Assembly: GCA_040753455.1 (NCBI GenBank)
Contig: JBFMEL010000001.1
Location: 5,810-69,809, forward strand
Direction of reading: 5' to 3'
Length of the DNA stretch: 64,000 nt
Source: Thermoplasmatota archaeon
GTDB lineage: Archaea; Thermoplasmatota; Thermoplasmata; SG8-5; JACRNV01
Shown: positions 1-64,000 of the stretch, one piece after another
Numbering within the stretch: position 1 is the stretch's first letter
Layout: every line of letters begins with the position of its first letter
Notes under the pieces: model-generated
What the model was told of the DNA's origin: nothing
The model's database searches: none
Seen by the model: only the letters and a program-made list of their open reading frames with translations
Made by a program: the position numbers and the translations under genes

Positions 1-555
1 AGCAAACGAACGTTTGAACTCAACTACAGCTTCCTCAGGACACTGCTGGACGAGGGGCTCGTCCTCAGGCGCATAAATATTCGGCAGGTGGCATCACTTG
101 CGAGGGAGTTTCCACCCACTCGTTACTACCGCGAGTTCAGAAAGTTCAAGGAAAGGGTGCGCAGGGAGATAGACCTGCAGATGATGCGGTGCGTGACCCC
201 AAGAGGGCGCGTGCTCAGGCGCGTGTACACGGAAATAAGGATAGGCGGATGCACCTACGGGCGCCAGATCGGCAGCTATCCCATCCTTGTCACGTTCCCA
301 TATCATGCAGAACTCCACACATATAAGGACGCACTGGTGACAGGGCATGGACCGCGCAGCCTCACAGCCGTGGAAACGCCGTTGAGCGTCAACACAGCGC
401 CCATGGGCGCCCTGGAGGCGCTGCCCGGCATAGGGAAGAGAAGGGCGATGAGGATTGCGGCAGGGAGACCTTTTAGGGATCTCTCTGAGTTTCTTGGCGC
501 CCTTGATGATCGAGCAATTGGGGAGCGCGTTGCTGAGCACCTGTGCTTTGAGTGA
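1..555 (+). CDS. Helix-hairpin-helix (ComEA-like) domain protein, 5'-partial. The frame is open from position 1.
   Basis: C-terminal motif GALEALPGIGKRRAMRIAAGRPF is typical of an HhH DNA-binding domain. No in-frame stop lies upstream to the window edge. Confidence 0.45.
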   Translation, partial: SKRTFELNYSFLRTLLDEGLVLRRINIRQVASLAREFPPTRYYREFRKFKERVRREIDLQMMRCVTPRGRVLRRVYTEIRIGGCTYGRQIGSYPILVTFPYHAELHTYKDALVTGHGPRSLTAVETPLSVNTAPMGALEALPGIGKRRAMRIAAGRPFRDLSEFLGALDDRAIGERVAEHLCFE

Positions 556-2107
556 AGACACTAGAGACATCACGTTTCTGGGTGCTGAGCCGCGACCAAA
601 CAGCTGCCAGGATGATTATACCTAACACGACAATAGGCTCGATGTAAGGTATCCCTCGCCCAGGGATCCTTTTCACCTCCCCTGGAGAACCGCTGGAGAT
701 GGCATATATATTTCCGCGCTGCGCAGCCCCCTCCGTGGTTGTGGTGCCCAGCCATATGGTAGGATAGAGATGCTCTGCCACCGCTGTGTCATGCCACATC
801 TGAAGGGGACCCTGCACTCTGCCTGGGATTTGAAACTTGAAAGCATATCTTTCCGTCCTTATGCTTTCGTCCGTGAATCTGTAGAGCCAGGAGAAATCGT
901 CGGAGAGATCGTTCGCGGTGCCGCTCATGTCCCTGGCGACTGCATATACACCTTTCCTGTAACGGACATCGAAGAGCGCTGGGACCTCAAACGTCACTTG
1001 CATAGTGCCTTTTTCCGTGGCGTCGTAGCGCACCTTGACCTCCTGCGTTTGGCTGATCACCACATACATAAACCCGCTGCGGGAGGTAATATATATCTCT
1101 GTCCCGTCCTGGTTGATCGCAGGGGTGTTGAGCGGCCCCTCGTCCACATCGCTCGGCGTCTTCATGATCAGCATTCCCCCCGCCCATTCACTGTTCAGTG
1201 GGGTGCCGTTCACCACGTTGATCACATGCAGCCTTGCAGCATCCGTGGCAATGTATGCAACCCTGGGATTCCAAGGAGTGATGGCGATGTCTGAGGAGAC
1301 TGTTTCCATGGTCTCGTATCTCCATATAAGGCTGTGGTCGCTTATCGAGACCCCATAGACAGAGCCGTTCACATCTGAGACCGTCACTATCTCGTACACT
1401 TCCGCTACCGCAGGGGCGTTCAGGGATGCATTTGAAAGATGCAGATCCCATTCCCTGGTCAGTTGCGCGCTGTCGTTGGAAAAAGAAAAGGCATAGAGCG
1501 TGCCGTTCTCGGTGGTTATGAAAAGTCGATCGTTCGCGATGCCGTCAGGATTATATACTACAGGATCGTTCGATATTCGACCGTCCAGGGGTCCTGACCG
1601 AGCGAGATTAATCCCCCTCGGTGCCCCAGGAGAATCCGCATCTTCGTTGTCCATGAGACAGTACACATACCCCTCCACCGTGCCGAAGATCACCCTGAAC
1701 TCTGCCCTGTCACGCACCACCTTGTCCCCTATGTTCTTGCACACAGGTGCGGTGGTGATGAACGCTGTGGGAAAGTCAGATGCATCGTTGAAGCTGGCTC
1801 TCCACATGAAGGTTCCGTCCGGTTTGAACGCCTCTATCGTGTTCCCATGCACCGCATACACCCTGTCTGACCTGGAGTCGAGCGACTTGGTCTCACCCAC
1901 ACGATATCCTATGGAAGTGTTCACAGGCTCGGTGAGTTGTACATTGAAGTAAACCTCAGGCTCCCGTATGTAATCCCAGCGCGGAATGAAATAGAAGATG
2001 ACCCCTGCTAACACTATCCCTGTCACTATCACCACTGCGAGGAACGCTATCATCGGCTTATGATCTCCTTCCTTTCCGAAGGGCATAGCCTCATCACCTC
2101 TCTCCAT
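473..2107 (-). CDS. Membrane-anchored surface protein with N- and C-terminal TM helices and a beta-propeller-like repetitive core
   Basis: 544-aa ORF. Hydrophobic segments sit near both ends (MIAFLAVVIVTGIVLAGVIFYF and IVVLGIIILAAVW). The body is rich in Y/W/G/N/T. Its 3' end overlaps the HhH ORF by ~80 nt. Confidence 0.5.
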   Translation of the reverse strand: MERGDEAMPFGKEGDHKPMIAFLAVVIVTGIVLAGVIFYFIPRWDYIREPEVYFNVQLTEPVNTSIGYRVGETKSLDSRSDRVYAVHGNTIEAFKPDGTFMWRASFNDASDFPTAFITTAPVCKNIGDKVVRDRAEFRVIFGTVEGYVYCLMDNEDADSPGAPRGINLARSGPLDGRISNDPVVYNPDGIANDRLFITTENGTLYAFSFSNDSAQLTREWDLHLSNASLNAPAVAEVYEIVTVSDVNGSVYGVSISDHSLIWRYETMETVSSDIAITPWNPRVAYIATDAARLHVINVVNGTPLNSEWAGGMLIMKTPSDVDEGPLNTPAINQDGTEIYITSRSGFMYVVISQTQEVKVRYDATEKGTMQVTFEVPALFDVRYRKGVYAVARDMSGTANDLSDDFSWLYRFTDESIRTERYAFKFQIPGRVQGPLQMWHDTAVAEHLYPTIWLGTTTTEGAAQRGNIYAISSGSPGEVKRIPGRGIPYIEPIVVLGIIILAAVWSRLSTQKRDVSSVFTQSTGAQQRAPQLLDHQGRQETQRDP

Positions 2108-2217
2108 GGTGCACCGCGCTCATCTGCATGCCCTAACATGGTATCTGCGATAGGGTATAAGAAAATTCTCTTCATGCCATCCTTGGTTGGAGAACCGTTA
2201 TCTACCCTGACGCGATA

Positions 2218-3513
2218 ATGGTGGCTGGTGACCGCATGAGACACGAGGCGGAATGGGTGCGCCAGCAGGTCAGGGAGCACCACAGATGGTTCAGCGCGTC
2301 CCTGCCCATGATCGCGTCCGAGAACCTGATCAGCCCGCTGGCGCGGGAGCTCATGATCTGCGACTTCTGCGATCGGTACGCGGAGGGGCTGCCAGGCGAG
2401 CGCTACTACCAGGGGAACGTATACGTGGACAAGGTGGAGCTGAAGGCGATAGAGCTGGCAAGGAAGCTCTTCAAGGCAGAGCACGCGGACGTGCGCCCGA
2501 TTTCCGGCACTGTGGCGAACATGGCGGTGCTCTTCGCTCTTGCAAAGCCTGGCGACACGATCACCACCACCGCACTCTCCGATGGGGCACATATCAGCAC
2601 TGCGAAGTTCGGTGCGGTGGGGCTGCGGGGGCTGAACCCTGTCACATACCCGTTCGACACCAGGGAGATGGTGATCGATATTGATGGCACTGCAAAGCTG
2701 CTCAGGGAGGTGAAGCCCAGGATCGCGCTGTTCGGGCAGTCTGTCTTTCTGTTCCCAGTGCCGCTGAAGGAGCTGGCAGATCTCTTCCAGGAGATCGGCT
2801 GCTATGTCTGGTACGATGCGGCGCATGTCCTCGGGCTCATCGCTGGCGGCAGGTTCCAGGATCCGCTGCGAGAGGGCGCGGAGGTGATCACAGGGAGCAC
2901 GCACAAGACCCTGCCAGGACCGCAGCACGGGATCCTGCTTGCGAATCCAAGGGACGAGAAGATGAGACGCAGCTTAGAGCGCGGGACGTTCCCCGGAGTG
3001 GTGAGCAACCATCACCTCAACGCAATGGCAGCGCTGGCAATCACACTCGCAGAGCACATCGTCTTCGGCGAGGCATATGCCGATCAGGTGATCAGGAACG
3101 CCAGAGCCCTGGGTCAAGCACTGCATGACGAGGGTTTCAAGGTCCTGTGCGAGCACAAGGGGTTCACAGCATCGCACACCATCGCCGTGGATGTGACGGC
3201 ACAGGGCGGCGGAGCGAGCGTAGCCCTGGACCTCGAGAGGGCGAACATCATCGTCAACAAGAACCTCCTGCCCTGGGACACCAAGCCCAAGAGCCCCAGC
3301 GGGATCAGGCTGGGCAGCCAGGAGCTCACGCGCCTGGGGATGAGGGAAGGGGAGATGAGGGACGTGGCAAGGCTCATCGGGCGCGTGGCGATAGACAGGG
3401 AGTCGCCTGAGAAAGTAAAGGAGGACGTGGCAGAGCTCAGGCGCTCCTTCAACACTATTCATTACTGCTTCACAGAAGGGATGGAGGCTTACAAATACCA
3501 CAGCATCGTGTGA
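2218..3513 (+). CDS. glyA: Serine hydroxymethyltransferase
   Basis: Motifs IASENLISP, GSTHKTLPGP and YQGNVYVD over the full 431 aa. Confidence 0.9.
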   Translation: MVAGDRMRHEAEWVRQQVREHHRWFSASLPMIASENLISPLARELMICDFCDRYAEGLPGERYYQGNVYVDKVELKAIELARKLFKAEHADVRPISGTVANMAVLFALAKPGDTITTTALSDGAHISTAKFGAVGLRGLNPVTYPFDTREMVIDIDGTAKLLREVKPRIALFGQSVFLFPVPLKELADLFQEIGCYVWYDAAHVLGLIAGGRFQDPLREGAEVITGSTHKTLPGPQHGILLANPRDEKMRRSLERGTFPGVVSNHHLNAMAALAITLAEHIVFGEAYADQVIRNARALGQALHDEGFKVLCEHKGFTASHTIAVDVTAQGGGASVALDLERANIIVNKNLLPWDTKPKSPSGIRLGSQELTRLGMREGEMRDVARLIGRVAIDRESPEKVKEDVAELRRSFNTIHYCFTEGMEAYKYHSIV

Positions 3514-3588
3514 GGATGCTGTGTGGTGTGACTCTACCAGCCAGTATCCTATAGACACATCTCTACAGCGAATCCCATCACGCGCAGG

Positions 3589-4518
3589 TCAGCCATAGCT
3601 GTGAGTTCCGAGGAGTGCAACGATCCCCAGCTCCCTTCGTTCCCAGGCTTCGAGCGCGCTCACCATACATTCCAGGTTCGGGCATTTGGCTTCTAAGGCA
3701 TGCACGGTCTCGCGCTCTATTCTTTCGAGGTCATCCCCTGCCCTCAGCACAAAGAAGATGCTGGTGATAGTCCTCGGGTTCACCTGCAGCCATGGGGAGG
3801 CGAGGAGACGCTCCACCAGCGCGGTACCCCCTCCATCGGCAGGTATCTCCAGGCTCTCGAGCTCCAGGACGTCGGAGAGGCGGAGGACCTTCCGCAAGCT
3901 CCGCATTTCCTCTATTGAAACGAACCTGGAGACCTCGAGGGGTACGAGGGCAGCGAGGCATGACATCACGTCCAAAGCACGTGCAAAGGTCAAGCCTTTG
4001 GCTATAGCCGAGAGCCTGTCGTTCCTCAGGAGGAGCAGTCCATCACCCTCAGCCCTGAGCAGACGCGCCTGCTCCAGCGCACTCTCCCTTCTCACTGTGC
4101 CCTCCACCCCAAAGGGGACGATGGCTGTGCAGAGCGCAGGCACCTGCATGCGCCCGCATTCCCTCAGACCCGCGCGGGCAGACTCCCAGCCCGAATCGCC
4201 ACCTAACCCTGTGACCACTGTTGCGAAGTGCATGCCATCGAGCGCAGAGCGCAGGGCGTCCACAGCACGCACCCTTCCGCTCAGGTTTACCCTGGGGTCT
4301 GCGGTGAGGATCGCCCTTGCGTCCTCCATGCTCATCCGGATCTTCACATCTGCCTGAAGGGCGCTTAAGCGCTCCTGGGCACTGTTGAGCGCGATGGTCG
4401 TGATCCCCTCACTCTTAGGGAGGGAGTGCACAACGTTGCATCCGGCACCTCCGCAGCCTGCGATCGCCACTCTAGCCCTTGAACTGCCATCTATTCCTAT
4501 ACGGAGAAGGGTCATCAT
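3589..4518 (-). CDS. Divergent FtsZ/tubulin-superfamily GTPase. Likely start is the internal Met (MMTLLRIGIDG).
   Basis: N-terminal glycine loop AIAGCGGAGCNVV (FtsZ GGGTGN-like) and a tubulin-signature-like GLGGDSG. The ORF track extends it to 4653. Confidence 0.6.
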   Translation of the reverse strand: MMTLLRIGIDGSSRARVAIAGCGGAGCNVVHSLPKSEGITTIALNSAQERLSALQADVKIRMSMEDARAILTADPRVNLSGRVRAVDALRSALDGMHFATVVTGLGGDSGWESARAGLRECGRMQVPALCTAIVPFGVEGTVRRESALEQARLLRAEGDGLLLLRNDRLSAIAKGLTFARALDVMSCLAALVPLEVSRFVSIEEMRSLRKVLRLSDVLELESLEIPADGGGTALVERLLASPWLQVNPRTITSIFFVLRAGDDLERIERETVHALEAKCPNLECMVSALEAWERRELGIVALLGTHSYG

Positions 4519-4577
4519 CGCCCTCGAAGATATAGAAGGGCACGCATACTTTAAAATGACGGCATCATTGTCCCTCG

Positions 4578-5060
4578 ATGTTCGTCTTGGATGCCTCTGC
4601 CCTGCGCTCCGGTCGCTGCCTCTCAGTAGATGGGGAGATGGCCACCACCCCAAAGATACTGGAGGAGGTGAAGAGGGGTAACGCGGGAGAGATGGTTCAG
4701 TACCTCATAGAGGCGGGGCTGAAGGTCTTCTCACCTTCTCGGGATGCTCTGAGGGCTGTCAGCGAGGCAGCGAGGGAATGGGGAGAGGCAACACGCCTTT
4801 CCCAGAGCGACATAGAACTCCTGGCGCTTGCGCTCGAAACCCGCTCTACCATACTCACGGATGACTACTCGATCCAGAACATGGCGCGGGTATTGGGGAT
4901 CGATCACATGGGGATAGAGCAGGTTGGGATCACCGAGGTGTGGCGCTGGCGTGCGGTCTGCAGCGGCTGCAGAAGGGTGTATGACAGCCCGATGAGGGAG
5001 TGCCCTGTGTGCGGCTCTGAGATAAGATCTGGACGCCCTACAAGGGTGGGGCGAGCGTAA
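4578..5060 (+). CDS. nob1: Nob1-like endonuclease (PIN domain plus C-terminal zinc ribbon)
   Basis: PIN-like N-terminus (FVLDASAL) and CSGCRRVY...CPVCGS zinc ribbon. This is the archaeal Nob1 architecture. Confidence 0.7.
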   Translation: MFVLDASALRSGRCLSVDGEMATTPKILEEVKRGNAGEMVQYLIEAGLKVFSPSRDALRAVSEAAREWGEATRLSQSDIELLALALETRSTILTDDYSIQNMARVLGIDHMGIEQVGITEVWRWRAVCSGCRRVYDSPMRECPVCGSEIRSGRPTRVGRA

Positions 5061-5154
5061 GCCTCCGGCACCCCTTCAAGATCACGGGTTCTCCCTCGGA
5101 GCTCCCAGGAAAAATATATCGTTCTGATGGGTGATGATAAAAGCGAGGTGATAG

Positions 5155-5373
5155 ATGATGAGCGACTTGGACTCGCTTACTAACCTCAACAGAGAGGTCT
5201 CCGAGATACTGAAGGCGTACCTAGATTACTGCGGACGCATTGTGAGCGCAGCCGTGAGCTCACAGGGGTACCACCTGGACAAGTTCAGGCAGATCAGCGA
5301 CGAGCTGGTCATCACCCCCGAGGAAATAGTCCAGCTCGTGGACAGAATCCAGATCGCACTCAGCAGAGTCTGA
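5155..5373 (+). CDS. Small hypothetical protein (72 aa)
   Basis: A GAGGTGA RBS lies 5 nt upstream of the ATG. Codon usage matches the neighbours. No recognisable motif. Confidence 0.4.
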   Translation: MMSDLDSLTNLNREVSEILKAYLDYCGRIVSAAVSSQGYHLDKFRQISDELVITPEEIVQLVDRIQIALSRV

Positions 5374-5444
5374 GCACAGCGTCCCAGCGATTTCACACTG
5401 CCCCATCAAATACTATTTATCTAACCTGCCCATCCACAGGGCTC

Positions 5445-6404
5445 GTGAAGACCGCGCTAGTCACCGGGGGCTGCGGGTTCATAGGCAGCCATCTGATCGA
5501 TCGGCTCTTGGCCGAAGGGTATAAGGTGAGGAACATTGATAACCTCGCCACAGGGTTCGAGGTGCATGTAGCCCCTCACAAAGGCAACCCAGGGTTCGAG
5601 GACATGCGCTTCGATCTCTCCGACCTCGAAGCCACAGTGAAGGCGATGGAGGGGATCGAGGTGGTGTTTCATCTGGCGGCGAACGCGGATATCAGGCATG
5701 GCCTGGAGGACACCTTCAGGGACCTGGAAAGGAACCTGCACACCACCTACAACGTCCTGGAGGCGATGAGGATCGGGGATGTGAAGGAGATGATCTTCTC
5801 ATCCTCTGCAGCCATGTATGGCGATCAGGAGATCTTTCCCACCCTGGAGGATGCTCCGAAGGTGCAGACATCGTTCTACGGGGCATCGAAGCTCGCGTGC
5901 GAGGCATACATCGAGGCGTTCTGCGAAGCGTACGGCATGCGCGCGTGGATCTTCAGGTTCGTGTCTGTGGTCGGGGAGCGGCACCCGCATGGTGTGACCT
6001 ACGACTTCGTGCACAAGCTTCTATCCAATCCCAAGGAGCTGGAGATCTTGGGGGACGGCACGCAGCGCAAGTCCTTTTTGTACATAGGGGATTGCATCGA
6101 GGGCTTCCTGCATGCATACCATGCCACCAAAGGTAAAGTCAATCTCTTCAATATCGGCACAGAGGAGACGATGGTGGTGGACAGGGTCGCAGATATCATC
6201 ATCGATGAGATGGGACTACGAGGCGTGAAGCGCAGGTACACGGGCGGGAGGCGCGGGTGGATAGGTGACGCGCCCACAGTGCACCTCTCCATAGACAAGA
6301 TCAAAGCACTGGGCTGGAGCCCGCAGGTGGGTATAGAGGAGGGGATCAGGAGGACTGTGCGCTGGCTCCTGGCTAACCAGTGGATATACGAGAGAAGGCG
6401 GTGA
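5445..6404 (+). CDS. NAD-dependent nucleotide-sugar epimerase/dehydratase (SDR family)
   Basis: Rossmann motif VTGGCGFIGSHL and catalytic YGASK. It is adjacent to heptose nucleotide-sugar genes. Confidence 0.85.
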   Translation: MKTALVTGGCGFIGSHLIDRLLAEGYKVRNIDNLATGFEVHVAPHKGNPGFEDMRFDLSDLEATVKAMEGIEVVFHLAANADIRHGLEDTFRDLERNLHTTYNVLEAMRIGDVKEMIFSSSAAMYGDQEIFPTLEDAPKVQTSFYGASKLACEAYIEAFCEAYGMRAWIFRFVSVVGERHPHGVTYDFVHKLLSNPKELEILGDGTQRKSFLYIGDCIEGFLHAYHATKGKVNLFNIGTEETMVVDRVADIIIDEMGLRGVKRRYTGGRRGWIGDAPTVHLSIDKIKALGWSPQVGIEEGIRRTVRWLLANQWIYERRR

Positions 6405-6405
6405 G

Positions 6406-7107
6406 ATGGTCACCCAGGCAGTGATCCTAGCTGGTGGACTGGGCACCAGGCTTAGACCCATCACATACCGGCTTCCAAAGTCCATGGTAGATATCGGCGG
6501 AGAGCCGTTTCTATCCCATCTCGTCAGGTGGCTCGGCAGCCAGGGGATCGAGCGCGTGCTGCTGTGCATCGGGTACCTGGGGGAGGTGATAGAGCGTTAC
6601 TTCGGCGATGGTGCCCCCTTTGGTGTAAGGATCGAGTACGCCAAGGAGCAGGAGCCCATGGGCACGGGGGGTGCACTCAAGCTCGCCTCCCCCTTCCTGC
6701 ACGAGAGTTTCGTGGTGCTGTATGGTGACAGCTTCGTTCCCATCAGGATTGGCTCCCCTGCCTCATTCTTCTCAGCCAGAGACTGCCTGGGGATGATCAC
6801 TGTCTACGAGAACCGCCCAAAGATAGCGGAGAACAACGTGCGCCTGGAACCTGATGGGCGCATCACCTGCTACGACAAGACATCCTCTGCATCGAATCTG
6901 AACGGTGTGGAGGCTGGTGTCACCTTTCTGAGGAGAGAAGCTCTGAACCACCTGCCACCTGGGAGGTCGTCTATGGAACAGCACCTCTTTCCACAACTAA
7001 TAAGAATGGGACAGCTCATTGGGTACCCCACTCCCGAGCGCTTCTGGGATATCGGGACCCCAGAGGGGCTGGAGGCAGCCAGGAGGCACCTCTGTGACGC
7101 TCATTAG
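6406..7107 (+). CDS. hddC: Sugar-phosphate nucleotidyltransferase (D-glycero-D-manno-heptose 1-phosphate guanylyltransferase-like, HddC)
   Basis: AVILAGGLGTRLRPIT...PKSMV nucleotidyltransferase signature. It sits in a cluster with gmhA, hddA and gmhB. Confidence 0.75.
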   Translation: MVTQAVILAGGLGTRLRPITYRLPKSMVDIGGEPFLSHLVRWLGSQGIERVLLCIGYLGEVIERYFGDGAPFGVRIEYAKEQEPMGTGGALKLASPFLHESFVVLYGDSFVPIRIGSPASFFSARDCLGMITVYENRPKIAENNVRLEPDGRITCYDKTSSASNLNGVEAGVTFLRREALNHLPPGRSSMEQHLFPQLIRMGQLIGYPTPERFWDIGTPEGLEAARRHLCDAH

Positions 7108-8101
7108 CAGGGCACCGGTGCGCATCAGCTTCGGGGGCGGAGGCACAGACCTCGCCTCTTACTATGAGAAATACGAGGGGATGGTGGTCAGCGCAGCGAT
7201 CAGCAAGTACATCTACGCGATCCTAGAGCTGAGAGAGGACGACCGGATCCAGATCATCTCATCAGACCTGCAGTTGAACCAGACCGTGAGCGACTTCTAC
7301 CACCTGAGGTTCGGCGAAGGGCTGGACATCCCGGTGGCGGTGATCAAGCGCTTCGGGGTTCATCGGGGGATGAACATCTTCCTGGCATCGGAAGTGCCTC
7401 CGGGCACAGGGCTCGGATCCTCGGGCGCTGTCTGCGTCAGCATGGTGAACCTGTTCAACGAGCTGGAGCGCATGAAGATGGGGGAGCAGGAGATCGCTGA
7501 AACCGCTTATGCGATTGGTCACGACGACCTCGGGATGCCGATCGGCAAGCAGGACGAATATGCCTCGGCATTCGGGGGTGTGAACGCGATATACTTCTCC
7601 AAGGACGGGGTGCGGGTGGAACCCATGAAGATCACAGAGGAGGTGCGCAGGCGTCTCGAGGAGGACGTGCTCCTCTTCTTCACCGGGCGCACAAGGGATT
7701 CTTCGAAGATACTCACCTCCCAGGACAGCTCCGCCAGCAAGGGGGACAGCGCTGTAGTAGAGGGGCTGCACGAGATTAAAGCACTGGGGATGCAGATAAA
7801 GGAGAGTATCGAAGATGGGGATCTACAGAGGATGGGCGAGCTCCTTGACAGGTCCTGGGCGAGGAAGAGGCACCTTGTCAAAGGGATCAGCAACCCCAGG
7901 ATCGACGAGATATACGAGGTGGCGGCAGCGCACGGCGCTGTGGGCGGGAAGCTCACTGGCGCCGGGGGCGGTGGATATCTCATGCTCTACTGCCCGAAGA
8001 AGGACCAGCATGGTCTAAGGGCTGCACTTTCCAGGCTCGAGCTCAGGGAACTGGACTTCAAGTTCGACATGGAGGGGGCAGAGATCGTCACAGGAGGATG
8101 A
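7094..8101 (+). CDS. hddA: GHMP-family sugar kinase (D-glycero-D-manno-heptose 7-phosphate kinase-like, HddA)
   Basis: GHMP ATP-binding motif PPGTGLGSSGA. A GTG start at 7094 is preceded by AGGAGG. The ORF track start at 7019 would overlap the upstream gene. Confidence 0.75.
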   Translation: MTLISRAPVRISFGGGGTDLASYYEKYEGMVVSAAISKYIYAILELREDDRIQIISSDLQLNQTVSDFYHLRFGEGLDIPVAVIKRFGVHRGMNIFLASEVPPGTGLGSSGAVCVSMVNLFNELERMKMGEQEIAETAYAIGHDDLGMPIGKQDEYASAFGGVNAIYFSKDGVRVEPMKITEEVRRRLEEDVLLFFTGRTRDSSKILTSQDSSASKGDSAVVEGLHEIKALGMQIKESIEDGDLQRMGELLDRSWARKRHLVKGISNPRIDEIYEVAAAHGAVGGKLTGAGGGGYLMLYCPKKDQHGLRAALSRLELRELDFKFDMEGAEIVTGG

Positions 8102-8105
8102 AACG

Positions 8106-8693
8106 ATGAGCGATTTCAAACAGGGGTTCATGGACAGGTACTTGGAGGACGTGATCCAATGCCTCAGGAAGATGCAGGCAGACCTCGCACCCTTCGAGCA
8201 CCTGACCGAGGTGCTGCTGGATGCAAGAGCGCGAGGAGCTACGATCTTCCTCATGGGGAACGGCGGAAGCGCATCCACAGCCTCGCACTTCGCCAGCGAT
8301 CTGGCAAAGGGCACGATCTCCGAGGGCGCACCGAGATTCAGGGCTATCTCGCTCGCTGACAACATCCCCCAGCTCCTTGCCTGGGCGAACGATGCCTCAT
8401 ACGAGGATATATTCGTGGAGCAGCTGAAGAACCTCCTGAGCCCCGGGGATGTGGTGATAGGGATCAGCGGCAGCGGCAATTCCCCAAACGTGCTCAAGGC
8501 AGTGAGATATGCGAAGGAGCAAGGGGCGACGACGATAGGGCTCACAGGGTTCAAAGGCGGTAAGCTGGCAACACTGGCAGACCTCGTGTATGTGGTGCCG
8601 CTCCACTACATGCAGCAGATCGAGGACATCCATCTCCTGATCGAGCACATGATCACCTCAGCCATACGCGAGGAGGCAGGGCAGGTTGGCTGA
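8106..8693 (+). CDS. gmhA: Phosphoheptose isomerase (SIS domain)
   Basis: SIS motif IFLMGNGGSASTASHFASDL. 195 aa. Confidence 0.8.
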   Translation: MSDFKQGFMDRYLEDVIQCLRKMQADLAPFEHLTEVLLDARARGATIFLMGNGGSASTASHFASDLAKGTISEGAPRFRAISLADNIPQLLAWANDASYEDIFVEQLKNLLSPGDVVIGISGSGNSPNVLKAVRYAKEQGATTIGLTGFKGGKLATLADLVYVVPLHYMQQIEDIHLLIEHMITSAIREEAGQVG

Positions 8694-8761
8694 GCGTCCA
8701 TGAAAAAAGTGTATCCTTCCCTGGCGCATCTCTCTCCAAAACGATCCCTGGGGTATGACCT

Positions 8762-9292
8762 ATGAAGCAGATCGCTGATATCCAGAGACCGCCCAGCAAG
8801 GGGCTGAAAGCCATCTTCCTGGACAGGGATGGGGTGATCAACCGAGAGCTGGAGCACGGCTATGTGACGCGCTGGGAGCAGTTCGAGTTTCTTTCTGGAG
8901 TGCTGGACGCCCTTGCGCTGATAAAAAGAGCTGGCATCCCAGCGATCATCATCACGAACCAATCCTGCATCAACCGCGGCTTGGTCTCGAAGGAAGAGAT
9001 CGAGCGCATCCATGAGCTGATGGAGGCGGAGATCGAGCGCCGGGGTGGGCAGATCAGCGCCATATACCTCTGCCCTCACAGACCTGACGAGGGGTGCGAG
9101 TGCCGCAAGCCGCGTCCATGCTTGCTTCAGGATGCGATGCGGGACTTCGCGCTCAAGCCCGAAGAGGTGCTTTTCATCGGCGACCATGACAGGGACAGAG
9201 GCGCTGCAGAGGCGGCAGGGACCAGATTTGAGATCGTGCGGGAGGGCAGAGGGCTCCTGGCGATCGTGAGAGCGCTCATTGACTGCCCTTAA
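8762..9292 (+). CDS. gmhB: D,D-heptose 1,7-bisphosphate phosphatase (HAD family)
   Basis: HAD motif I (FLDRDGVIN) and motif III (FIGDHDRD). The CxH...CxC zinc motif typical of GmhB is present. Confidence 0.8.
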   Translation: MKQIADIQRPPSKGLKAIFLDRDGVINRELEHGYVTRWEQFEFLSGVLDALALIKRAGIPAIIITNQSCINRGLVSKEEIERIHELMEAEIERRGGQISAIYLCPHRPDEGCECRKPRPCLLQDAMRDFALKPEEVLFIGDHDRDRGAAEAAGTRFEIVREGRGLLAIVRALIDCP

Positions 9293-9358
9293 TGATCGTT
9301 TTTGGAGCGGGACAAGAGCAGCGCAACCCTTATCTCCCCAGTGCCCGTTTGCCCCGCC

Positions 9359-10378
9359 ATGGGGCTCGACATCAAGGGGATTGTAGAAGGCGAGCCGAGG
9401 GAGCTCTCGGACTTCAAAGGGCGCAGGATCGCCATCGATGCATACAACGCGCTCTATCAGTTCTTATCCAGCATAAGGCAGCCTGATGGCACACACCTCC
9501 TATCCCCGGATGGAAAGGTGACTTCGCACCTCGCAGGGCTCCTCTATCGAAGCACGAGCCTGGCGGAGGCTGGAATGTGGGCTGTCTATGTCTTTGATGG
9601 TGAGCCGCATCCGCTGAAATCCTCGACGATCGAGGGCAGAAGGCAGAGACGCCAGGAGGCAGAGGCGGAATGGCACGCAGCGCTCGAGGAGGGGGACATG
9701 GAGCGGGCGAGGACAAAGGCGATGCAGAGCACACGCCTCACTAGCGCAATGGTGGAGGAGGCAGTGGCACTGCTGGATGCGCTCGGGATACCGCACGTGC
9801 ACGCACCCGGTGAGGGAGAGGCTCAGGCGAGCCACATGGCATCCAAGGGCGATGTCTGGGCTGCGGCGTCGCAGGACTACGACAGCCTTCTGTTCGGCAC
9901 CCCCAGATTGGTCAGGAACCTCACGATCAGCGGCAGGCGCAAGGTCCCCAGGCGGAACATCTATGTCTCTGTGCAGCCGGAGATGGTGGAGAGCAAGGGC
10001 GTTCTCGATGCGCTGGGGATCACGCGGGAACAGCTGGTGGACCTCGGCATCCTGGTGGGCACTGATTTCAATGCAGGGCTCAAGGCCATAGGTCCGAAGA
10101 AGGCGCTGAAGATGATAAGGGAGTTCGGCAGCGCCGAGAAGGTGCTCAGCGCAAGAGGGTATGAGATCCCAGCCCTAGATACCGTGCGCGAGCTCTTTCT
10201 TCATCCCCAGGTCACGGATGATTACATCCTCAGGTGGCGACCGCCTGATCGCAATCGAGTGCTGGAGTTCCTGTGCGAAGCCCGCGGCTTTTCGAAAACG
10301 CGCGTAGAGGCTGCTGTGGAAAAGATAGCGGCAGTGGAGAGGACAGGGGCACAGAAAAGCCTAGATGCATGGTGCTAG
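9359..10378 (+). CDS. fen: Flap endonuclease 1 (XPG/Rad2 family)
   Basis: MGLDIKGIVEG...IAIDAYNALYQFL and the H3TH region. Start assigned to the internal ATG at 9359. Confidence 0.9.
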   Translation: MGLDIKGIVEGEPRELSDFKGRRIAIDAYNALYQFLSSIRQPDGTHLLSPDGKVTSHLAGLLYRSTSLAEAGMWAVYVFDGEPHPLKSSTIEGRRQRRQEAEAEWHAALEEGDMERARTKAMQSTRLTSAMVEEAVALLDALGIPHVHAPGEGEAQASHMASKGDVWAAASQDYDSLLFGTPRLVRNLTISGRRKVPRRNIYVSVQPEMVESKGVLDALGITREQLVDLGILVGTDFNAGLKAIGPKKALKMIREFGSAEKVLSARGYEIPALDTVRELFLHPQVTDDYILRWRPPDRNRVLEFLCEARGFSKTRVEAAVEKIAAVERTGAQKSLDAWC

Positions 10379-11221
10379 CATTCGTGCTATGATCTCATCC
10401 ACCGCCCCCTCCCCAAGCCCGACCAGCGGATAAAACACAGAGATCTGCCCTTTGAGAGGTGCTTCCAGCGCCCTTCGCATGTCCCAGCCCACCACTATTC
10501 CATGTGCCCTCAACTTCCGCGCGAGCGCCCATGGGTTCTCAGGCCATGGCAGTCTCCTCAACCCTGGTATCCAAGGTCTCAGCAGCTCCGCAGCACCTTC
10601 CTCCCGCTCCGCACATACGGGTGTGCAGCCGCGCTTTGCCAGGAGCCAGGCTGCTGCCGCATCCCTCTCGTCCTCCACAAGCGCAAGCACGCGCCCCTGC
10701 GTGCCGAGCGGCAGTCCGCCAGGACCTTTGAAGACCTCTGTGTAGAAGTAAGCAAGGTTCTGCCTCACCTCCACGAAGAGCTCGAGATCAGGCTGGGTGA
10801 GGTCCACGTGCACCCCTCTGCCTCTGTACGCGCTCAGCAGCGCAGTGCCCAGGGCTCTTGCCACGTCCATGCTCGTGAAAGGATGCTGCCCTGTCCTTGT
10901 GGCTCTCACAGCGAACCCCACCCCCTCGCGCATCAGGGGCTCGAAGAGCTCCACTGCCTTCTCTTCCAAGCTCCTCAGGTCCGCAGAGAGTTCGACCGCA
11001 GGGCTGAAGGAGACTATCCCGAAGGTATGGGAGAATATCTTTTTCGCATCCTCGAGATCATCCATGCTCACGAAGATGCGCCCCCTCTCCGTCCTGGTCA
11101 AACACTCCACCCCTTCCATGAGACACCTCTCGTGTATGTTGGCTACCAGTGTCTGCTCGAACCTGCGCCTCACCCTCGGGCTCTTGAGCCCCACTTCCCC
11201 GTATCTGAGGAGGAACAGCGT
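10361..11221 (-). CDS. THUMP-domain ThiI-like protein with an apparently degenerate PP-loop
   Basis: N-terminal MTLFLLRYGEVGLKS resembles the ThiI/THUMP start. The expected SGGxDS position reads VEDERD. Start set at the internal Met. Confidence 0.55.
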   Translation of the reverse strand, partial: TLFLLRYGEVGLKSPRVRRRFEQTLVANIHERCLMEGVECLTRTERGRIFVSMDDLEDAKKIFSHTFGIVSFSPAVELSADLRSLEEKAVELFEPLMREGVGFAVRATRTGQHPFTSMDVARALGTALLSAYRGRGVHVDLTQPDLELFVEVRQNLAYFYTEVFKGPGGLPLGTQGRVLALVEDERDAAAAWLLAKRGCTPVCAEREEGAAELLRPWIPGLRRLPWPENPWALARKLRAHGIVVGWDMRRALEAPLKGQISVFYPLVGLGEGAVDEIIARMLAPCI

Positions 11222-11301
11222 CATCGAGCAGCCCATGTCGAAACCAGATATAAGGTTGGCGCACCGTTTTATATCTGCAGCCTCTTCGCCCTCTGATCTC
11301 G

Positions 11302-12642
11302 ATGTCCCCCGATGTGAATCCCGCACTGCGCCTGCGGAGCATAGAGCTCAGCCCAGAGATGGACGGCAGGGAGGTGGTGATCGCAGGATGGGTTCAGGAC
11401 GTGCGAAACCTGGGCGGCATCTCCTTCATCCAGCTCAGGGACAGGGGCGGGGTGGTGCAGGTGACAGCACCGAGGAAGAAGGTGCCCATAGAGATCTTCA
11501 AGGCGCTCTCCGCCCTGCCGCGCGAGAGCGTCATCGCAATAAAAGGGGTGCTGAGGGCGAACAAAGAAGCCCGCGCAGGCTTCGAGGTCATCCCCTCCGC
11601 AATGGATGTGCTGAGCATTGCTGACGCTCCCCTTCCCATGGGGGTCATAGACAAAGTGGGCGTGGATCTCGATACAAGGCTGAACAACAGGTTCATGGAC
11701 CTCAGGCGCGAGCATGTCGCAGCCATCTTCAGAATAAGGGACTGCCTCCTTTCCTCGTGCAGGGAGTTCCTCTCAGAGGAAGGGTTCGTAGAGATCCATA
11801 CCCCTAAGATCGTGGGCGCGGGAGCAGAGGGCGGTGCCACCCTCTTCCCGATCTCATACTTCGGCAGGGAGGCGTACCTTGCCCAGAGCCCGCAACTCTA
11901 CAAGCAGAGCCTGATGGCATCAGGGTTCGAAAGAGTCTACGAGATCGCGCCCGCATACAGGGCAGAGAAGAGCGACACAGTGCGGCACCTCGCAGAGTTC
12001 CTTTCCCTGGACATGGAGATGGCGTTCATCAAGGGTCCTGAGGACATAATGAAGATGACCGAGCGCCTGACGGATCATGCGATGCGAGGGGTGGAGGGCA
12101 GATGCGCCAGAGAGCTGGCGCTTCTCAATGTGACACTGCCTGAGCAGCGCCCACCGTTTCCCAGGCTCTCATATGATGAGTGCATCTCCATGCTCCGCGC
12201 TGCGGGCAGGGATGTGCCTCCAGGGGTGGAGATAGACACAGAGAACGAAAAGCTGCTGGCAGAGCTCCTCAGGACTGAGTATGGTGCAAGGCACTTCTTC
12301 ATCACGGATTTCCCCACTGAGCTCAAGCACGGCACGTTCTACGCGATGAGGAGAGACGAAGACCCGAGGCTCACATGCTACTTCGATCTCGAGTTCGACG
12401 GCGAGGAGCTGGTCTCAGGGGGTCAGAGGGAGCACAGGTACGATGTGCTCGTTCGCCAGATACAAGAGGCGGGACTGGATCCCAGCGCCTTCGAGTTCTA
12501 CCTCAATGCGTTCAGATACGGGATGCCTCCCCATGGCGGCATAGGGATGGGGATCGAGCGGTTCCTGCACGTGCTCCTGCGTCTGCCGAACATCAGGGAG
12601 TGCGTGTTGTTCCCCAGGGACAGGACGCGGCTGGTGCCTTAG
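11302..12642 (+). CDS. aspS: Aspartyl-tRNA synthetase (archaeal class II, possibly non-discriminating)
   Basis: Class II motif 3 GMPPHGGIGMGIERF, motif 2 FRAE, and an N-terminal OB fold. Confidence 0.9.
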   Translation: MSPDVNPALRLRSIELSPEMDGREVVIAGWVQDVRNLGGISFIQLRDRGGVVQVTAPRKKVPIEIFKALSALPRESVIAIKGVLRANKEARAGFEVIPSAMDVLSIADAPLPMGVIDKVGVDLDTRLNNRFMDLRREHVAAIFRIRDCLLSSCREFLSEEGFVEIHTPKIVGAGAEGGATLFPISYFGREAYLAQSPQLYKQSLMASGFERVYEIAPAYRAEKSDTVRHLAEFLSLDMEMAFIKGPEDIMKMTERLTDHAMRGVEGRCARELALLNVTLPEQRPPFPRLSYDECISMLRAAGRDVPPGVEIDTENEKLLAELLRTEYGARHFFITDFPTELKHGTFYAMRRDEDPRLTCYFDLEFDGEELVSGGQREHRYDVLVRQIQEAGLDPSAFEFYLNAFRYGMPPHGGIGMGIERFLHVLLRLPNIRECVLFPRDRTRLVP

Positions 12643-12739
12643 CACCCACGGGATGGACGAGCGCCCTGAGGTGCAGATGCGCTGTGACCGGGGCATGACA
12701 GCTTCCATTCGAAAAGAAGATATCTGTGATCCTCTTTAG

Positions 12740-14455
12740 GTGCGAGCATGCAAAGGAGACCAGGAACGCTGCAGGAGGCAGCGGCAAAAGCCCTGGCTCA
12801 ACACCCCTACGGAGGGTGGTAAATTGGTAGAAGCGCTGTTTAGAATCCCTAAGCCAGAGAACGAACCTGTCCTCTCGTATGCTCCAGGCACGAAGGAGAG
12901 GGCAGAGCTGAAGAAGAAGATAGAGGAGCTGAGGAGCAAGGAGATAGAGATACCCCTGATCATCGGTGGCAAGGAGGTCAGGACAGGGAGGACGGGAGAA
13001 TGCAGGTGCCCCCATGACCATGCTCATCTCATAGGCAGGTATCACCAGGCAGGGGAGGATGAGATTGCCCAAGCTATTGACAGCGCGCTTGAAGTTAGGG
13101 AGAGATGGGCAGCGATGGAGTGGTACCAGAGGGCTTCGATCTTCCTCAAGGCTGCTGACCTGCTCAGCGGTCCGTACAGGCAGATATTGAACGCTGCCGC
13201 GATGCTCTGCCAGAGCAAGAACGTCTTTCAGGCGGAGATCGATGCTGTGTGCGAGCTCATAGACTTCTGGAGGTTCAACGCATACTACATGCAGGAGATA
13301 TACGAGCAGCAGCCCGAGTCTGCGAAGGGTATGTGGAACAGGATACAGCACCGCCCGCTCGAAGGTTTTGTATTCGCAGTCACGCCCTTCAACTTCACAT
13401 CGATAGGGGGCAACCTGCCCACCGCCCCGGCGCTCATGGGCAACGTGGCAGTATGGAAGCCCGCCTCATCCGCTGTGTACTCCAACTACTTCGTGATGGA
13501 GGTGCTGAGGAGCGCTGGGCTACCGGGAGGTGTCATAAACTTCGTGCCCGGTCCAGGCTCAAAGGTCGGACCGATCGCGCTCAGGCACCCAGCACTGGCG
13601 GGGGTGCACTTCACGGGAAGCACCTCAACGTTCCAAGAGATGTGGAGGACGATCGGGCAGCACATCGCCAGCTACCGCTCGTATCCCAGGATCGTTGGTG
13701 AGACAGGCGGCAAGGACTTCGTCTTCGTGCACAGCAGCGCAGACATAGAGGAAGTGGTGGTTGGGTTGATAAGGGGTGCATTCGAATATCAAGGACAGAA
13801 GTGCTCTGCAGCCTCCCGTGCATATATCCCCAGCTCGATGTGGCCAAAGTTGAAGCACCGGCTGCTCGACGAGATCGCCAGGATCAAGATGGGCGGGGTG
13901 GAGGACTTCACCAACCTCATGAACGCCGTGATAGACAGGGCTGCATACGACAACATCGTGAGATACATCGAGCACGCGAAGAAGGCTGAGGACGCAGAGG
14001 TGATCGCAGGCGGCGGGTATGATGACAGCAAGGGATACTTCATCGAGCCCACGGTGATCCTCACCACGAACCCGCAGTTCCGCACGATGCAGGAGGAGAT
14101 CTTCGGTCCTGTGCTGACCGTCTATGTTTATGCTGATGAGAAATACGAAGAGACGCTGAGGCTGTGCGACACCACCTCTCCGTACGGGCTCACTGGCGCG
14201 ATCTTCGCCAAGGACAGGTACGCCATAGCCGAGGGTGAGAGGGCGCTGGTTAACTCTGCTGGAAACTTCTACATCAACGACAAGCCCACGGGCGCAGTGG
14301 TGAACCAGCAGCCGTTCGGCGGCGCAAGAGCCTCGGGCACGAACGACAAAGCAGGCTCGATCCTCAATCTCTTGAGATGGGTCTCGCAGCGCACCCTCAA
14401 GGAGACCTTCGTCCCGCCCAAGGACTGGCGCTATCCCTTCATGGGTGAGAAGTAA
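12740..14455 (+). CDS. rocA: Delta-1-pyrroline-5-carboxylate dehydrogenase (aldehyde dehydrogenase family)
   Basis: ALDH catalytic motifs FEYQGQKCSAASR and GETGGKDF. An alternative TTG start at 12824 has a GGAGGG RBS. Confidence 0.8.
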   Translation: MRACKGDQERCRRQRQKPWLNTPTEGGKLVEALFRIPKPENEPVLSYAPGTKERAELKKKIEELRSKEIEIPLIIGGKEVRTGRTGECRCPHDHAHLIGRYHQAGEDEIAQAIDSALEVRERWAAMEWYQRASIFLKAADLLSGPYRQILNAAAMLCQSKNVFQAEIDAVCELIDFWRFNAYYMQEIYEQQPESAKGMWNRIQHRPLEGFVFAVTPFNFTSIGGNLPTAPALMGNVAVWKPASSAVYSNYFVMEVLRSAGLPGGVINFVPGPGSKVGPIALRHPALAGVHFTGSTSTFQEMWRTIGQHIASYRSYPRIVGETGGKDFVFVHSSADIEEVVVGLIRGAFEYQGQKCSAASRAYIPSSMWPKLKHRLLDEIARIKMGGVEDFTNLMNAVIDRAAYDNIVRYIEHAKKAEDAEVIAGGGYDDSKGYFIEPTVILTTNPQFRTMQEEIFGPVLTVYVYADEKYEETLRLCDTTSPYGLTGAIFAKDRYAIAEGERALVNSAGNFYINDKPTGAVVNQQPFGGARASGTNDKAGSILNLLRWVSQRTLKETFVPPKDWRYPFMGEK

Positions 14456-14602
14456 GCGCGATTGGTAGGGGCAACCCCTACCGTTCTCTCTGCTGTTCTT
14501 GGGTTGTGTTTGGAGAAAACCACTTCGCAGAGACTATCTCATCGAGCGCACCCTCGATCAGATAGCGCCATCTTTATATCGGCAGGTGTCCTTTCCTCTC
14601 TC

Positions 14603-15112
14603 ATGTCCTCCGGTGCGCTCCTGGGGCGCTTCCAGCCGATCCATAAGGGACACCTGTGGGTGCTGCGCAAGCTCCTCTCTGAGTGTGATGAGGCGATAGT
14701 GGTGATAGGCAGCGCGCAGGCAAGCCATGAGCCTGACAATCCCTTCTCCGCAGGGGAGCGCTACGAGATGGTGAGGGCATGCCTCTCCAAAGAGGAGATG
14801 GCAAGGGTTGCGATCGTGCCGTTGGAGGACCTGAACCGCTACCCGCTGTGGGCGGCGCACGTGCGCTCCCGCTGCCCTTCGTTCCAGAGGGTCTATACCC
14901 GCAACCCGCTCACCGCCGCGCTGTTCAGAGATGCTGGCTACGAGGTCGTGGAGCACGAGCACCACCGCAAGGAGCTGTACTCCGGCACAGAGGTCAGGCG
15001 CAGGATGATCGCCGCAGAGCCCTGGAAAGAGCTGGTGCCCCCGGGGGCTGTGCAGGTCATCGAGAGGATCAGGGGCGAGGAGAGGGTGAGGAGGCTTGCC
15101 ATCCGCAGTTGA
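14603..15112 (+). CDS. nadM: Nicotinamide-nucleotide adenylyltransferase (archaeal NadM type)
   Basis: GRFQPIHKGH signature, the archaeal NMNAT H/TxGH motif. Start at the internal ATG 14603. Confidence 0.8.
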   Translation: MSSGALLGRFQPIHKGHLWVLRKLLSECDEAIVVIGSAQASHEPDNPFSAGERYEMVRACLSKEEMARVAIVPLEDLNRYPLWAAHVRSRCPSFQRVYTRNPLTAALFRDAGYEVVEHEHHRKELYSGTEVRRRMIAAEPWKELVPPGAVQVIERIRGEERVRRLAIRS

Positions 15113-16229
15113 GGAGCTGGTAAATCTTTTGCGCTCTAAAGGGATGCGAATAGCAGTGGCTGAATCTTGCACTGGTGGACTCCTCTCAAAGATGATCGTG
15201 GATGTGCCTGGGGCATCGCGCTGCCACATGGGAGGCGTGGTCGCATATCACAACGATGCCAAGACAGCACTCTTGGGGGTGAGGTCTGCCACCCTGGAGG
15301 AGCATGGTGCAGTATCCCCAGAGACAGCGATCGAGATGGCGGAGGGCGCAGCACTGAGGTTCAGGACTGAAGTGGGTGTCGGCACCACAGGCATCATGGG
15401 TCCCGAGGGCGGGAGCGCGGAAAAGCCTGTGGGACTGGGGTACGCAGCAGTGTGCATCAGAGGGACTGCCCATTCCAAAGAACTGAGGCTTCAGGGCAGC
15501 AGGTGGGAGAAGATGCAAGCGCTTGCCGGCGCAGCACTGCAGATGGCGCTCGAAGAGATCGAGGGACTGCCTGCGACCCCCGGGCACACCCGCGTGTTTA
15601 GAATCGGAGTGCTGGCTTCAGGAGGCGGCACAGACCTCCAGAGCATACTAGATGCATGTGAATCAGGCTACATACCAGGGAGGGTGGTCGTGGTCGTGAG
15701 CAACAACCCAGATGCGTATGCGCTGGAAAGAGCTAAAAAGCATGGTGCTGAAGCGCTTTTCATAGACCACAGGGGCAAAGAGCGGGTGGAGCACGAGCGC
15801 GAGGTCTGCGACGCCCTACAAAACTATGGGGTGGAGCTGATCGTGCTGGCGGGATACATGCGCATGCTCACACCATACTTCGTGGAGCGGTTCAGGAATA
15901 GGATCATCAACATCCATCCTGCGCTGCTCCCCCTCTTCGGAGGCAAGGGGATGCACGGGCTCCATGTGCATCAGGCTGTGCTGGATGCAGGATGCAAGCT
16001 CTCGGGCTGCAGCGTGCACTTCGTGGACGAGAGGATCGATGGCGGGCCGATCATAGCGCAAAGGTGTGTGGAAGTGAGGGATGGGGATACACCAGAGACC
16101 CTTGCAGCAAGGGTGCTGGAGCAGGAGCACATCCTCCTGCCCTGGGTGGTGAGGATGTTCGCAGAGGACAGAGTGCGCCTGGAGGGCAGGAAGGTGAGGA
16201 TAATCGAGGGCGAGAGATCCCAGCCCTGA
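15096..16229 (+). CDS. Fusion protein: N-terminal CinA-C/PncC (NMN deamidase) domain plus C-terminal PurN (phosphoribosylglycinamide formyltransferase) domain
   Basis: N-terminal IAVAESCTGGLLS (CinA C-terminal domain). C-terminal VLASGGGTDLQ...INIHPALLP...GCSVHFVDE..IDGGPII (PurN/formyl-transferase). TTG start with a GAGGAGG RBS. Confidence 0.7.
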   Translation: MPSAVEELVNLLRSKGMRIAVAESCTGGLLSKMIVDVPGASRCHMGGVVAYHNDAKTALLGVRSATLEEHGAVSPETAIEMAEGAALRFRTEVGVGTTGIMGPEGGSAEKPVGLGYAAVCIRGTAHSKELRLQGSRWEKMQALAGAALQMALEEIEGLPATPGHTRVFRIGVLASGGGTDLQSILDACESGYIPGRVVVVVSNNPDAYALERAKKHGAEALFIDHRGKERVEHEREVCDALQNYGVELIVLAGYMRMLTPYFVERFRNRIINIHPALLPLFGGKGMHGLHVHQAVLDAGCKLSGCSVHFVDERIDGGPIIAQRCVEVRDGDTPETLAARVLEQEHILLPWVVRMFAEDRVRLEGRKVRIIEGERSQP

Positions 16230-16498
16230 GAAGAGAACGATAAGTTCGACCACGAGCGAATGGGTGTATCGAAGATTGGGTGATGCACCAAATTATACGC
16301 TTAATGATGACTGGCTTCACAAATAATAGCCAGAGGTAATTATGTGGTATATTCAAGGTCACTATCGAAAATTGTAATATCCGCAGACTAAATGACCTGA
16401 GTTTCCAGACCTTGGGCTGAGGATATAACCTGGCACAGTGCGCGCTTACGCCTAAGCGACATCTTAATAATCAATATAGGGATAGGGGGGGCGGTACG

Positions 16499-18418
16499 AT
16501 GGAACAGCAGACGGTAGCACTGATGCGGCTCGGTAAGAGTTCGATAGCGCTGGCTGTCCCTCCGTGGATCGTAGAAAAACTAAGGCTGGAGAAGGGCGCA
16601 GGTGTATATGTCTCGTGGGACAAGAGAAGCGGTAGGATAGCAGTCGAACCTGTCCATCGCGCAAAGGAAAGGCGCCCTCATGGCTACTGGAAGAACAAGG
16701 AGCACAGGATAAGGGCTGTGAGAGAGATGGTAGAAAAGACAGGGCTGCCGCCCTCGCGGATCACGGCCAAAGAGTTCATAGCAGCGGGTCTCCAGGCGGT
16801 CATCCACCACTGCGGTAACTCCCCTATACGGGCGCTGGAAGAGGCGGGCTACACCATTGCATATTATGGACCCGGCAAGAAGAAGCAGGTGCCACAGCGT
16901 CATTGGGACAAGCGAGAGAACAGGATAGCAGCGGTGAGGTGGCTGGTTGAACACCTCGGAAAGGCGCCCTCCCAGGTGACGGTGGATGATTTCCGGGAGT
17001 GCGAGCTCACCGGCCTCTTCGATCGCCGCATGACTGTGAGGGCAGCACTGCGGGAGGCGGGATACGATGTGCCCACCTGGCACAAGGCACCGCCCCATTA
17101 CTGGGACGACCGTGAACATAGGGTGAGGGCGATCAGGCGGATGGTGCAGCTTACTGGGGGACGTCCAGAGGCTATTACAAACAAGACGTTCAGGGCGTTC
17201 CACCTCACGGGTGTGCTCAGCCAATATTACAGGTCGATACGCAATGCCCTGAAAGACGCTGGTTATAGGGTCGAAGAGTTCTCAAAAAGGCCGCAGGGGT
17301 TCTGGCATCACCGCAAAAACAGGATCGAAGCGGTGCGCGAGATGGTGACGCGCTCCGGGAAGCCCATAGAAGAGATCACGGTGAACGATTTTCGTGAGGC
17401 TGGGATCATGTGCGTGATAAATGTATGCGGTTCCATACTAGCGGCTCTCGGTGAGGCAGGATATGCGATGAAGCCCTGGGAGCGGAGACCGATGCCCACG
17501 AGTTCTTGGCAGAGCAAAGAGCACAGGGTTGCAGCCACCAGATGGCTCGTGGAAAAGATTGGAAAAAAGCCGCTAGAGATCAACCAACGGGATTTCATGT
17601 CGCATGGTCTGGGGCGCCTGCTCAAAGCATACAGCAGAGAGCGCTGCGCCTCTTACGAGAGGGGGGATCTTTTCACAGATGAGCCGGGATACCTCCTCAA
17701 ATATCCCACACGGGTGACGAGGGCGCTCGTCGAAGCAGGTTTTGATATCAAGATCGAGGACCTTGCCGGCGCCCGGCGTTGGAAAGGGGGCGGGATCTCT
17801 AGGTACTGGAAGGAAAGGGAGCGCAGGATCGCAGTGATAAGAAAGGTGGTGGACGAGCTCGGCGATCCACGAAAGGTCTCAAGGCGTCATTTCATAGAGA
17901 GGGGGGTCACAGGGCTGCTGAAGTACTACGCCTCGTTGGAAGAGGCATTAAAAGATGCGGGATATCCACTGCACCCATGGGAACGTTCTCGGGTACCAAA
18001 CAGGTACTGGCTGGCGAGAGAGAACAGGATCAAGGCTGTCAGGTGGCTCGTCGAAAAGATCGGTGGCAACCCTCGAAAGATCATGAGGAGGGATTTCAGA
18101 GAGGCTGGGATAGAGGGGCTCCTCTCCCCTGCGGGCGGCGTACTCGGAGCTGTAAAGGAAGCGGGCTATGACCTGAAACCATGGGAATATGAGCACATGA
18201 GACCACCGAGAGATACATGGGCATCCAGAGAGAACAGAGCGGCTGCTGTGAAATGGCTGCTGGCGTCCCTGATGAAAGAGCCTTCGGAGGTAAGCAGGCG
18301 AGACTTTCGACTCCTTGGTCTCAGCAGGCTTGCGAACGAGTATGGAATACCGCGCCTTCTCGAAGAAGCAGGCTGCGAGGTAGATCGTGGAATGGGAAGG
18401 AAGGCGCCCGCGTCATAG
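16499..18418 (+). CDS. AbrB/SpoVT-like N-terminal domain protein followed by eight tandem ~66-aa repeats of an uncharacterised module
   Basis: N-terminal MEQQTVALMRLGKSSIALAVPPWIVEKL (swapped-hairpin-like). The repeat consensus is W..ENR..AVRWLVEK.GK.P..I...DF...GL.GLL.....AL.EAGY...PWE. An AT-rich promoter region and a G-rich RBS lie upstream. Confidence 0.7.
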   Translation: MEQQTVALMRLGKSSIALAVPPWIVEKLRLEKGAGVYVSWDKRSGRIAVEPVHRAKERRPHGYWKNKEHRIRAVREMVEKTGLPPSRITAKEFIAAGLQAVIHHCGNSPIRALEEAGYTIAYYGPGKKKQVPQRHWDKRENRIAAVRWLVEHLGKAPSQVTVDDFRECELTGLFDRRMTVRAALREAGYDVPTWHKAPPHYWDDREHRVRAIRRMVQLTGGRPEAITNKTFRAFHLTGVLSQYYRSIRNALKDAGYRVEEFSKRPQGFWHHRKNRIEAVREMVTRSGKPIEEITVNDFREAGIMCVINVCGSILAALGEAGYAMKPWERRPMPTSSWQSKEHRVAATRWLVEKIGKKPLEINQRDFMSHGLGRLLKAYSRERCASYERGDLFTDEPGYLLKYPTRVTRALVEAGFDIKIEDLAGARRWKGGGISRYWKERERRIAVIRKVVDELGDPRKVSRRHFIERGVTGLLKYYASLEEALKDAGYPLHPWERSRVPNRYWLARENRIKAVRWLVEKIGGNPRKIMRRDFREAGIEGLLSPAGGVLGAVKEAGYDLKPWEYEHMRPPRDTWASRENRAAAVKWLLASLMKEPSEVSRRDFRLLGLSRLANEYGIPRLLEEAGCEVDRGMGRKAPAS

Positions 18419-18569
18419 ATTCATTGGGGTGCGTATCAGTGCATCTATGCCCATCCCCATCGCCTGCTCGGCATGAAAGCGCTGGGTCTTCCCAGTGATA
18501 TCGAGATGGGCAGCTCTGCGGCCCCTACACTCGCTTGCCCGGCATGAAAGCGCTGGTCTCCTGTGTGGA

Positions 18570-19478
18570 TTACAGGGCTGTGCGCTGGTACCCCAGGTAC
18601 TGCCCGCAGTTGCTGCCGATGCTGTTCTCTGCTGGGTTTCCAATGCTCACTATGACCTCGAACCCCTCTCCCCTCAAGCGCTCTGCGAGCGGCTCGGCTG
18701 TTGCTGGATCATAGGGGTCGATGCGCGATGCGATCCCATGCTTCATGGCTCTTGCAGTGGGGTTCACAGGGGTGAGCTTGATGATGAATCTCGCAGGGTC
18801 GAAGTGCATGCGCAGGACCTCTGGTTCTATGTGCACGCCCTCTGCCGCAGCGAAGTTCAGCGCGATCTTCCTGTCCCCTAACTGTACCCAGTCCTCGCCG
18901 TAGGCGGCGATCTCCTCCAAGCCCCATTTTCTCACAGGGATCAGGACCGCCCTTGCCTCCTCGGAGGTGGAATGGAGGGAGAACTGCAGTTGAAATCTCC
19001 CCTTGGCATAGATCTCTTCCTTGATGTTCAGCAGTTCATTGAAGAACGCCTCGCGTCCTGCAGGCGCGATCGTGGACAGGCATGGCAGCAGCCCGGGGGC
19101 GCTGTACCTATGCCTCAGCATGCGGAGGGCACGCAGCACCTCCCAGTTCATCGAGGGCTCGCCCACGCGCGCGAACTGCACCTTGAACTTCGATGCGGGC
19201 ACCCGTCCATCAGGATAGCGGCGCAGCACCATGTAATCCACCTGGGCAAGGATCTCCTCCGCGCTCATCGGGCCTCTGTAATCCCCCCCGGCATCGCAGA
19301 ACAGGCAGCGCACAGGGCAGCCGTGCATGGACGAGACTATGAGCACCCACTTCTCGTCCCTGGGAATCGGGAACTGGAGCGACTCTGCGAACTCTATGTT
19401 CATGCCACTATGCTCCAGCCTGCCCACGTAGACCTTGGCGATCTCTTCGATGCCATGCTCCGCAAGCACCTCTATCAT
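18570..19478 (-). CDS. Radical SAM domain protein
   Basis: CPVRCLFCDAGG (CX3CX2C) motif near the N-terminus. ~300 aa. Confidence 0.7.
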   Translation of the reverse strand: MIEVLAEHGIEEIAKVYVGRLEHSGMNIEFAESLQFPIPRDEKWVLIVSSMHGCPVRCLFCDAGGDYRGPMSAEEILAQVDYMVLRRYPDGRVPASKFKVQFARVGEPSMNWEVLRALRMLRHRYSAPGLLPCLSTIAPAGREAFFNELLNIKEEIYAKGRFQLQFSLHSTSEEARAVLIPVRKWGLEEIAAYGEDWVQLGDRKIALNFAAAEGVHIEPEVLRMHFDPARFIIKLTPVNPTARAMKHGIASRIDPYDPATAEPLAERLRGEGFEVIVSIGNPAENSIGSNCGQYLGYQRTAL

Positions 19479-20344
19479 CCGCTGCCCTCCAGATATTCGA
19501 GCGCTCTCACCGCTGCCGCGATCCCATCACCGCATGCAGTTGCTATGTGCCGAAGGCTCCCCAGGCGCAGATCCCCGGCAAGGAAGAGCCCAGGGACCCG
19601 CGTGCGCCCCTGCGGGTCAGCGGTCAGTTCCTCGGGCGGGATATCCAGCCTGGGCAGCGCGGGCACTCTCCCCACCGCGCACAGGATGTAGTGGACAGCA
19701 GCCCTTCCCTTCGTGCAGTCGAGGAGATATTCATCGCCATGGGGCTGCGCGCCGAGCACCTCACACTCAGTCCAGACCTCTATTGCATCAGAGCGTTTTG
19801 CTTTCTCGACCAGCGCGCGGTTGGCACGCAGCACCTTCCCTCTGTGAATGATCAGCACCCTGTATCCCCTGGACGAGAGCGTGAGGGCGTAGTCCAGCGC
19901 TGCCTCCCCACCCCCGATCACAGCGACAGACCTTCTCCCACCCTCGGCAGGCAACTCCTTCAACTCATAGTGGCATGGGAGACCTGGCATCTCCAGCCTC
20001 TTGGGCATCGTGCCCGTGGCCAGTATCACCGCATCCGCCATGTGCGAAGCGATGGGGGTTTCGATCTCGAAGCCACTCTGGGACCGCCGAATCTCTATCA
20101 CCTCCTCGCGCACCACACCTATCTCATGGCGGGCTAGCTGCTGCTCGATGAGCGCGCAGAACGCTCTGCCCTCAATCCCACCAGGGAAGCCCAAATAGTC
20201 CTCGACGAGATGCGCGTTGAGCGCCAGGCCTCCTATCCGCTCCTTCTCGAAGAGGAGGGGCTCGCAGCCTGCGCGCTTCAGATATATGGCTGCGGAGCAG
20301 CCTGCAGGTCCTGCGCCGACCACCGCCACCCTACCCATCCCCAC
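19475..20344 (-). CDS. Thioredoxin-reductase-like FAD/NAD(P)-dependent disulfide oxidoreductase
   Basis: VAVVGAGPAGCSAA FAD motif, a second Rossmann VAVIGGGEAA, and a C-terminal ATACGDG redox-active region. Confidence 0.75.
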   Translation of the reverse strand: MGMGRVAVVGAGPAGCSAAIYLKRAGCEPLLFEKERIGGLALNAHLVEDYLGFPGGIEGRAFCALIEQQLARHEIGVVREEVIEIRRSQSGFEIETPIASHMADAVILATGTMPKRLEMPGLPCHYELKELPAEGGRRSVAVIGGGEAALDYALTLSSRGYRVLIIHRGKVLRANRALVEKAKRSDAIEVWTECEVLGAQPHGDEYLLDCTKGRAAVHYILCAVGRVPALPRLDIPPEELTADPQGRTRVPGLFLAGDLRLGSLRHIATACGDGIAAAVRALEYLEGSG

Positions 20345-21053
20345 CCCCTATCATCCTCAGTAGATCCTCAGTGGAGACGATGTACGCGAAGCCGTGCGCC
20401 AGCGTAGCCAGCGCAGCCACGTGGAGGCGCTCGTTGCTCGTCGCTGTCCCATCAGCCACGAAATACACGTCATACCCGTGATGGAACGCCTCACGTGCTG
20501 TGGTTTCGCAGCACAGGTCTGTCATCACACCACAGATCACCACAGACCTCGCACCCAGGGCTCTCAGCCGCCTGTCTATATCTGTGCAGAAGAAGGTGCC
20601 GTAGAGGTGCTTGCTCAGCACCACTGTCCCTGCTGGTAACCGCATCCTGGGGTCGAGCGCCGCCCATTCGCTCTCCGCCTCCAAGCGCTCGCCCCACCAT
20701 CTGACAGTGGGGTCATTATCCGAGGATGCATATCGAGTTGCGAAGATCGGCAGCCCCTTATCCTCAAAGGCATCGATCAGTGCCTGAACCTTGAATATCA
20801 CATGCTGCGCGCTCTCGTGGTACGCCGGTGCCTCAGGGTCGAGGAAGTAGCGCTGCATGTCTATCACGAGCAGCGCAGGGTTGCAAGGTAGGGGAGGCGC
20901 TCTCATCCCCAGAAGCCCGGAGATCGCCTCGCGCCACTCCTCCATCCTGGGCTCGTAGTCCTCGTGGATGTCTGCATCTCGCCATTCCATGCTGTACTCC
21001 CACGCTTCCTGGTTTAACGAGCTGGCAGCGTAGAACAATGCTCGAACCTGCAT
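20331..21053 (-). CDS. Isochorismatase-family cysteine hydrolase
   Basis: ALLVIDMQ..F and VVICGVMTDLCCETTAR catalytic-cysteine region. The true start may be the internal Met. Confidence 0.7.
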   Translation of the reverse strand: MQVRALFYAASSLNQEAWEYSMEWRDADIHEDYEPRMEEWREAISGLLGMRAPPLPCNPALLVIDMQRYFLDPEAPAYHESAQHVIFKVQALIDAFEDKGLPIFATRYASSDNDPTVRWWGERLEAESEWAALDPRMRLPAGTVVLSKHLYGTFFCTDIDRRLRALGARSVVICGVMTDLCCETTAREAFHHGYDVYFVADGTATSNERLHVAALATLAHGFAYIVSTEDLLRMIGGGDG

Positions 21054-21092
21054 TCCATGGTGCGATATGAAGTTTGTGTGCCTATGCCCTCG

Positions 21093-22196
21093 CTAGAACA
21101 GACCCAAGAGCCTGGCAGCGATCACTGCGCTGAGCGCGAGTGCTCCGAGGAGGCACAGGATCTTGCCCCAGCTGTACGGTGCCTCGCCCTGCACCTCCCC
21201 TGTCTGACCGTTGACCATGAACCGATACACCTTCTTCCCATATGCATAGGAGGAGATGTAAGCTGGGAGCAGGAGATGCTTCCATTTCACGTCTTTGAAC
21301 TCTGTGTGCACCTCCAGCCCCTGCTGCGTGTCCCCGTCCAGCAGTGCAGAACAGGCGCTGCCCTCCCTGCGGTACATCTCTGCGCGTGCTGATTGCCAGC
21401 AGTCCTTTGGATCAACGCTGTAGGCTTCTGCCCTGAGCCCTGACAGAAACTCCGGTCTGTAGGGCACCAGCCCGCTCAGGTGATATGGGTATATCTTTCG
21501 CAGTATCTCCTCGGGCAGCCCTCTCGAGGCATTGATCAGGAGATCATCGTAGAAGGCGCAGTGCGCTCCTGACCTGTGCTCCCAGCGCACCTTCCGAACC
21601 TGGCGAGAGCGCTGCACAGCCCTGCCGCCCTCGTATGTGACGTAGTGCTCTGTCACGTAATAGTAGTGCCCTGCCCAGCCGCTCCAGCGCGAGAATGCGC
21701 TGGCATCGAAGGTGAAGTAAGGTGCATAGATCCCATCGATCTGCGCCAGGGCTGCCCTGCGCTTGAGGTCGCTGGGGCGGAACCACAGTCCTCGAAGCCA
21801 ACCCTCAAATAGCTGGACCGCCCCTTCCCTGCTAACGCCGAACGGAACAAGGCTCTCGGGCATCACCATGCCAGGTAACGGTGGTGTATCCACTACCACC
21901 GGGGAATCGCAGAACGCGCACTGCGCTGCCATCAGGGTGCCCGGCAGAGAGGTGACCGCGCCGCACCTGTCGCATCTGAAGTGCCTTGCCTCGATCCCGA
22001 ACCCATGCTCCGCAGTGTAAGGGGTGGGCAGCTCCTCTATGGGATGCTCGGCGATCGTTCCCTCGCTCTTTATCCCCTGTTCCATGCCGCAGTGCGGGCA
22101 TCTCAAGATGCTCGTGCCCGCAGCATAGTGCAGCGTTGCGCCGCAGCCCGCGCACGCGAAGTTCAGCTCTGTGACCTCGAGATCTGGCTCCTGCAT
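21093..22196 (-). CDS. Zinc-ribbon protein with a C-terminal transmembrane anchor
   Basis: Multiple CxxC pairs (CAGCG...CPHCG, CDRCG...CAFCD) and a C-terminal hydrophobic helix ILCLLGALALSAVIAARLLGLF. Confidence 0.55.
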   Translation of the reverse strand: MQEPDLEVTELNFACAGCGATLHYAAGTSILRCPHCGMEQGIKSEGTIAEHPIEELPTPYTAEHGFGIEARHFRCDRCGAVTSLPGTLMAAQCAFCDSPVVVDTPPLPGMVMPESLVPFGVSREGAVQLFEGWLRGLWFRPSDLKRRAALAQIDGIYAPYFTFDASAFSRWSGWAGHYYYVTEHYVTYEGGRAVQRSRQVRKVRWEHRSGAHCAFYDDLLINASRGLPEEILRKIYPYHLSGLVPYRPEFLSGLRAEAYSVDPKDCWQSARAEMYRREGSACSALLDGDTQQGLEVHTEFKDVKWKHLLLPAYISSYAYGKKVYRFMVNGQTGEVQGEAPYSWGKILCLLGALALSAVIAARLLGLF

Positions 22197-22200
22197 CCTT

Positions 22201-23223
22201 TCATGCCACCGGGCTGCCGCACTGCCCGCAGAACCTTGAGCCGGATGGCACAGCAGCGCCGCACTTCGTGCAGAATCCCTGGGACTGCTTTGTGCCGCAC
22301 TGCCCGCAGAACGCCTGACCGACGGGTACCGGTGCCTGGCACTTCACGCATGGCTTTGTCTGCACTTGCTGTGCAGGCTGGGGCTGCTGCATCGTCTGAG
22401 CCATCTGCAGGCCCATGCCGATCCCTGCCCCTACGCCCACACCCGCTCCAGCAGCGCCCGAGGGGTTCACGGCAGCGTCGCGCATCGCATGTGCAGTCTG
22501 GTACTGCATGTAGCCCGTGCCTGTGATCTTCATCGCTGTTCTGGCATCCACTGCTCTCTGCACCTCCTCCGGCATGGTGATGTAGAGCCCGGAGATCTTC
22601 TGCACCTCTATCCCGTAAGGGGCAAAATGGGGATTTGCCTTCTCCAGCACGATCTGCTCGATCTCGTGGAGGTTCGCAGGTACGTCCAGCACACCCATGC
22701 CGCGCTCCTTCATCTCGCCCAGGACATCGAAGATCGAGACCACGATCTGCTCCTTCACCCTTTCCTCTATCTGCTGGTTTGTGACCAGCCCCTCTGTGCC
22801 CACGAACTGATTGATGAAGTTCGCAGGCTCCCTCACCTTCCAGCGCGCTTCGCCGAAGAGGCGCATGTTCACCAGCCCGAACTCCTCGTCCCGGAAGGCG
22901 TAGGGCTGCTTGCTGCCATACTTGATGTCGAACGCCCTTTTCTGCACGTAGTAGACCTCAGCGTCCTGCCTTACGCCTGTCAGGAATTCGACTATCCGCC
23001 CCACATAGGGCACGTCCAGGGAGGTCAGCGCATACCTGTCCGGCCTGTCGATATATGCCAAGGCTTTGCCATCACGATAGAACACGGCGATCTCGTCCTC
23101 GCGCACCACGATGTTGTCGTTGAGCCTGATGTTGCGCGGGAGCTTCCACAGGATCGTGTTCCCTTTCAGCCCCTCGGGCCATTCATATGTAGCCATTGCT
23201 CCACCTCTGTGATGAGCGCCCAC
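22201..23223 (-). CDS. SPFH/band-7-like domain protein with a C-terminal double zinc ribbon
   Basis: N-terminal region resembles SPFH (Band_7_1-type). C-terminus CVKCQAPV..CGQCG...CTKCGAAV..CGQCG. A low-complexity G/A/Q linker is present. Confidence 0.55.
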   Translation of the reverse strand: MGAHHRGGAMATYEWPEGLKGNTILWKLPRNIRLNDNIVVREDEIAVFYRDGKALAYIDRPDRYALTSLDVPYVGRIVEFLTGVRQDAEVYYVQKRAFDIKYGSKQPYAFRDEEFGLVNMRLFGEARWKVREPANFINQFVGTEGLVTNQQIEERVKEQIVVSIFDVLGEMKERGMGVLDVPANLHEIEQIVLEKANPHFAPYGIEVQKISGLYITMPEEVQRAVDARTAMKITGTGYMQYQTAHAMRDAAVNPSGAAGAGVGVGAGIGMGLQMAQTMQQPQPAQQVQTKPCVKCQAPVPVGQAFCGQCGTKQSQGFCTKCGAAVPSGSRFCGQCGSPVA

Positions 23224-23708
23224 CGGCGCTTGAACGTGCTCCTCAGCTCGGCGAGTGATGCAGAGATCTCTTTCACGATATCCATAGCCAGATCGGGTGA
23301 GGCGGTCAGTTGATCGACCTTTGAGTCAAGGGCTGCCACACCCTCTAGCAGCGAGAGATCAAACTCGTACAGCTTGTTCAGCTCTGGCTCCTCCACCCTT
23401 ATCGCCCAAGAGATGCCGGAGTAGCCCTGCTCCCCATGCCTGATCATCCCTTCCATCTCTTGCGCCTCGAAGATCGCGCCCCCCAAGGGCTCCAATGCCT
23501 TCACCAGATAGTTGTCGGACAGGGTTCCGCGCACCTTTTCCATGCGCTCTCTAGCGCCCCTCAACCTCTCCGCTACCTGGATGCGCAGGATGCTGTCCGC
23601 CTGGCGCATGTCCTCCCGCCTCCTGTACCCTGCGAACCCTGGGATGTGAAGCTGGATGCGCTTCAGCAGCCCTCTGTCCTCCGCCACCCTGTCGCGTATG
23701 TCCGACAT
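23166..23708 (-). CDS. Hypothetical protein (180 aa), co-oriented with SPFH gene
   Basis: ORF with consistent codon bias and no recognised motif. It overlaps the SPFH ORF start. Confidence 0.4.
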   Translation of the reverse strand: MSDIRDRVAEDRGLLKRIQLHIPGFAGYRRREDMRQADSILRIQVAERLRGARERMEKVRGTLSDNYLVKALEPLGGAIFEAQEMEGMIRHGEQGYSGISWAIRVEEPELNKLYEFDLSLLEGVAALDSKVDQLTASPDLAMDIVKEISASLAELRSTFKRRWALITEVEQWLHMNGPRG

Positions 23709-23712
23709 CGTC

Positions 23713-23919
23713 TCACCTCGCCAGCTTTGTCACCAGCAGCCAAACCCCCAGGATAATTACCAGCAATGGAAGGACTATCTCCATCTTTACGTCCACATAG
23801 CCCAGCGCACCCAAGAGCCATATCGTTCCCACGATGACCAGCACGATGCCCCAGAAGATGCCCCCGCGCCGGGTCGTCAGCGTCGTGCTATCTTGATATC
23901 CTCTGTCGCTGCCGTTCAT
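23713..23919 (-). CDS. Small two-TM membrane protein (68 aa)
   Basis: Two hydrophobic helices (IFWGIVLVIVGTIWLLGALG and IVLPLLVIILGVWLLV). First gene of the putative operon. Confidence 0.4.
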   Translation of the reverse strand: MNGSDRGYQDSTTLTTRRGGIFWGIVLVIVGTIWLLGALGYVDVKMEIVLPLLVIILGVWLLVTKLAR

Positions 23920-24501
23920 GCAAGCGCATAGCCCATTGATGATAAAAATCTATCGAGATATGGAGATCTGCCCTCTGTGCATAGTATCTCGCATTCCATG
24001 CAACGACCTTTGAGATGTGCATCTCCACCTGCAGGATTCCGTGCCCGACCACTCGTCACCAGCGCATTCCATGCAACGACCTTTGAGAGCAGGTCAACGA
24101 TCCCACGGGCAGGTTTCAGGGCAACATCTTTTTATAATCAGAACCCCTCTTCACCACGCTAGGCTCGACCGGGGCGCTCGGCGTGCCCTTATACACCGAA
24201 ATCGTCGATAGCGGGGGTGACAGCTGAGGGCGGCGTAACCTGCCCTGCACGCGCCCTGTGCTCGACTATGAGACCCTGTCCTGCCGGGCGGGTGGCGGCT
24301 CTGCGGCGCAGCCGGAGGGCGGCGCCCTCTGCCCTGATCGTGGGGAACGGGTCAGGCCCTGACGGGAGCAGCCTAACCACGGATTACCTGCGCTGGCAGG
24401 GTTGCGGGGTCGAGAAGAGCACAGACATCCGCGCGCAGGAAAGGGCGACCACCTCAGCGGCCTAGCTCCCATCATATAATCAACACCAGGCCGCTGATCA
24501 A

Positions 24502-24960
24502 GACCACCACACAGCTACCCAACAGGACAGCTAACCCAGTGGTCGAATCCAGGGCGAGGAAACAATCTCCCATCATATTCTCGCCCTGTTCTCATCAACT
24601 TCCCAACGTTGATAGGACGTGAGGAGCATAAAAGCAAATAGAAAGCACCTCACGTCCGTATCCACGGCGAGGAAACAACCTCCAAGCGTATCCTCGCCGT
24701 GCTGCAAGCAGATAGCAACAACGATAGGACGTGAGGAGCATAAAAGCAAATAGAAAGCACCTCACGTCCGTATCCACGGCGAGGAAACAACCTCCAAGCG
24801 TATCCTCGCCGTGCTGCAAGCAGATAGCAACAACGATAGGACGTGAGGAGCATAAAAGCAAATAGAAAGCACCTCACGTCCGTGTCCACGGCGAGGAAAC
24901 AACCTCACATCATATACTCGCCGTGATAGACCGTGCTAGAATCAGATAGAAAGACCCTCA
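24502..24960. repeat. Modular hairpin-repeat locus 1: X1 element, Y hairpin, then three tandem 112-bp units (24611-24722, 24723-24834, 24835-~24946). Each unit holds an X2 and a Y hairpin.
   Basis: Units 1 and 2 are identical. X2 is ggacgtgagg-N23-cctcacgtcc. Y is (c)acggcgagga-aacaa...-(t)cctcgccgt(g). Confidence 0.7.
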
Positions 24961-25497
24961 CATCCTTACATCTTCTACGATGTCGTCCAGGAATATGATC
25001 CTGTCCGCGATGCGCCTGAGTTCTGTGCTGAGTACGCCCCTGAAGGTGGCGATCTCCACGCGCTTGCCCTTGTACTTCACCTTGTCCACTGTCTGGGCGA
25101 AATCCGCATCGCCGCTGACCAGCACCGCTGTGTCGAAGGCGTTCTCCCAGCTCAAGCACAAGAGGTCTGTGACAAGCGCAACATCCACCCCTTTCTCTGC
25201 GAAGTATAACTCCCCGCTGTTCGGGTCTGTCCTCTGCTGCAGGGGTCTCAGCACCACCTGGATGCCGCTGTACTGCAGCGATTCGTAGAACCTTGCCTGG
25301 CTGCTCTCTATCGGATCCCTGTGGCTGGAATAGTAGTACGCACGTAGCAGGTAGCGCCCGGCTGCCAGTTTTTCTACAAGTCTCCCGTAGTTGATCTTCA
25401 GGCTCGTACCGCGCTCGTCGTTGAAATGCCTCAGGGCATAGTATGTGTTTGAACCATCGATGAATATAGCCACGCGCTCCCGGTCCGAGTAGCTCAT
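24958..25497 (-). CDS. NYN-domain (LabA-like) putative ribonuclease
   Basis: VAIFIDGSN and VLVSGDADF motifs of the NYN/PIN-like fold. Confidence 0.75.
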   Translation of the reverse strand: MSYSDRERVAIFIDGSNTYYALRHFNDERGTSLKINYGRLVEKLAAGRYLLRAYYYSSHRDPIESSQARFYESLQYSGIQVVLRPLQQRTDPNSGELYFAEKGVDVALVTDLLCLSWENAFDTAVLVSGDADFAQTVDKVKYKGKRVEIATFRGVLSTELRRIADRIIFLDDIVEDVRM

Positions 25498-25574
25498 CCA
25501 GAAGGTATCGTCCTGTGGATAATTAATCTTTTGGCGAGGGCAAACGGTACACCCTGTGCAAGATGTGCCATGCT

Positions 25575-26783
25575 CTATCGCCCCTTTCTCAACAGGGCTG
25601 CCACCTCGGTGATGATCGCTTCCGCCAGAGCGCTCTTCGATCCCTCGAACTTTGTCTTCCGCCCATCCCTGCGTATCAGGATCGCCCTGGTTTTCGAAGG
25701 GGAGAGATGGCGCAGGTCGTTGGCAACGATCATCTCCAGCCGATGCTCCTTCAGGCGCTCTTCTGCCCTTTTGATCAGCTCTTTTTCTTCAACGCCATAT
25801 TCTGCCTTGAACCCCACAAGGACCCCTTTGTGCCTCTTCCTGAGATGGGAAAGGATCTTCTCCTGCCTTCTCAGCCTCAGCACCATCTCCTCTCTGTCTG
25901 ATGGGGTCTTGCCCCTCGCCTTTTCAGGCGCATAATCAGGGATCGCTGCGGGCACGATGATCGCATCTGCCTTCTTCCCTCTCAGGACCTCCCGTAGCTC
26001 GGCGACTGTTCTTGCCCTCGTGGTCGGGATGAACTGCGGTGCAGGGATATCTCCGGCCATCACTAGTTCGACATCCGCACCGCGCCCGAACCCTTCCACA
26101 GCTATCGCTATCCCTGTCTGGCCAGTAGCAGTGCTCCTCAGCTCCCTTACCGCGTCCCAGGGCTCTGCATAGCCTCCAGCCACCACGAGCAGCCTGCAGT
26201 CCTTCATATCCATGGGTCCCAGGGTTCGAAGGACGTGTGCTACCACCTCTTCAACACTCGCCATCTTTGCCTTGTTCTCAGCCAGTACTGGCTCCAAGAC
26301 CTTGACGCCGATCTTCTCGAGGGCGCGCAGGTTCTCCCTGACAATGGGATGTGAATACATCGAGGAGTGCATCCCGGGCACGATCATCACTGGGATGCCA
26401 GCACCGATGGCTGTCGTAGCCATGGTGGTCACGGGCGTGTCGTCTATCCCGCAGGCGATCTTTGATATGGTGTTTGCAGTCGCAGGCGCGATCAGGAGAA
26501 GGTCTGCTCTGTCTGCCACGTTTCCGCATAGGTCCACGTGCTGCACAGAGCCGTCAAGTTCGAGTATGGGGACATGACCACAGGCAAACCTCACCGCCTC
26601 AGGGTGTATAATCTGCTGAGCAGCGTGGGACATCACTGGATATATATCCGTTCCGTGCCTGATCAATTCTCTAGCAAGCTTCACCACCTCCACGGCGGCT
26701 ATGCTCCCTGTGATCCCCAGCACTATCCTCTTGCCCATGAGCTTCTGGCTCCTCGTTGCTCGGATCTCCACGCTCGGATGCAT
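25575..26783 (-). CDS. coaBC: Bifunctional phosphopantothenoylcysteine decarboxylase / phosphopantothenate-cysteine ligase
   Basis: Flavoprotein motif GITGSIAAV and the C-terminal CoaB region. Start placed at the internal Met, because the ORF track start overlaps the divergent gene. Confidence 0.85.
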   Translation of the reverse strand: MHPSVEIRATRSQKLMGKRIVLGITGSIAAVEVVKLARELIRHGTDIYPVMSHAAQQIIHPEAVRFACGHVPILELDGSVQHVDLCGNVADRADLLLIAPATANTISKIACGIDDTPVTTMATTAIGAGIPVMIVPGMHSSMYSHPIVRENLRALEKIGVKVLEPVLAENKAKMASVEEVVAHVLRTLGPMDMKDCRLLVVAGGYAEPWDAVRELRSTATGQTGIAIAVEGFGRGADVELVMAGDIPAPQFIPTTRARTVAELREVLRGKKADAIIVPAAIPDYAPEKARGKTPSDREEMVLRLRRQEKILSHLRKRHKGVLVGFKAEYGVEEKELIKRAEERLKEHRLEMIVANDLRHLSPSKTRAILIRRDGRKTKFEGSKSALAEAIITEVAALLRKGR

Positions 26784-26988
26784 CACCATCCCCCACAGGA
26801 TAGGAGGATTTATCGTTTTTGATTCCAGTGCTGCGTGGCATGATTTTTTGCCAGCAGGCAACACAGACCTTGATGCAAACGATCTGGCTCATGATTCATA
26901 CCCCAGGACTGTGCAATTCATACCCCAGGACATCGCACCAAAATTTATTTATGCGATTAAAGACATAGAGCCATTAAGGAGGCATATC

Positions 26989-27540
26989 GTGGGCGGATCC
27001 CCGGACAGCTCGACATCTCCCCATACCTGCCCCAGGTGCTCGCGGCCAGTACCGAATGAGGGGCTATGCAATGAGTGCCTCGCGGAGCAGCCTCCTGAGA
27101 AAGATCCGCAGGAGCGCGTTCGAGAGGCTATGGAGTACGTCCAGCACGAGGCTCAGCGTGGGAAGAGGCTGGGGGTTGACCTGGGGGAGATCGAGGACCT
27201 TCTGCTCGGTGCTAAGCTCATGCTCGATGCTGGAAGCTATGAAGATGCACTGAGGCTGATCAATGAGTGCGGCGAGATGGCTGGGGAGCGCATCCTGCAG
27301 TACGAGATGCTCATGAACAGTATCCGAAGATCGGAGAAGAAGATTAAGGACGCTGAGGAATACGGCGGCGATGTCTCTGAGGCACGCACACTTTTAGAAG
27401 CAGCCCAACGGGCACTTCAAGAGTCGGACTACAAGCGCGGCATCAGTTATGCCATCAGGAGCGCCGATGTGGCTGAGAAGGTGAGGCGCCAGTACGACTC
27501 CTGGCGGGTGGAGGTAGGCACCTACCTGAAAGAGAAGTGA
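26989..27540 (+). CDS. Zinc-ribbon hypothetical protein (GTG start)
   Basis: CPRCSRPV...CNEC ribbon followed by a helical charged region. GTG at 26989 is preceded by a TTAAGGAGG RBS. The ORF track start at 26701 would overlap coaBC. Confidence 0.5.
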   Translation: MGGSPDSSTSPHTCPRCSRPVPNEGLCNECLAEQPPEKDPQERVREAMEYVQHEAQRGKRLGVDLGEIEDLLLGAKLMLDAGSYEDALRLINECGEMAGERILQYEMLMNSIRRSEKKIKDAEEYGGDVSEARTLLEAAQRALQESDYKRGISYAIRSADVAEKVRRQYDSWRVEVGTYLKEK

Positions 27541-27587
27541 TATCCAAATAGAAGGCACCTCACGTCTATTTTCGGGCTTGACAGAAC

Positions 27588-27594
27588 ATATAAA
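27588..27594 (+). promoter_or_regulatory. TATA box (atataaa) ~27 nt upstream of tRNA-Arg
   Basis: AT-rich heptamer at the canonical archaeal distance from the mature tRNA 5' end. Confidence 0.4.
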
Positions 27595-27617
27595 CCACCT
27601 GCGCATACCCATGGAAC

Positions 27618-27691
27618 GGGCCCGTGGGGTAGTCCGGACATCCTTTCGGCCTTCGGAGCCGATGACCCGAGTTCGAATCTCGGCGGGCCCG
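27618..27691 (+). tRNA. tRNA-Arg (anticodon TCG)
   Basis: Manual cloverleaf fold. Acceptor GGGCCCG/CGGGCCC. Anticodon stem TCGGC/GCCGA with loop CTTCGGA. T-arm CCGAG-TTCGAAT-CTCGG. Confidence 0.85.
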
Positions 27692-27729
27692 CTTACCCAC
27701 AACCCTTATAATCCACGCGCGCATACTAA

Positions 27730-27833
27730 TCCCGGCGGGCCCATGGTCTAGCGGTTACAGCTTGTGGTGTTGGCCAGGCAGCCGCAAATGACGGGTGTCT
27801 CACACACACCAGATCTCCGGTTCGAATCCGGAT
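27730..27833 (+). tRNA. tRNA-Val (anticodon CAC) with a ~31-nt intron at a non-canonical position in the D-loop/D-stem region
   Basis: Acceptor GGGCCCA/TGGGCCC. 5' D-stem and loop GTCT-AGCGGTTA (27739-27750). The insert is 27751-27781. Then TGAC-G-GGTGT-CTCACAC-ACACC-AGATC-TCCGG-TTCGAAT-CCGGA. The spliced product is 73 nt. Confidence 0.6.
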
Positions 27834-28215
27834 GGGCCCACATTTCTGTCCCGCAGAAAAAACGCAGCAGAAGAAATGTGGTAGGACGTGAGGAGCATAA
27901 AAGCAGATAGAAGCACCTCACGTCCGTGCCCAGGGCGAGGAAACACTCTCCTATCATATTCTCGCCCTGTTCGGAGCTCTAGGACAGACACAGCAAAAAC
28001 ACAGCAAAAGAAATGTGGTATAGACCACCTCACAGCTAACCAACAGGGCAGCTAACCAAGTGGTCGAACCCACGGCGAGGAAACAAACACACATCATATT
28101 CTCGCCGTGTTCTCAGCAAAAAAGAAACGCTGGTAGGACTACCGCACAACTAACCAATCGTGCAGTTAACCAAGTGGTCCGTACCCACGGCGAGGAAACA
28201 ATCTCTTCAGCCTAT
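27834..28215. repeat. Modular hairpin-repeat locus 2, immediately 3' of tRNA-Val: D hairpin, X2, Y, D-like, X1, Y, X1, Y
   Basis: D is cacatttctg-N-agaaatgtg. X2 is ggacgtgagg..cctcacgtcc. X1 is ggac(t/c)ac..cagctaacc..cagctaacc.agtggtcc. Y is ggcgagga-aaca..-ctcgcc. Confidence 0.65.
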
Positions 28216-28343
28216 CGCCCATCGAAATCACCCGTGCTATTCATTGACGATACCCCGCGCGACAAGGTGATTAAGCACCAGTGCCATATCACTCCACGGT
28301 GATATAAACGACGTATAGAAGGTTCAAGAATACCGCCACCCTC

Positions 28344-28547
28344 TTGATGTTCGGATATCTCTTCATCTTTCAGCTGATCGCATCCAGTTACGTGGCCATG
28401 TACCCGAAGGACCTCCTGGTGGCGCTCGGGCTCCTCATCGGTGTTGGGATGGTCATAGCCGCGGGTTATGGGCTCCTGGGCCCCGATACCAAGCGATCCA
28501 CCCCCTTCTCCCATCCTGCCTGGCGTCCCAAGGGGACACAGGCTTAG
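28344..28547 (+). CDS. Small putative membrane protein (67 aa)
   Basis: Two hydrophobic segments. GC3-rich codon usage like the neighbours. Weak RBS. Confidence 0.3.
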   Translation: MMFGYLFIFQLIASSYVAMYPKDLLVALGLLIGVGMVIAAGYGLLGPDTKRSTPFSHPAWRPKGTQA

Positions 28548-28554
28548 GCACGGC

Positions 28555-30195
28555 TCACACCACGGGCACCAGCGAAAGTCTTCCTAGGGCGGAGGGGTCC
28601 TCGATGATGAGGGCGTGCAGCCCGGTGTACGGCTTCTCCCCGTACAGGAATGTCTGATCGCCCAGGCGCTCGACCTTGACATGGATGCGCGCGGTGGACA
28701 TGATGAGGCGCTCGGTGTCGGGTTCCGAGGTGAAGCCAATGAATATAGCGCCCACCTTCCTCACCGCGTAGATGAGCGGTATGAGTGAGCCTTCCACGCG
28801 CTCATCGTACATCTTGCTGAGAGTGTCTAAGGAAAGGAGGATGACGAAAGGCTGTTGGGAGCCTGATAGGGCATATTCGATCCCTTCCCAGCGAAAGTCT
28901 GTCTCCACATTCGTCCCTTCCAGCAGGATGGTGTTCTTTAGGATGTCTTTGCTGAGACAGGTGGTAGGCTCGAAGACCCGCACGCGCTCGTAGAAGCGCT
29001 CCTCCCCGATCTGGCTGCTCAGCATCTGATAGGCTGTATGCCCTGTGCCATGCCTGGGGGGCAAGATGCAGACCCCTCTCTCCTGGGAGACGAAGTTAGC
29101 CACCATCGTATAACAGAGATTGCTCACGATGCTCGGTGAGACGTTATCTGCGAACTCGAAGACACCGACCGAGCCGTGCGCGAGTCCCCCGATGAGAAAA
29201 TCTATGTCTGCAGAGCCTGTGGACACGATATCTCCGCTGAGATCCGGAATAGGCTTGAAGTGCCTGGGCTTTCCTTCGCCGGAGCCTGGATCACCGATGG
29301 AATACCTCGGGCACTCGAAGACGCTCATTCGGCCGTCCAAAAGGGTGTAGCACACGGTCGGCTCGGTGATCGGACAGCCGCGGAGCTTCTCGATCGTTAA
29401 CACCCTCAACCGCCTTCCCTTGTGATACTGGGAGTGAAGGCGTATCACGCCGTCACCCAGATAGTCGAGCTGCGACTTCTCCGCCTCTTCGAGGATGTAC
29501 ACGAGGTTGGCTCCCGAGTTCTCGACCAGGTCCCTCTGAATAGTGTTCACGAGGCGCACCTGCGCCACTCCGTACTTCTCACTGAGGGAGTTGATGCTGT
29601 CGAACACGATCAGAGATTTCTTTGGCAACGCGCGCTCAACCACGTCATAGGCCCACTCGATCTCTGGGAGGTCGGACGACAGGTCAAGTGTCAACACCCC
29701 GTTCACCAGATCCCCGCGGTCCCCCTCTGCGGTCACGTCCGCCTCGCCCTCTATGATCTGGCCTTCGAGCTTCCTCAGTCCTGATCGATCCACTGCCACT
29801 GGCATGGTCTCGGTCCCCCTCAGCACCTTCAGGAGCGACTTCGCCTCCTGTTTGACAGCCTCGGGGAGACGCGCCTGGCATGTGCCCTTCCTCCCTCCGG
29901 GATGCAGGGCGTTCAGAAAACCACGTCCCCCGGCAATCAGGTCGTTCCTGCGCACCTTCTTCGCCAGCCATGGAAACTGGTTGTATAGACTCCTGTCAGT
30001 CACCCTCCCTGAGATGTAGTGCGTCGCCTCGATCCCCGAGAGCTCCTCGATGAGCTGCAGCGCGAACGTGGTCTTACCAGTGCCCGCATCCCCCTTTACT
30101 AGCAGGGAGTGCCCGCCAGGGCTCTCGAAGAAATCGAGTATCTGCTGAGGGATCTGTCCCTGGGCTGTTCCTCGCTTAGAACGCATTATACTCAA
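28555..30195 (-). CDS. KaiC/RecA-superfamily ATPase with two RecA-like domains. The second domain lacks a Walker A.
   Basis: Domain 1 Walker A GDAGTGKTTFALQ. Domain 2 has IGGLAHGSVGVFEFADN in the P-loop position. Confidence 0.8.
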   Translation of the reverse strand: MSIMRSKRGTAQGQIPQQILDFFESPGGHSLLVKGDAGTGKTTFALQLIEELSGIEATHYISGRVTDRSLYNQFPWLAKKVRRNDLIAGGRGFLNALHPGGRKGTCQARLPEAVKQEAKSLLKVLRGTETMPVAVDRSGLRKLEGQIIEGEADVTAEGDRGDLVNGVLTLDLSSDLPEIEWAYDVVERALPKKSLIVFDSINSLSEKYGVAQVRLVNTIQRDLVENSGANLVYILEEAEKSQLDYLGDGVIRLHSQYHKGRRLRVLTIEKLRGCPITEPTVCYTLLDGRMSVFECPRYSIGDPGSGEGKPRHFKPIPDLSGDIVSTGSADIDFLIGGLAHGSVGVFEFADNVSPSIVSNLCYTMVANFVSQERGVCILPPRHGTGHTAYQMLSSQIGEERFYERVRVFEPTTCLSKDILKNTILLEGTNVETDFRWEGIEYALSGSQQPFVILLSLDTLSKMYDERVEGSLIPLIYAVRKVGAIFIGFTSEPDTERLIMSTARIHVKVERLGDQTFLYGEKPYTGLHALIIEDPSALGRLSLVPVV

Positions 30196-30363
30196 TCAGG
30201 TTGGTATGCACTATATAATTCTTTTCATCTGGTTATCAGATGATTTTCCTGGGGCGATCGTCGCTCACCGTATCTATCGCCAGCACGGTGATACGCCGGG
30301 ATGATATTTGTCGTGCAGCGCACCTCCACATGCCCACCACTACCATTTTATATCCGGGCGCGG

Positions 30364-31563
30364 ATGCTTTTCCGTATGGAGCAGGGGGTCGCAGGTCTGC
30401 GCATCACGGTCGCCAGCAGGATACTACTCCATCTGCAGGATTACTGGTTGTGCGCAGATAGGCCGGAGTTCCCGCTGTCGGTCACCCAGCGGGGGATCGC
30501 GGATGCCACAGGGGTGCTGCTGACCCACGTGCCGAGAGCGCTGAAGCAGCTGAAGAAGGAAGGGCTCGTCCGGGAAGCCTCAGGGCATGTGGAAGGGGAG
30601 CGCAGGCGGTACAAGGTCTATTTCCTCACTGAGGAAGGGCTGCGCGTCGCTAAGGGGCTGAGGAGCTCGCTCCTGGAGACCATCGTGGCGTTCCGGGAGG
30701 ACGGAACTGTGAAAGATGCACCCCTTAAAACCCTCTTGGAGCGCATCCCCAGGGCGACGACTGGGCAGCTCATCTCCCGCATGGATGGGGAGGGGATCAT
30801 AGACCTCGGGACGAGGGCTGTAGCGCAGGGGAAGCGCACGCTGGACCAAGCACCACCTCTCGAAAAGATCATCGGAAGATCAGAGGAGATGAGGTACATG
30901 CGGCAGGCGCTGGAATCCCAGAGATGCAGGCTCCTCGTGGTCCTGGGCTCTCAGGGGGTGGGGAAGAGCGCGACAGTGCGCAGCTTCATAGAAGAAGAGT
31001 GCCCTGAGCTCGGGGCTGTCTGGATAGACCTAAGGTCTGCTCCCGGGCTCACCCATGTCTGGGAGGGGCTGAAGGCTCACTTCCACGCATTGAATGAGGC
31101 GCAGACCCCTGAAGAGATGGGGCGCGACCTCGCCCGCGCGCTCGAAGCCTCCAGGGATATAGTGGTCTTCGACGGCTACTGCGATGTGCCCGAAGCTACA
31201 GTGGAGTTCTTCGCAGCGCTGGTGGACGCGCTCCACACCTGTCGCGGTGGCGCAAAGGTGCTGATGACGATGCGCGAGGAGACCCCCTCCTACAACAGGT
31301 TCTACGAAAGGAACGATGTGGAGTCCGGACTGGTGGAGGAGATCCATCTTCGAGGCCTGGGTGCCGAGGACTCCGCCGCCCTCCTGGGTGCCGAGGGGAT
31401 AGATCCCGACGCCCTGCGCAGGATATACCTCATGACCAAGGGGAAGCCCCAGACCCTCAAGCTCATCGCCGCCGGGGACATGGAGCGCCTGAAGGCCACC
31501 ACGCGCCTCACCACGGAGGAGATACGCCTCCTGCTCTTCTTGAAGAATGTGAAGGGGGGGTGA
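30364..31563 (+). CDS. Winged-helix DNA-binding domain fused to an archaeal-ATPase-type (AAA+/ORC-like) P-loop domain
   Basis: N-terminal wHTH (ADATGVLLTHVPRALKQLKKEGLV). Walker A LGSQGVGKSA and Walker B IVVFDGY. Divergent from the KaiC-like gene. Confidence 0.65.
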   Translation: MLFRMEQGVAGLRITVASRILLHLQDYWLCADRPEFPLSVTQRGIADATGVLLTHVPRALKQLKKEGLVREASGHVEGERRRYKVYFLTEEGLRVAKGLRSSLLETIVAFREDGTVKDAPLKTLLERIPRATTGQLISRMDGEGIIDLGTRAVAQGKRTLDQAPPLEKIIGRSEEMRYMRQALESQRCRLLVVLGSQGVGKSATVRSFIEEECPELGAVWIDLRSAPGLTHVWEGLKAHFHALNEAQTPEEMGRDLARALEASRDIVVFDGYCDVPEATVEFFAALVDALHTCRGGAKVLMTMREETPSYNRFYERNDVESGLVEEIHLRGLGAEDSAALLGAEGIDPDALRRIYLMTKGKPQTLKLIAAGDMERLKATTRLTTEEIRLLLFLKNVKGG

Positions 31564-31634
31564 GTAGAGGTCCAGGGCCTCAGGTGCGCAACGAACGAAT
31601 ACCTGGAACAACAACGGTTGCCATTGTGCGCAGT

Positions 31635-31643
31635 TTTATATAG
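31635..31643 (+). promoter_or_regulatory. Strong TATA-like box (ttttatata) in a gene-free 270-bp spacer
   Basis: No protein gene lies downstream on + strand. Stable hairpins follow it (see findings). Confidence 0.3.
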
Positions 31644-31832
31644 GAAAACCGCATTACTCCTTTCAGTGATCTTACCTCTCGTTGCATAACGAGAGTAGTA
31701 TGTTGACCGCCGTTCCACGTGAACGGCGGCAAATTCCCGTTGGAGCGTCTTCTCGTGAAAGGTGTAAAAAAAGGCGTTCGTCCTTGTTGGTGGGGGCTAT
31801 TTAAACAGCCTCAAGTTGGGCGATAGCGCAGA

Positions 31833-32240
31833 CTATATGTCGAACAGCACCTCCGCCACCCCTCTCTCCACGTCAACGATTAGCATGTGGTACGTGACAG
31901 CCTTGACCTCCATCCTCAGTGTGTGTTTCTCGGGGTTCATGGGCTCACCCCAGGCGCGGGCAAGCAAACGCTCGCCATCCCTGCGCACCTCGAACCTGGA
32001 GAAGAGGAAGGCGTGCGCGTCCACCAGGTAGATGATCTCTGACAGAAAGCTGTAGAGCATTTCGTATGGTTCGCCAGGCTCCACGCTGATCTCCTTTATC
32101 TCTCTGCCCTCGACGGTCTCAGGGTCGCAGATGATGCTCATCATGCCCAGGGCAGCGCTCTCGAAGATCTCCTCCATGGTGCTGCCATGTGCCCTCACGC
32201 CAACATCTGCGGTGTGCTCTATGATCTCGAAGCGGGGCAT
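31833..32240 (-). CDS. Archease (RtcB ligase activator)
   Basis: MPRFEIIEHTADVGVRAHG is the archease N-terminal signature. 136 aa from the internal Met. Confidence 0.8.
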   Translation of the reverse strand: MPRFEIIEHTADVGVRAHGSTMEEIFESAALGMMSIICDPETVEGREIKEISVEPGEPYEMLYSFLSEIIYLVDAHAFLFSRFEVRRDGERLLARAWGEPMNPEKHTLRMEVKAVTYHMLIVDVERGVAEVLFDI

Positions 32241-32359
32241 CCTGCAGGCTGATACACCATGTGCTGATAACAGTTGCGCAGCGCGCCGCGATGACCCCCG
32301 AGCAAAACCTCGCGCGGATATTCCTGCTCTGGCTCGGATGATGGCGCTGGTCTCACTGC

Positions 32360-34195
32360 TCAGAAGAAGACAGGCGCCTTTCTCAGCCAGTCCACGTCCG
32401 AATTGTAGAGGGCGCGCATGTCCTCCAAGCCAAAGAGCACCATCGCCAGGCGCTCGAGCCCCTGACCCCATGCCATCACCGGGTGTTTGATTCCGAATGG
32501 GGCAAGCACCTCAGGGCGGAACATCCCTGCACCGCCCAGCTCCATCCACCTCCCCGCGTAGAAGGTCTCGACCTCCATGCTGGGCTCTGTGTACGGGAAG
32601 TAGCTGGGACGTATGCGGATCTGCTCGAACCCCATGCGCCTGTAGTATTCTGTGAGTATCCCCTTCAGCATCGCGAGGCTGGCATCCTCCTCCATCGCTA
32701 TGCCCTCCACCATCTGGAACTCCGCCAGGTGCCTTGCATCTATAGATTCTCTGCGGAAGACCCTTCCTATGGTGAATATCCTCACCGGGGGATCGGGATG
32801 CTCAGAAAGGTAGAGGATGCTGTTTACGGTGGTATGGGTCCGGAGGATCGCCTTCGTGGCATCCTCCTCCCTCCAGGCGTATCCCCAGCCCAGCGAGCCG
32901 TCTATGCCTTCTTCGTGGGCTTTCCTCACCTTCTTCACATACCCTTGCATGGGCAGGGGGATGCGGCTCGGTTGCGAAAGGTAGAAGGTGTCCTGCATCT
33001 CCCTCACTGGGTGATCCTGGGGGGTGAAGAGCGCGTCCATGTTCCAGAATGTGGACTGCACATAGCCGAACTCCACCTCGGTGAAGCCCATGGCCATGAA
33101 CGTCTCCCTGATCTTGGCGATGAACCTGCACAGCGGATGGCGCTTCCCGCCCTCGGCTGCTGGAGCATACGTGTCAGGGGCATAGGGTCTGAAACTGAGA
33201 TTTTTCCATGCGCCGGATACTAAGTGCTGCGGGGTGAGCTGGCTCACCTCTGAAACGATCCTCAGTCCTTCCTTTATCAGCGGCTCTGCCGCAGGGGCGA
33301 GGCTGGCCCAGCGCATCACCTCTTCCCTCGTTCTCAGCAGCCCCTGGCGCGACGTCAGCTGCCTCAGCACCACCTCATCGATCTCGCGCTCGTGCAGCTC
33401 CCCCATCTTTCCGAGCAGGGCAATCGTTTCCTCATCTTTCCCCTTGCGCTCGAGCGCCTCCTTCCCCTCCTCAGTGAGCACGAGGATCGTCTCTCCACCC
33501 ACCTTTTCAATCCTTGCCCATCCCTTGCGCTTCAGCCAGCCAACAGCGATGCTCACGTCGTCCTTGGAGAGCCTTGCGGCGGCGCCCAGCTCATCCATCC
33601 TTGCCTTTCCGCGCATCTTGCGCAGCGCCTTGAGCGCCTTTCTCTCTGGGAGGTCGGCTCCTGCCACATGCTTCCTGGCAAGAGAGTAGTAGCGCTCGAG
33701 GGTCTCTGAGATGAGCACGAGCCCTTTCGCCTGCAGCCAGGAGACAGCGTTCATCACCTCCACCTGCGATAGAAGCCCCACATCCCTCTTCTCCTCAGGG
33801 AGCACGGCGAGCTTCGACAGCGCGCTGCTGATCGCAGGCACTGCATCCCCAGTGAGATGCGCGAACCCCTTGCGCTGCAGCGGCACCTCGATACCGACCC
33901 AGGAGGGCAGGCAGCGGCTCGCCAGCACCCGCGTAACCTCCCCTCTGTAGTCCTCCTTTTCCTCGGCGATTATGGTGAGAAGGGCGCGCATGAGCTCGTC
34001 CACCTCGCGCTCCTTGGGCACCCTGCCCGCAGAGCTTTCTAGATCGAGCAGTGCCTGGCGCATCGTTGAGAGATGGGCCGCAACATCCTCCGGGGCAGAG
34101 CTGCGGATGATCTCCCATGGCGTGCCTGTGCCTCCGAGCTTCGAGAGCGCCAGGAGCACGCGCCGTTCGGCGCTGCTCAACTCCTCGACCTTCAT
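32360..34195 (-). CDS. pheS: Phenylalanyl-tRNA synthetase alpha subunit (archaeal/eukaryal type) with an extended N-terminal wHTH-repeat region
   Basis: Class II core FRPEVLAPFGI..WGQGLERLAMV and motif 2 region. Start at the Met MKVEEL. Confidence 0.85.
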   Translation of the reverse strand: MKVEELSSAERRVLLALSKLGGTGTPWEIIRSSAPEDVAAHLSTMRQALLDLESSAGRVPKEREVDELMRALLTIIAEEKEDYRGEVTRVLASRCLPSWVGIEVPLQRKGFAHLTGDAVPAISSALSKLAVLPEEKRDVGLLSQVEVMNAVSWLQAKGLVLISETLERYYSLARKHVAGADLPERKALKALRKMRGKARMDELGAAARLSKDDVSIAVGWLKRKGWARIEKVGGETILVLTEEGKEALERKGKDEETIALLGKMGELHEREIDEVVLRQLTSRQGLLRTREEVMRWASLAPAAEPLIKEGLRIVSEVSQLTPQHLVSGAWKNLSFRPYAPDTYAPAAEGGKRHPLCRFIAKIRETFMAMGFTEVEFGYVQSTFWNMDALFTPQDHPVREMQDTFYLSQPSRIPLPMQGYVKKVRKAHEEGIDGSLGWGYAWREEDATKAILRTHTTVNSILYLSEHPDPPVRIFTIGRVFRRESIDARHLAEFQMVEGIAMEEDASLAMLKGILTEYYRRMGFEQIRIRPSYFPYTEPSMEVETFYAGRWMELGGAGMFRPEVLAPFGIKHPVMAWGQGLERLAMVLFGLEDMRALYNSDVDWLRKAPVFF

Positions 34196-34432
34196 AGCAT
34201 CCCAGCGCAGAAGGACCATACAGATAAATCCTTTTCTGATTCGGGTGCCTATCCTGAGGGGACGCGAGATTCTCGGAACACTGGACATCGATTCCCATCA
34301 CCTACCTCTGCTCACGAAGTAGGAAGTTTCTGAGCGGATAGGGAAGATACGCAGCGGATTATTGTGATCTGGGGATAAATCCCCTGGGTGGAGGAGATCA
34401 AGGAGGGCGCTGTGACCTCTATTTACAAGGCC

Positions 34433-35503
34433 TTAGGACACGATCTCGTCCATTCTGCCTTTATCTATTCCTTCCTTAATTTCCTTGGCGATCCTCCGGC
34501 CTGTGGAGTATCCTGGCTCTATCAGATCGCTGTAGGGCGAGCCTGTGATGTGCACGTTTGTGCCCGCCACGATTCGGGCTGAGATCTCGAAGACCACGAA
34601 CTCCAACTGGTCTGTGACGATCGTTTCGAGGCAAAATGGTCCAATCATCCCGCCGAAGAGCTCGAAGGAGCGCTCCACCACCCTTTCACCCATCTCGAGC
34701 ACATTCGGCAGCAGCGACTCCCTTATGACCACTGGCACGTTCCCAGTGACCACGAAGGTGGGGTAGATGTCCAGGCGCTTCAGCTCCTCCTGTGCCCCCA
34801 GCTTGTACATCTCGTCCACGTTGCTCTCGTCCCTCCTGTCGAGCCCGAGCAGCTCTAGAGAGCCTTTTGAGAGCCTGTACCCCCTGTCCTTGAGGGGGGA
34901 GTAGAAGTAGTGGAGATAGTACCTTGTGCCCAGCACGTACTCCTGAATGTGGTATTTCTGGGTGTGATCTATCCCCAGTTTGAAATCGTGATAGTCCTTG
35001 GCGATGAAGAACCCGCGCCCACCTTTCGCACCATGATACTTCACCATCACCGGGCAGTCGATATCCTCCGGGCGCTCGATAAGAGCAGGCATCCTTATAC
35101 CTGCGGAGGTGAGCCACTCCCGTTCCTTTGTCCTGTCCGATTCCCAGTCCAGCACTGCTCGATTTCCGAAGGTGGGCACCTCAAGATTCTGAAAATTCTT
35201 TGCCCCGAAATACTCCACGAAAGAGCCATGGGGCACGAGGATGCAGTTCCGTGCTCGCAGCGCCTCCGTTCTCTCACCCAGTTCCCGCCAGTTCGCCAGC
35301 TCGAAGAATTCGTCAGGCTTCCCTTTGGGAAAGGCGTCGTAGTACCTCGGCGGATGTCCTATGCTCAACCCTAAGGTTCGAAACCCCTCCCTGCGGGCAC
35401 CATCGAAGATCTGAAGGCTGGTGTGAGAGCACACAGTGGCGATCGTGATCTCTTCCATGTCGTACCGCGCCAATATCTCCTTGATCTTCGCCTTAGGATC
35501 CAT
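34433..35503 (-). CDS. purP: 5-formaminoimidazole-4-carboxamide ribonucleotide synthetase (PurP, ATP-grasp)
   Basis: N-terminus ITIATVCSHTSLQI matches the archaeal PurP signature. Confidence 0.85.
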   Translation of the reverse strand: MDPKAKIKEILARYDMEEITIATVCSHTSLQIFDGARREGFRTLGLSIGHPPRYYDAFPKGKPDEFFELANWRELGERTEALRARNCILVPHGSFVEYFGAKNFQNLEVPTFGNRAVLDWESDRTKEREWLTSAGIRMPALIERPEDIDCPVMVKYHGAKGGRGFFIAKDYHDFKLGIDHTQKYHIQEYVLGTRYYLHYFYSPLKDRGYRLSKGSLELLGLDRRDESNVDEMYKLGAQEELKRLDIYPTFVVTGNVPVVIRESLLPNVLEMGERVVERSFELFGGMIGPFCLETIVTDQLEFVVFEISARIVAGTNVHITGSPYSDLIEPGYSTGRRIAKEIKEGIDKGRMDEIVS

Positions 35504-35718
35504 TATCTCCCGAATATGATGGAGGTATTAAACGTTATGCTCGGGGCGCTGGAGGTCGCCCTGCCACAACTCAACGCCTGCCTCGGCGTGTTGGCACCCG
35601 ACCCCGCCTCCTGTCTTTTTAGCCAGATAGAGGTCTTATGTCTTTACATCCCACCTCTATTGTGCTCTACCCTCATCTCATCATCCACCGTCCTGGGTTC
35701 GGGCGCTCCAGACAAAGG

Positions 35719-35725
35719 TTTAATA
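35719..35725 (+). promoter_or_regulatory. TATA box (tttaata) ~28 nt upstream of tRNA-Tyr
   Basis: Spacing consistent with an archaeal tRNA promoter. Confidence 0.35.
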
Positions 35726-35749
35726 CCCGATGCCGCATAATGGAAAGCG

Positions 35750-35857
35750 CCCGACTTAGCTCAGACTGGCTGGAGCGGCTGACTGTAGTAGGTCATCGGC
35801 AACGCCGATTCAGCTGCTGAAATCAGCAGGTCCCCGGTTCAAATCCGGGAGTCGGGA
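35750..35857 (+). tRNA. tRNA-Tyr (anticodon GTA) with a ~33-nt intron at the canonical 37/38 position
   Basis: Acceptor CCCGACT/AGTCGGG. D-arm GCTC..GAGC. Anticodon stem GCTGA/TCAGC with loop CTGTAG[intron]A. 5-nt variable loop. T-arm CCCGG-TTCAAAT-CCGGG. Confidence 0.65.
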
Positions 35858-35880
35858 TTATTTTATTAGCATATACGAGA

Positions 35881-36320
35881 CTCCTGGATAGGACTACCGC
35901 ACAGCTAACCAACTGGACAGCTAACCCAGTGGTCCGTTTCCGGGAGACGGGATCACATTTCTGTTTGCATCAATCAAGCAGAGAAAGAAATGTGATAGAC
36001 CGCAAGGAGCATAAAAGCAAACAAAAATCACCTTGCGGTCGTGTCTACGGCGAGGAAACAATCTCACATCGTATCCTCGCCGTGCTGCAAGCAGATAGAA
36101 ACACCGATAGGACTACCGCACAATTACCCAATATAACAGTTAACCAAGTGGTCCGTGTCCACGGCGAGGAAACAATCTCACATCGTATCCTCGCCGTGCT
36201 CTCATCATCCTCCCAGCAATGATAGGACGTGAGGAGCATAAAAGCAAGTAGAAAGCACCTCACGTCCGTGTCCAGGGCGAGGAAACAATCTCCCATCATA
36301 TACTCGCCGTGATAGAAGGA
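35881..36320. repeat. Modular hairpin-repeat locus 3, 3' of tRNA-Tyr: X1, D, X2 (variant stem), Y, X1, Y, X2, Y
   Basis: Same element families as loci 1 and 2. The X2 copy at ~36002-36040 has the stem gaccgcaagg/ccttgcggtc with the loop conserved. Confidence 0.65.
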
Positions 36321-36402
36321 GATAGAAACAAAGATAGGCCTCCTGGGTAGCTCACCCAATGAGGGGAGATCCCAATGGCCTCAGAAAATGTGAACCGTCC
36401 AT

Positions 36403-37506
36403 CTACACCGTCCATCTGCCATCCTTGTAGACCAGCGCGCCGTCGGCGTATATCCTTCCGCCTTTGGTCATGTCCTTCAGGAGGTCCCAATGTATCACTG
36501 AGAAGTTCTTCGATCCTGTCTCAGGATAGCCGTTGCCCAGCGCCATGTGGATCGTGCCGTCCATCTTCTCGTCGAAGAGCATGTGCTTGGTGAACCGCCT
36601 GATCCCTGGGTTGGTGCCTATCGCCACCTCGCCCAGCCTGCATGCGCCCTCGTCCGTTTTGAGGAGAGCCTTCAGCAGCTCTTCTCCTTTCAGCGCTTGA
36701 GCCCTCACCACCTTTCCACTGCGGAAGGTGAGGCGGATGTCCTCTATCTCGCGCCCCATGTATATCCCAGGGAAGGTGAACCTGATCCTGCCCTCCACGG
36801 AGCTCTCTGCAGGAGAGGTGAAGATCTCGCCATCGGGAAGGTTCTTCTTGCCGTCGCAGTTCTCCCATCTCCTGGATTCGATGGACATGGAGAGGTCTGT
36901 GTCCTCACCAGTGAAGCGCAGTTCGCTCACCCCTTTCAAGCGTGAGATCATCCCTGCCTGCAGTCTGGAGATCCTCTTCCATTCCTTGATGGGATCATCC
37001 CTGTCCACGAGGCAGGAGGCATAAACGAACTCCTCATACTCCATGAGTGACATCGAGGCTTCCTGAGCATCCGCGTTCCCAGGGAACGGCAGTCCAACCC
37101 ATTTCAGGAAGCCATCAGCGGTGCGCCTGTTGAATATCTCCACCAAATCCTTTCTGGATGCTGCGGTCATCCTTGACTTCTCAGGCGGTACATTGGTCAT
37201 ATTTCTGGTGTTCGTGCTCATCGCCACAGCAATGAGGGCGTCCATCTGTTCATAGAGGAACCTTCGGAAAGGGGATACATGGGTGAGCTGGTCTTTCGTC
37301 GCATACCTGAAAAAGATATCCTCCAAGCCATCGATGCTGCCGATGAAGGTGGGATATGCCCCAACATCCAAGCCCTCCTTGTACAATGCCCGTGCCAGCG
37401 CTGCGGCGCCCGGGGGCGCTGAGATTAATATCTCCTGCCCCTTCTTCGCTTCCACGGAGTACCTCACTGCAAGCCTGGCCAAACGCTCGATCCTCGGATC
37501 TGCCAT
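36403..37506 (-). CDS. Aminopeptidase, M29 (AmpS/PepS) family
   Basis: Full-length similarity pattern to thermophilic metalloaminopeptidases (e.g. EVAIGTNPG). Confidence 0.75.
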   Translation of the reverse strand: MADPRIERLARLAVRYSVEAKKGQEILISAPPGAAALARALYKEGLDVGAYPTFIGSIDGLEDIFFRYATKDQLTHVSPFRRFLYEQMDALIAVAMSTNTRNMTNVPPEKSRMTAASRKDLVEIFNRRTADGFLKWVGLPFPGNADAQEASMSLMEYEEFVYASCLVDRDDPIKEWKRISRLQAGMISRLKGVSELRFTGEDTDLSMSIESRRWENCDGKKNLPDGEIFTSPAESSVEGRIRFTFPGIYMGREIEDIRLTFRSGKVVRAQALKGEELLKALLKTDEGACRLGEVAIGTNPGIRRFTKHMLFDEKMDGTIHMALGNGYPETGSKNFSVIHWDLLKDMTKGGRIYADGALVYKDGRWTV

Positions 37507-37556
37507 CGTGCAACCCCAGGGGTCATGGCGTTAGGGTTATAATTCTGTTGCGCGGG

Positions 37557-38159
37557 TCAATCGTTCGGTGCAGGTTGGGTGCTGGGCAGATCCAGCTCTG
37601 CGCGATGCTCCGTGAGCAGCAGGTAGCCGCTGCCGAAGAGCGGGACGAAGATGATGGTGCTGGCGATGTGCACCAGAGTGAATGAGACCTGCCCAACTAA
37701 TACGACCTGGGCATCGTAGAGGGTGTGCTTGGTGAAGAAATACCAGACCCCCAGGTCTGTCCAGAGGTCGAAGACCAGCGTGGCGATGACCCCTGAGAAT
37801 GTGATGATCCCCATGTTCTTGATCCTCAGGGCATAGCGGTTCCTCAGTCTCCTGCCGATCAGTGTAGCCATCAAGAACCCTGTGTATACGAAGAAGGTGA
37901 GCCCCAGGATGGAGGCGAGGCCATAGCTGCCCTTCAACTGATAGGCGTAGATGATGTAGTCAGTGATCGCCATCATCGCCACTGGGACGATGGCAGCGAG
38001 GGCGAGGGGCAGCACCATCCCAGCCAGGAGGGATAGGGCGAGCACAGGCTCGATGTTCGCGTAGTCTAAAAGGAGCAGACGCCCAACCACACCTATGACG
38101 ATGAACGCTATCGCCTTCTCCACGTCCCTGCGCTCGAATCTCAACCATTCAGGGAGCAT
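37557..38159 (-). CDS. Polytopic membrane protein, ECF-transporter S-component-like
   Basis: Five to six predicted TM helices in 200 aa. It lies immediately downstream of the DUF4430-like gene. Confidence 0.45.
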   Translation of the reverse strand: MLPEWLRFERRDVEKAIAFIVIGVVGRLLLLDYANIEPVLALSLLAGMVLPLALAAIVPVAMMAITDYIIYAYQLKGSYGLASILGLTFFVYTGFLMATLIGRRLRNRYALRIKNMGIITFSGVIATLVFDLWTDLGVWYFFTKHTLYDAQVVLVGQVSFTLVHIASTIIFVPLFGSGYLLLTEHRAELDLPSTQPAPND

Positions 38160-38954
38160 CTACTCACCCGGGGGCTGAGAGGTAAAATCGTCCGTGTACC
38201 ACCAGACGATGACATCCCCGGTATGCACCTCCTTCTGAGAGGCACCAACGTCTCCTGGCACGCCGTTCACGCCATAGAGCCAGAAATGCGTCATGTTGCC
38301 GGATGTGCCGTTGATCCCTGTCACGAAGTCCCCGAAGCCGACGTAGTGAACAGTCTCCACAGAAAAATTATACCTGATGCTGGCGATCTGCAAGGCATCC
38401 AGGACAGTCGTGTTGTCAAGACCTATGAGGAGGGAGGGAACTGTGATCCTCCAGTCAGCTCCATAGATGTTCAGGGTCACTGTGACCAGCTCCCCCTCTA
38501 TGATCGGGGTGCTGTTCAAGGGGTCGTCAGAGTACCAGAGAACGATCACGTCCCCGTTTTGCACTGCCTTGACGTTCAAAGGAGTGGGCTCCAAATCCAC
38601 AGTCAGCGCCCCTGTTGAATTCTCTCTCACGAAACCATACGACCAGAAGTATCCCGACTGGTTCGATGTGCCGTTCACAGAGCGAATCACCCAATCCTCA
38701 TTCTGATTCCATATCTCAATGCCTATATCCTCCTGCGTCTCTGCTGCATTTAGCACGCTTAGAACCGTGGCGTTCTCCACCCCCACGTCATGTACGGTGA
38801 TCGTCCAGCCAGGGCCGTATATCTTGAGATCCACCACTGCGGCATGGGCCGGCGGCTGCGGTCGCATGTAGTGCAGCCCTGCCAAAAGCGCCGCTATCCC
38901 TATCACCGCAGCGAGCAGCACGACGAGCGCGCTCTTAGCTTCCTTCGAGATCAT
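38160..38954 (-). CDS. Membrane-anchored protein with two tandem DUF4430-like (transcobalamin-like) domains
   Basis: N-terminal signal anchor. An internal duplication carries IYG..W.ITV and GDVIV.WY.DD motifs twice. Confidence 0.5.
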   Translation of the reverse strand: MISKEAKSALVVLLAAVIGIAALLAGLHYMRPQPPAHAAVVDLKIYGPGWTITVHDVGVENATVLSVLNAAETQEDIGIEIWNQNEDWVIRSVNGTSNQSGYFWSYGFVRENSTGALTVDLEPTPLNVKAVQNGDVIVLWYSDDPLNSTPIIEGELVTVTLNIYGADWRITVPSLLIGLDNTTVLDALQIASIRYNFSVETVHYVGFGDFVTGINGTSGNMTHFWLYGVNGVPGDVGASQKEVHTGDVIVWWYTDDFTSQPPGE

Positions 38955-39080
38955 CTAATCGCCTCATTGGATAAGTTATCCAACCCTTATGCGCTATCGG
39001 TATATTAACCTGCCGTCTCGCATAACGTATTGGTGATCACGGATATCAGCTCTGCAGCGCTGGCTATGCGCGAAAGCCCC

Positions 39081-40274
39081 CTATTCCCCGCTCCGCTCCT
39101 TGGCAGCCCTTATCTCCTCGGTGAGCGCAGGGACGACCTCGAAGAGATCGCCCACGATGCCATAATCCGCGATCTGGAAGATGGGCGCAGAGGGGTCCTT
39201 GTTGATCGCAACTATGACCTTCGAGCCCTTCATCCCTACCTGGTGCTGGATGGTGCCAGAGATGCCGCAGGCTATGTACAGTTTTGGGGACACTGTCTTC
39301 CCTGTCTGACCCACCTGATCGGAGCGGGGGCGCCAGCCAGCGTCCACGGCAGCTCTGGATGCGCCGACCGCTCCTCCGAGCACTCCAGCCAGCTCTTCGA
39401 GGACACGGAAACCATCCGCACTGCCGATCCCTCTGCCACCTGAGACGATAATCGCTGCCTCTTCCAGTCCTTTGGCACCGCTCTTCGCAGTCCTTATGAC
39501 CTCCTTCACCACCACCCTCTGCTCTTCTTTCTCGTGCAGGGGGGATAGGTTCACCACCTCAGCAGTTCTCGAGTGGTCAGGGTTGATCGTTCCGAGCACA
39601 TTCGGGCGCACGGTAGCCATCTGTGGACGTGCATTGGGGCATAAGATATCTGCCATGATGTTGCCCCCGAATGCAGGTCGGGTCTGAAGGAGCAGACCAT
39701 CCTTTATCGAGAGCCCTGTGCAGTCTGCAGTTAAGCCCGTGCCCAGGCGTGCTGCCACCCTCGGGGCTAGATCCCTGCCGATGTGCGTCGCTGGGAAGAG
39801 CACGATGCTGGGCTTGCGCTCGCGGATCAGCCTATACAGCAGAGAGGAATAGCGTGCAGTGTCGTATCGCGACAGGCGCTCCTCTTCCGCCAGGTACACG
39901 GTGTCCGCACCATAGGCTGCGAGCTCGCCGCACAGCCCCCTCACCCCACTGCCAAAGAGGACAGCGCATGCCCTCTCGCCCAGCTGGGATGCCAGCTCTC
40001 TGGCTTTGCCCATTAATTCCAGTGTTACTTTCTTTATCGTTCCATCCCGCAGCTCGGCGAGCACCCATACATCCCTGTGCCCTGCCATCATCGGCTTTGC
40101 CTGCATCTCGATCTCCATCGCATCGAACTCGCAGACCTCGACACAAGCGCCGCACAGGGTGCAGGCATCACTCACTACCGCCTTGCCATACCTCAGCGAA
40201 AGGGCACCGAAAGGGCATGCATTCACGCAGATCCCGCAGCCAGTGCATCGCTCTGCAAGGATCCTCAAGCTCAT
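39081..40274 (-). CDS. etfA: Electron transfer flavoprotein alpha subunit with an N-terminal 2x[4Fe-4S] ferredoxin domain (FixB type)
   Basis: [12 protein letters not shown] and [12 protein letters not shown] at the N-terminus. EtfA FAD-binding region ([16 protein letters not shown]). Start at MSLRIL. Confidence 0.85.
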
Positions 40275-41074
40275 TGCTCTCCCTCTGTGATGAGCCTGTG
40301 CCTGGACAGGTGTTCCATCAAGTTTCTTGCCTTCTCCCTTGCCCTCTCTCCCTCGATCATGACCCCCTTCCCCCTGGGTGGAGGGGTGTAAGTCCTCACC
40401 ACCTGGGTGAAGGAGCCCTGTATGCCAAGCCTCGTGCGCTCGCCGCCTATGGCTTCGGCGTTCCACTCCTCGTAGGGCTTCTTCTTTGCCTTTAATATCC
40501 CGCTCATCGGCGGGTATCCCGGGGTGAAGGAAGTGGGGGGGAGGAGCGCCAGGAGCGCTGGCAGACGCACCTCCATCAGCAGATAGCCCTCCTCTGTCTG
40601 CTTGCGCACCTTCAACCCGCCATCTGCGCACTCCACGCTCTCCACATAGGTGACCTGCGGGATCTCCAGATGCTGAGCCAGCTCTGGTCCGACCTGTGCC
40701 GTATCGCCGTCTATCGCCTGCTGCCCGCAGAGGACGAGATCGAACGCACCGAGCTTCTTCGCAGCCAAGGACAGGGTGTAGGAGGTCGCCCATGTGTCAG
40801 CGCCTGCAAACGCCCTGTCTGTAAGCAGCACAGCGTCATCAGCGCCCAGTGCCAGGCATCTCATCAGTGCGCTCCTTGCCTGGGGTGGACCCATACTCAG
40901 CGCAGTGACCCTTCCGCCCTTGACCTCCCTCAGCCTCACAGCCTCCTCGACCGCGAACTGGTCATAGGGGTTCAGGATGCTCGGCACGCCCTCCCTTATC
41001 AGGGTATTGGTCCTTGGGTCTATCCTTACCTCGGTGGTGTCAGGCACCTGCTTCACGCAGACGATGATCCTCAT
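40271..41074 (-). CDS. etfB: Electron transfer flavoprotein beta subunit
   Basis: MRIIVCVKQVPDT is the EtfB N-terminal signature. ATGA overlap with etfA. Confidence 0.85.
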   Translation of the reverse strand: MRIIVCVKQVPDTTEVRIDPRTNTLIREGVPSILNPYDQFAVEEAVRLREVKGGRVTALSMGPPQARSALMRCLALGADDAVLLTDRAFAGADTWATSYTLSLAAKKLGAFDLVLCGQQAIDGDTAQVGPELAQHLEIPQVTYVESVECADGGLKVRKQTEEGYLLMEVRLPALLALLPPTSFTPGYPPMSGILKAKKKPYEEWNAEAIGGERTRLGIQGSFTQVVRTYTPPPRGKGVMIEGERAREKARNLMEHLSRHRLITEGEQ

Positions 41075-41418
41075 GCGGCCCGCCCCCTCGGTGATCTTGG
41101 CATGGGGCAAGGCTCGTCCCCTATCCTCTGAGTATAGGAAGGCTGGGTCAGCGCCATCCTGAGAGAGGTGAGGACGAGGCTGCAGAGCCCGAGGCGCTTC
41201 CTGCTGAGCTCGGTGATGTCCTGCCTTGCTATGATCCATGACTTGTGGCGGTTCATGTAGCGTTCACCCATGGTGAAACACTTATGAGATATCATCTTTT
41301 CTCTTTCAGGAGATATGTTAACACATCCATCAAAACCCATTAGAAACGAGGATCGAGAGGGCAATCTTGCTTCTGTTGGTAGTCCAGATGCAGAGCTATC
41401 GGCAATAACGGTAATTAT

Positions 41419-44400
41419 ATGTATGGCGATGCAGATAAAGGGATCATGTCAGATTCCGCCACCGGGGCGAAGGGCAAGAAGGGGCAGCAGAAGCACTCCA
41501 GGAAGATCGCGGCGCTCGCTGCAGTTATCGACGCCGCAAGGGCAAAGTTAAAGGAGACGGTGCAGAAACATTCTGGGAAGATCGCAGCACTCGGCGCTGT
41601 TATCGCCGGCGCGGCTGGCGGGTTCGGACTTGTCGGGCTCTTCACTGCAGCGCTGCCGTTCCTCGGTCACAGACTGGTCGGGGAGTTCGCAGCGGCTGTG
41701 GGCGTAGAAGGCCTTGTGAAACTCGGTGAGCGAGCAGTCACAGGCGAGCCTCTGAGAAAAGAGGACCTCAGGACGCTGGAGGAGGCGCAGAGCCGATTGA
41801 TGGAGTTGCTCGCAGACTCAGCGACAGCTACGCAAAACCTGCATGCTCTTTGCGCGCAACTTTTGCAGGAGGAGCAGCTCACCCAGCACCTGACGAGCGA
41901 CATGATCAAAAGCCTTCGCGACGATATAAATAAGCTCAGCGCAGAAAATCAGGAGCAGTTCTCTGAGATCATCGGAAAGCTCGACGCGCTCCAGGAGAAG
42001 CTCGAAGAAGTGCACGAAGAGGTGCGGCGCTGCGGGCTCGTCAGCTTGAAAGAGGAAGTCTCCAGCATCAGCCGGGAGGGTCTAGAAGAGCAGCACAAAA
42101 GATTCGATGAGTATTTTCTGGGCGGAGTCCCGTGGGGCGTAATCGTATACGAGATCGATGTGCGGCGCGAGGTCACGACAAAAATCATCAACAGATTGAA
42201 GGGGGGCAACAGCATGTTGCTCCTCGGCAAGAGTGGCTCCGGAAAGAGCACGATACTGAAGCGCGCGGCGTATCTGTTGTTTCTCGAAGGATACAACGTG
42301 TTTTACAACTGCGGCAGTATCGATGTGGAGCGCGCGTACAGGTTGCTCACGGAGGAAGAGGGTACAAAGGTCGTGGTTGTGGACGATGCTGATCTTCGCT
42401 GGGACGCTATCAAAGCACTGCACGAATGCTGCATAGAGCATGGGCGTACTGACATCGTGATGCTCTTAGCCGAGCGCACGGAGCGGTTCAAGCACGGCAC
42501 GGCAGGCACAGCTATCAAAGAAGAAAAATTGACACTCACCCGTAATGATGTAAAGGAGCTTTGGAGGTCCACTGGTGATGTTGTGCCAGTAAGAGATGAT
42601 GTGATGGACTTCCTCCTCCAGTGGTGCGGCGATGAGTATATCCTCGCCAAGATATACTCGCTGGGTTACACGGGCGATTCAGAAGAACGATTGGAGGAAC
42701 TGGCGCGCACACGGTATGAGGCGCTGAGGGAGTTGCCCCGAAACCTCAGGACACCACTATTTCCTATAGCATGCATGGCTGCGTACGATTGTGCGCTACC
42801 GCGAAGGGTGTTCGAGAGGTTAGGGCATGATGCTGCGGACCTTGAGGAGTTGGCGAGGCGCGGGTATGTATCTATCGAGGACAGTGCCCTGCGGGGCTAC
42901 CACCCGGTGATTGCGAAGAGGTTTCTCCGCTGCTATCTTGAAGGGGGGGCATATGATTTTGTAGATTGCGTTGTGAACCGCATCCTGCCGCGGCTCGGCG
43001 AGGGCGAAGAGAAAGAAGCTGACGCGGGACTGTGTTTCTCGCTGGGAACAAACATTGCTGTGGAGCAAGAAGATAGGATAGAAAAGGACAAAAAAGTGCT
43101 CGAGGTTGCATTGAAATCTCTGGACAGATGTCTCGAACTGACGCCCGACCACGCGGAGGCGTGGAACAACAAAGGCAACACGCTCGATAGCATGGACCGC
43201 TACGAGGACGCGCTCGTTGCTTATGATAAGGCGCTCGCCATCAACACGCAGTTGGCGGAGGCGTGGAATAACAAAGGCACCACACTCCACCATATGCAGC
43301 GCTGTGATGAGGCACTCGTCGCTTATGATATGGCACTTGCACTCAACCCAGACTATGTAGAGGCATGGAACAACAAAGGCACTCTGGTCTCCAACATGCA
43401 GCTGCATGATGAGGCACTAGCCGCTTATGATAAGGCACTTGCACTCAACCCCGACTATGCGGCGGCGTGGAACAACAAAGGTTTCATGCTCATACGCATG
43501 GAGCGCTATGATGAGGCGCTTGCCGCCTGCGACAAAGCGCTCCAGCTCAACTCGCGGTATGTGGAGGCGTGGAACAACAAAACCCTCGCGCTCGCCCACA
43601 TGCAGCGTTGTGATGAGGCGCTTGCCGCCTGCGAGGAAGCGCTCCAACTCAATCCACGGTATGCAGAGGCGTGGAACAACAAAGGCTTCACGCTCGCATG
43701 CATGGAGCGCTATGATGAGGCACTAGCCGCTTATGATAAGGCGCTCGAATTCAACCCGCAACTTGCAGAGGCCTGGAACAACAAAGGCAACACGCTCGCA
43801 CACATGCAGCGGTACGAGGAAGCGCTCGCCGCCCATGATAAGGCGCTCGAACTCAACCCGCAGTTGACGGAGGCGTGGTACAACAAAGGCAACACACTCA
43901 ACCAAATGCAACGCTATGATGAGGCGCTCGCCGCATACGACAAAGCGGTCGAACTCAATCCACAATTTGCGAAGGCGTGGAACAACAAAGGCCTCACGCT
44001 CGCACACGTGCAGCGCTACGAGGAAGCGCTCGCCGCTTATGATAGGGCGCTCGCCATCAACCATCAGCTTGCGGAGGTGTGGTACAACAAAGGCCTCACG
44101 CTCGCACACGTGCAGCGCTACGAGGAAGCGCTCGCCGCCTATGATAAGGCGCTTGCCATCAACCCGCAGTTGGCGAAGGGGTGGGGCGCGCGCGGGCTTA
44201 CGGAGCTGAGTATGGGGAGGTACGAACATGCGGCGTTTGATTCTGCATGTGCGCACTTTCTGACACGCCTTGGGATAGGGCAGGAGAGATTGTTGGAGCC
44301 AACCGCGCGTCAGTTCATGCAGGCTAGCGATGCGCTGCGCGGCACGGGTGCGTTCCACGATGCAGCCATCCTTTACGCTGTGATGGCTTTTGAGAAAAGG

Positions 44401-44691
44401 GCTGAAGTTGCTGCGCCATTGTGGCGTGAACGTGAGAAGATCACACACATACTTGCCCGCTGCATGCTGTACGATATCGTGGGCGAAGCGCTGACCGAGA
44501 TTAAGCCGGCGATGGATGAGGAGCGCAAAGTAATCGAATGGTATGCCCGCAGCTTGGCGGAGAAAAAGGTCCATGAGGAGTTCCGGGAATACCTTTGGGC
44601 GCTGGTGCGCGGCGACGCGCGGCGCGACGCGGCGTTTGCACTTGCCACATTGTACCTGCTCGTGGAAGAAGGCGTGATGGTTTCGCCATAG
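41419..44691 (+). CDS. STAND-type P-loop NTPase: N-terminal TM/coiled-coil region, central NTPase and ~13 C-terminal TPR repeats
   Basis: Walker A LLLGKSGSGKSTILKRAAYLL and Walker B VVVVDDAD. Hydrophobic segment AALGAVIAGAAGGFGLVGLFTAALPFL. The repeated AWNNKGxxLxxMxRYDEALAAYDKAL module is a TPR. The true start is possibly the Met at 41446. Confidence 0.75.
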   Translation: MYGDADKGIMSDSATGAKGKKGQQKHSRKIAALAAVIDAARAKLKETVQKHSGKIAALGAVIAGAAGGFGLVGLFTAALPFLGHRLVGEFAAAVGVEGLVKLGERAVTGEPLRKEDLRTLEEAQSRLMELLADSATATQNLHALCAQLLQEEQLTQHLTSDMIKSLRDDINKLSAENQEQFSEIIGKLDALQEKLEEVHEEVRRCGLVSLKEEVSSISREGLEEQHKRFDEYFLGGVPWGVIVYEIDVRREVTTKIINRLKGGNSMLLLGKSGSGKSTILKRAAYLLFLEGYNVFYNCGSIDVERAYRLLTEEEGTKVVVVDDADLRWDAIKALHECCIEHGRTDIVMLLAERTERFKHGTAGTAIKEEKLTLTRNDVKELWRSTGDVVPVRDDVMDFLLQWCGDEYILAKIYSLGYTGDSEERLEELARTRYEALRELPRNLRTPLFPIACMAAYDCALPRRVFERLGHDAADLEELARRGYVSIEDSALRGYHPVIAKRFLRCYLEGGAYDFVDCVVNRILPRLGEGEEKEADAGLCFSLGTNIAVEQEDRIEKDKKVLEVALKSLDRCLELTPDHAEAWNNKGNTLDSMDRYEDALVAYDKALAINTQLAEAWNNKGTTLHHMQRCDEALVAYDMALALNPDYVEAWNNKGTLVSNMQLHDEALAAYDKALALNPDYAAAWNNKGFMLIRMERYDEALAACDKALQLNSRYVEAWNNKTLALAHMQRCDEALAACEEALQLNPRYAEAWNNKGFTLACMERYDEALAAYDKALEFNPQLAEAWNNKGNTLAHMQRYEEALAAHDKALELNPQLTEAWYNKGNTLNQMQRYDEALAAYDKAVELNPQFAKAWNNKGLTLAHVQRYEEALAAYDRALAINHQLAEVWYNKGLTLAHVQRYEEALAAYDKALAINPQLAKGWGARGLTELSMGRYEHAAFDSACAHFLTRLGIGQERLLEPTARQFMQASDALRGTGAFHDAAILYAVMAFEKRAEVAAPLWREREKITHILARCMLYDIVGEALTEIKPAMDEERKVIEWYARSLAEKKVHEEFREYLWALVRGDARRDAAFALATLYLLVEEGVMVSP

Positions 44692-44793
44692 GGCTATATA
44701 TTCAGCAGTTCGTACTTGAGATACTGGCGAAAGTTCTTAGCCCTGGGCTTCACCATCCTGAAGAACCTCGTGTGTACGGTCGTGTGTACAGGC

Positions 44794-45993
44794 TCATCTG
44801 TACGCTATGAACTCCTTGCCCAGCAGCTCCCTTGCGATGATGAGCTTCATGATCTCCACGGAGCCCTCTGCCAGTGTGAAGGAGCGCACGCCGCGCAGCG
44901 CCCTCTGGTCCGGACATTCCTTTGTGTAGCCGAAGGCTCCCTGCCACTGCATCACATCGTTGATCGCGTCGAACGCCCATACCGGAGCTATGGATTTCGC
45001 CATCGCCACAGCCATGCTGACATCGAACCTCGATGCCTTGCCCAGCATCTCCTGGTCGTATGTCCATAGGGCTTTGTAGCTCAGCTCCCTCATCGCCTGC
45101 AGCTTTACATGATGCTCTGCGAGCCTGAACTGTATCCCCTCGTACTTGCCGATCGCCCTGCCGAACGCCTTGCGCTCCTTGAGGTAGGCGATGCCGTTCT
45201 CCAGGGACTTGGCAGCTGCACCTGTGCACACCAGCCCTATCAGCGACCTTGCCAGCTCGTAACCCTCATGCACGATGTAGAACCCCTTGTTCTCCTCGCC
45301 CAGCAGGTAGTGCTTCGGGATCTCCACGTTCTCTATGTTGAAGCCGCCGAACGATATCCCTTCCCTGCCCAGCTCCTCGATGTAGGTGGGCGTGATCCCC
45401 GGCGTATCCTTCAGAGGAAGGTAGAAGAGGCACATACCTCTGGTGCCCAGCTCCTCGGTCATCCTGGCAAGGGTGACGTGCCCCCCGCCGTACCTCATCA
45501 CCTCGCCCACACCGCTGATGTACATCTTCTCTCCATTGACCACATACTTCTCCCCATCCCTCTTGATCCTGGTCTTCATAGCGCCGAGGTCGGAGCCGAT
45601 ATCTGATTCTGTGGTCGCGATACCGAGGAACTCCTTGCCCTTGATGATCTTGGGAAGGAGCTCCTCCTTGGCAGCCTCTGTGCCGTACTTGTCCAGGACA
45701 TGTGCCCAGGAGTTCACCACCAGAAAGTATACCGGGATCGCGCAGCTCGGATCTGCTCTGGCCAGCTCTTCAGCAGCGATGCCTGCGGTGACCGCATCCC
45801 CTCCCAGACCTCCATACTGCGGATCTATAACCATGCCAAGGAGCTCGAAATCCGCAAGTGCTCGGATCACATCCTCGGGCATGATCTTCTCCTGCAACAG
45901 CTTCTCGGTCCTGGGAACGATCTCCCTGGCGCAAAATTCCTTCATGCTCTCTCTGAACATCTCCTGCTCCTCTGTGAAGCTGTAATCAACCAT
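44794..45993 (-). CDS. Acyl-CoA dehydrogenase
   Basis: ACAD N-, middle- and C-terminal domains, with the catalytic region near ...GAFGYTKE. Confidence 0.85.
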   Translation of the reverse strand: MVDYSFTEEQEMFRESMKEFCAREIVPRTEKLLQEKIMPEDVIRALADFELLGMVIDPQYGGLGGDAVTAGIAAEELARADPSCAIPVYFLVVNSWAHVLDKYGTEAAKEELLPKIIKGKEFLGIATTESDIGSDLGAMKTRIKRDGEKYVVNGEKMYISGVGEVMRYGGGHVTLARMTEELGTRGMCLFYLPLKDTPGITPTYIEELGREGISFGGFNIENVEIPKHYLLGEENKGFYIVHEGYELARSLIGLVCTGAAAKSLENGIAYLKERKAFGRAIGKYEGIQFRLAEHHVKLQAMRELSYKALWTYDQEMLGKASRFDVSMAVAMAKSIAPVWAFDAINDVMQWQGAFGYTKECPDQRALRGVRSFTLAEGSVEIMKLIIARELLGKEFIAYR

Positions 45994-46115
45994 CTGTCCA
46001 GCCCCCTCAGGGTGCACGGGTATCATAAGGACGCTATAATAAGTTTCGCTCCCCCGGCAAGCCAACGCCATAGAAAGGTTTAACTACCGATTGGTGTATT
46101 CAGTCAGACGAGAGC

Positions 46116-46382
46116 ATGAAGACCTACCTGACGGTCATGTTCAACAGCGATGGCGGGCGCCCGTCCGAGGTAGCCCAGAGGCTCTACATGATGGGCTTCA
46201 GGCCCACGCATGGAAACTACGACTTCGTCTATGACTGGGGGAACACCGAGGTCTCGGTGGATGAGGCGGTTGTGTTCGCAGACAGGGTGCACGAAGCCCT
46301 GAGAGGTATGAACGTGCACTTCAAGCTTGAGACCCAGATTTACAAATCGGGTGGAGAGGTGGACGAGGAGGACGTGCTCTAG
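46116..46382 (+). CDS. Small hypothetical protein (88 aa)
   Basis: ORF only. No motif. Confidence 0.3.
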   Translation: MKTYLTVMFNSDGGRPSEVAQRLYMMGFRPTHGNYDFVYDWGNTEVSVDEAVVFADRVHEALRGMNVHFKLETQIYKSGGEVDEEDVL

Positions 46383-46763
46383 CCCTGCAGAGCATCCTCC
46401 GTGGTAACGTTCCCTTGGGAGGAGAGCTGAGCTCCCAGTTCCGCGCATGGGGACTGATATACCGTACGAACAACCAGGTAGGGCTCCGAGGTGCTGCTCG
46501 GTGCGAAACTCTAAGGTCTGGATCGATCAAATACAAGGGGTAGATTGTTTGGACATGAGATGCCTTTACATGGCATTCAACATAGAAAAATGGACTGTGC
46601 AGGTCTGAAGTGCAATCAAAATTACGAAAAGCCCGGGTGTGAATAACAATGCTGCGAGTGCTCAGGCGAAAAACTTTTTATGGAAATGGTGGATATCCGC
46701 ATCCCACGCCCCAGCGATGGATGGGTGCATGACGCTGCACCTATGGCTGGAGGGAGGGCAGGG

Positions 46764-47210
46764 ATGGCAGAAGCGATCAGAGAGGCTGTCAAGGACGAGT
46801 GCCGTGATCTCCTGCAGGGAGCGGTCACGAAGCCAGAGCGCAGTCTCGTCGAGGAGTTGCGGGAGATGTGCGCCGAGAACCCATACGCCTGCTATCAATG
46901 TGGCACCTGCTCTGCTGGCTGCCCGTACATCGAGGAGATGGACCTCACACCTGATGAGGTCATAAGGCATGTGGTCATGGACAAGAAGGAGGTGCTGGGT
47001 TCAAAGACGATATGGCTCTGCAGCTCCTGCTACACCTGTGCCGAGCGCTGTCCCAGGGACCTGAACATCACCAAGATCATGGAGGCACTGCGCCAGATCG
47101 TGCTGCGCAAGAACGTGGATGCAACGAGCATCCCCTGCATCGCAGAGGAGAAGAGGAGGGGGATACCGCAGATCGCGTTCGTATGCCTCTTCAGAAAGAA
47201 CATCGGATGA
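46764..47210 (+). CDS. hdrC: Heterodisulfide reductase subunit C-like (2x[4Fe-4S])
   Basis: CYQCGTCSAGCP and CSSCYTCAERCP. Start placed at the Met with a GGAGGGA RBS. A TATA-like element lies at ~46670. Confidence 0.75.
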   Translation: MAEAIREAVKDECRDLLQGAVTKPERSLVEELREMCAENPYACYQCGTCSAGCPYIEEMDLTPDEVIRHVVMDKKEVLGSKTIWLCSSCYTCAERCPRDLNITKIMEALRQIVLRKNVDATSIPCIAEEKRRGIPQIAFVCLFRKNIG

Positions 47211-47211
47211 G

Positions 47212-48090
47212 ACCATGGAGCTCTTGTATTTTCCAGGATGCACATTGAAGACCTATGCCAAGGGGCTCGAGACCTCTGCGTATGCTGTGATGAACGCACT
47301 GGGACACAGCATGGTGGAGATGAAGGAGTGGAACTGCTGCGGTGCTGTAGCCTCTCTCACAACGGATGACCTCATGCATCACATTGCCCCTTTACGTAAT
47401 CTGATCCATGTGGAGGACGAGGGGAAGGACAGGGTCATCGTCCTCTGCGACATGTGCTGCAACACCCTGAAGCAGACGCACTTACGGGTAAGGGAGCATC
47501 CCGAGGACCTGGAGAAGTTGAGCCTCTTCATGGACACCGAGCACAGGTACAATATGACTGTGAAGGTGCAGCACTTTCTGGAATTCCTGAGGGATGAAGT
47601 GACCTTCAAGGCCCTCAAGAAGATGGCGAAGCGCCCGTTGAAGGGGATGAGGCTGATGCCCTACTACGGCTGCATGCTCCTTCGGCCCAGGGAGGTCGCT
47701 ATAGACGATGCAGAGGAGCCCAGGATCATGGCAGAGCTGCTCGCAGCACTCGGCGCACAAGCAGTGGACAATCCTTACAAAATCGAATGCTGCGGCTCAT
47801 ATCACACGATAGAGCAGAAGGAGCTCACAGCCAAAAGGGCGCAGAAGATCTCGAGCTTCGCGATACAGCGCGGGGCGGATGCGATAGTGCTCTCATGCCC
47901 GCTGTGCAAGTTCAACATCGACCAGAGGGGCAAGGATGCTGAGCTCCTGTTCCCTGGTTATCGCCAGATCCCGGTCTATTATTACACTCAGCTCATCGCC
48001 GTTGCCCTCAACCTGGACATCGAGGTCTGCCAGTTCGGCGCGAACGCGGTGGACGCGGTGCCGCTGCTGAGGGAGAAGGGGGTGGCATAG
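47212..48090 (+). CDS. hdrB: Heterodisulfide reductase subunit B-like (two CCG domains)
   Basis: Two cysteine-rich CCG motifs (EWNCCGA, IECCGSYH), C-x31-39-CCG type. Confidence 0.8.
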   Translation, partial: TMELLYFPGCTLKTYAKGLETSAYAVMNALGHSMVEMKEWNCCGAVASLTTDDLMHHIAPLRNLIHVEDEGKDRVIVLCDMCCNTLKQTHLRVREHPEDLEKLSLFMDTEHRYNMTVKVQHFLEFLRDEVTFKALKKMAKRPLKGMRLMPYYGCMLLRPREVAIDDAEEPRIMAELLAALGAQAVDNPYKIECCGSYHTIEQKELTAKRAQKISSFAIQRGADAIVLSCPLCKFNIDQRGKDAELLFPGYRQIPVYYYTQLIAVALNLDIEVCQFGANAVDAVPLLREKGVA

Positions 48091-48112
48091 ATCATGACAG
48101 GGAGGGGGCTCA

Positions 48113-48853
48113 TTGGCTGAGGCGGCTGTGGCTCATGCAAGGAACCGAGAGATGGAAGGCGCGGAGAAGAGGACATACGACATCTACATCATGGGAAAGA
48201 GGTACCAGGTGCCTGTGGGTCTGACGATCATGAGCGCGATAGAGTATGCGGGCTACCAGTTCATCCGTGGCTGCGGGTGCAGGGCAGGGTTCTGCGGCGC
48301 GTGTTCCACAGTGTATCGGAAGGAAGATGAGCAGAAGCTCCACTTCGTGCTGGCGTGCCAGACGCTGGTCGAGGACGGGATGTATCTCGTGCAGATTCCG
48401 TTCGTGCCCGCCACAAAAGCGCTTTACGACATCGCTGCCCTGAAACCCGAGGAGAACACCGTGCTCTCCATCTACCCGGAGATCGCCAGGTGCGTGGCAT
48501 GCAACACATGCACCAAGTCATGCCCGCAGGAGATCAACGTGATGATGTACATCCAGAACGCCCTGAGGGGGGATATCGCAAGAGCAGCAGAGATCTCGTT
48601 CGACTGCATACAGTGCGGGCTGTGCGCCATGCGGTGCCCTGCGGATATCAAGCACTATCATGTGGGGCAGTTAGTGAGGAGGCTGCGCGGAAAATACTTG
48701 GACAAAAGATCCGAGCAACTGAGGGCGCGTCTCGAAGAGGTGAGAAGCGGGAGATACAAGGCAGAGATCGATGGGATGCTCTCTTTGCCCATCCAGGAGC
48801 TGAAGCTGATGTACAAGAACAGGAAGCTCGAGGCAGGTGCAGAGGAGGACTGA
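48113..48853 (+). CDS. sdhB: Succinate dehydrogenase / fumarate reductase iron-sulfur subunit
   Basis: [2Fe-2S] GCGCRAGFCGACS, then CVACNTCTKSCP and CIQCGLCAMRCP. Confidence 0.75.
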   Translation: MAEAAVAHARNREMEGAEKRTYDIYIMGKRYQVPVGLTIMSAIEYAGYQFIRGCGCRAGFCGACSTVYRKEDEQKLHFVLACQTLVEDGMYLVQIPFVPATKALYDIAALKPEENTVLSIYPEIARCVACNTCTKSCPQEINVMMYIQNALRGDIARAAEISFDCIQCGLCAMRCPADIKHYHVGQLVRRLRGKYLDKRSEQLRARLEEVRSGRYKAEIDGMLSLPIQELKLMYKNRKLEAGAEED

Positions 48854-50507
48854 TCGCTTGAAGCTCATCGAGGGCTATCCAGAGTATATGTGGAACTCGA
48901 TTCAGAAGGTGGAGGAGACGAGGGAGAAGCGCGCGGGTGTGATCCCCAGAGCCATGAGCCCGGAGGAGCGCGAGGAGGTGCTGAGGAAGTTCCACCCTGA
49001 TTTCATGGAGGGCACACGCCGCGAGGTCAGGATCGGGGCTAACAAGAACGAACACATATACAACGAGATCGTGGACCTGATAGAGGCAAAGCCGAAGATC
49101 GAGCCGAAGGATATAGACCTCGGCAGGGTGGATTACGATGTGGACGTGCTGGTCATAGGGGGTGGAGGCGCTGGTACGGTCGCAGCGATCTTCGCTCATG
49201 AATCTGGGATCCCGGTGGATCGCATCCTGCTGTGCACGAAGCTCAGGCATGGGGATTCCAATTCGATGATGGCGCAGGGCGGGATACAGGCAGCGGACAG
49301 GCCTGGGGACAGCCCGGCGATCCACTTCTTGGACGCGTACGGCGGCGGGCATTTCACCAACAAGCCCGAACTGGTCAGCGCGCTGGTGCAGGACGCGCTG
49401 GAGGTAGTCAAGTGGCATGAGGAGCTGGGCGTGATGTACGACCGCACCGAGGAGGGGAACTTCGTGGAGCTCTCGGGCGGAGGCACATCGCGCAACCGCA
49501 TGCACTCTGCCAAGGACTACACCGGGATGGAGCTGATGAGGACGATCCGCGATCACGCGAGGAACCTGAGGATCCCTGTGCTGGAGTTCGCTCCTGTGGT
49601 CGAGCTGCTGATGGATGACCATGGTGCGGTCTCAGGGGGGGTTGCGGTAAACCTCGAGACCCAGGAATATTACGTGATCAGAGCCAAAGCCACGATCCTA
49701 GCCACCGGAGGAAGTGGACGACTGCACCTGGCTAACTACGCGACCACGAACCACTATGGTGCCACGGGGGACGGGCTAATCATGGCTTACCATGCGGGTG
49801 CGAAGCTGCGCGACCTGGACACGGCACAGATTCATCCCACGGGCGCTGCCTATCCCGAGGCGATAGTAGGGTTCCTGTGCACCGAGAAGATCAGGGGGCT
49901 GGGCGGGCAGCCCGTGAACAAGGACGGCGAGCTCTTCGTCTTCCCGCTGGAACCGAGGGACGTGGAATCCGCAGCGTTCATCAGGGAGTGCAGGGAGCGC
50001 GGCAAGGGGCTCGTGACCCCCACGGGAATGCCCGGGATATGGCTCGACACCCCGATGATCGATCTGCTGCACGGCAAGGGAACGATCGAGCGCTCGCTGG
50101 CTGCGATGGTGCGGCAGTTCAAGCGCGTGGGGATCGACATGGTGAAATATCCGATCTTCGTGTATCCAACGCTGCACTATCAGAATGGCGGGGTGGAGAT
50201 CAACGAGCGCTGTGAGACCGGTGTGCTGGGGCTCTTCGCGGCGGGAGAGGTCAGCGGAGGGGTGCATGGCAAGAACCGCCTGATGGGCAACTCGCTCCTG
50301 GATTACAACGTCTTCGGGCGCAGGGCAGGGAGATATGCTGCGGAGTATGCGAAGGATCGCACTGTGGGCAAACTCTCCCTTCATCATCTCGACCACTACA
50401 TGCACATGCTGGAAGGAGCCCATATTAGATTCGACAGGAGCGCGCCGATCATCCTGCCCGAGTACCGTGGTAAGGAGGCGCTCGCACGCGCCCTCGATGT
50501 GCTGTGA
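48837..50507 (+). CDS. sdhA: Succinate dehydrogenase / fumarate reductase flavoprotein subunit with a ~100-aa N-terminal extension
   Basis: FAD motif DVLVIGGGGAGTVAA, covalent-FAD region H..SNSMMAQGG, and the active-site HPTG. Confidence 0.85.
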   Translation: MQRRTDRLKLIEGYPEYMWNSIQKVEETREKRAGVIPRAMSPEEREEVLRKFHPDFMEGTRREVRIGANKNEHIYNEIVDLIEAKPKIEPKDIDLGRVDYDVDVLVIGGGGAGTVAAIFAHESGIPVDRILLCTKLRHGDSNSMMAQGGIQAADRPGDSPAIHFLDAYGGGHFTNKPELVSALVQDALEVVKWHEELGVMYDRTEEGNFVELSGGGTSRNRMHSAKDYTGMELMRTIRDHARNLRIPVLEFAPVVELLMDDHGAVSGGVAVNLETQEYYVIRAKATILATGGSGRLHLANYATTNHYGATGDGLIMAYHAGAKLRDLDTAQIHPTGAAYPEAIVGFLCTEKIRGLGGQPVNKDGELFVFPLEPRDVESAAFIRECRERGKGLVTPTGMPGIWLDTPMIDLLHGKGTIERSLAAMVRQFKRVGIDMVKYPIFVYPTLHYQNGGVEINERCETGVLGLFAAGEVSGGVHGKNRLMGNSLLDYNVFGRRAGRYAAEYAKDRTVGKLSLHHLDHYMHMLEGAHIRFDRSAPIILPEYRGKEALARALDVL

Positions 50508-50518
50508 GGTGCAGAGCC

Positions 50519-50779
50519 ATGATCACCGTATTAGAGGACTGGTGCAAGGGCTGCGCGATCTGCATCAAGCGCTGCCCGCGCGACGCGCTGGAGCTCTCCA
50601 CCAAGCTGAATAAGAGGGGCGTGTATCCCCCCAAGCTCAAGGAGGTGAACGACTGCAATTACTGCCGCCTCTGCGAGCTGCTCTGTCCTGATTTCGCGCT
50701 CAGTGTGACCCCTGACGAGGGGTACGTGCCCAAGGATTTCAAGAAGCTCATAATCGGAGGGATTGCAGGTGAGGTATAA
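50519..50779 (+). CDS. korD: 2-oxoacid:ferredoxin oxidoreductase delta subunit (2x[4Fe-4S] ferredoxin)
   Basis: CKGCAICIKRCP and CNYCRLCELLCP. Confidence 0.75.
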   Translation: MITVLEDWCKGCAICIKRCPRDALELSTKLNKRGVYPPKLKEVNDCNYCRLCELLCPDFALSVTPDEGYVPKDFKKLIIGGIAGEV

Positions 50780-50804
50780 GCGAGATCCTGAGAGGATCAG
50801 GAGG

Positions 50805-51953
50805 GTGTTGGGACCCAAGGTCCAGTTTATACAGGGTGATATGGCAATAACGCACGGCGCACTCCTCGCAGGCTGCTCCTTCTTCGCAGGATATCCGATC
50901 ACCCCTGCTTCTGAGGTCGCGGAAACAGCTGCACGTCTGTTCCCGAGGGCGGGCGGGATGTTCATACAGATGGAGGACGAGATCGCCAGCATCGGGGCGG
51001 TGATCGGCGCTGCATGGGGTGGCGCAAAGGCTATGACAGCCACATCTGGACCTGGATTCTCGCTGATGATGGAGAACTATGGGTACGCGGTGATGACCGA
51101 AACCCCATGCGTGATAGCGAACGTGCAGCGCACCGGTCCATCCACGGGGCAGCCGACGCTGGGCGCGCAGGGGGACATGATGCAGGTGAGATGGGGCTCG
51201 CACGGGGACATGGAAGCCATAGCACTGGCACCGAGCACCGTGCAGGAATCGCTGGACATGACGATCGAATCGTTCAACCTCTCTGAGAAGTACAGGCATC
51301 CAGTATGCCTGATGACCGATGGCGAGATCGGCCATCTGAGGGAAAAGGTGGTGATCCCAGGAGAGGAGGAGATGACCGTTGTTGAGAGGGTGACTGCCAC
51401 GATCGAGAAGGAGAAGTTCCTGCCCTTCACAGGATCGCAGACGAGGGACAGCAAGGTGCCCGACTTCCCCACCTTCGGCACAGGATACAGGACATATGTG
51501 ACTGGCTTGACGCACAACAAGAGGGGCTTTCCAGCCACGGACAAGCAGAAGGATCATGAGGAGCTGATCACGAGGATCGTGTCAAAGATCGCAGACGACA
51601 GGGAGGCGCTGACCTCTGTTGAGAGGATGCAACTGGACGATGCAGAGATTGCCTTCGTGACATATGGAGCAAGCGCTAGACCTGCCGAGACCGCGGTGGC
51701 GATGGGGAGAAAGAACAGGATCAGGGTCGGGATGCTGCGGCTCAAGGTTGTGTGGCCCTTCCCCAGGCACGTGATAGAGGCGCTGTCCAGGCAGGTGCAC
51801 AGGATCATCGTCGCGGAGATGAACTTAGGGCAGATCATGCACACTGTGAGGGAGTTCGCGGTGGACGACTGCGATGTTGTCTTGGCATCCAAGGTAGGCG
51901 GCGAGATGCACCTGCCGCACGAACTCTATGAATATCTGGAGGTGAAGGGATGA
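50805..51953 (+). CDS. korA: 2-oxoacid (2-oxoglutarate/pyruvate):ferredoxin oxidoreductase alpha subunit
   Basis: GDMAITHGALLAG..FAGYPITPASE is the OFOR alpha N-terminus. GTG/TTG start after AGGAGG. Confidence 0.85.
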   Translation: MLGPKVQFIQGDMAITHGALLAGCSFFAGYPITPASEVAETAARLFPRAGGMFIQMEDEIASIGAVIGAAWGGAKAMTATSGPGFSLMMENYGYAVMTETPCVIANVQRTGPSTGQPTLGAQGDMMQVRWGSHGDMEAIALAPSTVQESLDMTIESFNLSEKYRHPVCLMTDGEIGHLREKVVIPGEEEMTVVERVTATIEKEKFLPFTGSQTRDSKVPDFPTFGTGYRTYVTGLTHNKRGFPATDKQKDHEELITRIVSKIADDREALTSVERMQLDDAEIAFVTYGASARPAETAVAMGRKNRIRVGMLRLKVVWPFPRHVIEALSRQVHRIIVAEMNLGQIMHTVREFAVDDCDVVLASKVGGEMHLPHELYEYLEVKG

Positions 51954-52825
51954 TTACTGCTGAGCAACTGCGCGAGAAATATCTGCGGGACGGCATGCTG
52001 CCCACGATCTTCTGTGACGGCTGCGGTCATGGTTCCGCTATCGACTACACGCTGCATGCGATCGAGGAGCTCGGTCTGGACATGGACAGCGTGGCTTTAG
52101 CCTCAGGGATAGGCTGCTCCTCCCGCATCCCTGGCTACATCAATGTAGATGGGCTGCACACCACCCATGGCAGGGCGATAGCGTTCGCCACAGGGATCAA
52201 GGCTGCGAACCCTGATCTCACCGTGATCGTATTCACAGGGGACGGTGACTGCGCAGGGATAGGGGGGAATTACTTCATACACGCTGCCAGGAGGAACATA
52301 GACATCACCGTGATCCTGCTCAACAACTTCATCTATGGGATGACTGGAGGACAGCTCGCGCCCACCGCGCCGTTCAACAGCATCTCCACCACCTCTCCCT
52401 ACGGCAACATCGAGCAGGCGTTCGACCTCTGCGAGCTCGCGAAGGCGTTGGGTGCGGCGTACGTGGCGCGCTGGCCCATCCATTACCCCTACCAGCCGAT
52501 CAAGTCCATAAAGGAAGGGATTCAGAAGAGAGGGTTCGCGCTGATAGAGCTGATGTCCCCCTGCCCCACGGCATACGGCAGGAGGAACAAGTTAGGCGAG
52601 ATCGATGCACTGTGGAACTGGTACGAGGAGAACGTGATCCTCATCGAGGACTACGAGCGCGTGATGAGCTACGGCACCGAGGAGGAGAAGGTGCAGGTGA
52701 AGGGGAAGATGCAGATCGGGGTGTTTCAGAACACGGACAAGCCAGGGTTCTTCGAGGAGCACGAGAAGCTGGTGCGGCGCCTGATGGAGAAGGACGATGC
52801 CAAGCGCAAGGGGGGCTCAGTTTGA
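51950..52825 (+). CDS. korB: 2-oxoacid:ferredoxin oxidoreductase beta subunit (TPP-binding)
   Basis: FCDGCGHG cluster-binding motif and TPP motif GDGD. ATGA overlap with korA. Confidence 0.85.
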   Translation: MITAEQLREKYLRDGMLPTIFCDGCGHGSAIDYTLHAIEELGLDMDSVALASGIGCSSRIPGYINVDGLHTTHGRAIAFATGIKAANPDLTVIVFTGDGDCAGIGGNYFIHAARRNIDITVILLNNFIYGMTGGQLAPTAPFNSISTTSPYGNIEQAFDLCELAKALGAAYVARWPIHYPYQPIKSIKEGIQKRGFALIELMSPCPTAYGRRNKLGEIDALWNWYEENVILIEDYERVMSYGTEEEKVQVKGKMQIGVFQNTDKPGFFEEHEKLVRRLMEKDDAKRKGGSV

Positions 52826-52874
52826 CAGGGAGCAAAGGTCTGTGTCTCGGGTGCTGCACGCAGGGGGCGATGAA

Positions 52875-53414
52875 ATGAAGAAAGAGATAAGGATCGCGGG
52901 CTTCGGGGGTCAGGGCGTGGTGCTGGCAGGTGTCATCCTCGGCAGGGCTGCATGCGTGTATTCTGAGTACAACGCTGTGCAGAGCCAGTCCTATGGCCCA
53001 GAGGCAAGGGGTGGTGCGGCGAGATCCGAGGTCATCATATCCGATGAAAAGATCGGCTATCCCAGACCCACCAGTGTGGATCTGTTCGCTGCCATGGCGC
53101 AGGAGGCGTTCGACACCTATGTGAAGGACGTGAGAGAGGATACGATCATCATCATAGACCCAGACCTCGTGCCCCGTCATGATATCGGGCGCCCGCTGTA
53201 CAAAGTGAGGGCGCAGAAGATCGCTGAGGAGCTGGGGAATAAGGTGGTGACAAATATCGCAATGGTCGGCGGGATCACAGGGATCTTCACACTCTTGAGC
53301 CCGGAGGCTGTGAAGCAGGCGGTGATAGACTCCGTGCCCGCGCGCTTCAAGGAACTGAACGTCAAGGCGTTCGAGAAAGGCTTAGAGGCAGGTAGAGATG
53401 CCAGACCCGAGTGA
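52875..53414 (+). CDS. korG: 2-oxoacid:ferredoxin oxidoreductase gamma subunit
   Basis: MKKEIRIAGFGGQGVVLAG is the canonical gamma-subunit start. Confidence 0.8.
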   Translation: MKKEIRIAGFGGQGVVLAGVILGRAACVYSEYNAVQSQSYGPEARGGAARSEVIISDEKIGYPRPTSVDLFAAMAQEAFDTYVKDVREDTIIIIDPDLVPRHDIGRPLYKVRAQKIAEELGNKVVTNIAMVGGITGIFTLLSPEAVKQAVIDSVPARFKELNVKAFEKGLEAGRDARPE

Positions 53415-56400
53415 GATCATTCACAGGTACTACGAGGACGTCCCCCTTGCAGACGATTACCTCGTCCTTGTACCAGAGATCATGATGCTGGACGACGAGG
53501 TCTCAGAGGGATATGCCCCAGCCCTGAGGGCGGAGATGGCGATCCGCAGGATCAAGAGAACGATGGAGGGGGACGTGCTGGTCGTGGGTGCGGGCATCGC
53601 GGGCATGCAGGCTGCGCTCGACATCGCGGACAAGGGCTACAGGGTGGTGCTGGTGGAGAAATCCTCCACCATCGGGGGAAATATGGTCAAGCTGGACAAG
53701 ACCTTCCCCACCAACGACTGCTCGATCTGCACCTCCGCGCCGAAGATGGTGGAAGTATCAAGGCACCCGAACATCAAGCTGCTGACCTATGCCGAGCTCG
53801 CAAGGTTAGAGGGCAGTGCCGGAGACTTCACGGCTCATGTATACAGAAAGAGCAGGTACGTGGATCCCGAGAAGTGCACAGGCTGCGACGACTGCGCTGT
53901 GGTGTGCCCCGTGGAGATCGTCAATCCCTTCGATGAGCGCTTGTCCAAGCGCAAGGCGATATACATCGAGTTCCCGCAGGCTGTGCCCATCGTGTACACC
54001 ATCGATTACGAGCACTGCGTGGGCTGCGGCGCATGCGAGCGCGCGTGCGAGCCTGGCGCGATCTCCTTTCTACAGAAATCTGAAGATATAGAGGTAAGGG
54101 TGGGCAGCGTCATCGTCGCCACGGGCTACGAGCTCTTCGAGCCCCTGGAGATGCGCAGAGAGTATGGATATGGAAAATATTCAAATGTAATTACAGCGAT
54201 GCAGTTCGAGCGCCTCTTATCCTCCTTCGGACCCACTGAGGGAAAGGTCAGACGCCCGTCGGACGGTGCCAAGCCCAGGTCTATCGCATGGATCCAGTGC
54301 GTTGGGTCGAGGAGCAAGCAGCTCGGGTTCCCGTACTGCTCCAGGGTCTGCTGCATGTACGCGACCAAGGAAGCCTCGATCACTAAGGAGGCAGAGCCAG
54401 ATACAGATATCACGATATTCTACATGGACCTCCGCGCCTATGGGAAGGACTTCCAGCAGTATTACGAGGATGCCAAGAAACTGGGCGTGAACTATGTGCG
54501 TGCTCGCCCCTCCTCCATATACCAGAACGAGGACAAGAGCATCACGATCAGGTACATGGACACCCACACCAGGGAGGTGAAGGAAAAAACTGTGGACCTG
54601 CTGGTGCTCTCCACAGCGATCATGCCGTCGAGGGAGAACAAGCGCCTTGCCAGCGTTCTGGGGATAGAGGTGGACGAGAGCGGTTTCTTCAGGGCAAGAT
54701 CCACAGTCACTGACCCTATCGCCTCCACGCGCGATGGCGTCTACCTTGCAGGCTGCATCCAGGGTCCGAAGGACATCCCGGACAGCGTGGCGATGGGCAG
54801 CGGTGCAGCCGCGAGAGCCATGGTGCCGATCATTGGAAGGGCGAAGACCGCGCCGCCACCCCCGCCGCCGGAGAGGGACGTGAGCTCAGAGCCTCCTAAG
54901 ATAGGGGTATTTGTCTGCCACTGCGGCAAGAACATCGCCAACTACGTGGATGTGGAGGCTGTGACCAGGTACGCGCAGTCCCTGCCTAACGTGGTGTACG
55001 CCACGCACGAGATGTTCGTCTGCTCCGAGGATATCCAGAAGAAGATCAAGGAGCAGATCAAGGAGGAGGGGCTGAACAGGGTCATTGTGGCGGCATGCTC
55101 CCCGCGCACCCATGGTCCCCTGTTCCAGGATACGATGGTCGCAGCAGGGCTGAACAAGTACCTCTTCGAGATGGCGAACATCCGCAACCAGTGCTCGTGG
55201 GTGCACTCTCACGAGCCCGAGAGGGCGACACAGAAATCCAAGGGGTTGGTGGCGATGGCAGTGACCAGGGCATCGCTGCTCGAGCCACTAACGGAGAGCG
55301 ATTTCACGGTGATTCCAAGGACGCTGGTGATCGGTGGAGGGCTGTCCGGGATGAGGGCAGCGATCGCGCTGTCAGAGATGGGGATCGAATCGTTCATCGT
55401 CGAGCGGGAAGAGGAGCTGGGTGGCATCCTCAAACACCTTCATTCCCTATTCCCCGCAGAGACCAAAGCCTCGGATATCATAGAGCCGCTCATCACCAGG
55501 GTGAAGAACGATCCACGCATCACCGTGTACACTGGGGCGGAGCTGCTCAGCGTCGAGGGTTTCATCGGCAACTTCAAGGCTAAGCTCAACACGCACGAGG
55601 GCGAGAAGGAGATAGAGTTCGGCACTGCGATCATCGCCACAGGGTTCAGGGAGATTGACCTCAAGGGGAGATACGCTCATGGCACGCATCCCGGGATCGT
55701 CACACAGACAGAGCTCGAGAGGATGCTGAAGGAGGGCACGGTGCCCCCACTAAAGCACGTGGTGATCATCAACTGCGCAGGTGCGATGGACGACGAGCGC
55801 CCGTACTGCTGCCGCATAGGCTGCGGCGTCTCGATAAAGAACGCGAAACTGCTCAAGGATATCAATCCCAACATGGAAATAACCATCCTCTACCGCGACA
55901 TCAGAGTGTTCGGGAAGGACGAGGAGGAATACTACGGGCGCGTGATAGAAGACAAGAGGGTGAAGATCATACGGTACCTGAAGGAAGAACAGCCAGCAGT
56001 ATCCGTGAGCGAGAAGGGTGATTTAGGCGTCAGGGTGAGGGATGCTGTGTACGGTGATGAGTTCGAGCTGCCCGCGGACCTGGTGGTGCTCACTGCTCAG
56101 ACAGAGGGAGGTGCTGATGTCGAGCGGCTTAAGAAGATGCTGAAGGTGCCCACTGACGCAGGCGGCTTCTTCACCGAGGCACATGCAAAGATACGCCCCC
56201 TGGATTTCGCTTCAGATGGTGTGTATGTGTGCGGCAGTGCCCACTATCCCAAGAACCTCGCGGACACGATCGCGCAGGCTGAGGGTGCTGCATCGCGCGC
56301 TGCGATACCGATACTGCGGGGGATGGTCAGGGGAGAGGGCATAGTATCCTCCATAGACCCGGACAGATGCTCGGGCTGCGGTCTCTGCGTCGGCGTATGC

Positions 56401-56562
56401 CCTTACGGCGCCATCTCCCTGGAGAGGGGTGTGGGGGTGGTGAACGTCGCGCTCTGCAAGGGCTGCGGCGCCTGTGCAGCCATCTGCCCATCGGGCAGCG
56501 CCAGGCAGATGGGATACAGGGACAACCAGATCTTAGCGATGTTAGGGGCTGCGATGACGTAG
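53398..56562 (+). CDS. hdrA: Giant (1054 aa) tandem-duplicated heterodisulfide reductase subunit A-like flavoprotein
   Basis: Two successive FAD-dependent HdrA modules (VLVVGAGIAGMQAALD and TLVIGGGLSGMRAA). Each has inserted ferredoxin CxxCxxCxxxCP motifs. An internal HdrA N-terminal Cys cluster (VFVCHCGKNIA) is present. Confidence 0.8.
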   Translation: MPDPSEIIHRYYEDVPLADDYLVLVPEIMMLDDEVSEGYAPALRAEMAIRRIKRTMEGDVLVVGAGIAGMQAALDIADKGYRVVLVEKSSTIGGNMVKLDKTFPTNDCSICTSAPKMVEVSRHPNIKLLTYAELARLEGSAGDFTAHVYRKSRYVDPEKCTGCDDCAVVCPVEIVNPFDERLSKRKAIYIEFPQAVPIVYTIDYEHCVGCGACERACEPGAISFLQKSEDIEVRVGSVIVATGYELFEPLEMRREYGYGKYSNVITAMQFERLLSSFGPTEGKVRRPSDGAKPRSIAWIQCVGSRSKQLGFPYCSRVCCMYATKEASITKEAEPDTDITIFYMDLRAYGKDFQQYYEDAKKLGVNYVRARPSSIYQNEDKSITIRYMDTHTREVKEKTVDLLVLSTAIMPSRENKRLASVLGIEVDESGFFRARSTVTDPIASTRDGVYLAGCIQGPKDIPDSVAMGSGAAARAMVPIIGRAKTAPPPPPPERDVSSEPPKIGVFVCHCGKNIANYVDVEAVTRYAQSLPNVVYATHEMFVCSEDIQKKIKEQIKEEGLNRVIVAACSPRTHGPLFQDTMVAAGLNKYLFEMANIRNQCSWVHSHEPERATQKSKGLVAMAVTRASLLEPLTESDFTVIPRTLVIGGGLSGMRAAIALSEMGIESFIVEREEELGGILKHLHSLFPAETKASDIIEPLITRVKNDPRITVYTGAELLSVEGFIGNFKAKLNTHEGEKEIEFGTAIIATGFREIDLKGRYAHGTHPGIVTQTELERMLKEGTVPPLKHVVIINCAGAMDDERPYCCRIGCGVSIKNAKLLKDINPNMEITILYRDIRVFGKDEEEYYGRVIEDKRVKIIRYLKEEQPAVSVSEKGDLGVRVRDAVYGDEFELPADLVVLTAQTEGGADVERLKKMLKVPTDAGGFFTEAHAKIRPLDFASDGVYVCGSAHYPKNLADTIAQAEGAASRAAIPILRGMVRGEGIVSSIDPDRCSGCGLCVGVCPYGAISLERGVGVVNVALCKGCGACAAICPSGSARQMGYRDNQILAMLGAAMT

Positions 56563-56582
56563 GGAGAATGACGATAATGTGA

Positions 56583-57029
56583 TTGATGGAGGTTGCATGG
56601 ATGGACGAGAAAAACGGTTTCGAGCCGAAGATCATCGGGTTTCTCTGCAACTGGTGCAGCTATGCCGGTGCAGACCTGGCAGGGGTGAGCAGGATCCAGT
56701 ACCCGCCCAACGTGCGGGTAATAAGGGTCATGTGCTCCAGCAGGGTGGACCCTATCTTTGTGCTCAGGGCATTGACGGATGGAGCAGACGGCGTATTGAT
56801 AGCAGGCTGTCATCCTGGTGATTGCCATTACATCGAGGGGAACTACCGCACGAGGCGGAGGGTTGCTGCACTGAAAAGGATCCTCGAGAAGTATGGGCTG
56901 AGCGACAGGCTCTTCCTTGAATGGGTGAGCGCAAGCGAGGGAAAGAAGTTCGCGGAGGTGGTGACAAAGGTCACCAACACCATCAAGGAGCTTGGACCAA
57001 ACCCGCACAGAAAGATATGGGAGATCTAG
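56583..57029 (+). CDS. mvhD: MvhD/FlpD-like [2Fe-2S] subunit
   Basis: [17 protein letters not shown]...[10 protein letters not shown] is the MvhD signature. Confidence 0.8.
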   Translation: MMEVAWMDEKNGFEPKIIGFLCNWCSYAGADLAGVSRIQYPPNVRVIRVMCSSRVDPIFVLRALTDGADGVLIAGCHPGDCHYIEGNYRTRRRVAALKRILEKYGLSDRLFLEWVSASEGKKFAEVVTKVTNTIKELGPNPHRKIWEI

Positions 57030-57039
57030 GGGTGAAAGG

Positions 57040-58062
57040 ATGCCTACGTATAAAATAGAGGAGAGGGAAATCCAGAGGATCCTCGAACATCTGCTGGTCA
57101 AGGGTATCGTCGAAGGGGTCATGCTCCAGGTCAGGGGGGAGCATGGTGTCTTTACAGCCCTCGTCGCAGATCCTGCACGTATCGCAAGTGCTGTGCCGCT
57201 GGCTCCGCTGTTCTCCGGCAACACCGCCGTCTACCTTCAGAACAATGGAAGGAGGAAGATCGCAGTTGTGGTGAAGCCGTGCGAAGCCAGGGCGATCAAC
57301 GAGCTGAAGAAATTAAATCAGATAAACCTGGACGATCTCATCGTGATATGCAGCGACTGCCTGGGGACGGTGGATCCCAAGGGGGTCACGGAGCCGCTGA
57401 CCGATGCAAAAAAGAAGGAGCTCATGAGGAGCGCGTGCAGGGTCTGCGAGCACTTCACGCCCCCAGAGGTGGATCTCAGCATCCTGACCATTGGGACTGG
57501 GGATGGGTGCATCGTTGCCACTGAGAGGGCAGAGCTCCTCGAAGGCTTGAACCTGAGGTGTGAGGAGATCCCAGAGGCACGGGAGCACGAGATCCAAAAG
57601 ATCCGAAAGGAGCGGCTCAAGCACAAGGAAGAGATGACCAAGGAGATGATAAAAAAGTTATCTGCTCCAGGTTCGCTTGCAGAGGCATTGAGCCACTGCA
57701 TACGCTGCGACAACTGCAGGGAGGTGTGCCCACTCTGCTACTGCAAGGAATGCTACTTCGAAACCCCTTTGGGGGATCTAAGAACAGACGGGATGCTGCA
57801 TCAGGCAGCGATAAAAGGGATACTGAGAGTTCCCCCGGACATCCTTTTCTATCATCTCACCAGGCAGATCCATGTCGCCGCGGGATGCGTGGGATGCGGA
57901 GCATGCGAAGAAGCATGCCCGAGAGAGATCCCCCTGCTGTCGATATGGAAGGCGGTGGCACCTGATGTCCAGGCGCTGTTCGACTATGTGGCAGGGATGG
58001 AGAAGGACGTGCCGCTGCCCATGGTGCAGTTCAAAGAGGAAGAGCTCGAAGAGGTGAAGTGA
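57040..58062 (+). CDS. FrhB/FdhB-family (coenzyme F420-reducing hydrogenase beta subunit-like) iron-sulfur flavoprotein
   Basis: FrhB-type N-terminal domain plus C-terminal CIRCDNCREVCP and CVGCGACEEACP. Start at MPTYKI. Confidence 0.7.
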   Translation: MPTYKIEEREIQRILEHLLVKGIVEGVMLQVRGEHGVFTALVADPARIASAVPLAPLFSGNTAVYLQNNGRRKIAVVVKPCEARAINELKKLNQINLDDLIVICSDCLGTVDPKGVTEPLTDAKKKELMRSACRVCEHFTPPEVDLSILTIGTGDGCIVATERAELLEGLNLRCEEIPEAREHEIQKIRKERLKHKEEMTKEMIKKLSAPGSLAEALSHCIRCDNCREVCPLCYCKECYFETPLGDLRTDGMLHQAAIKGILRVPPDILFYHLTRQIHVAAGCVGCGACEEACPREIPLLSIWKAVAPDVQALFDYVAGMEKDVPLPMVQFKEEELEEVK

Positions 58063-60047
58063 GGTTGGAGGGAGCTACGAAGATAGGCGTATACGTCTGC
58101 GAGTGCGGGATCAATATCTCAGCCGCTGTGGACGTGGCAAAGGTCGCAGAGCATGCAAAGGGATTGCCTGATGTTGTGGTGAGCAGGTACTACAAATACA
58201 TGTGCTCCGACCCTGGACAGTCCCTCATAAAGAATGATATAAAGGAGATGGGGCTCACCCACGTGGTGGTAGCCTCCTGCTCCCCGAGGATGCACGAGCC
58301 CACCTTCAGAGCGGTGGTCGAGGAGGGGGGGGTGAACCCCTACTGCTTCGAGATGGCGAACATCAGGGAGCACTGCTCCTGGGCGCACATGCGTGAAAAG
58401 GATAAGGCGACAGAGAAAGCAAAGGACCTGGTGAGGATGGCCGTAGCCAAGGCAAGGCTGCTTCGACCGCTGCAGAGAAAGCAGGTGCCCGTCACGCCCG
58501 CCGCGCTGGTGATCGGGGGTGGGATCGCAGGCATACAAGCCGCGCTGGAGATCGCAGAGAGCGGGTTCAAGACCTACCTGGTAGAGCGGACACCGAGCAT
58601 CGGGGGTCGCATGGCGCAATTAGACAAGACCTTCCCCACACTGGACTGCTCCGCCTGCATCCTCACACCTAAGATGGTGGATGTCGCCAGGCACCCCAAC
58701 ATCGAGCTGCTCACATACTCGGAGGTCACGGGTGTCGAGGGATACATCGGCAACTTCAAGGCGACAGTAAAGAAGAAAGCCAGATATGTGGACATAGACA
58801 AATGCGTGGGCTGCGGTCGGTGCGCCGAGGCATGCAGGCTAAAGGGACGTGTAGCCGACGAGTTCAATGAGAAACTCGGCAAACGCAGTGCGATATACGT
58901 GCCGTTTCCTCAGGCAGTGCCGCTGAAGTACACGATCGACCCAGAGCGTTGCATATTTTTAAAGACTGGTAAATGCGGCGACTCCCCGCTGTGCGTGGAA
59001 GCCTGTGAGGCAAATGCCATCGACCATCAGCAGAAAGATGATGTCGTTGACCTTGAAGTGGGCACCATCGTTGTGGCGACAGGCTTCGATCTATACGATC
59101 CATCCCAGAAACCAGAATACGGGTATGGAAAGATCAAAAATGTGATCACTGGCTTGGAGTTCGAGAGGCTCGTATCCGCCTCTGGTCCCACAGGGGGGCA
59201 CATCGAGGTAAACGGTAAGGAGCCCAGGAGGGTGGTCTTCATCCAGTGCGTGGGATCGAGGGACAAGGAGGGCAACGAGTACTGCTCGCGCGTGTGCTGC
59301 ATGTACACAGCCAAGCACGCGCATCTCGTGAGGGAGAAGATCCCCGGCGCCAATGTCACGATCTATTATACCGATGTAAGAGCCTTTGGTAAAGGTTTCG
59401 AGGAGTTCTACAACAGGGTGAAGGGCGAGGGCGTTGCATACCGCAGAAGGGAGCTGGACGATGCCATCGAGGTCGTGGAGGATGATGGCAGGACCATCGT
59501 CAAAGCCCAGGGCCACGAAGATATAGAGGCAGACTTGGTGGTGCTGGCGACCGCGATCGTTCAGCGAACAGATATCGAAGAGCTTGCCAGGGTGTTGAAG
59601 GTCTCACGCGGTGCAGACGGCTTCTTCCTGGAGATTCATCCAAAACTAAGACCCATGGACACTGCCACCGGAGGGATATTCATAGCAGGCTGCTGCCAGT
59701 CCCCAAAGGATATCCCTGACACGGTCGCGCAGGCGAGCGGTGCGGCAGCCAAGGCATCGATACCCCTCTCGCAGGGGAAGATCGATCTAGACCCCCAGAG
59801 GTCTGAGGTCATCGATGAGAACTGCGACGGCTGCGCATACTGCATAGAGCCGTGTCCGTTCAAGGCACTGACATTAATCGAGTATATGCGGGATGGCGCG
59901 ATCAAGAAGACGGTGGAAGCAAATGAGGCTCTGTGCCAGGGCTGCGGTGTCTGCCAAGCCACGTGTCCCAAACAGGGGATCATCGTGAGAGGGTTCACGA
60001 CCAAGCAGATCTCTGCAATGGTCGATGCCCTTCTCGGGGTGGTGTAG
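58059..60047 (+). CDS. hdrA: Heterodisulfide reductase subunit A
   Basis: N-terminal Cys cluster [13 protein letters not shown] motif [13 protein letters not shown], and inserted ferredoxin domains. GTGA overlap start. Confidence 0.9.
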   Translation: MRLEGATKIGVYVCECGINISAAVDVAKVAEHAKGLPDVVVSRYYKYMCSDPGQSLIKNDIKEMGLTHVVVASCSPRMHEPTFRAVVEEGGVNPYCFEMANIREHCSWAHMREKDKATEKAKDLVRMAVAKARLLRPLQRKQVPVTPAALVIGGGIAGIQAALEIAESGFKTYLVERTPSIGGRMAQLDKTFPTLDCSACILTPKMVDVARHPNIELLTYSEVTGVEGYIGNFKATVKKKARYVDIDKCVGCGRCAEACRLKGRVADEFNEKLGKRSAIYVPFPQAVPLKYTIDPERCIFLKTGKCGDSPLCVEACEANAIDHQQKDDVVDLEVGTIVVATGFDLYDPSQKPEYGYGKIKNVITGLEFERLVSASGPTGGHIEVNGKEPRRVVFIQCVGSRDKEGNEYCSRVCCMYTAKHAHLVREKIPGANVTIYYTDVRAFGKGFEEFYNRVKGEGVAYRRRELDDAIEVVEDDGRTIVKAQGHEDIEADLVVLATAIVQRTDIEELARVLKVSRGADGFFLEIHPKLRPMDTATGGIFIAGCCQSPKDIPDTVAQASGAAAKASIPLSQGKIDLDPQRSEVIDENCDGCAYCIEPCPFKALTLIEYMRDGAIKKTVEANEALCQGCGVCQATCPKQGIIVRGFTTKQISAMVDALLGVV

Positions 60048-60461
60048 ATGACGAACGATCATGAGCCCCTGCTCGTGGCATTCTGCTGCAACTGGTGCTC
60101 GTACGCAGGCGCTGATTTAGCCGGCACATCCAGAACCCAGTATCCGCCCAATGTCAGGATAATAAGGGTGATGTGCTCAGGGATGGTGCACCCCAACCTT
60201 GTGATCGACACGCTCACCAAGGGCGCTGATGGCGTCCTGATGTGCGGCTGTCATCCCGGTGATTGCCACTACATCGAGGGGAATCTAAGGGCTGAGAAGC
60301 GCGCGGAGGCGATACGTCTCATGCTGGAGGACATGGGGTTTGAACCTGAACGATACAGGTTGGAATGGATCTCTGCCTCGGAAGGGCAGCGGTTCGCCGA
60401 GGTCGTGAAAGAGATGGTCGAACAATTGAAGGCGCTAGGTCCGAACCCATACAGGGCGTAG
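60048..60461 (+). CDS. mvhD: MvhD/FlpD-like subunit (second copy)
   Basis: [17 protein letters not shown]...[10 protein letters not shown]. Confidence 0.85.
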
Positions 60462-60529
60462 GTGATCATACGAGCAATGAGGCGGATGTATCAGGCGGCG
60501 AGGTCGCGACGACCAACGATAAACCAAGG

Positions 60530-61792
60530 GTGGGCGTATACGTCTGCGAGTGCGGGATCAATATCTCAGCCACTGTGGATGTGCCTGAGGTCGCAGAGGA
60601 TGCAAAGGGATTGCCTGATGTGGCAGTGAGCAGGTACTACAAATACATGTGCTCCGACCCTGGGCAGTCCCTCATAAAGAATGATATAAAGGAGCTCGGG
60701 CTCACCCACGTGGTGGTAGCCTCCTGCTCACCGAGGATGCACGAGCCCACCTTCAGAGCAGCGGTCGAGGAAGCGGGAGTGAACCCCTACTGCTTCGAGA
60801 TGGCGAACATCAGGGAGCACTGCTCCTGGGCGCACATGCATGAAAAGGATAAGGCGACAGAGAAAGCAAAGGACCTGGTGAGGATGGCCGTAGCCAAGGC
60901 AAGGCTTCTTCGGCCCATAGAAAAGATGCGTGTGCCCGTCACCCCCGCCGCACTGGTGATTGGTGGGGGGATCGCAGGCATACAAGCCGCGCTGGACATA
61001 GCAGACAGAGGGTTCAAGACCTACCTGATAGAGCGGACACCGAGCATCGGGGGTCGCATGGCGCAATTAGACAAGACCTTCCCCACACTGGACTGCTCCG
61101 CCTGCATCCTCACGCCCAAGATGGTGGATGTCGCCAGGCACCCCAACATCGAACTGCTCACATACTCGGAGGTCGCCGGGATCGGTGGATATGTAGGCAA
61201 TTACAAAGTGAAGGTCAAGAAGAAGGCAAGATCGGTGGACGGATCGAAATGTACCGGGTGCGGGCTGTGCACAGAGCACTGCCCAGTGATCCTTCAGCCG
61301 CAGATACAGGAGATGCCAAAAGAGGCGCCTTCTGTGAGAGACAAGGAATTCATCGAGGGGCTGATCGCCAAGCATTCGCATCTTAAGGCTCCTGTGGTGC
61401 AGATCCTGCTGGACGTGAACGAGAAATACAGATACCTTCCAAAGGAGATCCTGAGATATCTCTCCTTTAGGCTGGAGATGCCGCTGAGCACCATATACAG
61501 AGTCGCTACCTTCTATAAAGCGCTCAGTCTCGAAATGAGGGGGAAATACCATATAAAAGCCTGCCTGGGCACCGCCTGCCACGTGAGAGGCGCCAGAAAG
61601 GTCGTTGACGCGATCAGGGACTACATCGCCAAGACAGAAGAAGGGCTCTTCTCCCTCGAGCCCGTGAACTGCCTCGGCGCATGCGCCCTTGGTCCTATCA
61701 TGGTGGTGAACGAGGAGTACCATGGACACATGACCATCGACAAGGTAGCTGAAATACTCACATCCCTGGAGGGAGGCAATGAAAAAGATTAA
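60530..61792 (+). CDS. Chimeric protein: N-terminal ~240 aa of HdrA fused to a NuoE-like thioredoxin-fold [2Fe-2S] domain
   Basis: The first ~700 nt are ~93% identical to hdrA at 58083-58790. The C-terminus has NuoE/HoxF-type motifs [10 protein letters not shown]...[12 protein letters not shown] start at 60530. Confidence 0.7.
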
Positions 61793-63644
61793 GAACCCCG
61801 AAGAACTGAGAAACCTGCGAAAGGCGATCCAGGATGGAAAGGACCCAGATAAAACAGTCGTTACTGTTTGCAAGGGCACGGGGTGTGTAGCATCCGGGTC
61901 CGAGCCCCTCATCAACGCCTTCAGGGAAGAGATAGAAAAGCGGAAGATCCAGGACAGGGTCGAGGTGCGGGTCACCGGGTGTCATGGTTTCTGTGAAAAA
62001 GGGCCTATCGTCGTCATATATCCCAGCAGGATATTCTATCCCATGGTCATCCCGGAGAAGGTGCCTGCTATTATCTCCGAGACGGTGCTTGAGAACAGAA
62101 TCATCGAGGATATGCTATATGTCGATCCCACCACGGGTGAGAAGATCATCTATGAGCATGATGTCCCGTTCTACAAGAAGCAGACCAGAACGATCCTGGC
62201 CAACAACGGACTGATAGATCCAACGAGCATAGAAGATTACATCGGTACGGGCGGTTATTTCGCGCTCGCAAAAGCACTTACCAGTATGACGCCAGAAGAG
62301 ATCATCAGCGAGGTCAAAGCCTCTGGGTTGAGGGGGCGCGGGGGCGCAGGTTTCCCCACAGGGGTCAAATGGGAGTTCTGCAGAGCTGCGAAGGGCGAGC
62401 AGAAGTACATCATCTGCAACGGTGACGAGGGCGATCCCGGTGCCTACATGGACAGGAGCGTGCTGGAGGGCAATCCGCACAGCGTGATAGAGGGGATGAT
62501 CATAGGAGCCTATGCCATAGGTGCGAGCAAGGGCGTAGCCTATGTGAGAGCCGAGTATCCGCTGGCAGTCCATAACCTCGACATTGCGATCAACCAGGCA
62601 AAGGAGCTCGGCTTGCTGGGCGACAACATCCTTGGAAGCGGGTTTGATTTCGAGCTCTGGATTTACAGAGGTGGTGGAGCCTTTGTGTGCGGCGAAGAAT
62701 CTGCTCTTATCGCATCGATCGAGGGCAGGTCGGGGGAACCGAGACAGCGCCCGCCGTTCCCTGCGCAGTCCGGGCTCTGGGGCTGCCCCACGAATATCAA
62801 CAATGTGGAGACATGGGCGAACGTTCCCCACATCATAAGCAGGGGGGCTGAGTGGTATGCCAGCATCGGGACCGAGAGCAGCAAGGGCACGAAGATCTTC
62901 TCGCTCGTGGGGAAGGTGAACAATACCGGTCTGGTGGAGGTGCCCTTTGGCACAACGCTGAGGACGATCATATTCGAGATCGGTGGGGGCATTCCGGGGG
63001 CTCGAAAATTCAAGGCGGTACAGTCCGGAGGACCATCGGGGGGATGCATCCCTGCTGAACATATAGATACCCAGGTCGATTACGCGGAGCTTACCAAGCT
63101 GGGCTCGATCATGGGCTCCGGCGGTTTGATCGTCATGGACGAGGACACATGCATGGTCGATGTTGCCAGATACTTCATATCCTTCACCCTGGACGAATCC
63201 TGCGGGAAGTGCACGTCGTGCAGGGAAGGCAACGCCCAGATGTTAGAGATGCTGAAGGATATCTGCGATGGCAAAGGCAAGGAGAGCTACCTGCCCATGC
63301 TCGAGGAACTGTGTGGGTACATCAAGGAGACCTCGATGTGCGCCCTCGGGGGCACAGCCCCGAACCCTGTGCTCACCACACTGAGATATTTCAGGGACGA
63401 ATATATGGCTCACATACAAAGGAAAGAATGCCCTGCCAAGGTGTGCAAAGCCCTGATCTTTTATCAGATTGACCCAGAGAAATGCACTGGATGCGGCATG
63501 TGCGCCAAGAAATGCCCGATGGGCGCCATATCAGGGGAGAGGAGGCAGCCACATGTGATAGACAGGGAGATATGCACGAGATGTGGCACGTGCCATGCCA
63601 CGTGCAAGTTCGATGCCATCCTTGTCAGGACAGGAGGGGGTTGA
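61779..63644 (+). CDS. nuoF: NuoF-like NAD(H)-binding FMN iron-sulfur subunit with an N-terminal thioredoxin-like [2Fe-2S] domain and C-terminal 2x[4Fe-4S]
   Basis: [15 protein letters not shown] (FMN/NADH site), [10 protein letters not shown] ([4Fe-4S]), and C-terminal [12 protein letters not shown] / [11 protein letters not shown]. Confidence 0.85.
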
Positions 63645-63646
63645 AC

Positions 63647-64000
63647 ATGGTGACTGTAGAGCTCGACGGCACTAAGTTCGATGTCGATGAAGGCATGACC
63701 GTCCTCGATGCTGCCAGGAAACACAACATCGAGATCCCCACCCTCTGCTACAACAAGGCGCTCTCTCCTTACGGCGCATGCCGCCTGTGCGTGGTGGAGA
63801 TACTGAGCGCGAGGGGAGCGCAGTTAGCATCTGCGTGCACGTATCCAGTATCCGAGGGGCTGAGGGTGATCACAAACTCCGAAAAGGTGCAGAAGAGCAG
63901 AAGGCTGACGCTCGAACTATTACTAGCGCGCTGCCCGGAGGAGGAAGTGGTAATCAACCTGGCAAAGGAGCATGGGATCAGCGAGACGAGGTTCAAGAAG
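63647..64000 (+). CDS. NuoG/formate-dehydrogenase/HndD-like subunit, N-terminal [2Fe-2S] ferredoxin domain (3'-truncated by the window end)
   Basis: MVTVELDGTKFDVDEGMTVLDAARKHNIEIPTLCY...CRLC is the standard NuoG-type 2Fe-2S N-terminus. An RBS GGAGGGGG lies upstream. Confidence 0.55.
   Translation, partial: MVTVELDGTKFDVDEGMTVLDAARKHNIEIPTLCYNKALSPYGACRLCVVEILSARGAQLASACTYPVSEGLRVITNSEKVQKSRRLTLELLLARCPEEEVVINLAKEHGISETRFKK

Follow-up and report, generated by a model that had tools for sequence, protein, structure and literature searches.

The gene found at positions 15096-16229 on the forward strand of a 64,000-nucleotide stretch of DNA from a Thermoplasmatota archaeon, to which we refer as the window, raises the question of why an enzyme of NAD salvage and an enzyme of purine synthesis should be encoded as a single protein. 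The gene, here designated cinA(pncC)~purN, starts with TTG, ends with the stop codon TGA at 16227-16229 and constitutes a single continuous frame of 377 aa without internal stop. It combines an N-terminal CinA domain of the PncC type with a complete C-terminal PurN, which both score above curated cut-offs, as had been proposed in an earlier note on this DNA. The identical protein deposited at NCBI (P0001) comprises 366 aa, since its gene call implies a start at TTG 15129. We regard TTG 15096 as better supported because residues 2-11 of the fusion protein are conserved among homologues and because in five out of five loci compared a TTG start is preceded by the sequence 'agggtga' and overlaps with the end of nadM. 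The NCBI start call thus apparently leaves out the first 11 residues of the protein.

The overlapping upstream gene nadM (14603-15112, + strand) encodes an archaeal nicotinamide-nucleotide adenylyltransferase of 169 aa, which was assigned by PF01467, by the NCBIfam model NF002243 (201 bits, cut-off 127) and by the segments GRFQPIHKGH and SGTEVRRR of its translation, representing the HxGH and SGTxxR motifs of nucleotidyltransferases. A second NCBIfam model, TIGR01527, gives 180.9 bits and remains 0.3 bit short of its cut-off of 181.2. As described before, the fusion gene begins inside this adenylyltransferase gene, with both sharing 17 nt (15096-15112, + strand). The same organization, with cinA located directly downstream of nadM, is found in the loci L001, L003, L004, L090 and L093, and for the first four the overlap amounts to 17, 8, 11 and 8 nt, respectively, with a TTG start in each case. 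The 17-nt overlap suggests that nadM and the fusion gene are translationally coupled. A TATA-like box with the sequence TTTATAT (14573-14579, + strand) precedes the nadM ATG by about 27 nt, and similar CTTT(W)AT boxes are found 25-30 nt before the nadM ATG in L001, L003 and L093. The box may serve as an archaeal promoter, from which nadM and cinA~purN would be transcribed together as a leaderless mRNA. That the adenylyltransferase and CinA form an NAD-related unit, which was another part of the initial proposal, finds support in a Methanoplasma contig (P0335), where the order is lonB-nadM-cinA-thiF and where purN is not adjacent.

The N-terminal half of the protein (aa 5-153, 15108-15554, + strand) matches the Pfam family PF02464 with an E-value of 6.7e-47 (159.4 bits, cut-off 23.5) and the NCBIfam model TIGR00199 for the PncC domain, an NMN amidohydrolase-type module, with 137.7 bits (cut-off 68.9), while it scores 114 bits against the full-length NMN-amidase equivalog NF002975, whose cut-off of 212 is not reached. 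Its predicted fold closely resembles that of CinA from A. tumefaciens (2A9S; TMt 0.85, rmsd 2.4 in Foldseek). Ser24 (15165-15167) and Lys56 (15261-15263) constitute the putative Ser/Lys catalytic dyad, and the alignment to 2A9S places S24, C25, S41, Y51, K56, T98 and R136 at the positions of S31, C32, S48, Y58, K63, T105 and R145 of AtCinA, which were identified by mutagenesis as functionally important for NMN deamidation (PMC5384747). Active NMN deamidases are further marked by the conserved blocks P-I to P-VIII (PMC3855486), for which the window protein contains AESCTGG (P-I), GAS (P-II), YHNDAK (P-III), GAVS (P-IV), MAEGA (P-V) and KPVG (P-VII), together with altered versions of P-VI and P-VIII that are considered below.

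Similarly clear is the assignment of the C-terminal half (aa 169-362, 15600-16181, + strand) as phosphoribosylglycinamide formyltransferase. The region matches the PurN equivalog TIGR00639 over aa 169-362 with 204.2 bits (cut-off 150.1) and the Pfam family PF00551 (Formyl_trans_N) over aa 169-351 with an E-value of 9.4e-51. Its best matches in the PDB are all GAR transformylases (3AUF, E 1.3e-57), and in Foldseek it superimposes on 3AUF with a TMt of 0.89 at 48% identity in the structural alignment and on many PurN structures with values of 0.87-0.92. Other formyltransferases were considered and rejected, including PurU (TIGR00655, 116.3 bits vs 285.95; NF004684, 118 vs 223), Fmt (49.7 bits vs 201.5), ArnA (25 bits vs 777) and sugar formyltransferases, whose models remain far under their cut-offs. 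A formyltransferase other than PurN is therefore excluded by the NCBIfam cut-offs and the ranking of PDB matches. The catalytic triad is composed of Asn272 (15909-15911), His274 (15915-15917) and Asp315 (16038-16040), equivalent to N106, H108 and D144 of E. coli PurN. In the SGxG(S/T)xLQ loop, which reads SGGGTDLQ in the window protein, Asp replaces the Asn of the E. coli enzyme, a variant that in a pattern search is widespread among the matches listed from species-representative genomes, and the HPALLP motif is followed by the five-residue insertion GGKGM, with the pattern LPxFGGKGM being common to many bacterial and archaeal PurNs among the matches listed. The suggestion that the formyltransferase domain could act on a different substrate is thus not borne out, since it passes the PurN equivalog cut-off, retains the Asn/His/Asp triad and groups with ordinary stand-alone PurNs of Thermoplasmata. 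No second purN is found within the 64-kb window, which also contains an SHMT gene (2218-3513). An isochorismatase-family gene at 20331-21053 was rejected as nicotinamidase PncA (33 bits vs a cut-off of 174), and the downstream repeat-protein gene contains no tandem DNA repeat.

The fused architecture is not unique to the window. Clustering at 90% identity yields 11 groups of fused sequences, which stem from independent NCBI, JGI and ENA assemblies of Thermoplasmatota, and the fused orthologues P0002-P0011 share 56-65% identity with the query over 89-98% of its length. Outside of this group, no equivalent was detected among the matches listed in our searches. When 1.84 billion sequences representing clusters of 50% identity were searched exhaustively, P0004 was the only one of the best 150 matches to span both domains, whereas the others cover the PurN half alone (query residues from 140 onward). 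For comparison, a bacterial CinA-PurN fusion of the usual kind would be expected at the second rank of this search, with a score of at least about 270 bits. Longer PurN proteins in the same list carry other or unrecognizable N-terminal domains. The 600 matches listed from species-representative genomes do not include a fused locus, and neither cinA nor nadM is located within 6 kb of any of the 80 nearest PurN loci among these matches. A search with the CinA half mostly retrieved bacterial stand-alone CinA proteins of about 50% identity as top matches, such as P0287, which is found in a bacterial context of Rho and pgsA. Among the matches listed, the fusion is confined to one small clade of Thermoplasmatota, and our search of the literature found no description of a fusion of PurN with PncC, or of CinA with a glycinamide ribonucleotide enzyme.

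A probable origin of the fusion is suggested by the junction between the two halves, for which we compared the window codon by codon with two split loci (L004 and L090) and two fused ones (L001 and L003). Split members of the clade show the order nadM, cinA (159 aa), a 15-nt in-frame spacer and purN (209 aa). In L004, the junction reads GTT AAA AGC GCG TAG CGG GAT TCG GGG TCG ATG, with TAA at the stop position in L090, and in the fused L003 it reads GTT AAA AAC CCC GAT GCG AAT CCC GTT CCG ATG. The number of codons is equal and GAT occupies the exact place of the TAG or TAA of the split loci, while the former start ATG of PurN is kept as internal Met. This Met is also preserved across P0004-P0011 (consensus PMAGxFRIG), whereas it is missing in the subgroup of the window. 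In the latter, PurN would consequently be obtained solely as fusion, unless translation initiates at GTG 15588-15590. Judged from this codon alignment, the inter-domain linker of the window protein (aa 154-168, ...EIEGLPATPGHTRVF; 15555-15599, + strand) descends from the former C-terminal tail of CinA, the codon that had served as its stop, the 15 nucleotides of the spacer and the beginning of PurN. Linkers differ in sequence and length among the fused clusters. In the AlphaFold (AF2) model, the window protein forms two independent folded domains connected by a low-confidence segment (aa 157-167, with pLDDT <50 at 162-165), which, in combination with a pTM of 0.57, indicates that there is no confident inter-domain interface.

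Since the cinA stop, the spacer and the purN ATG share one frame, a single change from a stop to a sense codon, or the reverse, would toggle the locus between two genes and one. This is reflected in the phylogeny of the PurN half, for which we constructed a neighbor-joining bootstrap tree. The closest stand-alone PurNs, P0012 and P0013 (71% identical), reside in the arrangement nadM-cinA-15 nt-purN. All fused forms together with P0012/P0013 define a clade with 96.5% bootstrap support, and within this clade the split P0012/P0013 group with the fused P0004-P0011 at 81.5%. This grouping implies two or more changes between the fused and the split state, in line with a toggle that involves a single codon.

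Based on these observations, we consider it probable that the locus encodes a bifunctional NMN deamidase and GAR transformylase with standard activities, which was born by the loss of a stop codon between operon neighbors. In the proposed scenario, an older nadM-cinA pair would have gained purN immediately downstream in one lineage of Thermoplasmatota, so that a single frame extended from the cinA stop across the 15-nt spacer to the ATG of purN. In the product, about 15 residues would form a flexible linker between a PncC-type NMN deamidase (catalyzing the reaction NMN + H2O -> NaMN + NH3) and a standard folate-dependent PurN, and the preserved catalytic and substrate-binding residues suggest that both halves keep their ordinary activities. 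Three activities would presumably be supplied by one leaderless transcript, with translation of nadM coupled to that of the fusion gene. The fusion itself would most likely be neutral or mildly useful by ensuring a fixed 1:1 co-expression.

An alternative, which we judge unlikely but the most serious of those considered, assumes that the fusion was selected, since a link between NAD recycling and purine synthesis would be advantageous, either by coordinating the dosage of ribonucleotide-handling enzymes or because dimerization of CinA would stabilize or regulate PurN. The active site of PncC is built across a homodimer (PMC3855486) and a fusion would thus pair two PurN domains. The fused state has persisted in at least two subgroups to about 56% identity, and in the subgroup of the window the loss of the internal Met would leave PurN available solely in fused form, aside from the mentioned GTG start. 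Both features also count against our preferred explanation, as the fused state could be under selection. The same applies to the location of purN amid NAD genes, with nadM and cinA upstream and, in L003 and L004, nadA about 0.5 kb downstream, an association that the preferred explanation leaves unaccounted for. However, NMN deamidation and GAR formylation are not known to share a substrate, product or cofactor. Moreover, split and fused forms coexist in one clade at a distance of a single codon, and the predicted structure contains no confident contact between the domains. In other Thermoplasmata, purN neighbors PCNA, NAD kinase or folD-purH, and among the loci compared its adjacency to nadM-cinA is limited to the fusion clade. 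Finally, PurN is elsewhere fused to RNase H (P0214 and P0268) and to GNAT (P0171), and since these partners are clearly unrelated, fusions of PurN need not signal a functional link. A regulatory link between NAD and purine metabolism, as envisaged in the earlier note, is not supported, since sister genomes hold both genes unfused, with merely an in-frame stop and a 15-nt spacer between them, and since the adjacency does not extend beyond the clade among the loci compared. A more specific version, in which the fusion was selected because the CinA amidase acts on the amide of a purine-pathway ribonucleotide, such as AICAR or a related carboxamide, or because the fused dimer physically connects NAD salvage with the initial formylation of purine synthesis, appears distinctly improbable, although it would explain the placement of purN inside a nadM-cinA...nadA cluster.

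We find it equally hard to believe that one of the halves has acquired a new function, with CinA deamidating a purine carboxamide ribonucleotide such as AICAR or PurN formylating a substrate other than GAR. AICAR resembles NMN in that both contain an aromatic carboxamide on ribose 5-phosphate, archaeal purP, which is responsible for AICAR formylation, is located in the same window (34433-35503), and members of the CinA family with other activities exist, as in case of the E. coli YdeJ type (PMC3855486) or the proteins described by an NCBIfam model for a 2-oxo-tetronate isomerase. Additionally, the window protein carries specific changes at otherwise invariant positions of the CinA half (T35V, Y43C, F44H, V57T, R86A, A101M, R140M and A143L). 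Among these, A101M turns block P-VI into TGIMGPEGG (consensus TGI/VAGPxGG), Y43C and F44H adjoin block P-II, and in block P-VIII, which reads RWEKM against a consensus of Rxx[V/I]R, the first Arg is kept and the second is replaced by Met. These departures from the PncC consensus count against our preferred explanation, as does the lack of a characterized archaeal PncC among the proteins retrieved. Yet, unique substitutions are equally numerous in both halves, with 8 in CinA and 8 in PurN, a pattern better explained by a long branch than by a domain-specific change. All residues found by mutagenesis to be important for NMN deamidation are present (PMC5384747), PurN is the sole formyltransferase model whose cut-off is exceeded, cinA has nadM rather than a purine gene as its conserved partner, and turning AICAR into CAIR would mean operating the pathway in reverse.

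There is similarly little to recommend the idea that only one half is functional, with the other, be it PurN or PncC, being carried along as an inert remnant of an accidental fusion. In every pair compared, the CinA half has diverged faster than the PurN half (e.g. 52% vs 75% identity between the window protein and P0002), and P0002 contains the change N53D in the YxNxxK block that is also found in the NMN-inactive YdeJ (PMC3855486). Against such decay, 25 residues of the CinA half, including G39, S41, Y51, K56, T98, G99 and R136, are invariant over 11 fused sequences, the AESCTGG block is intact in every fused sequence covering this region, and the domain is devoid of internal frameshifts and truncations and folds confidently in the model. 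Least credible, to a degree that we regard it as practically excluded, is an error of sequencing or assembly that erased a stop or frameshift between two genes. The sequence does originate from a metagenome-assembled genome, and relatives exist in which both genes are split. Yet, the frame is uninterrupted and the fused architecture is shared by 11 clusters obtained in independent projects, whose linkers have diverged and differ in length.

In its separate parts, the protein closely resembles known systems. With single-domain PncC/CinA proteins (E. coli YgaD/PncC and AtCinA, 2A9S) it shares the fold (98 bits to 2A9S), the Ser/Lys dyad, the blocks P-I to P-V and P-VII and the Arg of P-VIII (PMC3855486, PMC5384747), whereas it differs by its archaeal origin, its C-terminal PurN, the described alterations in P-VI and P-VIII and an activity that is predicted. 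Its PurN half equals the enzymes of E. coli (1CDE) and Symbiobacterium toebii (3AUF) in equivalog score, triad and fold but is preceded by a CinA extension of 165 residues. Two-domain CinA proteins, consisting of a COG1058/MocF ADP-ribose pyrophosphatase and PncC (Thermus thermophilus, 4CT8/4UOC), likewise join a PncC domain to a second enzyme, with both activities serving pyridine-nucleotide recycling (PMC4246079, PMC3680494). In the window protein, the partner is instead C-terminal and belongs to the unrelated pathway of purine synthesis, Pfam detects no MoCF_biosynth/COG1058 domain, and the full-length CinA models NF001813 and TIGR00200 are matched in their C-terminal parts alone and below cut-offs. 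PurN is also a C-terminal module in the eukaryotic trifunctional GARS-AIRS-GART (4ZYT/1MEO), with the human protein being among the PDB matches, but there it is joined to other steps of its own pathway and not to an NAD-salvage amidase. The RNase H-PurN and PurN-GNAT proteins likewise combine PurN with an unrelated partner, presumably by fusion of neighboring genes, although in other lineages and in no case with CinA.

With both halves being textbook enzymes, the fusion most likely represents a minor oddity of evolution and not a case of new chemistry, and its main value lies in annotation and evolution. The locus offers a clean natural case of gene fusion or fission via a single in-frame stop, where both states survive in one clade and where, in proteins of the P0004-P0011 type, the linker still contains the Met with which PurN formerly began. 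It also calls for caution in 'Rosetta-stone' inference, since enzymes joined in this way need not belong to one pathway. Public records label the fused proteins solely as 'phosphoribosylglycinamide formyltransferase', a name that hides a likely NAD-salvage activity in metabolic reconstructions of archaea. In these organisms, a classification from 2013 had found the MocF domain only (PMC3855486), and our search retrieved no characterized archaeal PncC. The recurrence of nadM-cinA in two lineages of Thermoplasmata suggests that PncC-type NMN deamidases may play a role in archaea.

The fusion gene (15096-16229, + strand), in which cinA (pncC) continues into purN, is one open frame of 377 codons with a TTG start, a TGA stop and no interruptions, and the 3' end of the upstream nadM (14603-15112) extends 17 nt into it. 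The product of nadM is an archaeal NMNAT by profile (NF002243, 201 bits against a cut-off of 127; TIGR01527 falls 0.3 bit below its cut-off). The description of this gene in the earlier note, as a PncC-PurN fusion encoded right behind an NMNAT, was thus correct with respect to its coordinates, its single frame, both domain profiles and the overlap. The length of 366 aa that NCBI gives the identical protein (P0001) implies a start at the TTG at 15129, 11 codons downstream. Since residues 2-11 of the longer protein are kept among homologues and a TTG following 'agggtga' and overlapping the end of nadM is found in all five loci compared, we prefer the start at 15096 and regard the public gene model, judging from sequence, as probably truncated at its N-terminus.

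Both halves are readily assigned. Pfam places CinA (PF02464) at residues 5-153 (E 6.7e-47) and Formyl_trans_N (PF00551) at 169-351 (E 9.4e-51), and in NCBIfam the PncC-domain model TIGR00199 scores 137.7 bits (cut-off 68.9) and the PurN equivalog TIGR00639 204.2 bits (cut-off 150.1) over residues 169-362. Models of PurU, Fmt, ArnA and sugar N-formyltransferases all score far under their NCBIfam cut-offs, which excludes the non-PurN formyltransferase considered in the earlier note and leads us to reject an identity as PurU. Asn 272, His 274 and Asp 315 align with Asn 106, His 108 and Asp 144 of the E. coli enzyme, and the closest solved relatives of this half are all GAR transformylases (3AUF, E 1.3e-57). 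The AlphaFold model (mean pLDDT 84.5) contains two folded domains connected by a low-confidence linker at residues 157-167, with a pTM of only 0.57 and therefore no confident inter-domain packing. In Foldseek, CinA structures match the N-terminal half (TMt about 0.85) and PurN structures the C-terminal one (TMt about 0.9), with no single solved chain retrieved that spans both domains. Profile, fold and catalytic residues together place the former among PncCs, and profile, triad and fold the latter among PurNs, each half being an ordinary member of its own family. The protein lacks the MocF domain and thus differs from the two-domain MocF-PncC type of CinA. The combination is undescribed in the searchable literature, and named fused records in public annotation bear the PurN name only; it is a new domain architecture built from known kinds.

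We propose that the gene most likely encodes a bifunctional protein with PncC-type amidase and GAR transformylase activities. Dimerisation is probable for the N-terminal domain, as in other PncCs, in which two subunits make up the active site (PMC3855486). This domain would produce NaMN from NMN by carboxamide hydrolysis and so supply the neighbouring adenylyltransferase step towards NAD, and formyl transfer from 10-formyl-tetrahydrofolate to GAR would fall to the C-terminal domain. A gene for SHMT (2218-3513) and an archaeal purP for formate-dependent FAICAR synthetase (34433-35503, - strand; DUF1246 and DUF1297; NF009781 588.7 bits against a cut-off of 603) fit a purine-making organism with folate-type C1 carriers, which apparently uses a folate-dependent PurN alongside formate- and ATP-dependent formylation of AICAR; no second purN was found within the 64-kb window. 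A TATA-like TTTATAT 27 nt before the nadM ATG, with comparable boxes in loci L001, L003 and L093 of relatives, and the overlapping stop and start suggest one leaderless transcript with translational coupling. The reactions of NMN deamidase and GAR transformylase have no substrate, product or cofactor in common, and we see no sign that the fusion alters either chemistry. Neither the new substrate nor the coupling of NAD and purine metabolism suggested in the earlier note is borne out. That selection retains the fusion as a coupling would be consistent with the persistence of the fused state over considerable divergence and would account for the otherwise unexplained position of purN between NAD genes; we nevertheless consider it rather improbable.

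The most interesting of the alternatives is neofunctionalisation, for example of the CinA domain to act on AICAR, which is chemically NMN-like; it appears quite improbable, given that the catalytic signature is conserved, that the C-terminal half scores as a PurN equivalog and that nadM recurs as a partner. In an alignment to A. tumefaciens CinA (2A9S, 97.9 bits), S24, C25, S41, Y51, K56, T98 and R136 fall on S31, C32, S48, Y58, K63, T105 and R145, positions at which mutations lower or abolish the deamidation of NMN and among which is the Ser/Lys dyad (PMC5384747). Among the sequence blocks that tell active from inactive family members (PMC3855486), AESCTGG, GAS, YxNxxK, GAVS, MAxG and KPVG are present, block P-VI reads TGIMGPEGG (Ala replaced by Met) and block P-VIII reads RWEKM instead of Rxx[V/I]R. 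In alignment columns that do not vary among the relatives, the protein carries eight substitutions of its own in the CinA half and eight in the PurN half, which looks in sequence like a long branch and not like one domain decaying, and we regard such a loss of one half as very unlikely. In the relative P0002 (L001 6001-7131), the YxNxxK block has Asp for Asn (AYDDHAK), a change also noted in YdeJ, an NMN-inactive E. coli paralogue (PMC3855486); the Asn is retained in P0003, a close relative of P0002.

Clustered at 90% identity, proteins of this architecture form 11 groups (P0001-P0011), which share 56-100% identity with the window protein and derive from independent NCBI MAGs, JGI metagenomes and ENA, the NCBI MAGs being named Thermoplasmatota, Euryarchaeota or Methanobacteriota archaeon. 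Since their linkers vary in both length and sequence, a frameshift or unnoticed stop, which the earlier note had considered, and a chimeric assembly are excluded, leaving an artefact unlikely in the extreme. Of the best 150 matches from an exhaustive search of 1.84 billion representatives at 50% identity, P0004 alone covers both domains, the remainder aligning to the PurN half only, from query residue 140 onward. Stand-alone bacterial CinAs reach 128-145 bits in a search with the CinA half and PurN matches 167-249 bits among those listed, so a typical independent CinA-PurN fusion would rank near the top of these 150 matches, where none was found. A word-indexed search with the CinA half alone missed P0001-P0011, even though this query is part of P0001 with 100% identity, and absence from that list is therefore no evidence of absence. 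In other lineages, PurN fuses with unrelated partners, including an N-terminal RNase H/RVT_3 domain in two 50%-identity representatives (P0214 and P0268) and a C-terminal GNAT acetyltransferase in P0171; P0207 carries a GNAT_C-like N-terminus.

Downstream of the fusion, at the place where L003 and the split locus L004 carry a small ORF and nadA, a gene (16499-18418, +) encodes 639 aa with roughly ten degenerate repeats of about 60 aa (W..KE.R..AVR.LV...G..P..I...DF...G) and a weak match to Pfam HNH_repeat ('homing endonuclease associated repeat'), with no tandem repeat at the DNA level. Farther downstream, some 4 kb from the fusion (19475-21053, -), genes for an isochorismatase-family hydrolase (20331-21053; rejected as PncA, NCBIfam 33 bits against 174) and a thioredoxin-reductase-like flavoprotein (19475-20344) form a pair that is also found close to purN on a distantly related Thermoplasmatales contig (L009 6389-7979). 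The window further contains an archaeal SRP RNA (24157-24467, +, 153 bits), a tRNA-Arg (TCG; 27618-27692, +) and no rRNA, a GvpD-like/KaiC-type P-loop ATPase (28555-30195, -) divergent from an HTH and AAA_16 ATPase (30301-31563, +), with no further gas-vesicle genes among the ORFs scanned, and a 1090-aa STAND-type NTPase (nSTAND_NTPase5; 41419-44691, +) with a long TPR array. A long redox gene run on the + strand (46680-63644) comprises CCG-domain and ferredoxin proteins, a FAD_binding_2 flavoprotein, 2-oxoacid:ferredoxin oxidoreductase subunits (50763-53414), large HdrA-like Fer4/Pyr_redox proteins and a NuoE-like 2Fe-2S thioredoxin-like ferredoxin domain.

The origin of the fusion is reflected in the neighbourhoods of its relatives. 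The order nadM-[cinA~purN] is found in L001 (GCA_016214785.1) and L003 (GCA_043799545.1), with nadA about 0.5 kb downstream in the latter. P0012 and P0013, the stand-alone PurNs nearest to the window PurN half (71% identity), are encoded in L004 and L090 in the arrangement nadM-cinA (159 aa)-15 nt-purN (209 aa), in L004 followed by nadA. A lonB gene lies a short distance upstream in L001 and L004, and a contig of Methanoplasma (Methanomassiliicoccales) carries lonB-nadM-cinA-thiF without purN, and the presence of the pair in this second Thermoplasmata lineage therefore suggests that nadM-cinA predates the arrival of purN. The adjacency of purN is specific to one clade: among the matches listed from species-representative genomes, the nearest 80 PurN loci have neither cinA nor nadM within 6 kb, and purN of other Thermoplasmata neighbours PCNA (L006, L007), NAD kinase (L008, L091) or folD-purH (L009). 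In L008 (3588-5624) and L091 (3811-5633), from another Thermoplasmata lineage, purN is divergent from the adjoining NAD kinase, with NAD synthetase 3.6 kb further upstream in L008, a second, independent proximity of purN to NAD genes that is possibly coincidental.

At the junction, split L004 reads GAT AAG GTT AAA AGC GCG TAG CGG GAT TCG GGG TCG ATG GCC CGG GAG TTC CGC and fused L003 GAT AGG GTT AAA AAC CCC GAT GCG AAT CCC GTT CCG ATG AGC GGA GAA TTC AGA; L090 has TAA in place of TAG. In the split loci (L004 5980-6003; L090 1302-1322), the cinA frame runs on from its stop through the 15-nt spacer to the purN ATG, with a codon count equal to that of L003. The old PurN initiator persists as internal Met in all of P0004-P0011 (consensus PMAGxFRIG), and in the subgroup of the window protein, P0002 and P0003 another residue stands in place of this Met and the linker has drifted in length. 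A bootstrapped, distance-based NJ tree of the PurN halves (about 200 columns) unites all fused forms and P0012/P0013 with 96.5% support and groups the latter with P0004-P0011 (81.5%), not with the window subgroup. There have therefore been at least two changes between the fused and the split state, either two fusions or one fusion and one fission, as expected if a single point mutation toggles between them. TAG is decoded as pyrrolysine in some Thermoplasmata (Methanomassiliicoccales). With all elements in one frame, read-through of the cinA stop in the split loci L004 and L090 would itself yield the fused protein.

Follow-up and report, generated by a model that had tools for sequence, protein, structure and literature searches.

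The closest described relatives of the repeats reported here belong to the Pfam family PF18780 (HNH_repeat, 'Homing endonuclease associated repeat'), whose plasmid- or phage-borne proteins carry arrays of 3-5 or more units of 48-54 aa, with a nuclease joined in some members; an HNH domain in the same protein is typical and not obligatory. Two haloarchaeal HNH endonucleases are among the verified members. Examples of the family are WP_143416477.1 of Halobacterium hubeiense pSTJ002 and WP_226023636.1 of Halomicrobium salinisoli, both annotated as HNH endonucleases, and repeat proteins of a Bacillus plasmid and of Haloarcula pNG100. Neither an experiment nor a solved structure was found, in the literature or among PDB chains, for PF18780 or for the archaeal repeat family described below.

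A second related system is that of I-Bth0305I and the EDxHD homing endonucleases, which carry two NUMOD modules; Vsr-like nucleases of this kind need a DNA-targeting arm (PMC3239194). Tandem arrays of similar helical units with variable surface positions are likewise found in TALE, PUF, PPR and organellar HPR/OPR-RAP proteins, and the RAP proteins also pair their repeats with a Vsr-like domain. The repeats reported here, with about 68 aa per unit and a different fold, resemble these arrays in layout, not by demonstrated homology. AbrB/SpoVT/MazE domains dimerise to form a DNA-binding unit, and the known members of their family, PF04014, are small, being about 50-100 aa long or joined to one C-terminal domain.

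In this study, we analysed a gene in a 64 kb stretch of DNA from a Thermoplasmatota archaeon (the window), in whose product a head of this type is followed by approximately 580 aa of repeats. The features of the locus are collected in Table 1.

Table 1. Features of the repeat-protein gene and of its upstream spacer (positions in the window)
Feature	Position	Strand	Details
AT-rich intergenic spacer, 269 bp	16230..16498	+	GC 0.442 vs 0.579 for the window
TATA-like TTAATAAT	16464-16471	+	putative, from sequence only
G-run just before ATG	16485-16491	+	putative, likewise a sequence-only call
Complete gene	16499..18418	+	639 aa plus stop; pI 10.1, 122 K+R vs 79 D+E
Head domain (aa 1-60), AbrB/MazE/SpoVT-like; predicted swapped-hairpin fold for DNA binding and dimerisation	16499..16678	+	homology to P0003 head
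Repeat unit 1 (aa 61-133)	16679..16897	+	family repeat HMM, 81.4 bits
Repeat unit 2 (aa 133-199)	16895..17095	+	82.0 bits; best lone PF18780 matcher, 15.2 bits
Repeat unit 3 (aa 199-266)	17093..17296	+	family repeat HMM
Repeat unit 4 (aa 266-334)	17294..17500	+	family repeat HMM, 81.5 bits
Repeat unit 5 (aa 334-433), variant unit	17498..17797	+	carries 25-aa insert
Repeat unit 6 (aa 434-501)	17798..18001	+	family repeat HMM, 73.0 bits
Repeat unit 7 (aa 501-570)	17999..18208	+	83.1 bits; unit modelled by AlphaFold2
Repeat unit 8 (aa 571-638), C-terminal	18209..18412	+	family repeat HMM, 55.5 bits

Results

The open frame begins at the first ATG following a stop, and its product is identical to the NCBI MAG protein 'hypothetical protein AB1665_00120 [Candidatus Thermoplasmatota archaeon]', hereafter AB1665_00120. 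The head is followed by eight tandem units that fill the remainder, and together they cover aa 1-638. The architecture claimed in the original prediction, an AbrB-like N-terminus with eight tandem repeats, was thus borne out, the head by homology and the repeats by HMM. The net charge of the protein is +43 and is positive in each of the eight units. No HNH or other nuclease family was detected in searches of Pfam, NCBIfam, PADLOC and PHROGs, and no catalytic domain of the LAGLIDADG, HNH, GIY-YIG, His-Cys, PD-(D/E)xK or EDxHD type is present; PADLOC and PHROGs gave no credible family match. Weak whole-protein Pfam/NCBIfam matches to Frankia_peptide, DUF7541, XH and PRK02122 lay below their own cutoffs and were rejected as noise from the E-A-G-Y helix.

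The unit anchors, W-x2-(K/R)-E-(N/H)-R, lie at aa 64, 136, 202, 269, 337, 437, 504 and 574 (n=8), giving periods of 72, 66, 67, 68, 100, 67 and 70 aa, that is, 66-72 aa with one of 100 aa. When the translated window was searched with the family repeat HMM, every unit scored 52-83 bits (E 1e-17 to 1e-27), and no further unit was found in the rest of the 64 kb; the eight-unit array far exceeds chance expectation. The consensus derived here, xGYWxxKENRxxAxRxLVxxxGKxPxxITxxDFxxxGLxGLLxxYxxSxxxALxEAGYxxxPWE, agrees with that proposed earlier. The insert in unit 5, absent from the original prediction, comprises 25 aa (aa 380-404, nt 17636-17710, RERCASYERGDLFTDEPGYLLKYPT) and is a signature of a close Thermoplasmatota subfamily; a search for related loci with this insert-repeat signature returned two Thermoplasmatota MAG contigs only.

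Across 84 family units, R10 is present in 80, and K/R is conserved at positions 7, 15 and 23. The most variable positions (30, 34-36, 39, 43 and 45) are located on modelled helices 2 and 3. When the units were compared by position with those of relatives, identity on the diagonal was 45-68% for seven of the eight units, against about 30-45% off the diagonal. Unit 3 is the most conserved positional orthologue, with 67-68% identity to its counterpart in P0002, P0003 and P0004, and unit 2 had no clear positional match among the relatives compared. This retention of position across relatives indicates unit-specific constraint.

The head (aa 1-63) itself gave no match to PF04014 at E up to 1. Its AbrB-like nature, as first proposed, was upheld transitively: it shares 43% identity (E 3e-16) with the head of P0003, a protein named AbrB/MazE/SpoVT family protein by NCBI, and the P0003 head passes PF04014 (33.4 bits; cutoff 24.7). 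Such a head was seen in just two of the 157 family proteins examined, AB1665_00120 and P0003, and it is therefore a rare accessory within the family. The start of the P0002 sequence, 'GRSAIELD', resembles a truncated head. The FWIxQGWY-class N-terminus of other family members was considered as a second AbrB-like head and found no support, the hhalign probability being 3.7%, barely above that of shuffled profiles.

Several comparisons relate the repeats to PF18780. The whole protein scored 30.9 bits (E 3.4e-7) against a gathering cutoff of 26, and the precomputed Pfam list of the identical database protein includes the family. Taken alone, the units of AB1665_00120 fail: unit 2 was best, with E 0.027, and the other seven had no match. 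PF18780 is also the Pfam family most often matched by lone family repeats (7 of 84 at E <0.1, best 1.6e-4). The 84-repeat family profile was then aligned by hhalign with a profile of 20 verified PF18780 units, which came from five proteins with PF18780 scores of 208-375 bits. The probability was 92.6% (E 4.4e-7), and the alignment covered template positions 3-53 of 53. Among the controls (one reversed and 20 column-shuffled profiles), the probability reached at most 3.5% and the score at most 14.7, compared with 32.6 for the real alignment. By these profile comparisons, the repeat unit is a longer, divergent archaeal branch related to PF18780.

Both kinds of unit share helix 1, G-(K/R)-x-P, a short helix pair and A-L-x-x-A-G-(Y/L/F). 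Unlike PF18780, the units of AB1665_00120 are 66-72 aa long, start with a conserved G-Y-W-x-x-K-E-N-R and end with a P-W-E linker, and their consensus has Y-x-x-S where PF18780 has F-G-S-W (the F-G-(S/T)-(W/F)-N motif). The proteins of the present family are encoded on chromosomes of archaea, Thermoplasmatota among them, and those with a nuclease use a Vsr/EDxHD-like domain instead of HNH. The original prediction did not recognise the unit as a described domain, a view that is only partly right, and held that a confident match to a known, functionally understood Pfam family would overturn it. Such a match was obtained for the family but not for a function. A Pfam family is now at hand, reached by the whole protein and by hhalign, although the unit is longer and divergent and fails when searched alone; for PF18780 itself the literature yielded no experimental work, its sole mention being in a structure-modelling survey.

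An AlphaFold2 model of unit 7 (pLDDT 84.7) placed helices at positions 7-20, 30-36, 39-45, 48-54 and 61-67 of the unit. Going by this model, a unit (approximately 68 aa) folds into four to five helices as a small module, whose core may be helix-turn-helix (HTH)-like. The best structural matches were the N-terminal HTH domains of the TetR family, on which unit helices 1-4 superpose over 50-55 residues, a weak fold match. The third modelled helix bears a conserved hydrophobic G-L-x-G-L-L motif. Searching all PDB chains by sequence with the repeat profile and with the canonical PF18780 profile gave nothing meaningful, and the BFVD fold search gave no match at E of 0.001 or better.

The family repeat profile matched 1,455 protein clusters at 50% identity, of which 237 reached an E of 1e-30 or better, and the gene is a member of a large, unstudied archaeal family. 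Nuclease-free arrays form the majority of these clusters, and 46 of the 157 proteins examined have no domain beyond the array. In some relatives (e.g., P0013), the same array is joined to a nuclease domain of the Vsr/EDxHD type, with a Vsr-like PD-(D/E)xK fold and conserved E, D, H and D residues. The remaining partners that could be identified are domains of DNA binding or transcription: sigma-70 regions 2-4 (P0118 and P0057), winged-helix domains (P0112) and the AbrB head (AB1665_00120 and P0003). The commonest partner domains (the N-type, the FWIxQGWY type and the C-terminal nuclease-like type) had no Pfam match.

In the nuclease-bearing relatives, the nuclease lies C-terminal to the array, as in I-Bth0305I. 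These relatives differ from that enzyme in carrying 4-7 PF18780-type repeats rather than NUMOD modules and in genes that look free-standing, not intron-encoded; no sequence-level similarity was detectable between their nuclease-like domain and 3r3p. A tblastn search of phage genomes with AB1665_00120 gave no match, the scan of viral contigs with the nuclease domain found none, and no relatives of AB1665_00120 were found in either set. The viral-contig matches that did appear belong to a different viral repeat of approximately 45 aa that shares 'GYWKNKEN', and were set aside as a motif coincidence.

AT-rich promoters are normal in archaea, and the spacer upstream of the gene presumably contains the promoter. 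No intergenic gap of 100 bp or longer has a lower GC content than this spacer, which also includes the 200-bp stretch with the lowest GC of the window (0.405). The AT-rich promoter region singled out as unusual in the original prediction is real in this sense, but it is no sign of anything special, as five other local dips below 0.47 occur in the window. Repeated DNA sites for autoregulation were sought in the spacer; just two short two-copy matches, consistent with chance, were seen. The upstream neighbours are an aspartyl/asparaginyl-type tRNA synthetase, an aldehyde dehydrogenase, a cytidylyltransferase and a CinA/formyltransferase fusion, and the downstream neighbours are a convergent radical SAM gene, a flavoprotein oxidoreductase and an isochorismatase. 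The gene therefore sits among housekeeping genes, outside introns, inteins and mobile elements. No operon partner or gene neighbourhood was conserved across six related loci.

Discussion

In the relatives that combine the array with a Vsr/EDxHD-type nuclease, the array is most likely the DNA-recognition arm. As the array is found fused to nucleases, sigma-factor regions and winged-helix domains elsewhere in the family, the repeats, and not only the head, are probably the DNA-binding part of AB1665_00120. By guilt by association, we infer DNA binding for PF18780 and for the present family alike, and with moderate confidence we read AB1665_00120 as a nuclease-free, multivalent DNA-binding protein. 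Besides the fusion partners, the homology to PF18780, the basic charge of every unit and the positional constancy of the units speak for this reading.

In AB1665_00120, the catalytic domain is missing and the array is joined instead to the AbrB/SpoVT-type head. Since heads of this type are dimeric in known members, the product is predicted to be a dimer, which would present 2 x 8 basic HTH-like units. These units may contact a long stretch of DNA, and the protein would act as a transcription regulator or as an architectural (nucleoid-associated) protein. Binding of DNA by the repeats, dimerisation via the head and this cellular role are thus all put forward as predictions. Several observations count against the DNA-binding reading: lone units fail the Pfam model, the G-L-x-G-L-L helix is atypical for a base-reading recognition helix, no function is known for the two partner domains found most often in the family, no conserved neighbouring genes point to a pathway, and the head is assigned to AbrB transitively only.

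The original prediction suggested a scaffold or a nucleoid-associated factor. A DNA-associated repeat protein is supported by our data, with the emphasis moved to the repeats, and a scaffold is a live rival, although we hold it to be unlikely. The repeats would then form a helical-repeat solenoid for protein-protein interaction, and the AbrB head alone would contact DNA and tether partners to specific loci. The conserved W...PWE/P-x-G-Y-W junctions, together with the modelled fifth short helix, could lock the units into a rigid rod, and the hydrophobic G-L-x-G-L-L helix resembles a packing or partner surface more than a DNA-reading one. The match of the unit to HTH domains is weak, and the sigma-factor region fusions could equally mean recruitment of the transcription machinery. 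Against this stand the net basic charge of all units in a protein of pI 10.1 and the homology of the array to HNH-nuclease-attached repeats, as well as its fusion in relatives to a Vsr-like nuclease, an enzyme that, as in I-Bth0305I, needs a targeting arm (PMC3239194). Moreover, the proteins that consist of the array alone imply an activity that belongs to the array itself.

The array might also bind RNA rather than DNA, by analogy with helical-repeat proteins of organelles (FASTK, HPR, OPR), in which a Vsr-like RAP domain forms the end of the protein. We judge this quite improbable.

It is very improbable that the gene is a decaying, functionless remnant left by a homing endonuclease gene after loss of the nuclease. 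Some relatives possess a nuclease domain and AB1665_00120 does not, which would fit such decay, as would the differing unit number of close relatives (8, 9, 9 and 10). However, the frame is intact across 639 codons with no degenerate unit, and the positional orthologues of seven units recur in three other proteins, one of which is a second copy, apparently from the same MAG. The gene has also gained a DNA-binding head (AbrB-type, by homology), its housekeeping location is not that of a mobile element, and nuclease-free arrays are the prevailing form in the family. An antitoxin-like regulator, whose head would work like that of type II antitoxins and whose repeats would be a neutralising or sensing extension, is scarcely credible: PF04014 is named for MazE antitoxins, but there is no adjacent toxin gene, the neighbours being the CinA/formyltransferase fusion and the radical SAM gene, known antitoxins are many times smaller than 639 aa, and PADLOC gave zero family matches.

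Returning to a DNA-binding array, a bolder version can be formulated, which we regard as doubtful. The units would be a modular DNA-recognition system, each reading a short DNA segment via the variable positions of helices 2 and 3, and arrays of 2-13 units with varied effector heads (Vsr-like nuclease, sigma-like, winged helix, AbrB and two unknown domains) would target long specific sites, AB1665_00120 being the transcription-factor version. A one-unit-to-one-site code in this family is pure speculation.

If the repeats instead form a protein scaffold, AB1665_00120 would be a routine repeat protein. If the DNA-binding reading holds, the label 'hypothetical protein' has been concealing a large protein family of archaea, and PF18780, itself uncharacterised, would reach beyond the HNH enzymes of plasmids and phages to regulators encoded on archaeal chromosomes. 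Nuclease-associated modules would have been reused in a transcription or chromatin factor, and DNA targeting would be provided throughout the family by one repeat module, coupled in different members to a homing-type nuclease, to sigma-like regions, to winged-helix domains or to an AbrB head. The array would thereby become a candidate for long-site DNA recognition and, should the modular reading hold, the family would represent a new family of composable DNA-targeting scaffolds.

Architecture of the Repeat Protein

The product of the query gene is identical to the NCBI MAG protein 'hypothetical protein AB1665_00120 [Candidatus Thermoplasmatota archaeon]' and consists of a 60-residue head followed by nothing but eight tandem units; no nuclease domain was found in it. 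The eight repeats and the consensus of the original prediction were both recovered, since a family repeat HMM, run on the six-frame translation of the 64 kb, detected every unit at 52–83 bits (E 1e-17 to 1e-27) and matched nothing outside them. The anchors of successive units are 72, 66, 67, 68, 100, 67, and 70 aa apart.

Positions of the query gene, its parts, and other features of the window
Feature	Window position	Strand	Details
Upstream neighbour gene	15096-16229		CinA (competence-damage) and formyltransferase domains fused, 377 aa
Upstream spacer	16230-16498		269 bp, GC 0.44 (0.58 window-wide)
Query gene	16499-18418	+	one open frame, 639 codons, start = first ATG past the upstream stop
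Unit anchors W-x2-(K/R)-E-(N/H)-R			residues 64, 136, 202, 269, 337, 437, 504, 574
Insert of unit 5	17636-17710		aa 380-404, 25 residues
Imperfect inverted repeat	18448-18460 / 18500-18512		13 nt
Direct repeat	18460-18485 / 18531-18556		26 nt, copies 92% identical, 71 nt apart
Archaeal SRP RNA	24157-24467		153 bits
tRNA-Arg (TCG)	27618-27692		one tRNA in the window

Unit 5 is lengthened by the insert RERCASYERGDLFTDEPGYLLKYPT, which is strongly conserved among the closest relatives. Its motif, C-x-x-Y-E-x-G-x-x-F-T-x-x-P-G-Y-L-L, occurs in one unit per protein in the query and in the relatives P0002–P0011, P0014, and P0064, and the unit bearing it may be the middle, first, or last of the array. 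This subfamily amounts to 12 of the 157 family proteins open to inspection and, among GTDB species representatives, was found only in Thermoplasmatota; the insert is the mark of a Thermoplasmatota subfamily.

Query units 1 and 3–8 each pair with one collinear unit of P0002 (its units 3 and 5–10) at 53–68% and with one unit each in P0003 and P0004 at 45–68%, against roughly 30–47% for non-corresponding units; unit 2 had no clear positional match in these three relatives. Close relatives carry 8, 9, 9, and 10 units. The positional matches show that the units are not interchangeable, and hence that the array is old, with each unit under its own constraint.

Unit 7, modelled with an alignment of 84 family units, reached a pLDDT of 84.7, with helices at positions 7–20, 30–36, 39–45, 48–54, and 61–67. 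The whole protein has a pI of 10.1 and a net charge of +43, all units being net positive. R10 is near-invariant (80 of 84 units), K/R is conserved at unit positions 7, 15, and 23, and variation is greatest at positions 30, 34–36, 39, 43, and 45, which the model places on helices 2 and 3.

Residues 1–60 alone reached no Pfam model; they match the head of P0003 with 43% identity (E 3e-16), and that head scores 33.4 bits on PF04014 (AbrB/MazE/SpoVT; cutoff 24.7), in agreement with the NCBI name of P0003. The AbrB-like head proposed from the DNA has thus held up, by a transitive assignment that appears sound at the level of sequence comparison. P0002, a 735-aa paralogue of 10 units apparently from the query's own MAG (AB1665 locus-tag prefix), begins 'MCPIDEKRGRSAIELD...', a stretch that looks like the end of an AbrB-type head, which points to a possibly misannotated start or a head cut short.

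The archaeal SRP RNA and the tRNA confirmed the archaeal origin of the window. The spacer upstream of the query gene is indeed the lowest-GC intergenic gap of the window, but it can hardly be called unusual, as originally predicted, since low GC is usually the look of an archaeal promoter region and five further local dips occur in the window. No convincing repeated sites were found within this spacer. The domain combination of the upstream neighbour is probably uncommon. The 151-bp convergent spacer between the query stop codon and a minus-strand radical-SAM gene holds a direct repeat with the 17-nt exact core CGGCATGAAAGCGCTGG, which is absent from the rest of the window (chance expectation, 0.2 matches), and an inverted repeat described as lying between both copies.

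Relationship to PF18780

The repeat module had been regarded as uncharacterised. The whole query scores 30.9 bits on PF18780 (HNH_repeat, 'Homing endonuclease associated repeat'; cutoff 26) as a summed score, its best single unit reaching 15.2 bits, and 7 of the 84 family units match PF18780 at E below 0.1, which still makes it their most frequent Pfam family. Reference proteins, fetched with a probe built on the canonical motif, came from haloarchaeal and Bacillus plasmid genes; five of them score 208–375 bits on PF18780 with 3–5 units each, two of the five having HNH nuclease domains. An hhalign comparison of the 84-unit profile with 20 genuine PF18780 units gave a probability of 92.6% (E 4.4e-7) over positions 3–53 of the 53-residue canonical unit, and the controls (the reversed profile and 20 column-shuffled ones) reached at most 14.7, with probabilities of at most 3.5%, against 32.6 for the real pair.

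We conclude from these sequence comparisons that the module is homologous to a described domain, yet forms a distinct, longer branch. Its units measure 66–72 residues, whereas canonical units measure 48–54; they open with a conserved G-Y-W-x-x-K-E-N-R, end in a P-W-E linker, and show Y-x-x-S in place of the canonical F-G-S-W. The query departs from typical PF18780 proteins in several traits: the length of its units, the F-G-S-W motif, Pfam hits at the level of single domains, and the presence of an HNH domain. No experimental literature was found on PF18780 or on the query's archaeal branch.

Bacillus plasmids of ~145 kb (e.g., NZ_CP083581.1; locus L008) match the PF18780 probe in 18–20 separate places and carry adjacent genes made almost wholly of 4–5 canonical repeats without a nuclease domain, so nuclease-free PF18780 arrays occur in bacteria too. 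Large viral contigs in IMG/VR, 121 kb and 388 kb long (loci L013:3791-4318 and L014), encode a 175-aa protein in which another, different repeat of ~45 aa, W-K-N-K-E-N...E-F...Y-G-Y-I-D-D-M-D-W-L, occurs three times; only its 'GYWKNKEN' start is in common with the query unit.

Family Size and Partner Domains

A word-indexed search returned only 18 proteins; the profile, run exhaustively against 1.84 billion cluster representatives, returned 1,455 at E <=0.001, 670 at 1e-10, and 237 at 1e-30. Arrays in the 157 inspected proteins have 2–13 units, most commonly four, and 46 have no other attachment. Six relatives lie beside archaeal markers (TBP, tRNA-intron endonuclease, proteasome, exosome, RadA) or in Methanomassiliicoccales/Thermoplasmatales MAGs, and they have no gene neighbour in common, either among themselves or with the query.

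Partner classes were derived by clustering the non-repeat extensions, among which the AbrB head occurs on the query and P0003 only. Sigma-70-like regions precede the array in P0118 (L010:5001-7040) and P0057, both with region 2 and P0118 also with regions 3 and 4; a match to phrog_351, the family named 'RNA polymerase sigma factor', scored 70.7 bits. A sigma-like factor would be unusual in an archaeon, and the neighbours of P0118, DUF2582 and SLFN_AlbA_2, suit an archaeal or a bacterial host. Winged-helix domains are attached in P0112 and DUF6015 in P0016. No Pfam match was found for the two partners seen most often at the N-terminus, in about 22 and 25 of the 157 proteins (e.g., P0083 and P0024; P0012 and P0026); one contains F-x-x-W-L-x-x-F-F-I-x-x-G-x-Y-K-I-T and the other ends F-W-I-x-Q-G-W-Y. 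The latter was considered as AbrB-like for its 'GG-x-K-I-P' stretch, but this found no support, with an hhalign probability of only 3.7%.

Proposed Function

The analysis established the architecture, the homology, how one unit folds in the model, the basic charge, the relatives' partner domains, and the lack of a nuclease; from these we infer DNA binding, dimerisation, and a cellular role: the query is probably a nuclease-free DNA-binding array with a regulatory or architectural function. PF18780-type units would be the DNA-recognition modules of plasmid HNH enzymes, and in the archaeal branch the same units may serve Vsr/EDxHD-like nucleases. In the query, such an array is joined to an AbrB-type head. 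AbrB/SpoVT heads are expected to dimerise and bind DNA; if this one does so, the product would be dimeric and could cover a long stretch of DNA with its sixteen basic HTH-like units. Without a nuclease or mobile context, the query is not a homing endonuclease, and by analogy it may most resemble the NUMODs, the arms through which modular homing endonucleases (I-Bth0305I, I-TevI, I-HmuI) bind DNA, with the difference that its array has apparently moved onto a transcription-factor head.

That the array is instead a protein–protein scaffold anchored by the head is rather unlikely, although the G-L-x-G-L-L helix is hydrophobic and conserved, the inter-unit junctions are conserved, and the HTH match of the unit is weak. 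A decaying homing-endonuclease remnant is highly improbable, as the frame is intact, the units are conserved by position, and a head has been gained; least probable of all is an antitoxin-like regulator, with no toxin among the neighbours and no PADLOC match.

HTH-like repeats on a DNA-binding head would be no great surprise to a specialist; what deserves note is how large this archaeal family is while lacking annotation, that it has a second nuclease partner, and that some members carry sigma-like fusions. It is unlikely that the units constitute a composable DNA-reading code, which, if true, would be of far greater interest.

Follow-up and report, generated by a model that had tools for sequence, protein, structure and literature searches.

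Tandem two-hairpin repeat arrays directly behind SRP RNA and tRNA genes of a Thermoplasmatota archaeon, candidates for structured 3' trailer RNA

Noncoding RNAs that are released by tRNA processing are known, such as those from 3' external transcribed spacers in E. coli and from tRNA-snoRNA dicistrons in plants. In archaea, where stable-RNA 3'-end formation and the content of trailers are poorly understood, a lineage-specific palindrome, CGTTA(N)9TAACG, has been proposed as a 3'-end maturation signal. At the DNA level, integrative elements use att sites in tRNA genes via archaeal tyrosine recombinases (PMC8371274), and the REP/BIME elements of bacteria have been reported in archaea too (PMC12306157). 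Here we describe a family of tandem hairpin arrays from a 64-kb stretch of a Thermoplasmatota genome (GCA_040753455.1, JBFMEL010000001.1:5810-69809; hereafter, the window), all of which lie directly behind genes for SRP RNA or tRNA.

An earlier note on this DNA, made without database searches, had described an array of 112-bp units, the first two identical, each with two hairpins (X2 and Y) and together preceded by an X1-Y unit. This architecture was borne out. TRF finds a 112-bp tandem period at 24611-24925 (2.8 copies, 97% matches); 24611-24722 and 24723-24834 are exactly identical, with identity under a +112 shift running for 161 nt, and the third unit differs from the second at 18 positions, mostly in the Y loop and the linker. 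X2, a 10-bp perfect inverted repeat (GGACGTGAGG/CCTCACGTCC) around a 23-nt A-rich loop, is present in all three tandem units, as is the Y hairpin (CACGGCGAGGA/TCCTCGCCGTG), whose stem of 11 bp is reduced to 9 bp in the third; the X1-Y unit precedes them at 24498-24594. What the earlier note had missed is the SRP RNA gene directly upstream, the end of which lies ~30 nt from the start of this array (array 1). The features of the locus are as follows.

24129-24137: TTTTTATAA box ahead of the SRP RNA gene (read from the sequence)
24157..24467, + strand: archaeal SRP RNA gene (Rfam RF01857, full-length model match, 153.1 bits against a gathering score of 96.5)
24498..24594, + strand: unit 1, X1 (24502-24544) and Y (24550-24588, CAGGG/CCCTG variant); 112.8 bits with model R1, covariation in alignment A1 (both described below)
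24611..24722, + strand: unit 2, X2 (24615-24657), Y (24663-24701) and linker, 112 nt; TRF, R1 53.8 bits, structure counts in alignment A2
24723..24834, + strand: unit 3, identical to unit 2
24835..24931, + strand: unit 4, X2 (24839-24881) and Y (24887-24925, 9-bp stem, other loop); R1 49.2 bits, the 18 differences from unit 2
24926..24964, + strand: degenerate X2 remnant without a stable fold that closes the array and overlaps the stop codon of the next gene (repeat family D12, 82% copy at 24943-24964)
24958-25497, - strand: NYN-domain gene (PF01936, domain search), convergent with array 1

The earlier claim that the array has no coding potential also held: 112 is not a multiple of 3, the only open reading frames of array 1 (- strand, 88 and 79 aa; + strand, 44 aa) shift frame from unit to unit, and the concatenated translations of array reading frames matched no protein among 5.8 billion.

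To obtain an overview of the family, we built a covariance model (R1) from eight X1-Y units. An unfiltered search of the full 64 kb with R1 recovered 11 units: four behind the SRP RNA gene, three behind tRNA-Arg/Ala, and four behind tRNA-Tyr. All 11 are on the + strand, grouped into three arrays that each lie immediately behind one or more stable-RNA genes of the same strand, and the window's only three stable-RNA loci each carry an array, so that the recurrence at two tRNA loci that had been noted before turned out to be part of a stricter pattern. The other intergenic regions of the window hold no R1 unit, and none is inverted; scores range from 45 to 114 bits on the + strand, whereas the - strand yields only 13 to 26 bits, on the palindromic Y. 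Simple motif counts give the same strand bias, with 10 copies of the Y core GGCGAGGAAACA in the window, all on the + strand, against 0.3 expected, and six copies of the X2 loop core, again all on the + strand, against 0.28 expected. The sole module fragment outside the arrays in the window is a solo half of X2 upstream of the tRNA-Arg promoter. The two tRNA-linked arrays, with tRNA genes called by ARAGORN (including its intron option) and the Rfam tRNA model, start at the last base of tRNA-Ala (array 2, 27842-28205) and of tRNA-Tyr (array 3, 35859-36381) and comprise the following features.

27545..27566, + strand: solo 3' half of X2 (loop end and 3' stem), 21/22 identical to X2
27618-27692, + strand: tRNA-Arg(TCG) (ARAGORN; Rfam tRNA)
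27737-27841, + strand: tRNA-Ala(GGC) with a 30-nt intron (ARAGORN with introns; Rfam tRNA)
27880..27975, + strand: X2 (27884-27925) and Y (27931-27969, CAGGG/CCCTG variant); R1 51 bits, alignment A2
27991..28020, + strand: copy of the junction (D) hairpin's loop and 3' strand (CAGCAAAAACACAGCAAAAGAAATGTGGTA) without a 5' partner; repeat family D18, 90% identical to 27854-27883
28019..28115, + strand: X1 (28023-28065) and Y (28071-28109); R1 114 bits
28133..28205, + strand: truncated end of array 2, X1 (28137-28179) and the 5' half of Y (R1 54.7 bits; sequence)
35750..35857, + strand: tRNA-Tyr(GTA) with a 33-nt intron (ARAGORN with introns; Rfam tRNA 50.5 bits)
35859..35938, + strand: 80-nt segment with a T-run, a TATA-like box (TTTTATTA) and X1 (35892-35934), flanked by the tRNA-Tyr 3' end and its duplicate (sequence; R1 45.5 bits)
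35939..35953, + strand: the tRNA-Tyr 3'-end duplicate, TCCGGGAGACGGGAT, matching 14/15 nt of TCCGGGAGTCGGGAT at 35844-35858 (read from the sequence)
35994..36090, + strand: X2 with the variant stem GACCGCAAGG/CCTTGCGGTC (35998-36040) and Y (36047-36085); R1 60.9 bits
36107..36204, + strand: X1 (36111-36153) and Y (36160-36198); R1 101.5 bits, inner-helix covariation
36221..36317, + strand: X2 (36224-36266) and Y (36273-36311); R1 46.6 bits, alignment A2
36318..36381, + strand: end of array 3, GATAGAAGGAGATAGAAACAAAGATAG linker and a third candidate X-type hairpin (36336-36381), a single copy with -21.9 kcal/mol and a z score of only -1.3

Each unit of ~112 nt consists of an A/C-rich linker ending in GRUA, an X hairpin, a spacer of 4 to 5 nt, and a Y hairpin of 9 to 11 bp. 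X1 and X2 occupy the same position in the unit and are interchangeable, and some copies share the basal helix GAUAG.../...C-G-UNUC. X1 has an outer stem of 6 to 7 bp and an inner AGCU/AGCU helix and displays two AGCUAACCAA motifs; the X2 inverted repeat reported earlier is part of a longer helix, of 14 bp and with a single bulged G, closed by the 23-nt loop, which is AGCA-rich. A search of the window for complements of the X1 loop returned only the X1 copies themselves.

We next asked how well these helices are maintained, using an alignment of X1-Y units (A1; eight sequences from three genomes) and one of X2-Y units (A2; five distinct sequences). In the A1 structure, with 6 bp in the X1 outer stem, 4 bp in the inner helix, and 11 bp in the Y stem, 97.6% of cells are paired and four pairs show double changes, a level that 0 of 500 shuffles reached; pairing falls to 32 to 45% once the 3' partner is slid by 1 to 3 columns. 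The X2 helix is 100% paired in A2 and holds five of the six doubly changed pairs of the whole structure. Four double changes fall in the single X2 copy with the variant stem in array 3, which keeps its loop core unaltered. The Y stem at 36273-36311, in turn, is chimeric, with one G.G mismatch (A2 pair 58-92). This covariation rests on few, related sequences, from the three genomes that carry the family. On the + strand, about 18 cells are G.U or U.G (11 in A1 and 7 in A2), and inspection of the seven unpaired cells in A1 and A2 together shows no A.C. It follows that the + strand, which has the same sense as the RNA genes upstream, gives the better fold.

A further link to these genes is found at the junctions. 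Each array opens with a stem whose 5' strand takes in the end of the mature RNA, so that the trailer pairs with the last 3 to 9 nt of the stable RNA.

24455..24496, + strand: SRP junction hairpin, CAGCGGCCU (24455-24463, SRP RNA end) paired with trailer AGGCCGCUG (24488-24496) (RNA fold)
27838..27881, + strand: tRNA-Ala junction hairpin, CCACAUUUCU (27838-27847) paired with AGAAAUGUGG (27872-27881); 10 bp, z -3.45
35952..35996, + strand: junction hairpin of the tRNA-Tyr duplicate, AUCACAUUUCU (35952-35962) paired with AGAAAUGUGAU (35986-35996); 11 bp, -16.7 kcal/mol, z -4.8

The SRP junction stem has 9 bp (-16.1 kcal/mol, z -4.6; 0 of 200 shuffles fold as well), and its loop contains CTCCCATCATATAAT, which resembles both the Y loop and a TATA box. 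At tRNA-Ala, the 5' strand combines the last 3 nt of the tRNA with the trailer, and the 3' strand lies just before the first X hairpin; in array 3, the original D hairpin comes directly after the tRNA-Tyr 3'-end duplicate. Ahead of later X hairpins, the linker repeats the 3' strand of the junction stem in degenerate form (AGAAAYGNNGRUA).

Base composition points in the same direction as the fold. The + strand of the arrays contains 32 to 34% A and 14 to 20% T and has no run of 4 or more T inside any array, whereas the - strand has many T4 to T6 runs. Since the archaeal intrinsic termination signal is oligo-T, sense transcription would cross the arrays and antisense transcription would tend to stop in them. 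T4 runs do come after tRNA-Tyr and after the tRNA of a related contig (L203, see below). TATA-like boxes lie ~25 nt upstream of the first X1 behind the SRP RNA gene (CATATAAT) and behind tRNA-Tyr (TTTTATTA); AT-rich 8-mers of this sort are so frequent, with 263 clusters in the window, that these boxes carry no weight as promoter evidence.

The earlier note had named a lack of conservation in relatives as a ground for refutation, but the modules were found in two further contigs, L046 (JBFMGN010000454.1) and L203 (JACRNV010000025.1 of GCA_016214785.1); in the collections searched, where the family is rare, these and the window's genome are the only three that carry it. L046 is clearly archaeal despite its binning as Spirochaetota. 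Its tRNA-Arg(CCG) gene, recognized by ARAGORN once two non-canonical introns are removed in silico, precedes a junction hairpin and an array of four X1-Y units in tandem, repeated every ~115 nt; the array has 53% GC and its flanks 39%. By eye, the L046 junction reads CCGCAUUUCU/AGAAAUGCGG, equivalent to the tRNA-Ala stem with a compensated change; RNAfold pairs 8 bp of it, not significantly (z -0.8). L203, whose proteins are 65% (CoaBC) and 77% (PurP) identical to those of the window, shows an intron-containing tRNA followed by a D-like junction hairpin, a 6+4 bp version that is not significant alone (z -1.1), and an X1-Y unit, and the locus stops 19 nt later. Its Y stem, CACGACGAG/CTCGTCGTG, carries a compensatory change, and its loop differs. 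X1 identity is 79 to 91% between genomes, against 77 to 91% within the window, with flanks that differ by ~20 GC points.

Presence among relatives is patchy. Another tRNA of GCA_016214785.1 (L195) is array-less, with a T5 run immediately after it; the closest relative's PurP locus has neither tRNA-Tyr nor array; and ten other Thermoplasmatota loci contain no units. Walking from the PurP and CoaBC homologues, we found that synteny is not conserved and that, of the loci walked, only L203 carried a unit. A scan of genome contigs for the Y pattern gave 72 single chance matches in bacteria and one real relative, L046, while the palindromic GC-rich pattern in metagenome contigs gave chance terminator-like hairpins, none of which, among the matches listed, had other motifs.

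Given that position, junction stems, covariation, G.U pairs, T-runs, and uneven conservation all agree, we infer that selection acts on a + strand transcript physically coupled to the RNA before it. The last of these lines, in which X1 loops are conserved as sequence and Y only as a stem, fits functional constraint. The reading we lean toward, with confidence just short of even, is that the arrays represent a structured RNA, specific to the lineage, that forms the 3' trailer of these genes and serves processing, protection, or protein binding. Transcription of the array would run in the same direction as the RNA gene before it, whether as read-through or starting at the TATA-like boxes just behind the gene. 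Pairing of the first trailer hairpin with the last 3 to 9 nt of the RNA would then couple the mature end structurally to the trailer, and the units would fold independently and display conserved single-stranded A/C-rich loops. The most likely role would be control or protection of 3'-end maturation, by RNase Z for tRNAs and by 3' trimming for SRP RNA, and/or the release of hairpin RNAs that bind a protein; unequal recombination could change the copy number. Several points weaken the trailer-RNA reading: the T4 runs behind tRNA-Tyr and the L203 tRNA could halt some of the read-through; some tRNAs of the lineage bear no array, as L195 illustrates, and the closest relative's PurP locus has neither array nor tRNA-Tyr; identical copies, the half-X2, and the tRNA-Tyr duplicate resemble a mobile footprint; the related sequences are few; and single-stranded DNA hairpins also tolerate G.T pairs.

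It is tempting to go further and to speculate that the arrays are a new class of archaeal noncoding RNA, the tail of a tRNA or SRP RNA gene, freed by the tRNA 3' endonuclease. The many copies of conserved A/C-rich hairpin loops (AGCUAACCAA, AGCA-rich) might then titrate or scaffold an RNA-binding protein, or they might gate upstream maturation via the junction hairpin, which would make the arrays a tRNA-punctuated sponge or a maturation switch. We regard this more specific proposal as possible and rather doubtful.

In an alternative reading, the arrays consist of a selfish DNA repeat, non-autonomous and associated with REP/BIME, MITE, or integrase systems, for which the 3' flanks of stable-RNA genes are specific, safe, and conserved targets of insertion. 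Copies would accumulate there in tandem and in one orientation, and the hairpins would be kept for recognition as single-stranded DNA by an enzyme encoded elsewhere. Several features do have the appearance of traces left by a mobile or recombining element: the identical neighboring copies, which point to recent duplication; the solo half-X2; and the 15-nt tRNA-Tyr end, duplicated with one mismatch around the 80-nt X1 insert much like attL/attR. Near-identical modules also occur in multiple copies across loci (24501-24618 and 28022-28139 share 84% identity over 118 nt), and array 2 looks like two arrays fused. That X1 is as similar between genomes as within the window and is embedded in 39% GC flanks in L046 would be compatible with horizontal spread, as would the patchy occurrence among tRNAs and relatives with a selfish repeat. 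Moreover, the G(A/G)TAG found ahead of X hairpins resembles the GT[AG]G adjoining RAYT-type REPs.

However, the units lack terminal inverted repeats bounded by target-site duplications and abut head to tail, with GATA before and GTNT after X/Y and no direct repeat at these flanks. The tRNA-Tyr 3' end is the only duplication at the units; no duplicated RNA 3' end is present at tRNA-Ala, the SRP RNA gene, or L046 (the L203 locus ends 19 nt past its unit). Neither a transposase, an integrase, nor a reverse transcriptase was found among the 28 window proteins scanned, and, unlike REPs and MITEs, the units have no copies in other intergenic regions of the window and no inverted ones. Plasmids and phages gave no blastn match to the arrays; in viral contigs, Y had 0 matches and the X2 loop six chance matches without other motifs. 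The junction hairpins complement the 3' end of each host RNA, which insertion would not bring, and conservation is uneven, with X1 kept as sequence and Y only as a stem. A selfish repeat leaves these tailored stems, the single orientation, the missing repeats and enzyme, and the uneven conservation unexplained; we consider it unlikely, and less likely than a trailer RNA.

A third explanation, which we judge quite improbable, places the function in the DNA or the - strand: the arrays would act as a barrier that separates highly expressed stable-RNA genes from convergent protein genes, and oligo-U tracts complementary to the A-rich loops and linkers would stop incoming - strand transcription. 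All three window arrays indeed face a convergent - strand gene (ends at 24958 for NYN, 28555 for a GvpD/KaiC-like gene, and 36403 for an M29 peptidase), and the T4 to T6 runs inside the arrays are confined to the - strand, as a barrier would have it. Yet the gene downstream of the L046 array is co-directional with it, oligo-T termination needs neither compensatory changes nor G.U pairs restricted to the + strand, and X1 loop conservation and the junction hairpins would go unexplained. Finally, that array 1 is a repeat-RNA antitoxin paired with the NYN gene, as in type III toxin-antitoxin systems, is scarcely credible: the tandem array does abut a predicted PIN-like nuclease gene, but gene and folded strand are convergent rather than in series, none of the other four arrays lies next to an NYN gene, and 112-nt two-hairpin units are unlike the 36- to 45-nt ToxI-type repeats.

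If the trailer-RNA reading is correct, a conserved, modular trailer common to tRNA and SRP RNA genes, with a hairpin that engages the mature 3' end, would provide a handle on 3'-end maturation and protection in uncultivated Thermoplasmatota, and, if units are released, they would be candidates for a new family of abundant small RNAs. Should the arrays prove selfish instead, they would be, to our knowledge, the first prokaryotic repeat with a preference for the flanks of tRNA and SRP RNA genes alike, an echo of the eukaryotic retroelements that target Pol III genes. In either case, R1 can be used to annotate array regions, where gene callers may yield spurious reading frames.

How, then, do the arrays compare with known classes of RNA and of elements? 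The earlier note had proposed comparison with Rfam and left room for a MITE or insertion-sequence remnant; no known family matches. With Rfam 15, only the SRP RNA and the tRNAs pass in the window, the arrays reach at best 10 to 15 bits against thresholds of 40 to 100, and L046 gives no match. Known ribozymes and BHB processing motifs were rejected on sequence or Rfam grounds, and C/D box and H/ACA guides on the grounds that their boxes lack the required order on either strand and that Rfam snoRNA matches (E 0.76 to 8.5) are at chance level. A MITE was rejected for want of terminal inverted repeats bounded by target-site duplications, and an integron attC site since GTTRRRY is missing from the hairpin 3' sides and no integrase is among the 28 window proteins scanned. 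With CRISPR, the arrays share regularly spaced direct repeats that are able to form hairpins, in an archaeon; as had been argued before, they are not CRISPR, in that X and Y alternate, X, Y, and the conserved linkers are all repeated, adjacent units are identical, and unique spacers are absent.

The likeness to att sites in tRNA genes consists in the location at tRNA 3' ends and the one direct duplication (35844-35858 and 35939-35953). In contrast to such sites, only 80 nt separate the duplicates, no integrase accompanies them and none of the neighboring genes encodes a recombinase domain, the other arrays have no duplicated tRNA end, an SRP RNA gene also serves as host, and hairpin covariation is no feature of att sites. 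REP/BIME elements come closer, as short multi-copy extragenic hairpins in arrays whose stems are kept by compensatory change and which are located 3' of transcription units, a position from which REPs shield the upstream RNA against 3' exonucleases. A REP, however, is an imperfect palindrome of 20 to 40 nt with a short loop, whereas the units described here are 112 nt long, with two different hairpins, stems of 6 to 14 bp, and large, conserved loops of 17 to 30 nt. They also keep one orientation, without inverted REPIN pairs, their copies in the window are confined to stable-RNA flanks rather than scattered, and no RAYT-type gene (IS200/IS605-like Y1 transposase) was found among the 28 window proteins.

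The archaeal CGTTA(N)9TAACG palindrome is, like the arrays, a lineage-specific hairpin motif just behind tRNA genes; it is a single short palindrome rather than a modular array, has no sequence similarity to the units, and is unreported for SRP RNA. Noncoding RNAs linked to tRNAs share the proposed logic of an RNA that rides on the strong promoter of a stable RNA and is cut free by the tRNA 3' endonuclease, but they are single RNAs without tandem modular hairpins, and transcription and processing of the arrays are putative. Thus, as far as could be found, the architecture of the arrays and their tie to both SRP RNA and tRNA genes are undescribed, while the arrays themselves belong to a known general kind, that of structured extragenic repeats or trailer elements.

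Long introns interrupt tRNA genes at four of the loci where the hairpin modules occur, in the window and on two further contigs, JBFMGN010000454.1 (L046) and a contig of GCA_016214785.1 (L203):

Window 27737-27841: tRNA-Ala(GGC) gene with a long intron
Window 35750-35857: tRNA-Tyr(GTA) gene with a long intron
L046, about 3567-3706, minus strand: intron-containing tRNA gene, long introns
L203, 13994-14096: tRNA gene with a long intron

Since these genes are missed by default ARAGORN and at the Rfam gathering threshold, routine annotation probably under-counts the tRNAs of this lineage. The L046 tRNA has two introns, both noncanonical, one in the D-loop and one in the T-loop. This 3,780-bp contig, which is binned in a "Spirochaetota" MAG, carries an intron-containing tRNA of archaeal type together with the repeat family common to the window arrays, and it has probably been mis-binned.

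Further small elements accompany the Y hairpins. A conserved short motif, AGCTCTAGGACAG, lies 3' of a Y hairpin in array 2, behind tRNA-Arg/tRNA-Ala (window 27975-27987), and recurs 3' of the last Y in L046 (about 3072-3084, minus strand). Some Y hairpins are followed by an extra linker hairpin, which is absent from the tandem 112-bp X2-Y units of array 1, behind the SRP RNA gene; at the end of this array, the degenerate last X2 is overlapped by the stop codon of an NYN-domain gene convergent with the SRP RNA gene.

24594-24613: small hairpin in the linker after Y, AUCAAC/GUUGAU, z -6.2
36203-36222: small hairpin in the linker after Y, AUCAU/AUGAU, read by eye
24958-25497, minus strand: NYN-domain (PIN-like nuclease) gene

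Repetition in the window extends to coding sequence. A 639-amino-acid protein (16499-18418, plus strand) consists of about nine tandem repeats of 66 to 70 amino acids; the protein gives weak Pfam matches to HNH_repeat (homing-endonuclease associated), and its gene contains DNA repeat family D7. Within a 1,090-amino-acid ORF (41419-44691), a 102-bp coding repeat (34 amino acids, TPR type) occurs 10 times at 43153-44184. Finally, two 300-bp copies (58086-58385 and 60533-60832) that share 94% identity at a spacing of 2,447 bp lie within a CxxCxxC ferredoxin-like gene cluster, possibly heterodisulfide reductase-like, and suggest a recent tandem gene duplication.

Follow-up and report, generated by a model that had tools for sequence, protein, structure and literature searches.

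A tRNA-Val(CAC) gene of a Thermoplasmatota archaeon very probably carries a 31-nt bulge-helix-bulge intron in its D-loop

Archaeal tRNAs with bulge-helix-bulge (BHB) introns in the D-loop, at positions 20/21 and 20b/21, are on record, with cleavage shown in vitro (PMC4090602, PMC5829648, PMC3241643), and 20/21 is a listed non-canonical insertion position (PMC4090602). The pre-tRNA-Thr2(UGU) of Aeropyrum pernix has a canonical D-loop BHB intron that its own EndA cleaves in vitro (Hirata et al. 2011, PMC3241643), and the alpha'2 EndA of A. fulgidus "hardly cleaved" a D-loop BHB intron (PMC3241643). In Methanopyrus kandleri, the D-loop intron of pre-tRNA-Glu(UUC) lies at 20b/21, and its motif is assigned to the relaxed HBh' class (Kaneta et al. 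2018, PMC5829648); in addition, non-canonical BHB introns are described for Thermoproteales and Thaumarchaeota (Sugahara 2008 and Fujishima 2010, as relayed in PMC4090602 and PMC4033280). Euryarchaea with alpha4 or alpha'2 EndA have introns essentially only at 37/38 (reviews including PMC4090602), and Cluster II Euryarchaeota are reported to encode alpha'2 EndA exclusively (PMC5829648). Table S7 of tRNAscan-SE 2.0 counts 25 non-canonical introns in 144 euryarchaeal genomes, with six in three Methanomassiliicoccales and one in five Thermoplasmatales (PMC8450103). For a tRNA-Val D-loop intron in Thermoplasmatota or Methanomassiliicoccales, we found no description in the literature, only such clade-level counts.

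The window, by which we mean the whole 64,000-nt stretch of DNA analyzed here, holds at 27737-27840 a 104-nt gene, read from the sequence, which we regard with high confidence as a functional tRNA-Val(CAC) whose D-loop is split at U20a/A21 by a 31-nt BHB intron (all features of the locus lie on the + strand). Exon 1 (27737-27756), delimited by the sequence, the HMM deletion scan described below and ARAGORN, covers tRNA positions 1-20a and consists of the acceptor 5' strand GGGCCCA, U8, G9, the D-stem 5' strand GUC(U) and the D-loop AGCGGUU. Exon 2 (27788-27840), delimited by the sequence and the ARAGORN cloverleaf of the spliced sequence, comprises A21, the D-stem 3' strand (U)GAC, G26, the anticodon arm, the variable loop AGAUC, the T arm, the acceptor 3' strand and the discriminator A73; CCA is not encoded. 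The D-loop AGCGGTT is separated from the D-stem 3' strand by 31 extra bases, the intron ACAGCTTGTGGTGTTGGCCAGGCAGCCGCAA at 27757-27787, which occupies a site other than 37/38 and is placed there by the top-scoring HMM deletion, by BHB geometry and by its recurrence at the same site in orthologues. The remaining parts pair as expected of a tRNA, with GGGCCCA (27737-43) opposite TGGGCCC (27833-39) in the acceptor stem, followed by the discriminator A at 27840, GUC (27746-48) opposite GAC (27790-92) in the D-stem, and TCCGG-TTCGAAT-CCGGA (27816-32) as the T arm. The anticodon arm GGTGT-CTCACAC-ACACC runs uninterrupted through 27794-27810, as the earlier note had stated, and both the sequence and ARAGORN give CAC (valine) as the anticodon at 27801-27803.

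Upstream of the gene, a TATA-like box, CCTTATAA, is seen in the sequence at 27704-27711, 25 nt 5' of the tRNA start. This octamer is a putative promoter, from which transcription would start. A tRNA-Arg(TCG) gene lies at 27618-27692, and the tRNA-Val gene begins 44 bases further downstream.

That a tRNA-Val(CAC) with a 31-nt insert in the D-region lies here was already the reading of the earlier note, and the HMM junction scan and 15 orthologous junctions agree with it. Its further statement that removal of 31 nt leaves a clean 73-nt cloverleaf is likewise borne out, since ARAGORN folds the spliced 73-mer as tRNA-Val(CAC), with U8, A14, G18G19, U33, the T-loop UUCGAAU and A73 all in place; the first 25 nt of this product, GGGCCCATGGTCTAGCGGTTATGAC, span exon 1 and the opening 5 nt of exon 2. 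The coordinates given for gene and insert (27730-27833 and 27751-27781) were uniformly 7 too low, and adding 7 yields 27737-27840 and 27758-27788. Taken literally, the proposed deletion would remove the conserved G18G19 and leave a worse tRNA. Deleting 27758-27788 gives a product identical to that obtained by deleting 27757-27787, because both junction bases are A.

To locate the junction, we removed, one at a time, all segments of 24-38 nt lying within 27744-27800 and scored the resulting sequences with a tRNA-Val HMM that takes no account of the BHB. The HMM was built from 27 distinct intron-less archaeal tRNA-Val(CAC) genes, taken from among the matches listed in a scan of genome contigs with a degenerate 3'-half pattern. 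At 41.7 bits, the deletions 27757-27787 and 27758-27788 share the top score, compared with 31.9 bits for the deletion of 27751-27781, which removes G18G19, and 27.9 bits for the unspliced sequence. ARAGORN scoring of the deletion variants was undiscriminating, with Val(CAC) called for nearly any deletion, and was replaced by the HMM. Both cuts predicted from the BHB, one after 27756 and the other after 27787, match the junction obtained with the HMM, and gene model and splice junction are directly supported. With respect to standard tRNA finders, neither default ARAGORN nor the Rfam tRNA model calls the tRNA-Val gene in the window, and default ARAGORN and the Rfam gathering search return one tRNA only, tRNA-Arg(TCG). 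The Rfam tRNA model gives a partial match at 27780-27840 with 20.4 bits against a gathering score of 29, and at a permissive E-value the locus and the downstream repeats give chance-level Rfam matches only.

A BHB cut falls after the second bulge nucleotide. By the published rule, exon and intron each contribute four nucleotides to the central helix, the exon stretch stopping 2 nt short of the 5' site and the intron stretch 2 nt short of the 3' site (PMC6379350, PMC3239211). At this locus, the 5' strand of the central helix H is GCGG (27751-27754; G15, C16, G18 and G19 of the D-loop) and its intronic 3' strand is CCGC (27782-27785), with 4/4 pairs formed. The helix lies between two 3-nt bulges at the exon-intron junctions, UU|A (27755-27757) and AA|A (27786-27788), and the splice sites predicted by the rule, after 27756 and after 27787, fall inside these bulges, giving a 3-4-3 BHB. 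Within the intron, CAGCUUG (27758-27764) and CAGGCAG (27775-27781) form a helix h' with 6/7 pairs and one A.A mismatch, capped by the 10-nt apical loop UGGUGUUGGC (27765-27774). When the intron was shuffled 200,000 times, 0.05% of the shuffles had 4/4 H pairs and at least 6/7 h' pairs in register, indicating that the match to the BHB register is more than chance. The BHB-type processing expected by the earlier note is in line with this predicted motif and with its covariation in orthologues. In its proposal, a copy of the anticodon-stem 5' strand, GGTGT, could supply the BHB helix; the copy is indeed in the intron (27766-27770), but it lies in the apical loop of the hairpin and is not a BHB strand. 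The introns of the five closest orthologues (L060, L127, L120, L122 and L125) lack it, although their anticodon stem is the same, and this absence, together with the apical-loop position, places GGTGT outside the splicing motif. The copy does give rise to two artefacts, a misfolded global minimum free energy (MFE) structure and an ARAGORN call of tRNA-Ala(GGC).

In the processing route that we propose, the D-loop GCGG of the precursor would pair with CCGC near the intron 3' end to form the 4-bp central helix, flanked by the bulges UU|A and AA|A, of which the 5' bulge would be closed on its far side by the 7-bp intron hairpin and the 3' bulge by A14:U22 and the D-stem. EndA would then cut after the second nucleotide of each bulge, that is, after 27756 and after 27787, and an RtcB-type ligase would join the exons. 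The excision of the intron from the precursor would thereby yield a 73-nt tRNA with the D-loop AGCGGUUA, to which CCA would be added later.

Folding the pre-tRNA for a BHB, as the earlier note had suggested, gives a divided answer, since the 3-4-3 motif can be formed but is not the predicted fold of the window's own sequence. For the 104-nt precursor, the global MFE is -45.2 kcal/mol, in a structure that pairs the intron segment GUGGUGUU with the anticodon-stem 3' strand, whereas the strict BHB with cloverleaf reaches -38.7 kcal/mol. With the cloverleaf body enforced, the MFE is -44.6 kcal/mol, and H is lengthened to 6 bp by the pairs U55:G81 and U56:A80 (last two digits of the window positions), leaving an ACA bulge and a displaced 5' bulge. 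When D-arm and intron are folded on their own, the BHB comes out 3.3 kcal/mol above the MFE. On its exon side, the 3' bulge is weakly closed, either by A14:U22 and U13.G23, which compete with the 3-bp D-stem, or by a 2x4 internal loop next to that stem; ViennaRNA favors the internal loop, and forcing A14:U22 costs 2.8 kcal/mol. Because of this weak closure, the motif may count as relaxed HBh' instead of strict hBHBh', and in the modeled folds it may be read either as hBHBh' with a minimal h or as HBh'.

The same architecture recurs in other genomes. The genome-contig scan that supplied the intron-less orthologues also yielded, among its listed matches, one insert-bearing orthologue, L060, from a groundwater MAG labelled "Methanobacteriota archaeon". 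Its gene is 104 nt long, its exons are 1 base off those of the window, and its 31-nt insert is unrelated in sequence yet identical in architecture (1 + 7 + 10 + 7 + 4 + 2 nt), with the octamer CCTTATAA at the same 25-nt spacing 5' of the gene. When metagenomes were scanned for GGTCTAGNGGYT and ATGAC...CTCACAC separated by an insert of 15-45 nt, 16 more loci were recovered; all of them are tRNA-Val(CAC) genes interrupted at this site by 19-44 nt. Other genomes and metagenomes together provide 15 distinct orthologous D-arm/intron junctions with an insert at this site. Helix H is fully paired in 15 of 18 genes, the window counted, by GCGG with CCGC, CCGT or TCGC (TCGC and CCGT pairing through G.U); it keeps 3/4 pairs in L120 and is weaker in L130, L132 and L133. 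The 5' bulge of the orthologues is UU|N (in one case CU|N) and the 3' bulge AN|A, and a helix h' adjoins both bulge sides with a sequence that differs wholly from lineage to lineage. The 3-4-3 BHB is the MFE structure outright in 9/17 orthologous D-arm plus intron segments and lies within about 1 kcal/mol of it in five more.

The 15 distinct junction regions were aligned without gaps and pairs were counted on the alignment, in which 93.3% of the cells are paired, as against 72.8% in shuffles, with none of 500 shuffles reaching the observed value. When the partners are slid by 1-3 columns, the share of paired cells falls to 21-55%. For helix H, 91.7% of the cells are paired, and all five h' pairs counted show changes on both sides (5/5). 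The retrieval pattern held the flanking exon sequence fixed, so that the sample is biased to the same D-loop sequence and the exon-side pairs could not covary. Among the six closest genes, all of which have the anticodon arm of the window, the exons are identical at 69-73 of 73 positions (95-100%), whereas identity drops to 37-57% in the variable part of the intron, and the acceptor stem carries compensatory changes (C5:G68 to U:A and C6:G67 to U:A). BHB geometry, conservation and covariation are directly supported, and the aligned sequences indicate that it is the structure of the intron, not its sequence, that is conserved among orthologues.

Intron-less counterparts are close in sequence as well. 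The first 25 nt of the spliced product are identical to those of the intron-less tRNA-Val(CAC) of L057, L070 (a Thermoplasmata MAG) and L076, and in the intron-less L045 and L049 they differ at position 7 only. Further intron-bearing loci (L121, L124 and others) form a second group, rich in AT, whose AspRS label likewise assigns it to Thermoplasmatota, with AspRS proteins that share 86% identity with Thermoplasmatota-named proteins and about 55% with the AspRS of the window; the intron therefore occurs in Thermoplasmatota lineages that are well separated from one another.

With respect to the host, an Archaea_SRP RNA (Rfam) at 24157-24467 shows it to be archaeal, and the AspRS encoded at 11302-12642 matches, at 100% identity, a protein in NCBI with the label "MAG: ... 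[Candidatus Thermoplasmatota archaeon]", followed by relatives at 67-68% identity and then by Thermoplasmata-labelled proteins at about 60%. Judging by these matches, the host is a Thermoplasmatota MAG and not a crenarchaeon; the GC content had pointed to Thermoproteales, an origin that the AspRS label contradicts. The earlier note had linked non-canonical introns to certain archaeal lineages; the archaeal origin stands, but this phylum is not one classically rich in such introns. As for the splicing machinery, neither an EndA nor an RtcB domain turned up in Pfam scans of 56 ORFs from the window; judging by its phylum, the host may have an EndA of the alpha'2 type. An archease gene lies at 31833-32471, 4 kb from the tRNA-Val gene; archease is a cofactor of the RtcB ligase. 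The window also holds a tRNA-Tyr(GTA) gene with an anticodon-loop intron (35750-35857), which together with the archease gene indicates that the genome needs tRNA splicing anyway.

[quoted passage not shown] A. pernix, however, is a crenarchaeon whose (alpha-beta)2 EndA has a Crenarchaea-specific loop, and its case concerns another isoacceptor and is experimentally shown, whereas ours comes from a Thermoplasmatota MAG and is predicted from sequence. The tRNA-Glu of M. kandleri is similar in its euryarchaeal host, its near-same D-loop site (20b/21 versus 20a/21) and its weak 3'-side closure. It differs in having a canonical 37/38 intron in addition and a host with an (alpha-beta)2 EndA without the specific loop; in the tRNA-Val motif, by comparison, the two 3-nt bulges are in register and h' is strong. 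Introns of Thermoproteales and Thaumarchaeota belong to the same class of element and likewise need BHB-aware gene finders (PMC8450103), but they occur many per genome, often with a relaxed motif and in transposed intron families, while in the host phylum of the tRNA-Val they are rare. Canonical 37/38 introns, such as that of the tRNA-Tyr(GTA) in the window, share the enzymes and the BHB logic; in these, the exon strand of the helix is formed by positions 32-35 next to a 5-bp anticodon stem, whereas in the tRNA-Val it is formed by D-loop G15-G19 next to a short D-stem.

Four other explanations of the locus were weighed. The one that standard software proposes is a tRNA-Ala(GGC) at 27737-27841 with a 30-nt anticodon-loop intron (27776-27805), in which intron bases TGGTG (27765-69) and CACCA (27807-11) make up the anticodon stem. 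This is exactly what ARAGORN returns in intron mode (-i), because it can place introns in the anticodon loop only, and the global MFE of the precursor also pairs the same part of the intron with the anticodon-stem 3' strand. The earlier note had held that a predictor returning a different gene model would overturn its reading, and such a model does exist, but it fails on independent grounds. G3:U70 is the universal alanine identity pair, and the gene has G3:C70; position 37, where a purine is expected, would be C; the D-stem would consist of one Watson-Crick pair, one G.U and one mismatch; and no BHB forms at the junctions, where by inspection UUGG and UCAC are unpaired. Moreover, the introns of the closest orthologues contain neither GGTGT/TGGTG nor the GGC "anticodon", while all genes retrieved do have the Val CAC arm, which makes a tRNA-Ala extremely unlikely. 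A self-splicing group I or II intron or the insertion of a mobile element is next to negligible as an explanation: group I introns do occur in bacterial and some archaeal tRNA genes, but ribozyme cores of groups I and II measure several hundred nucleotides, and an insert of 31 nt, far under any ribozyme intron, is excluded by size. No Rfam family matches it, and it has neither terminal repeats nor an ORF.

It is also conceivable, though quite improbable, that the gene is a pseudogene, a once-intact tRNA-Val(CAC) broken by a random 31-nt insertion with loss of function, as the failure of standard tRNA finders to detect it and the departure of the strict BHB from the MFE in the window sequence might suggest. 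Against such decay stand exons that are 95-100% conserved across lineages next to introns that have diverged to near-random similarity, compensatory substitutions in the acceptor stem, covariation that keeps the BHB geometry in the 15 distinct orthologous junctions, and a TATA-like box kept at fixed spacing. Very improbable, too, is an insert that is transcribed but never removed and stays in the mature tRNA as an enlarged D-loop or an extra arm, even if it folds into a stable hairpin. G18 and G19 must contact psi55 and C56 of the T-loop to form the tRNA elbow, and the insert sequesters both. Its length varies from 19 to 44 nt and its sequence is free except as the 3-4-3 BHB requires, a pattern that therefore fits a processing signal and not a functional arm, and intron-less alleles with an identical mature sequence (first 25 nt compared) are found in related Thermoplasmata.

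We therefore place the D-loop intron of the tRNA-Val(CAC) in the known class of archaeal non-canonical BHB introns, without a new mechanism, since both D-loop BHB introns and non-canonical introns in orders related to Thermoplasmata have already been described. It adds a conserved, covariation-supported D-loop intron to a phylum poor in non-canonical introns, and among lineages related to Thermoplasmata this tRNA exists both as an intron-bearing and as an intron-less allele. Default ARAGORN and the Rfam gathering threshold miss both the tRNA-Val(CAC) gene and the tRNA-Tyr gene at 35750-35857, and MAG annotations that rely on such tools would therefore report tRNA-Val(CAC) as missing and understate tRNA completeness.

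The locus also sharpens the question of the endonuclease specificity of these Thermoplasmatota. Strict hBHBh' motifs are the substrate class of the narrow-specificity alpha4 and alpha'2 EndA, and the tRNA-Val precursor offers a concrete substrate on which the anticodon-loop restriction of alpha'2-type endonucleases can be tested. Tentatively, and with more doubt than confidence, we suggest that the 20a/21 intron is old, by vertical inheritance or repeated gain, that it is shared by several uncultured Thermoplasmatota lineages, some of which have a further intron of 53-175 nt in the T-loop, and that, if the hosts have alpha'2, these would possess an uncharacterized EndA of broadened positional range; this suggestion builds on the assumption that Thermoplasmatota have narrow-specificity alpha'2 and on the poor cleavage of D-loop BHB introns by the A. 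fulgidus enzyme of this type. If true, it would constitute an exception to the co-evolution model in which endonuclease architecture predicts intron position.

With respect to tRNA-Val(CAC) in other lineages, we observe that in an AT-rich Thermoplasmatota lineage this gene has two introns, one in the D-loop and the other in the T-loop (metagenome loci L121, L124, L126, L128, L131, and L134). This T-loop intron is approximately 53 nt long in L124, L131, and L134, approximately 71 nt in L128, and approximately 175 nt in L121, and it is absent from the tRNA-Val(CAC) of the closely related L135. tRNAs with multiple introns are regarded as atypical for euryarchaea. On the metagenome contig Ga0209541_10259789 (L123), a 150-nt tRNA-Val(CAC) gene seems to be interrupted by three inserts: a 23-nt one in the D-loop, another immediately after the anticodon loop on its 3' side, and a third in the T-loop.

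Five of the AT-rich loci also harbor a second, paralogous tRNA gene (L121 at ~101, L124 at ~6873 on the minus strand, and L131 at ~7316, as well as L126 and L134). The paralog has the same D-arm as tRNA-Val(CAC) and is interrupted twice, by a 40-nt intron in the D-loop and by another intron in the T-loop, with the first 13 nt of its intron matching the L124 tRNA-Val(CAC) intron. Its anticodon loop reads UCGACAC, giving a GAC (Val) anticodon with C, not U, at position 33.

Among the matches listed for the tRNA-Val 3'-half pattern, we found tRNA-Val(CAC) 3' halves in a Thermococci MAG (L003), a Desulfurococcales MAG (L035), and a Thermoprotei MAG (L051). In all three, CTCACAC is not directly preceded by the 5' strand of the anticodon stem, an arrangement in the sequence that suggests an intron or a split right before position 32.

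The third tRNA gene of the window is a tRNA-Tyr(GTA) with a 33-nt anticodon-loop intron (35750-35857, plus strand), which masks the gene: neither default ARAGORN nor the Rfam gathering search called it, and ARAGORN matched it only in intron mode. Placing this intron in the simple 37/38 register leaves a U.U mismatch within the central helix of the bulge-helix-bulge.

Immediately 3' of the SRP RNA, tRNA-Val, and tRNA-Tyr genes lie short tandem arrays, each made up of three to four copies of a structured unit of approximately 112 nt (~24490-24925, 27854-28235, and ~35890-36320, respectively, all on the plus strand), with Tandem Repeats Finder reporting a period of 112 and a 97% match for 24611-24925. 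Orthologous copies lie 3' of the tRNA-Val gene in L060, a groundwater MAG locus labelled "Methanobacteriota archaeon" (~7160-7385, minus strand). Each unit contains one first hairpin, either GGACGTGAGG...CCTCACGTCC or GGACTACC...CAGCTAACCAA...GTGGTCC, followed by a second hairpin, CACGGCGAGGAAAC...GTATCCTCGCCGTG, in which compensatory changes occur among the copies. A search of the repeat against Rfam gave no match. The units may function as small RNAs that are co-transcribed, or as modules for processing or termination; alternatively, they may represent a repeat element favoring the 3' side of RNA genes.

Among the protein genes of the window, an archease gene (31833-32471, minus strand; PF01951, E = 8.7e-40) is situated 4 kb away from the interrupted tRNA-Val gene and shares an overlap with the PheRS-alpha ORF at that ORF's end; archease is the cofactor of the tRNA-splicing ligase RtcB. 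An ORF with GvpD P-loop, KaiC-like, and GvpD basic-region domains occupies 28555-30195 on the minus strand, and no further gas-vesicle genes were seen among the window ORFs scanned. Further downstream, a plus-strand cluster of genes resembling HdrA, MvhD (FlpD), FrhB, and NuoE/NuoF (53398-63644) adjoins genes for 2-oxoacid:ferredoxin oxidoreductase subunits (50763-53414), which suggests a flavin-based electron-bifurcating module.
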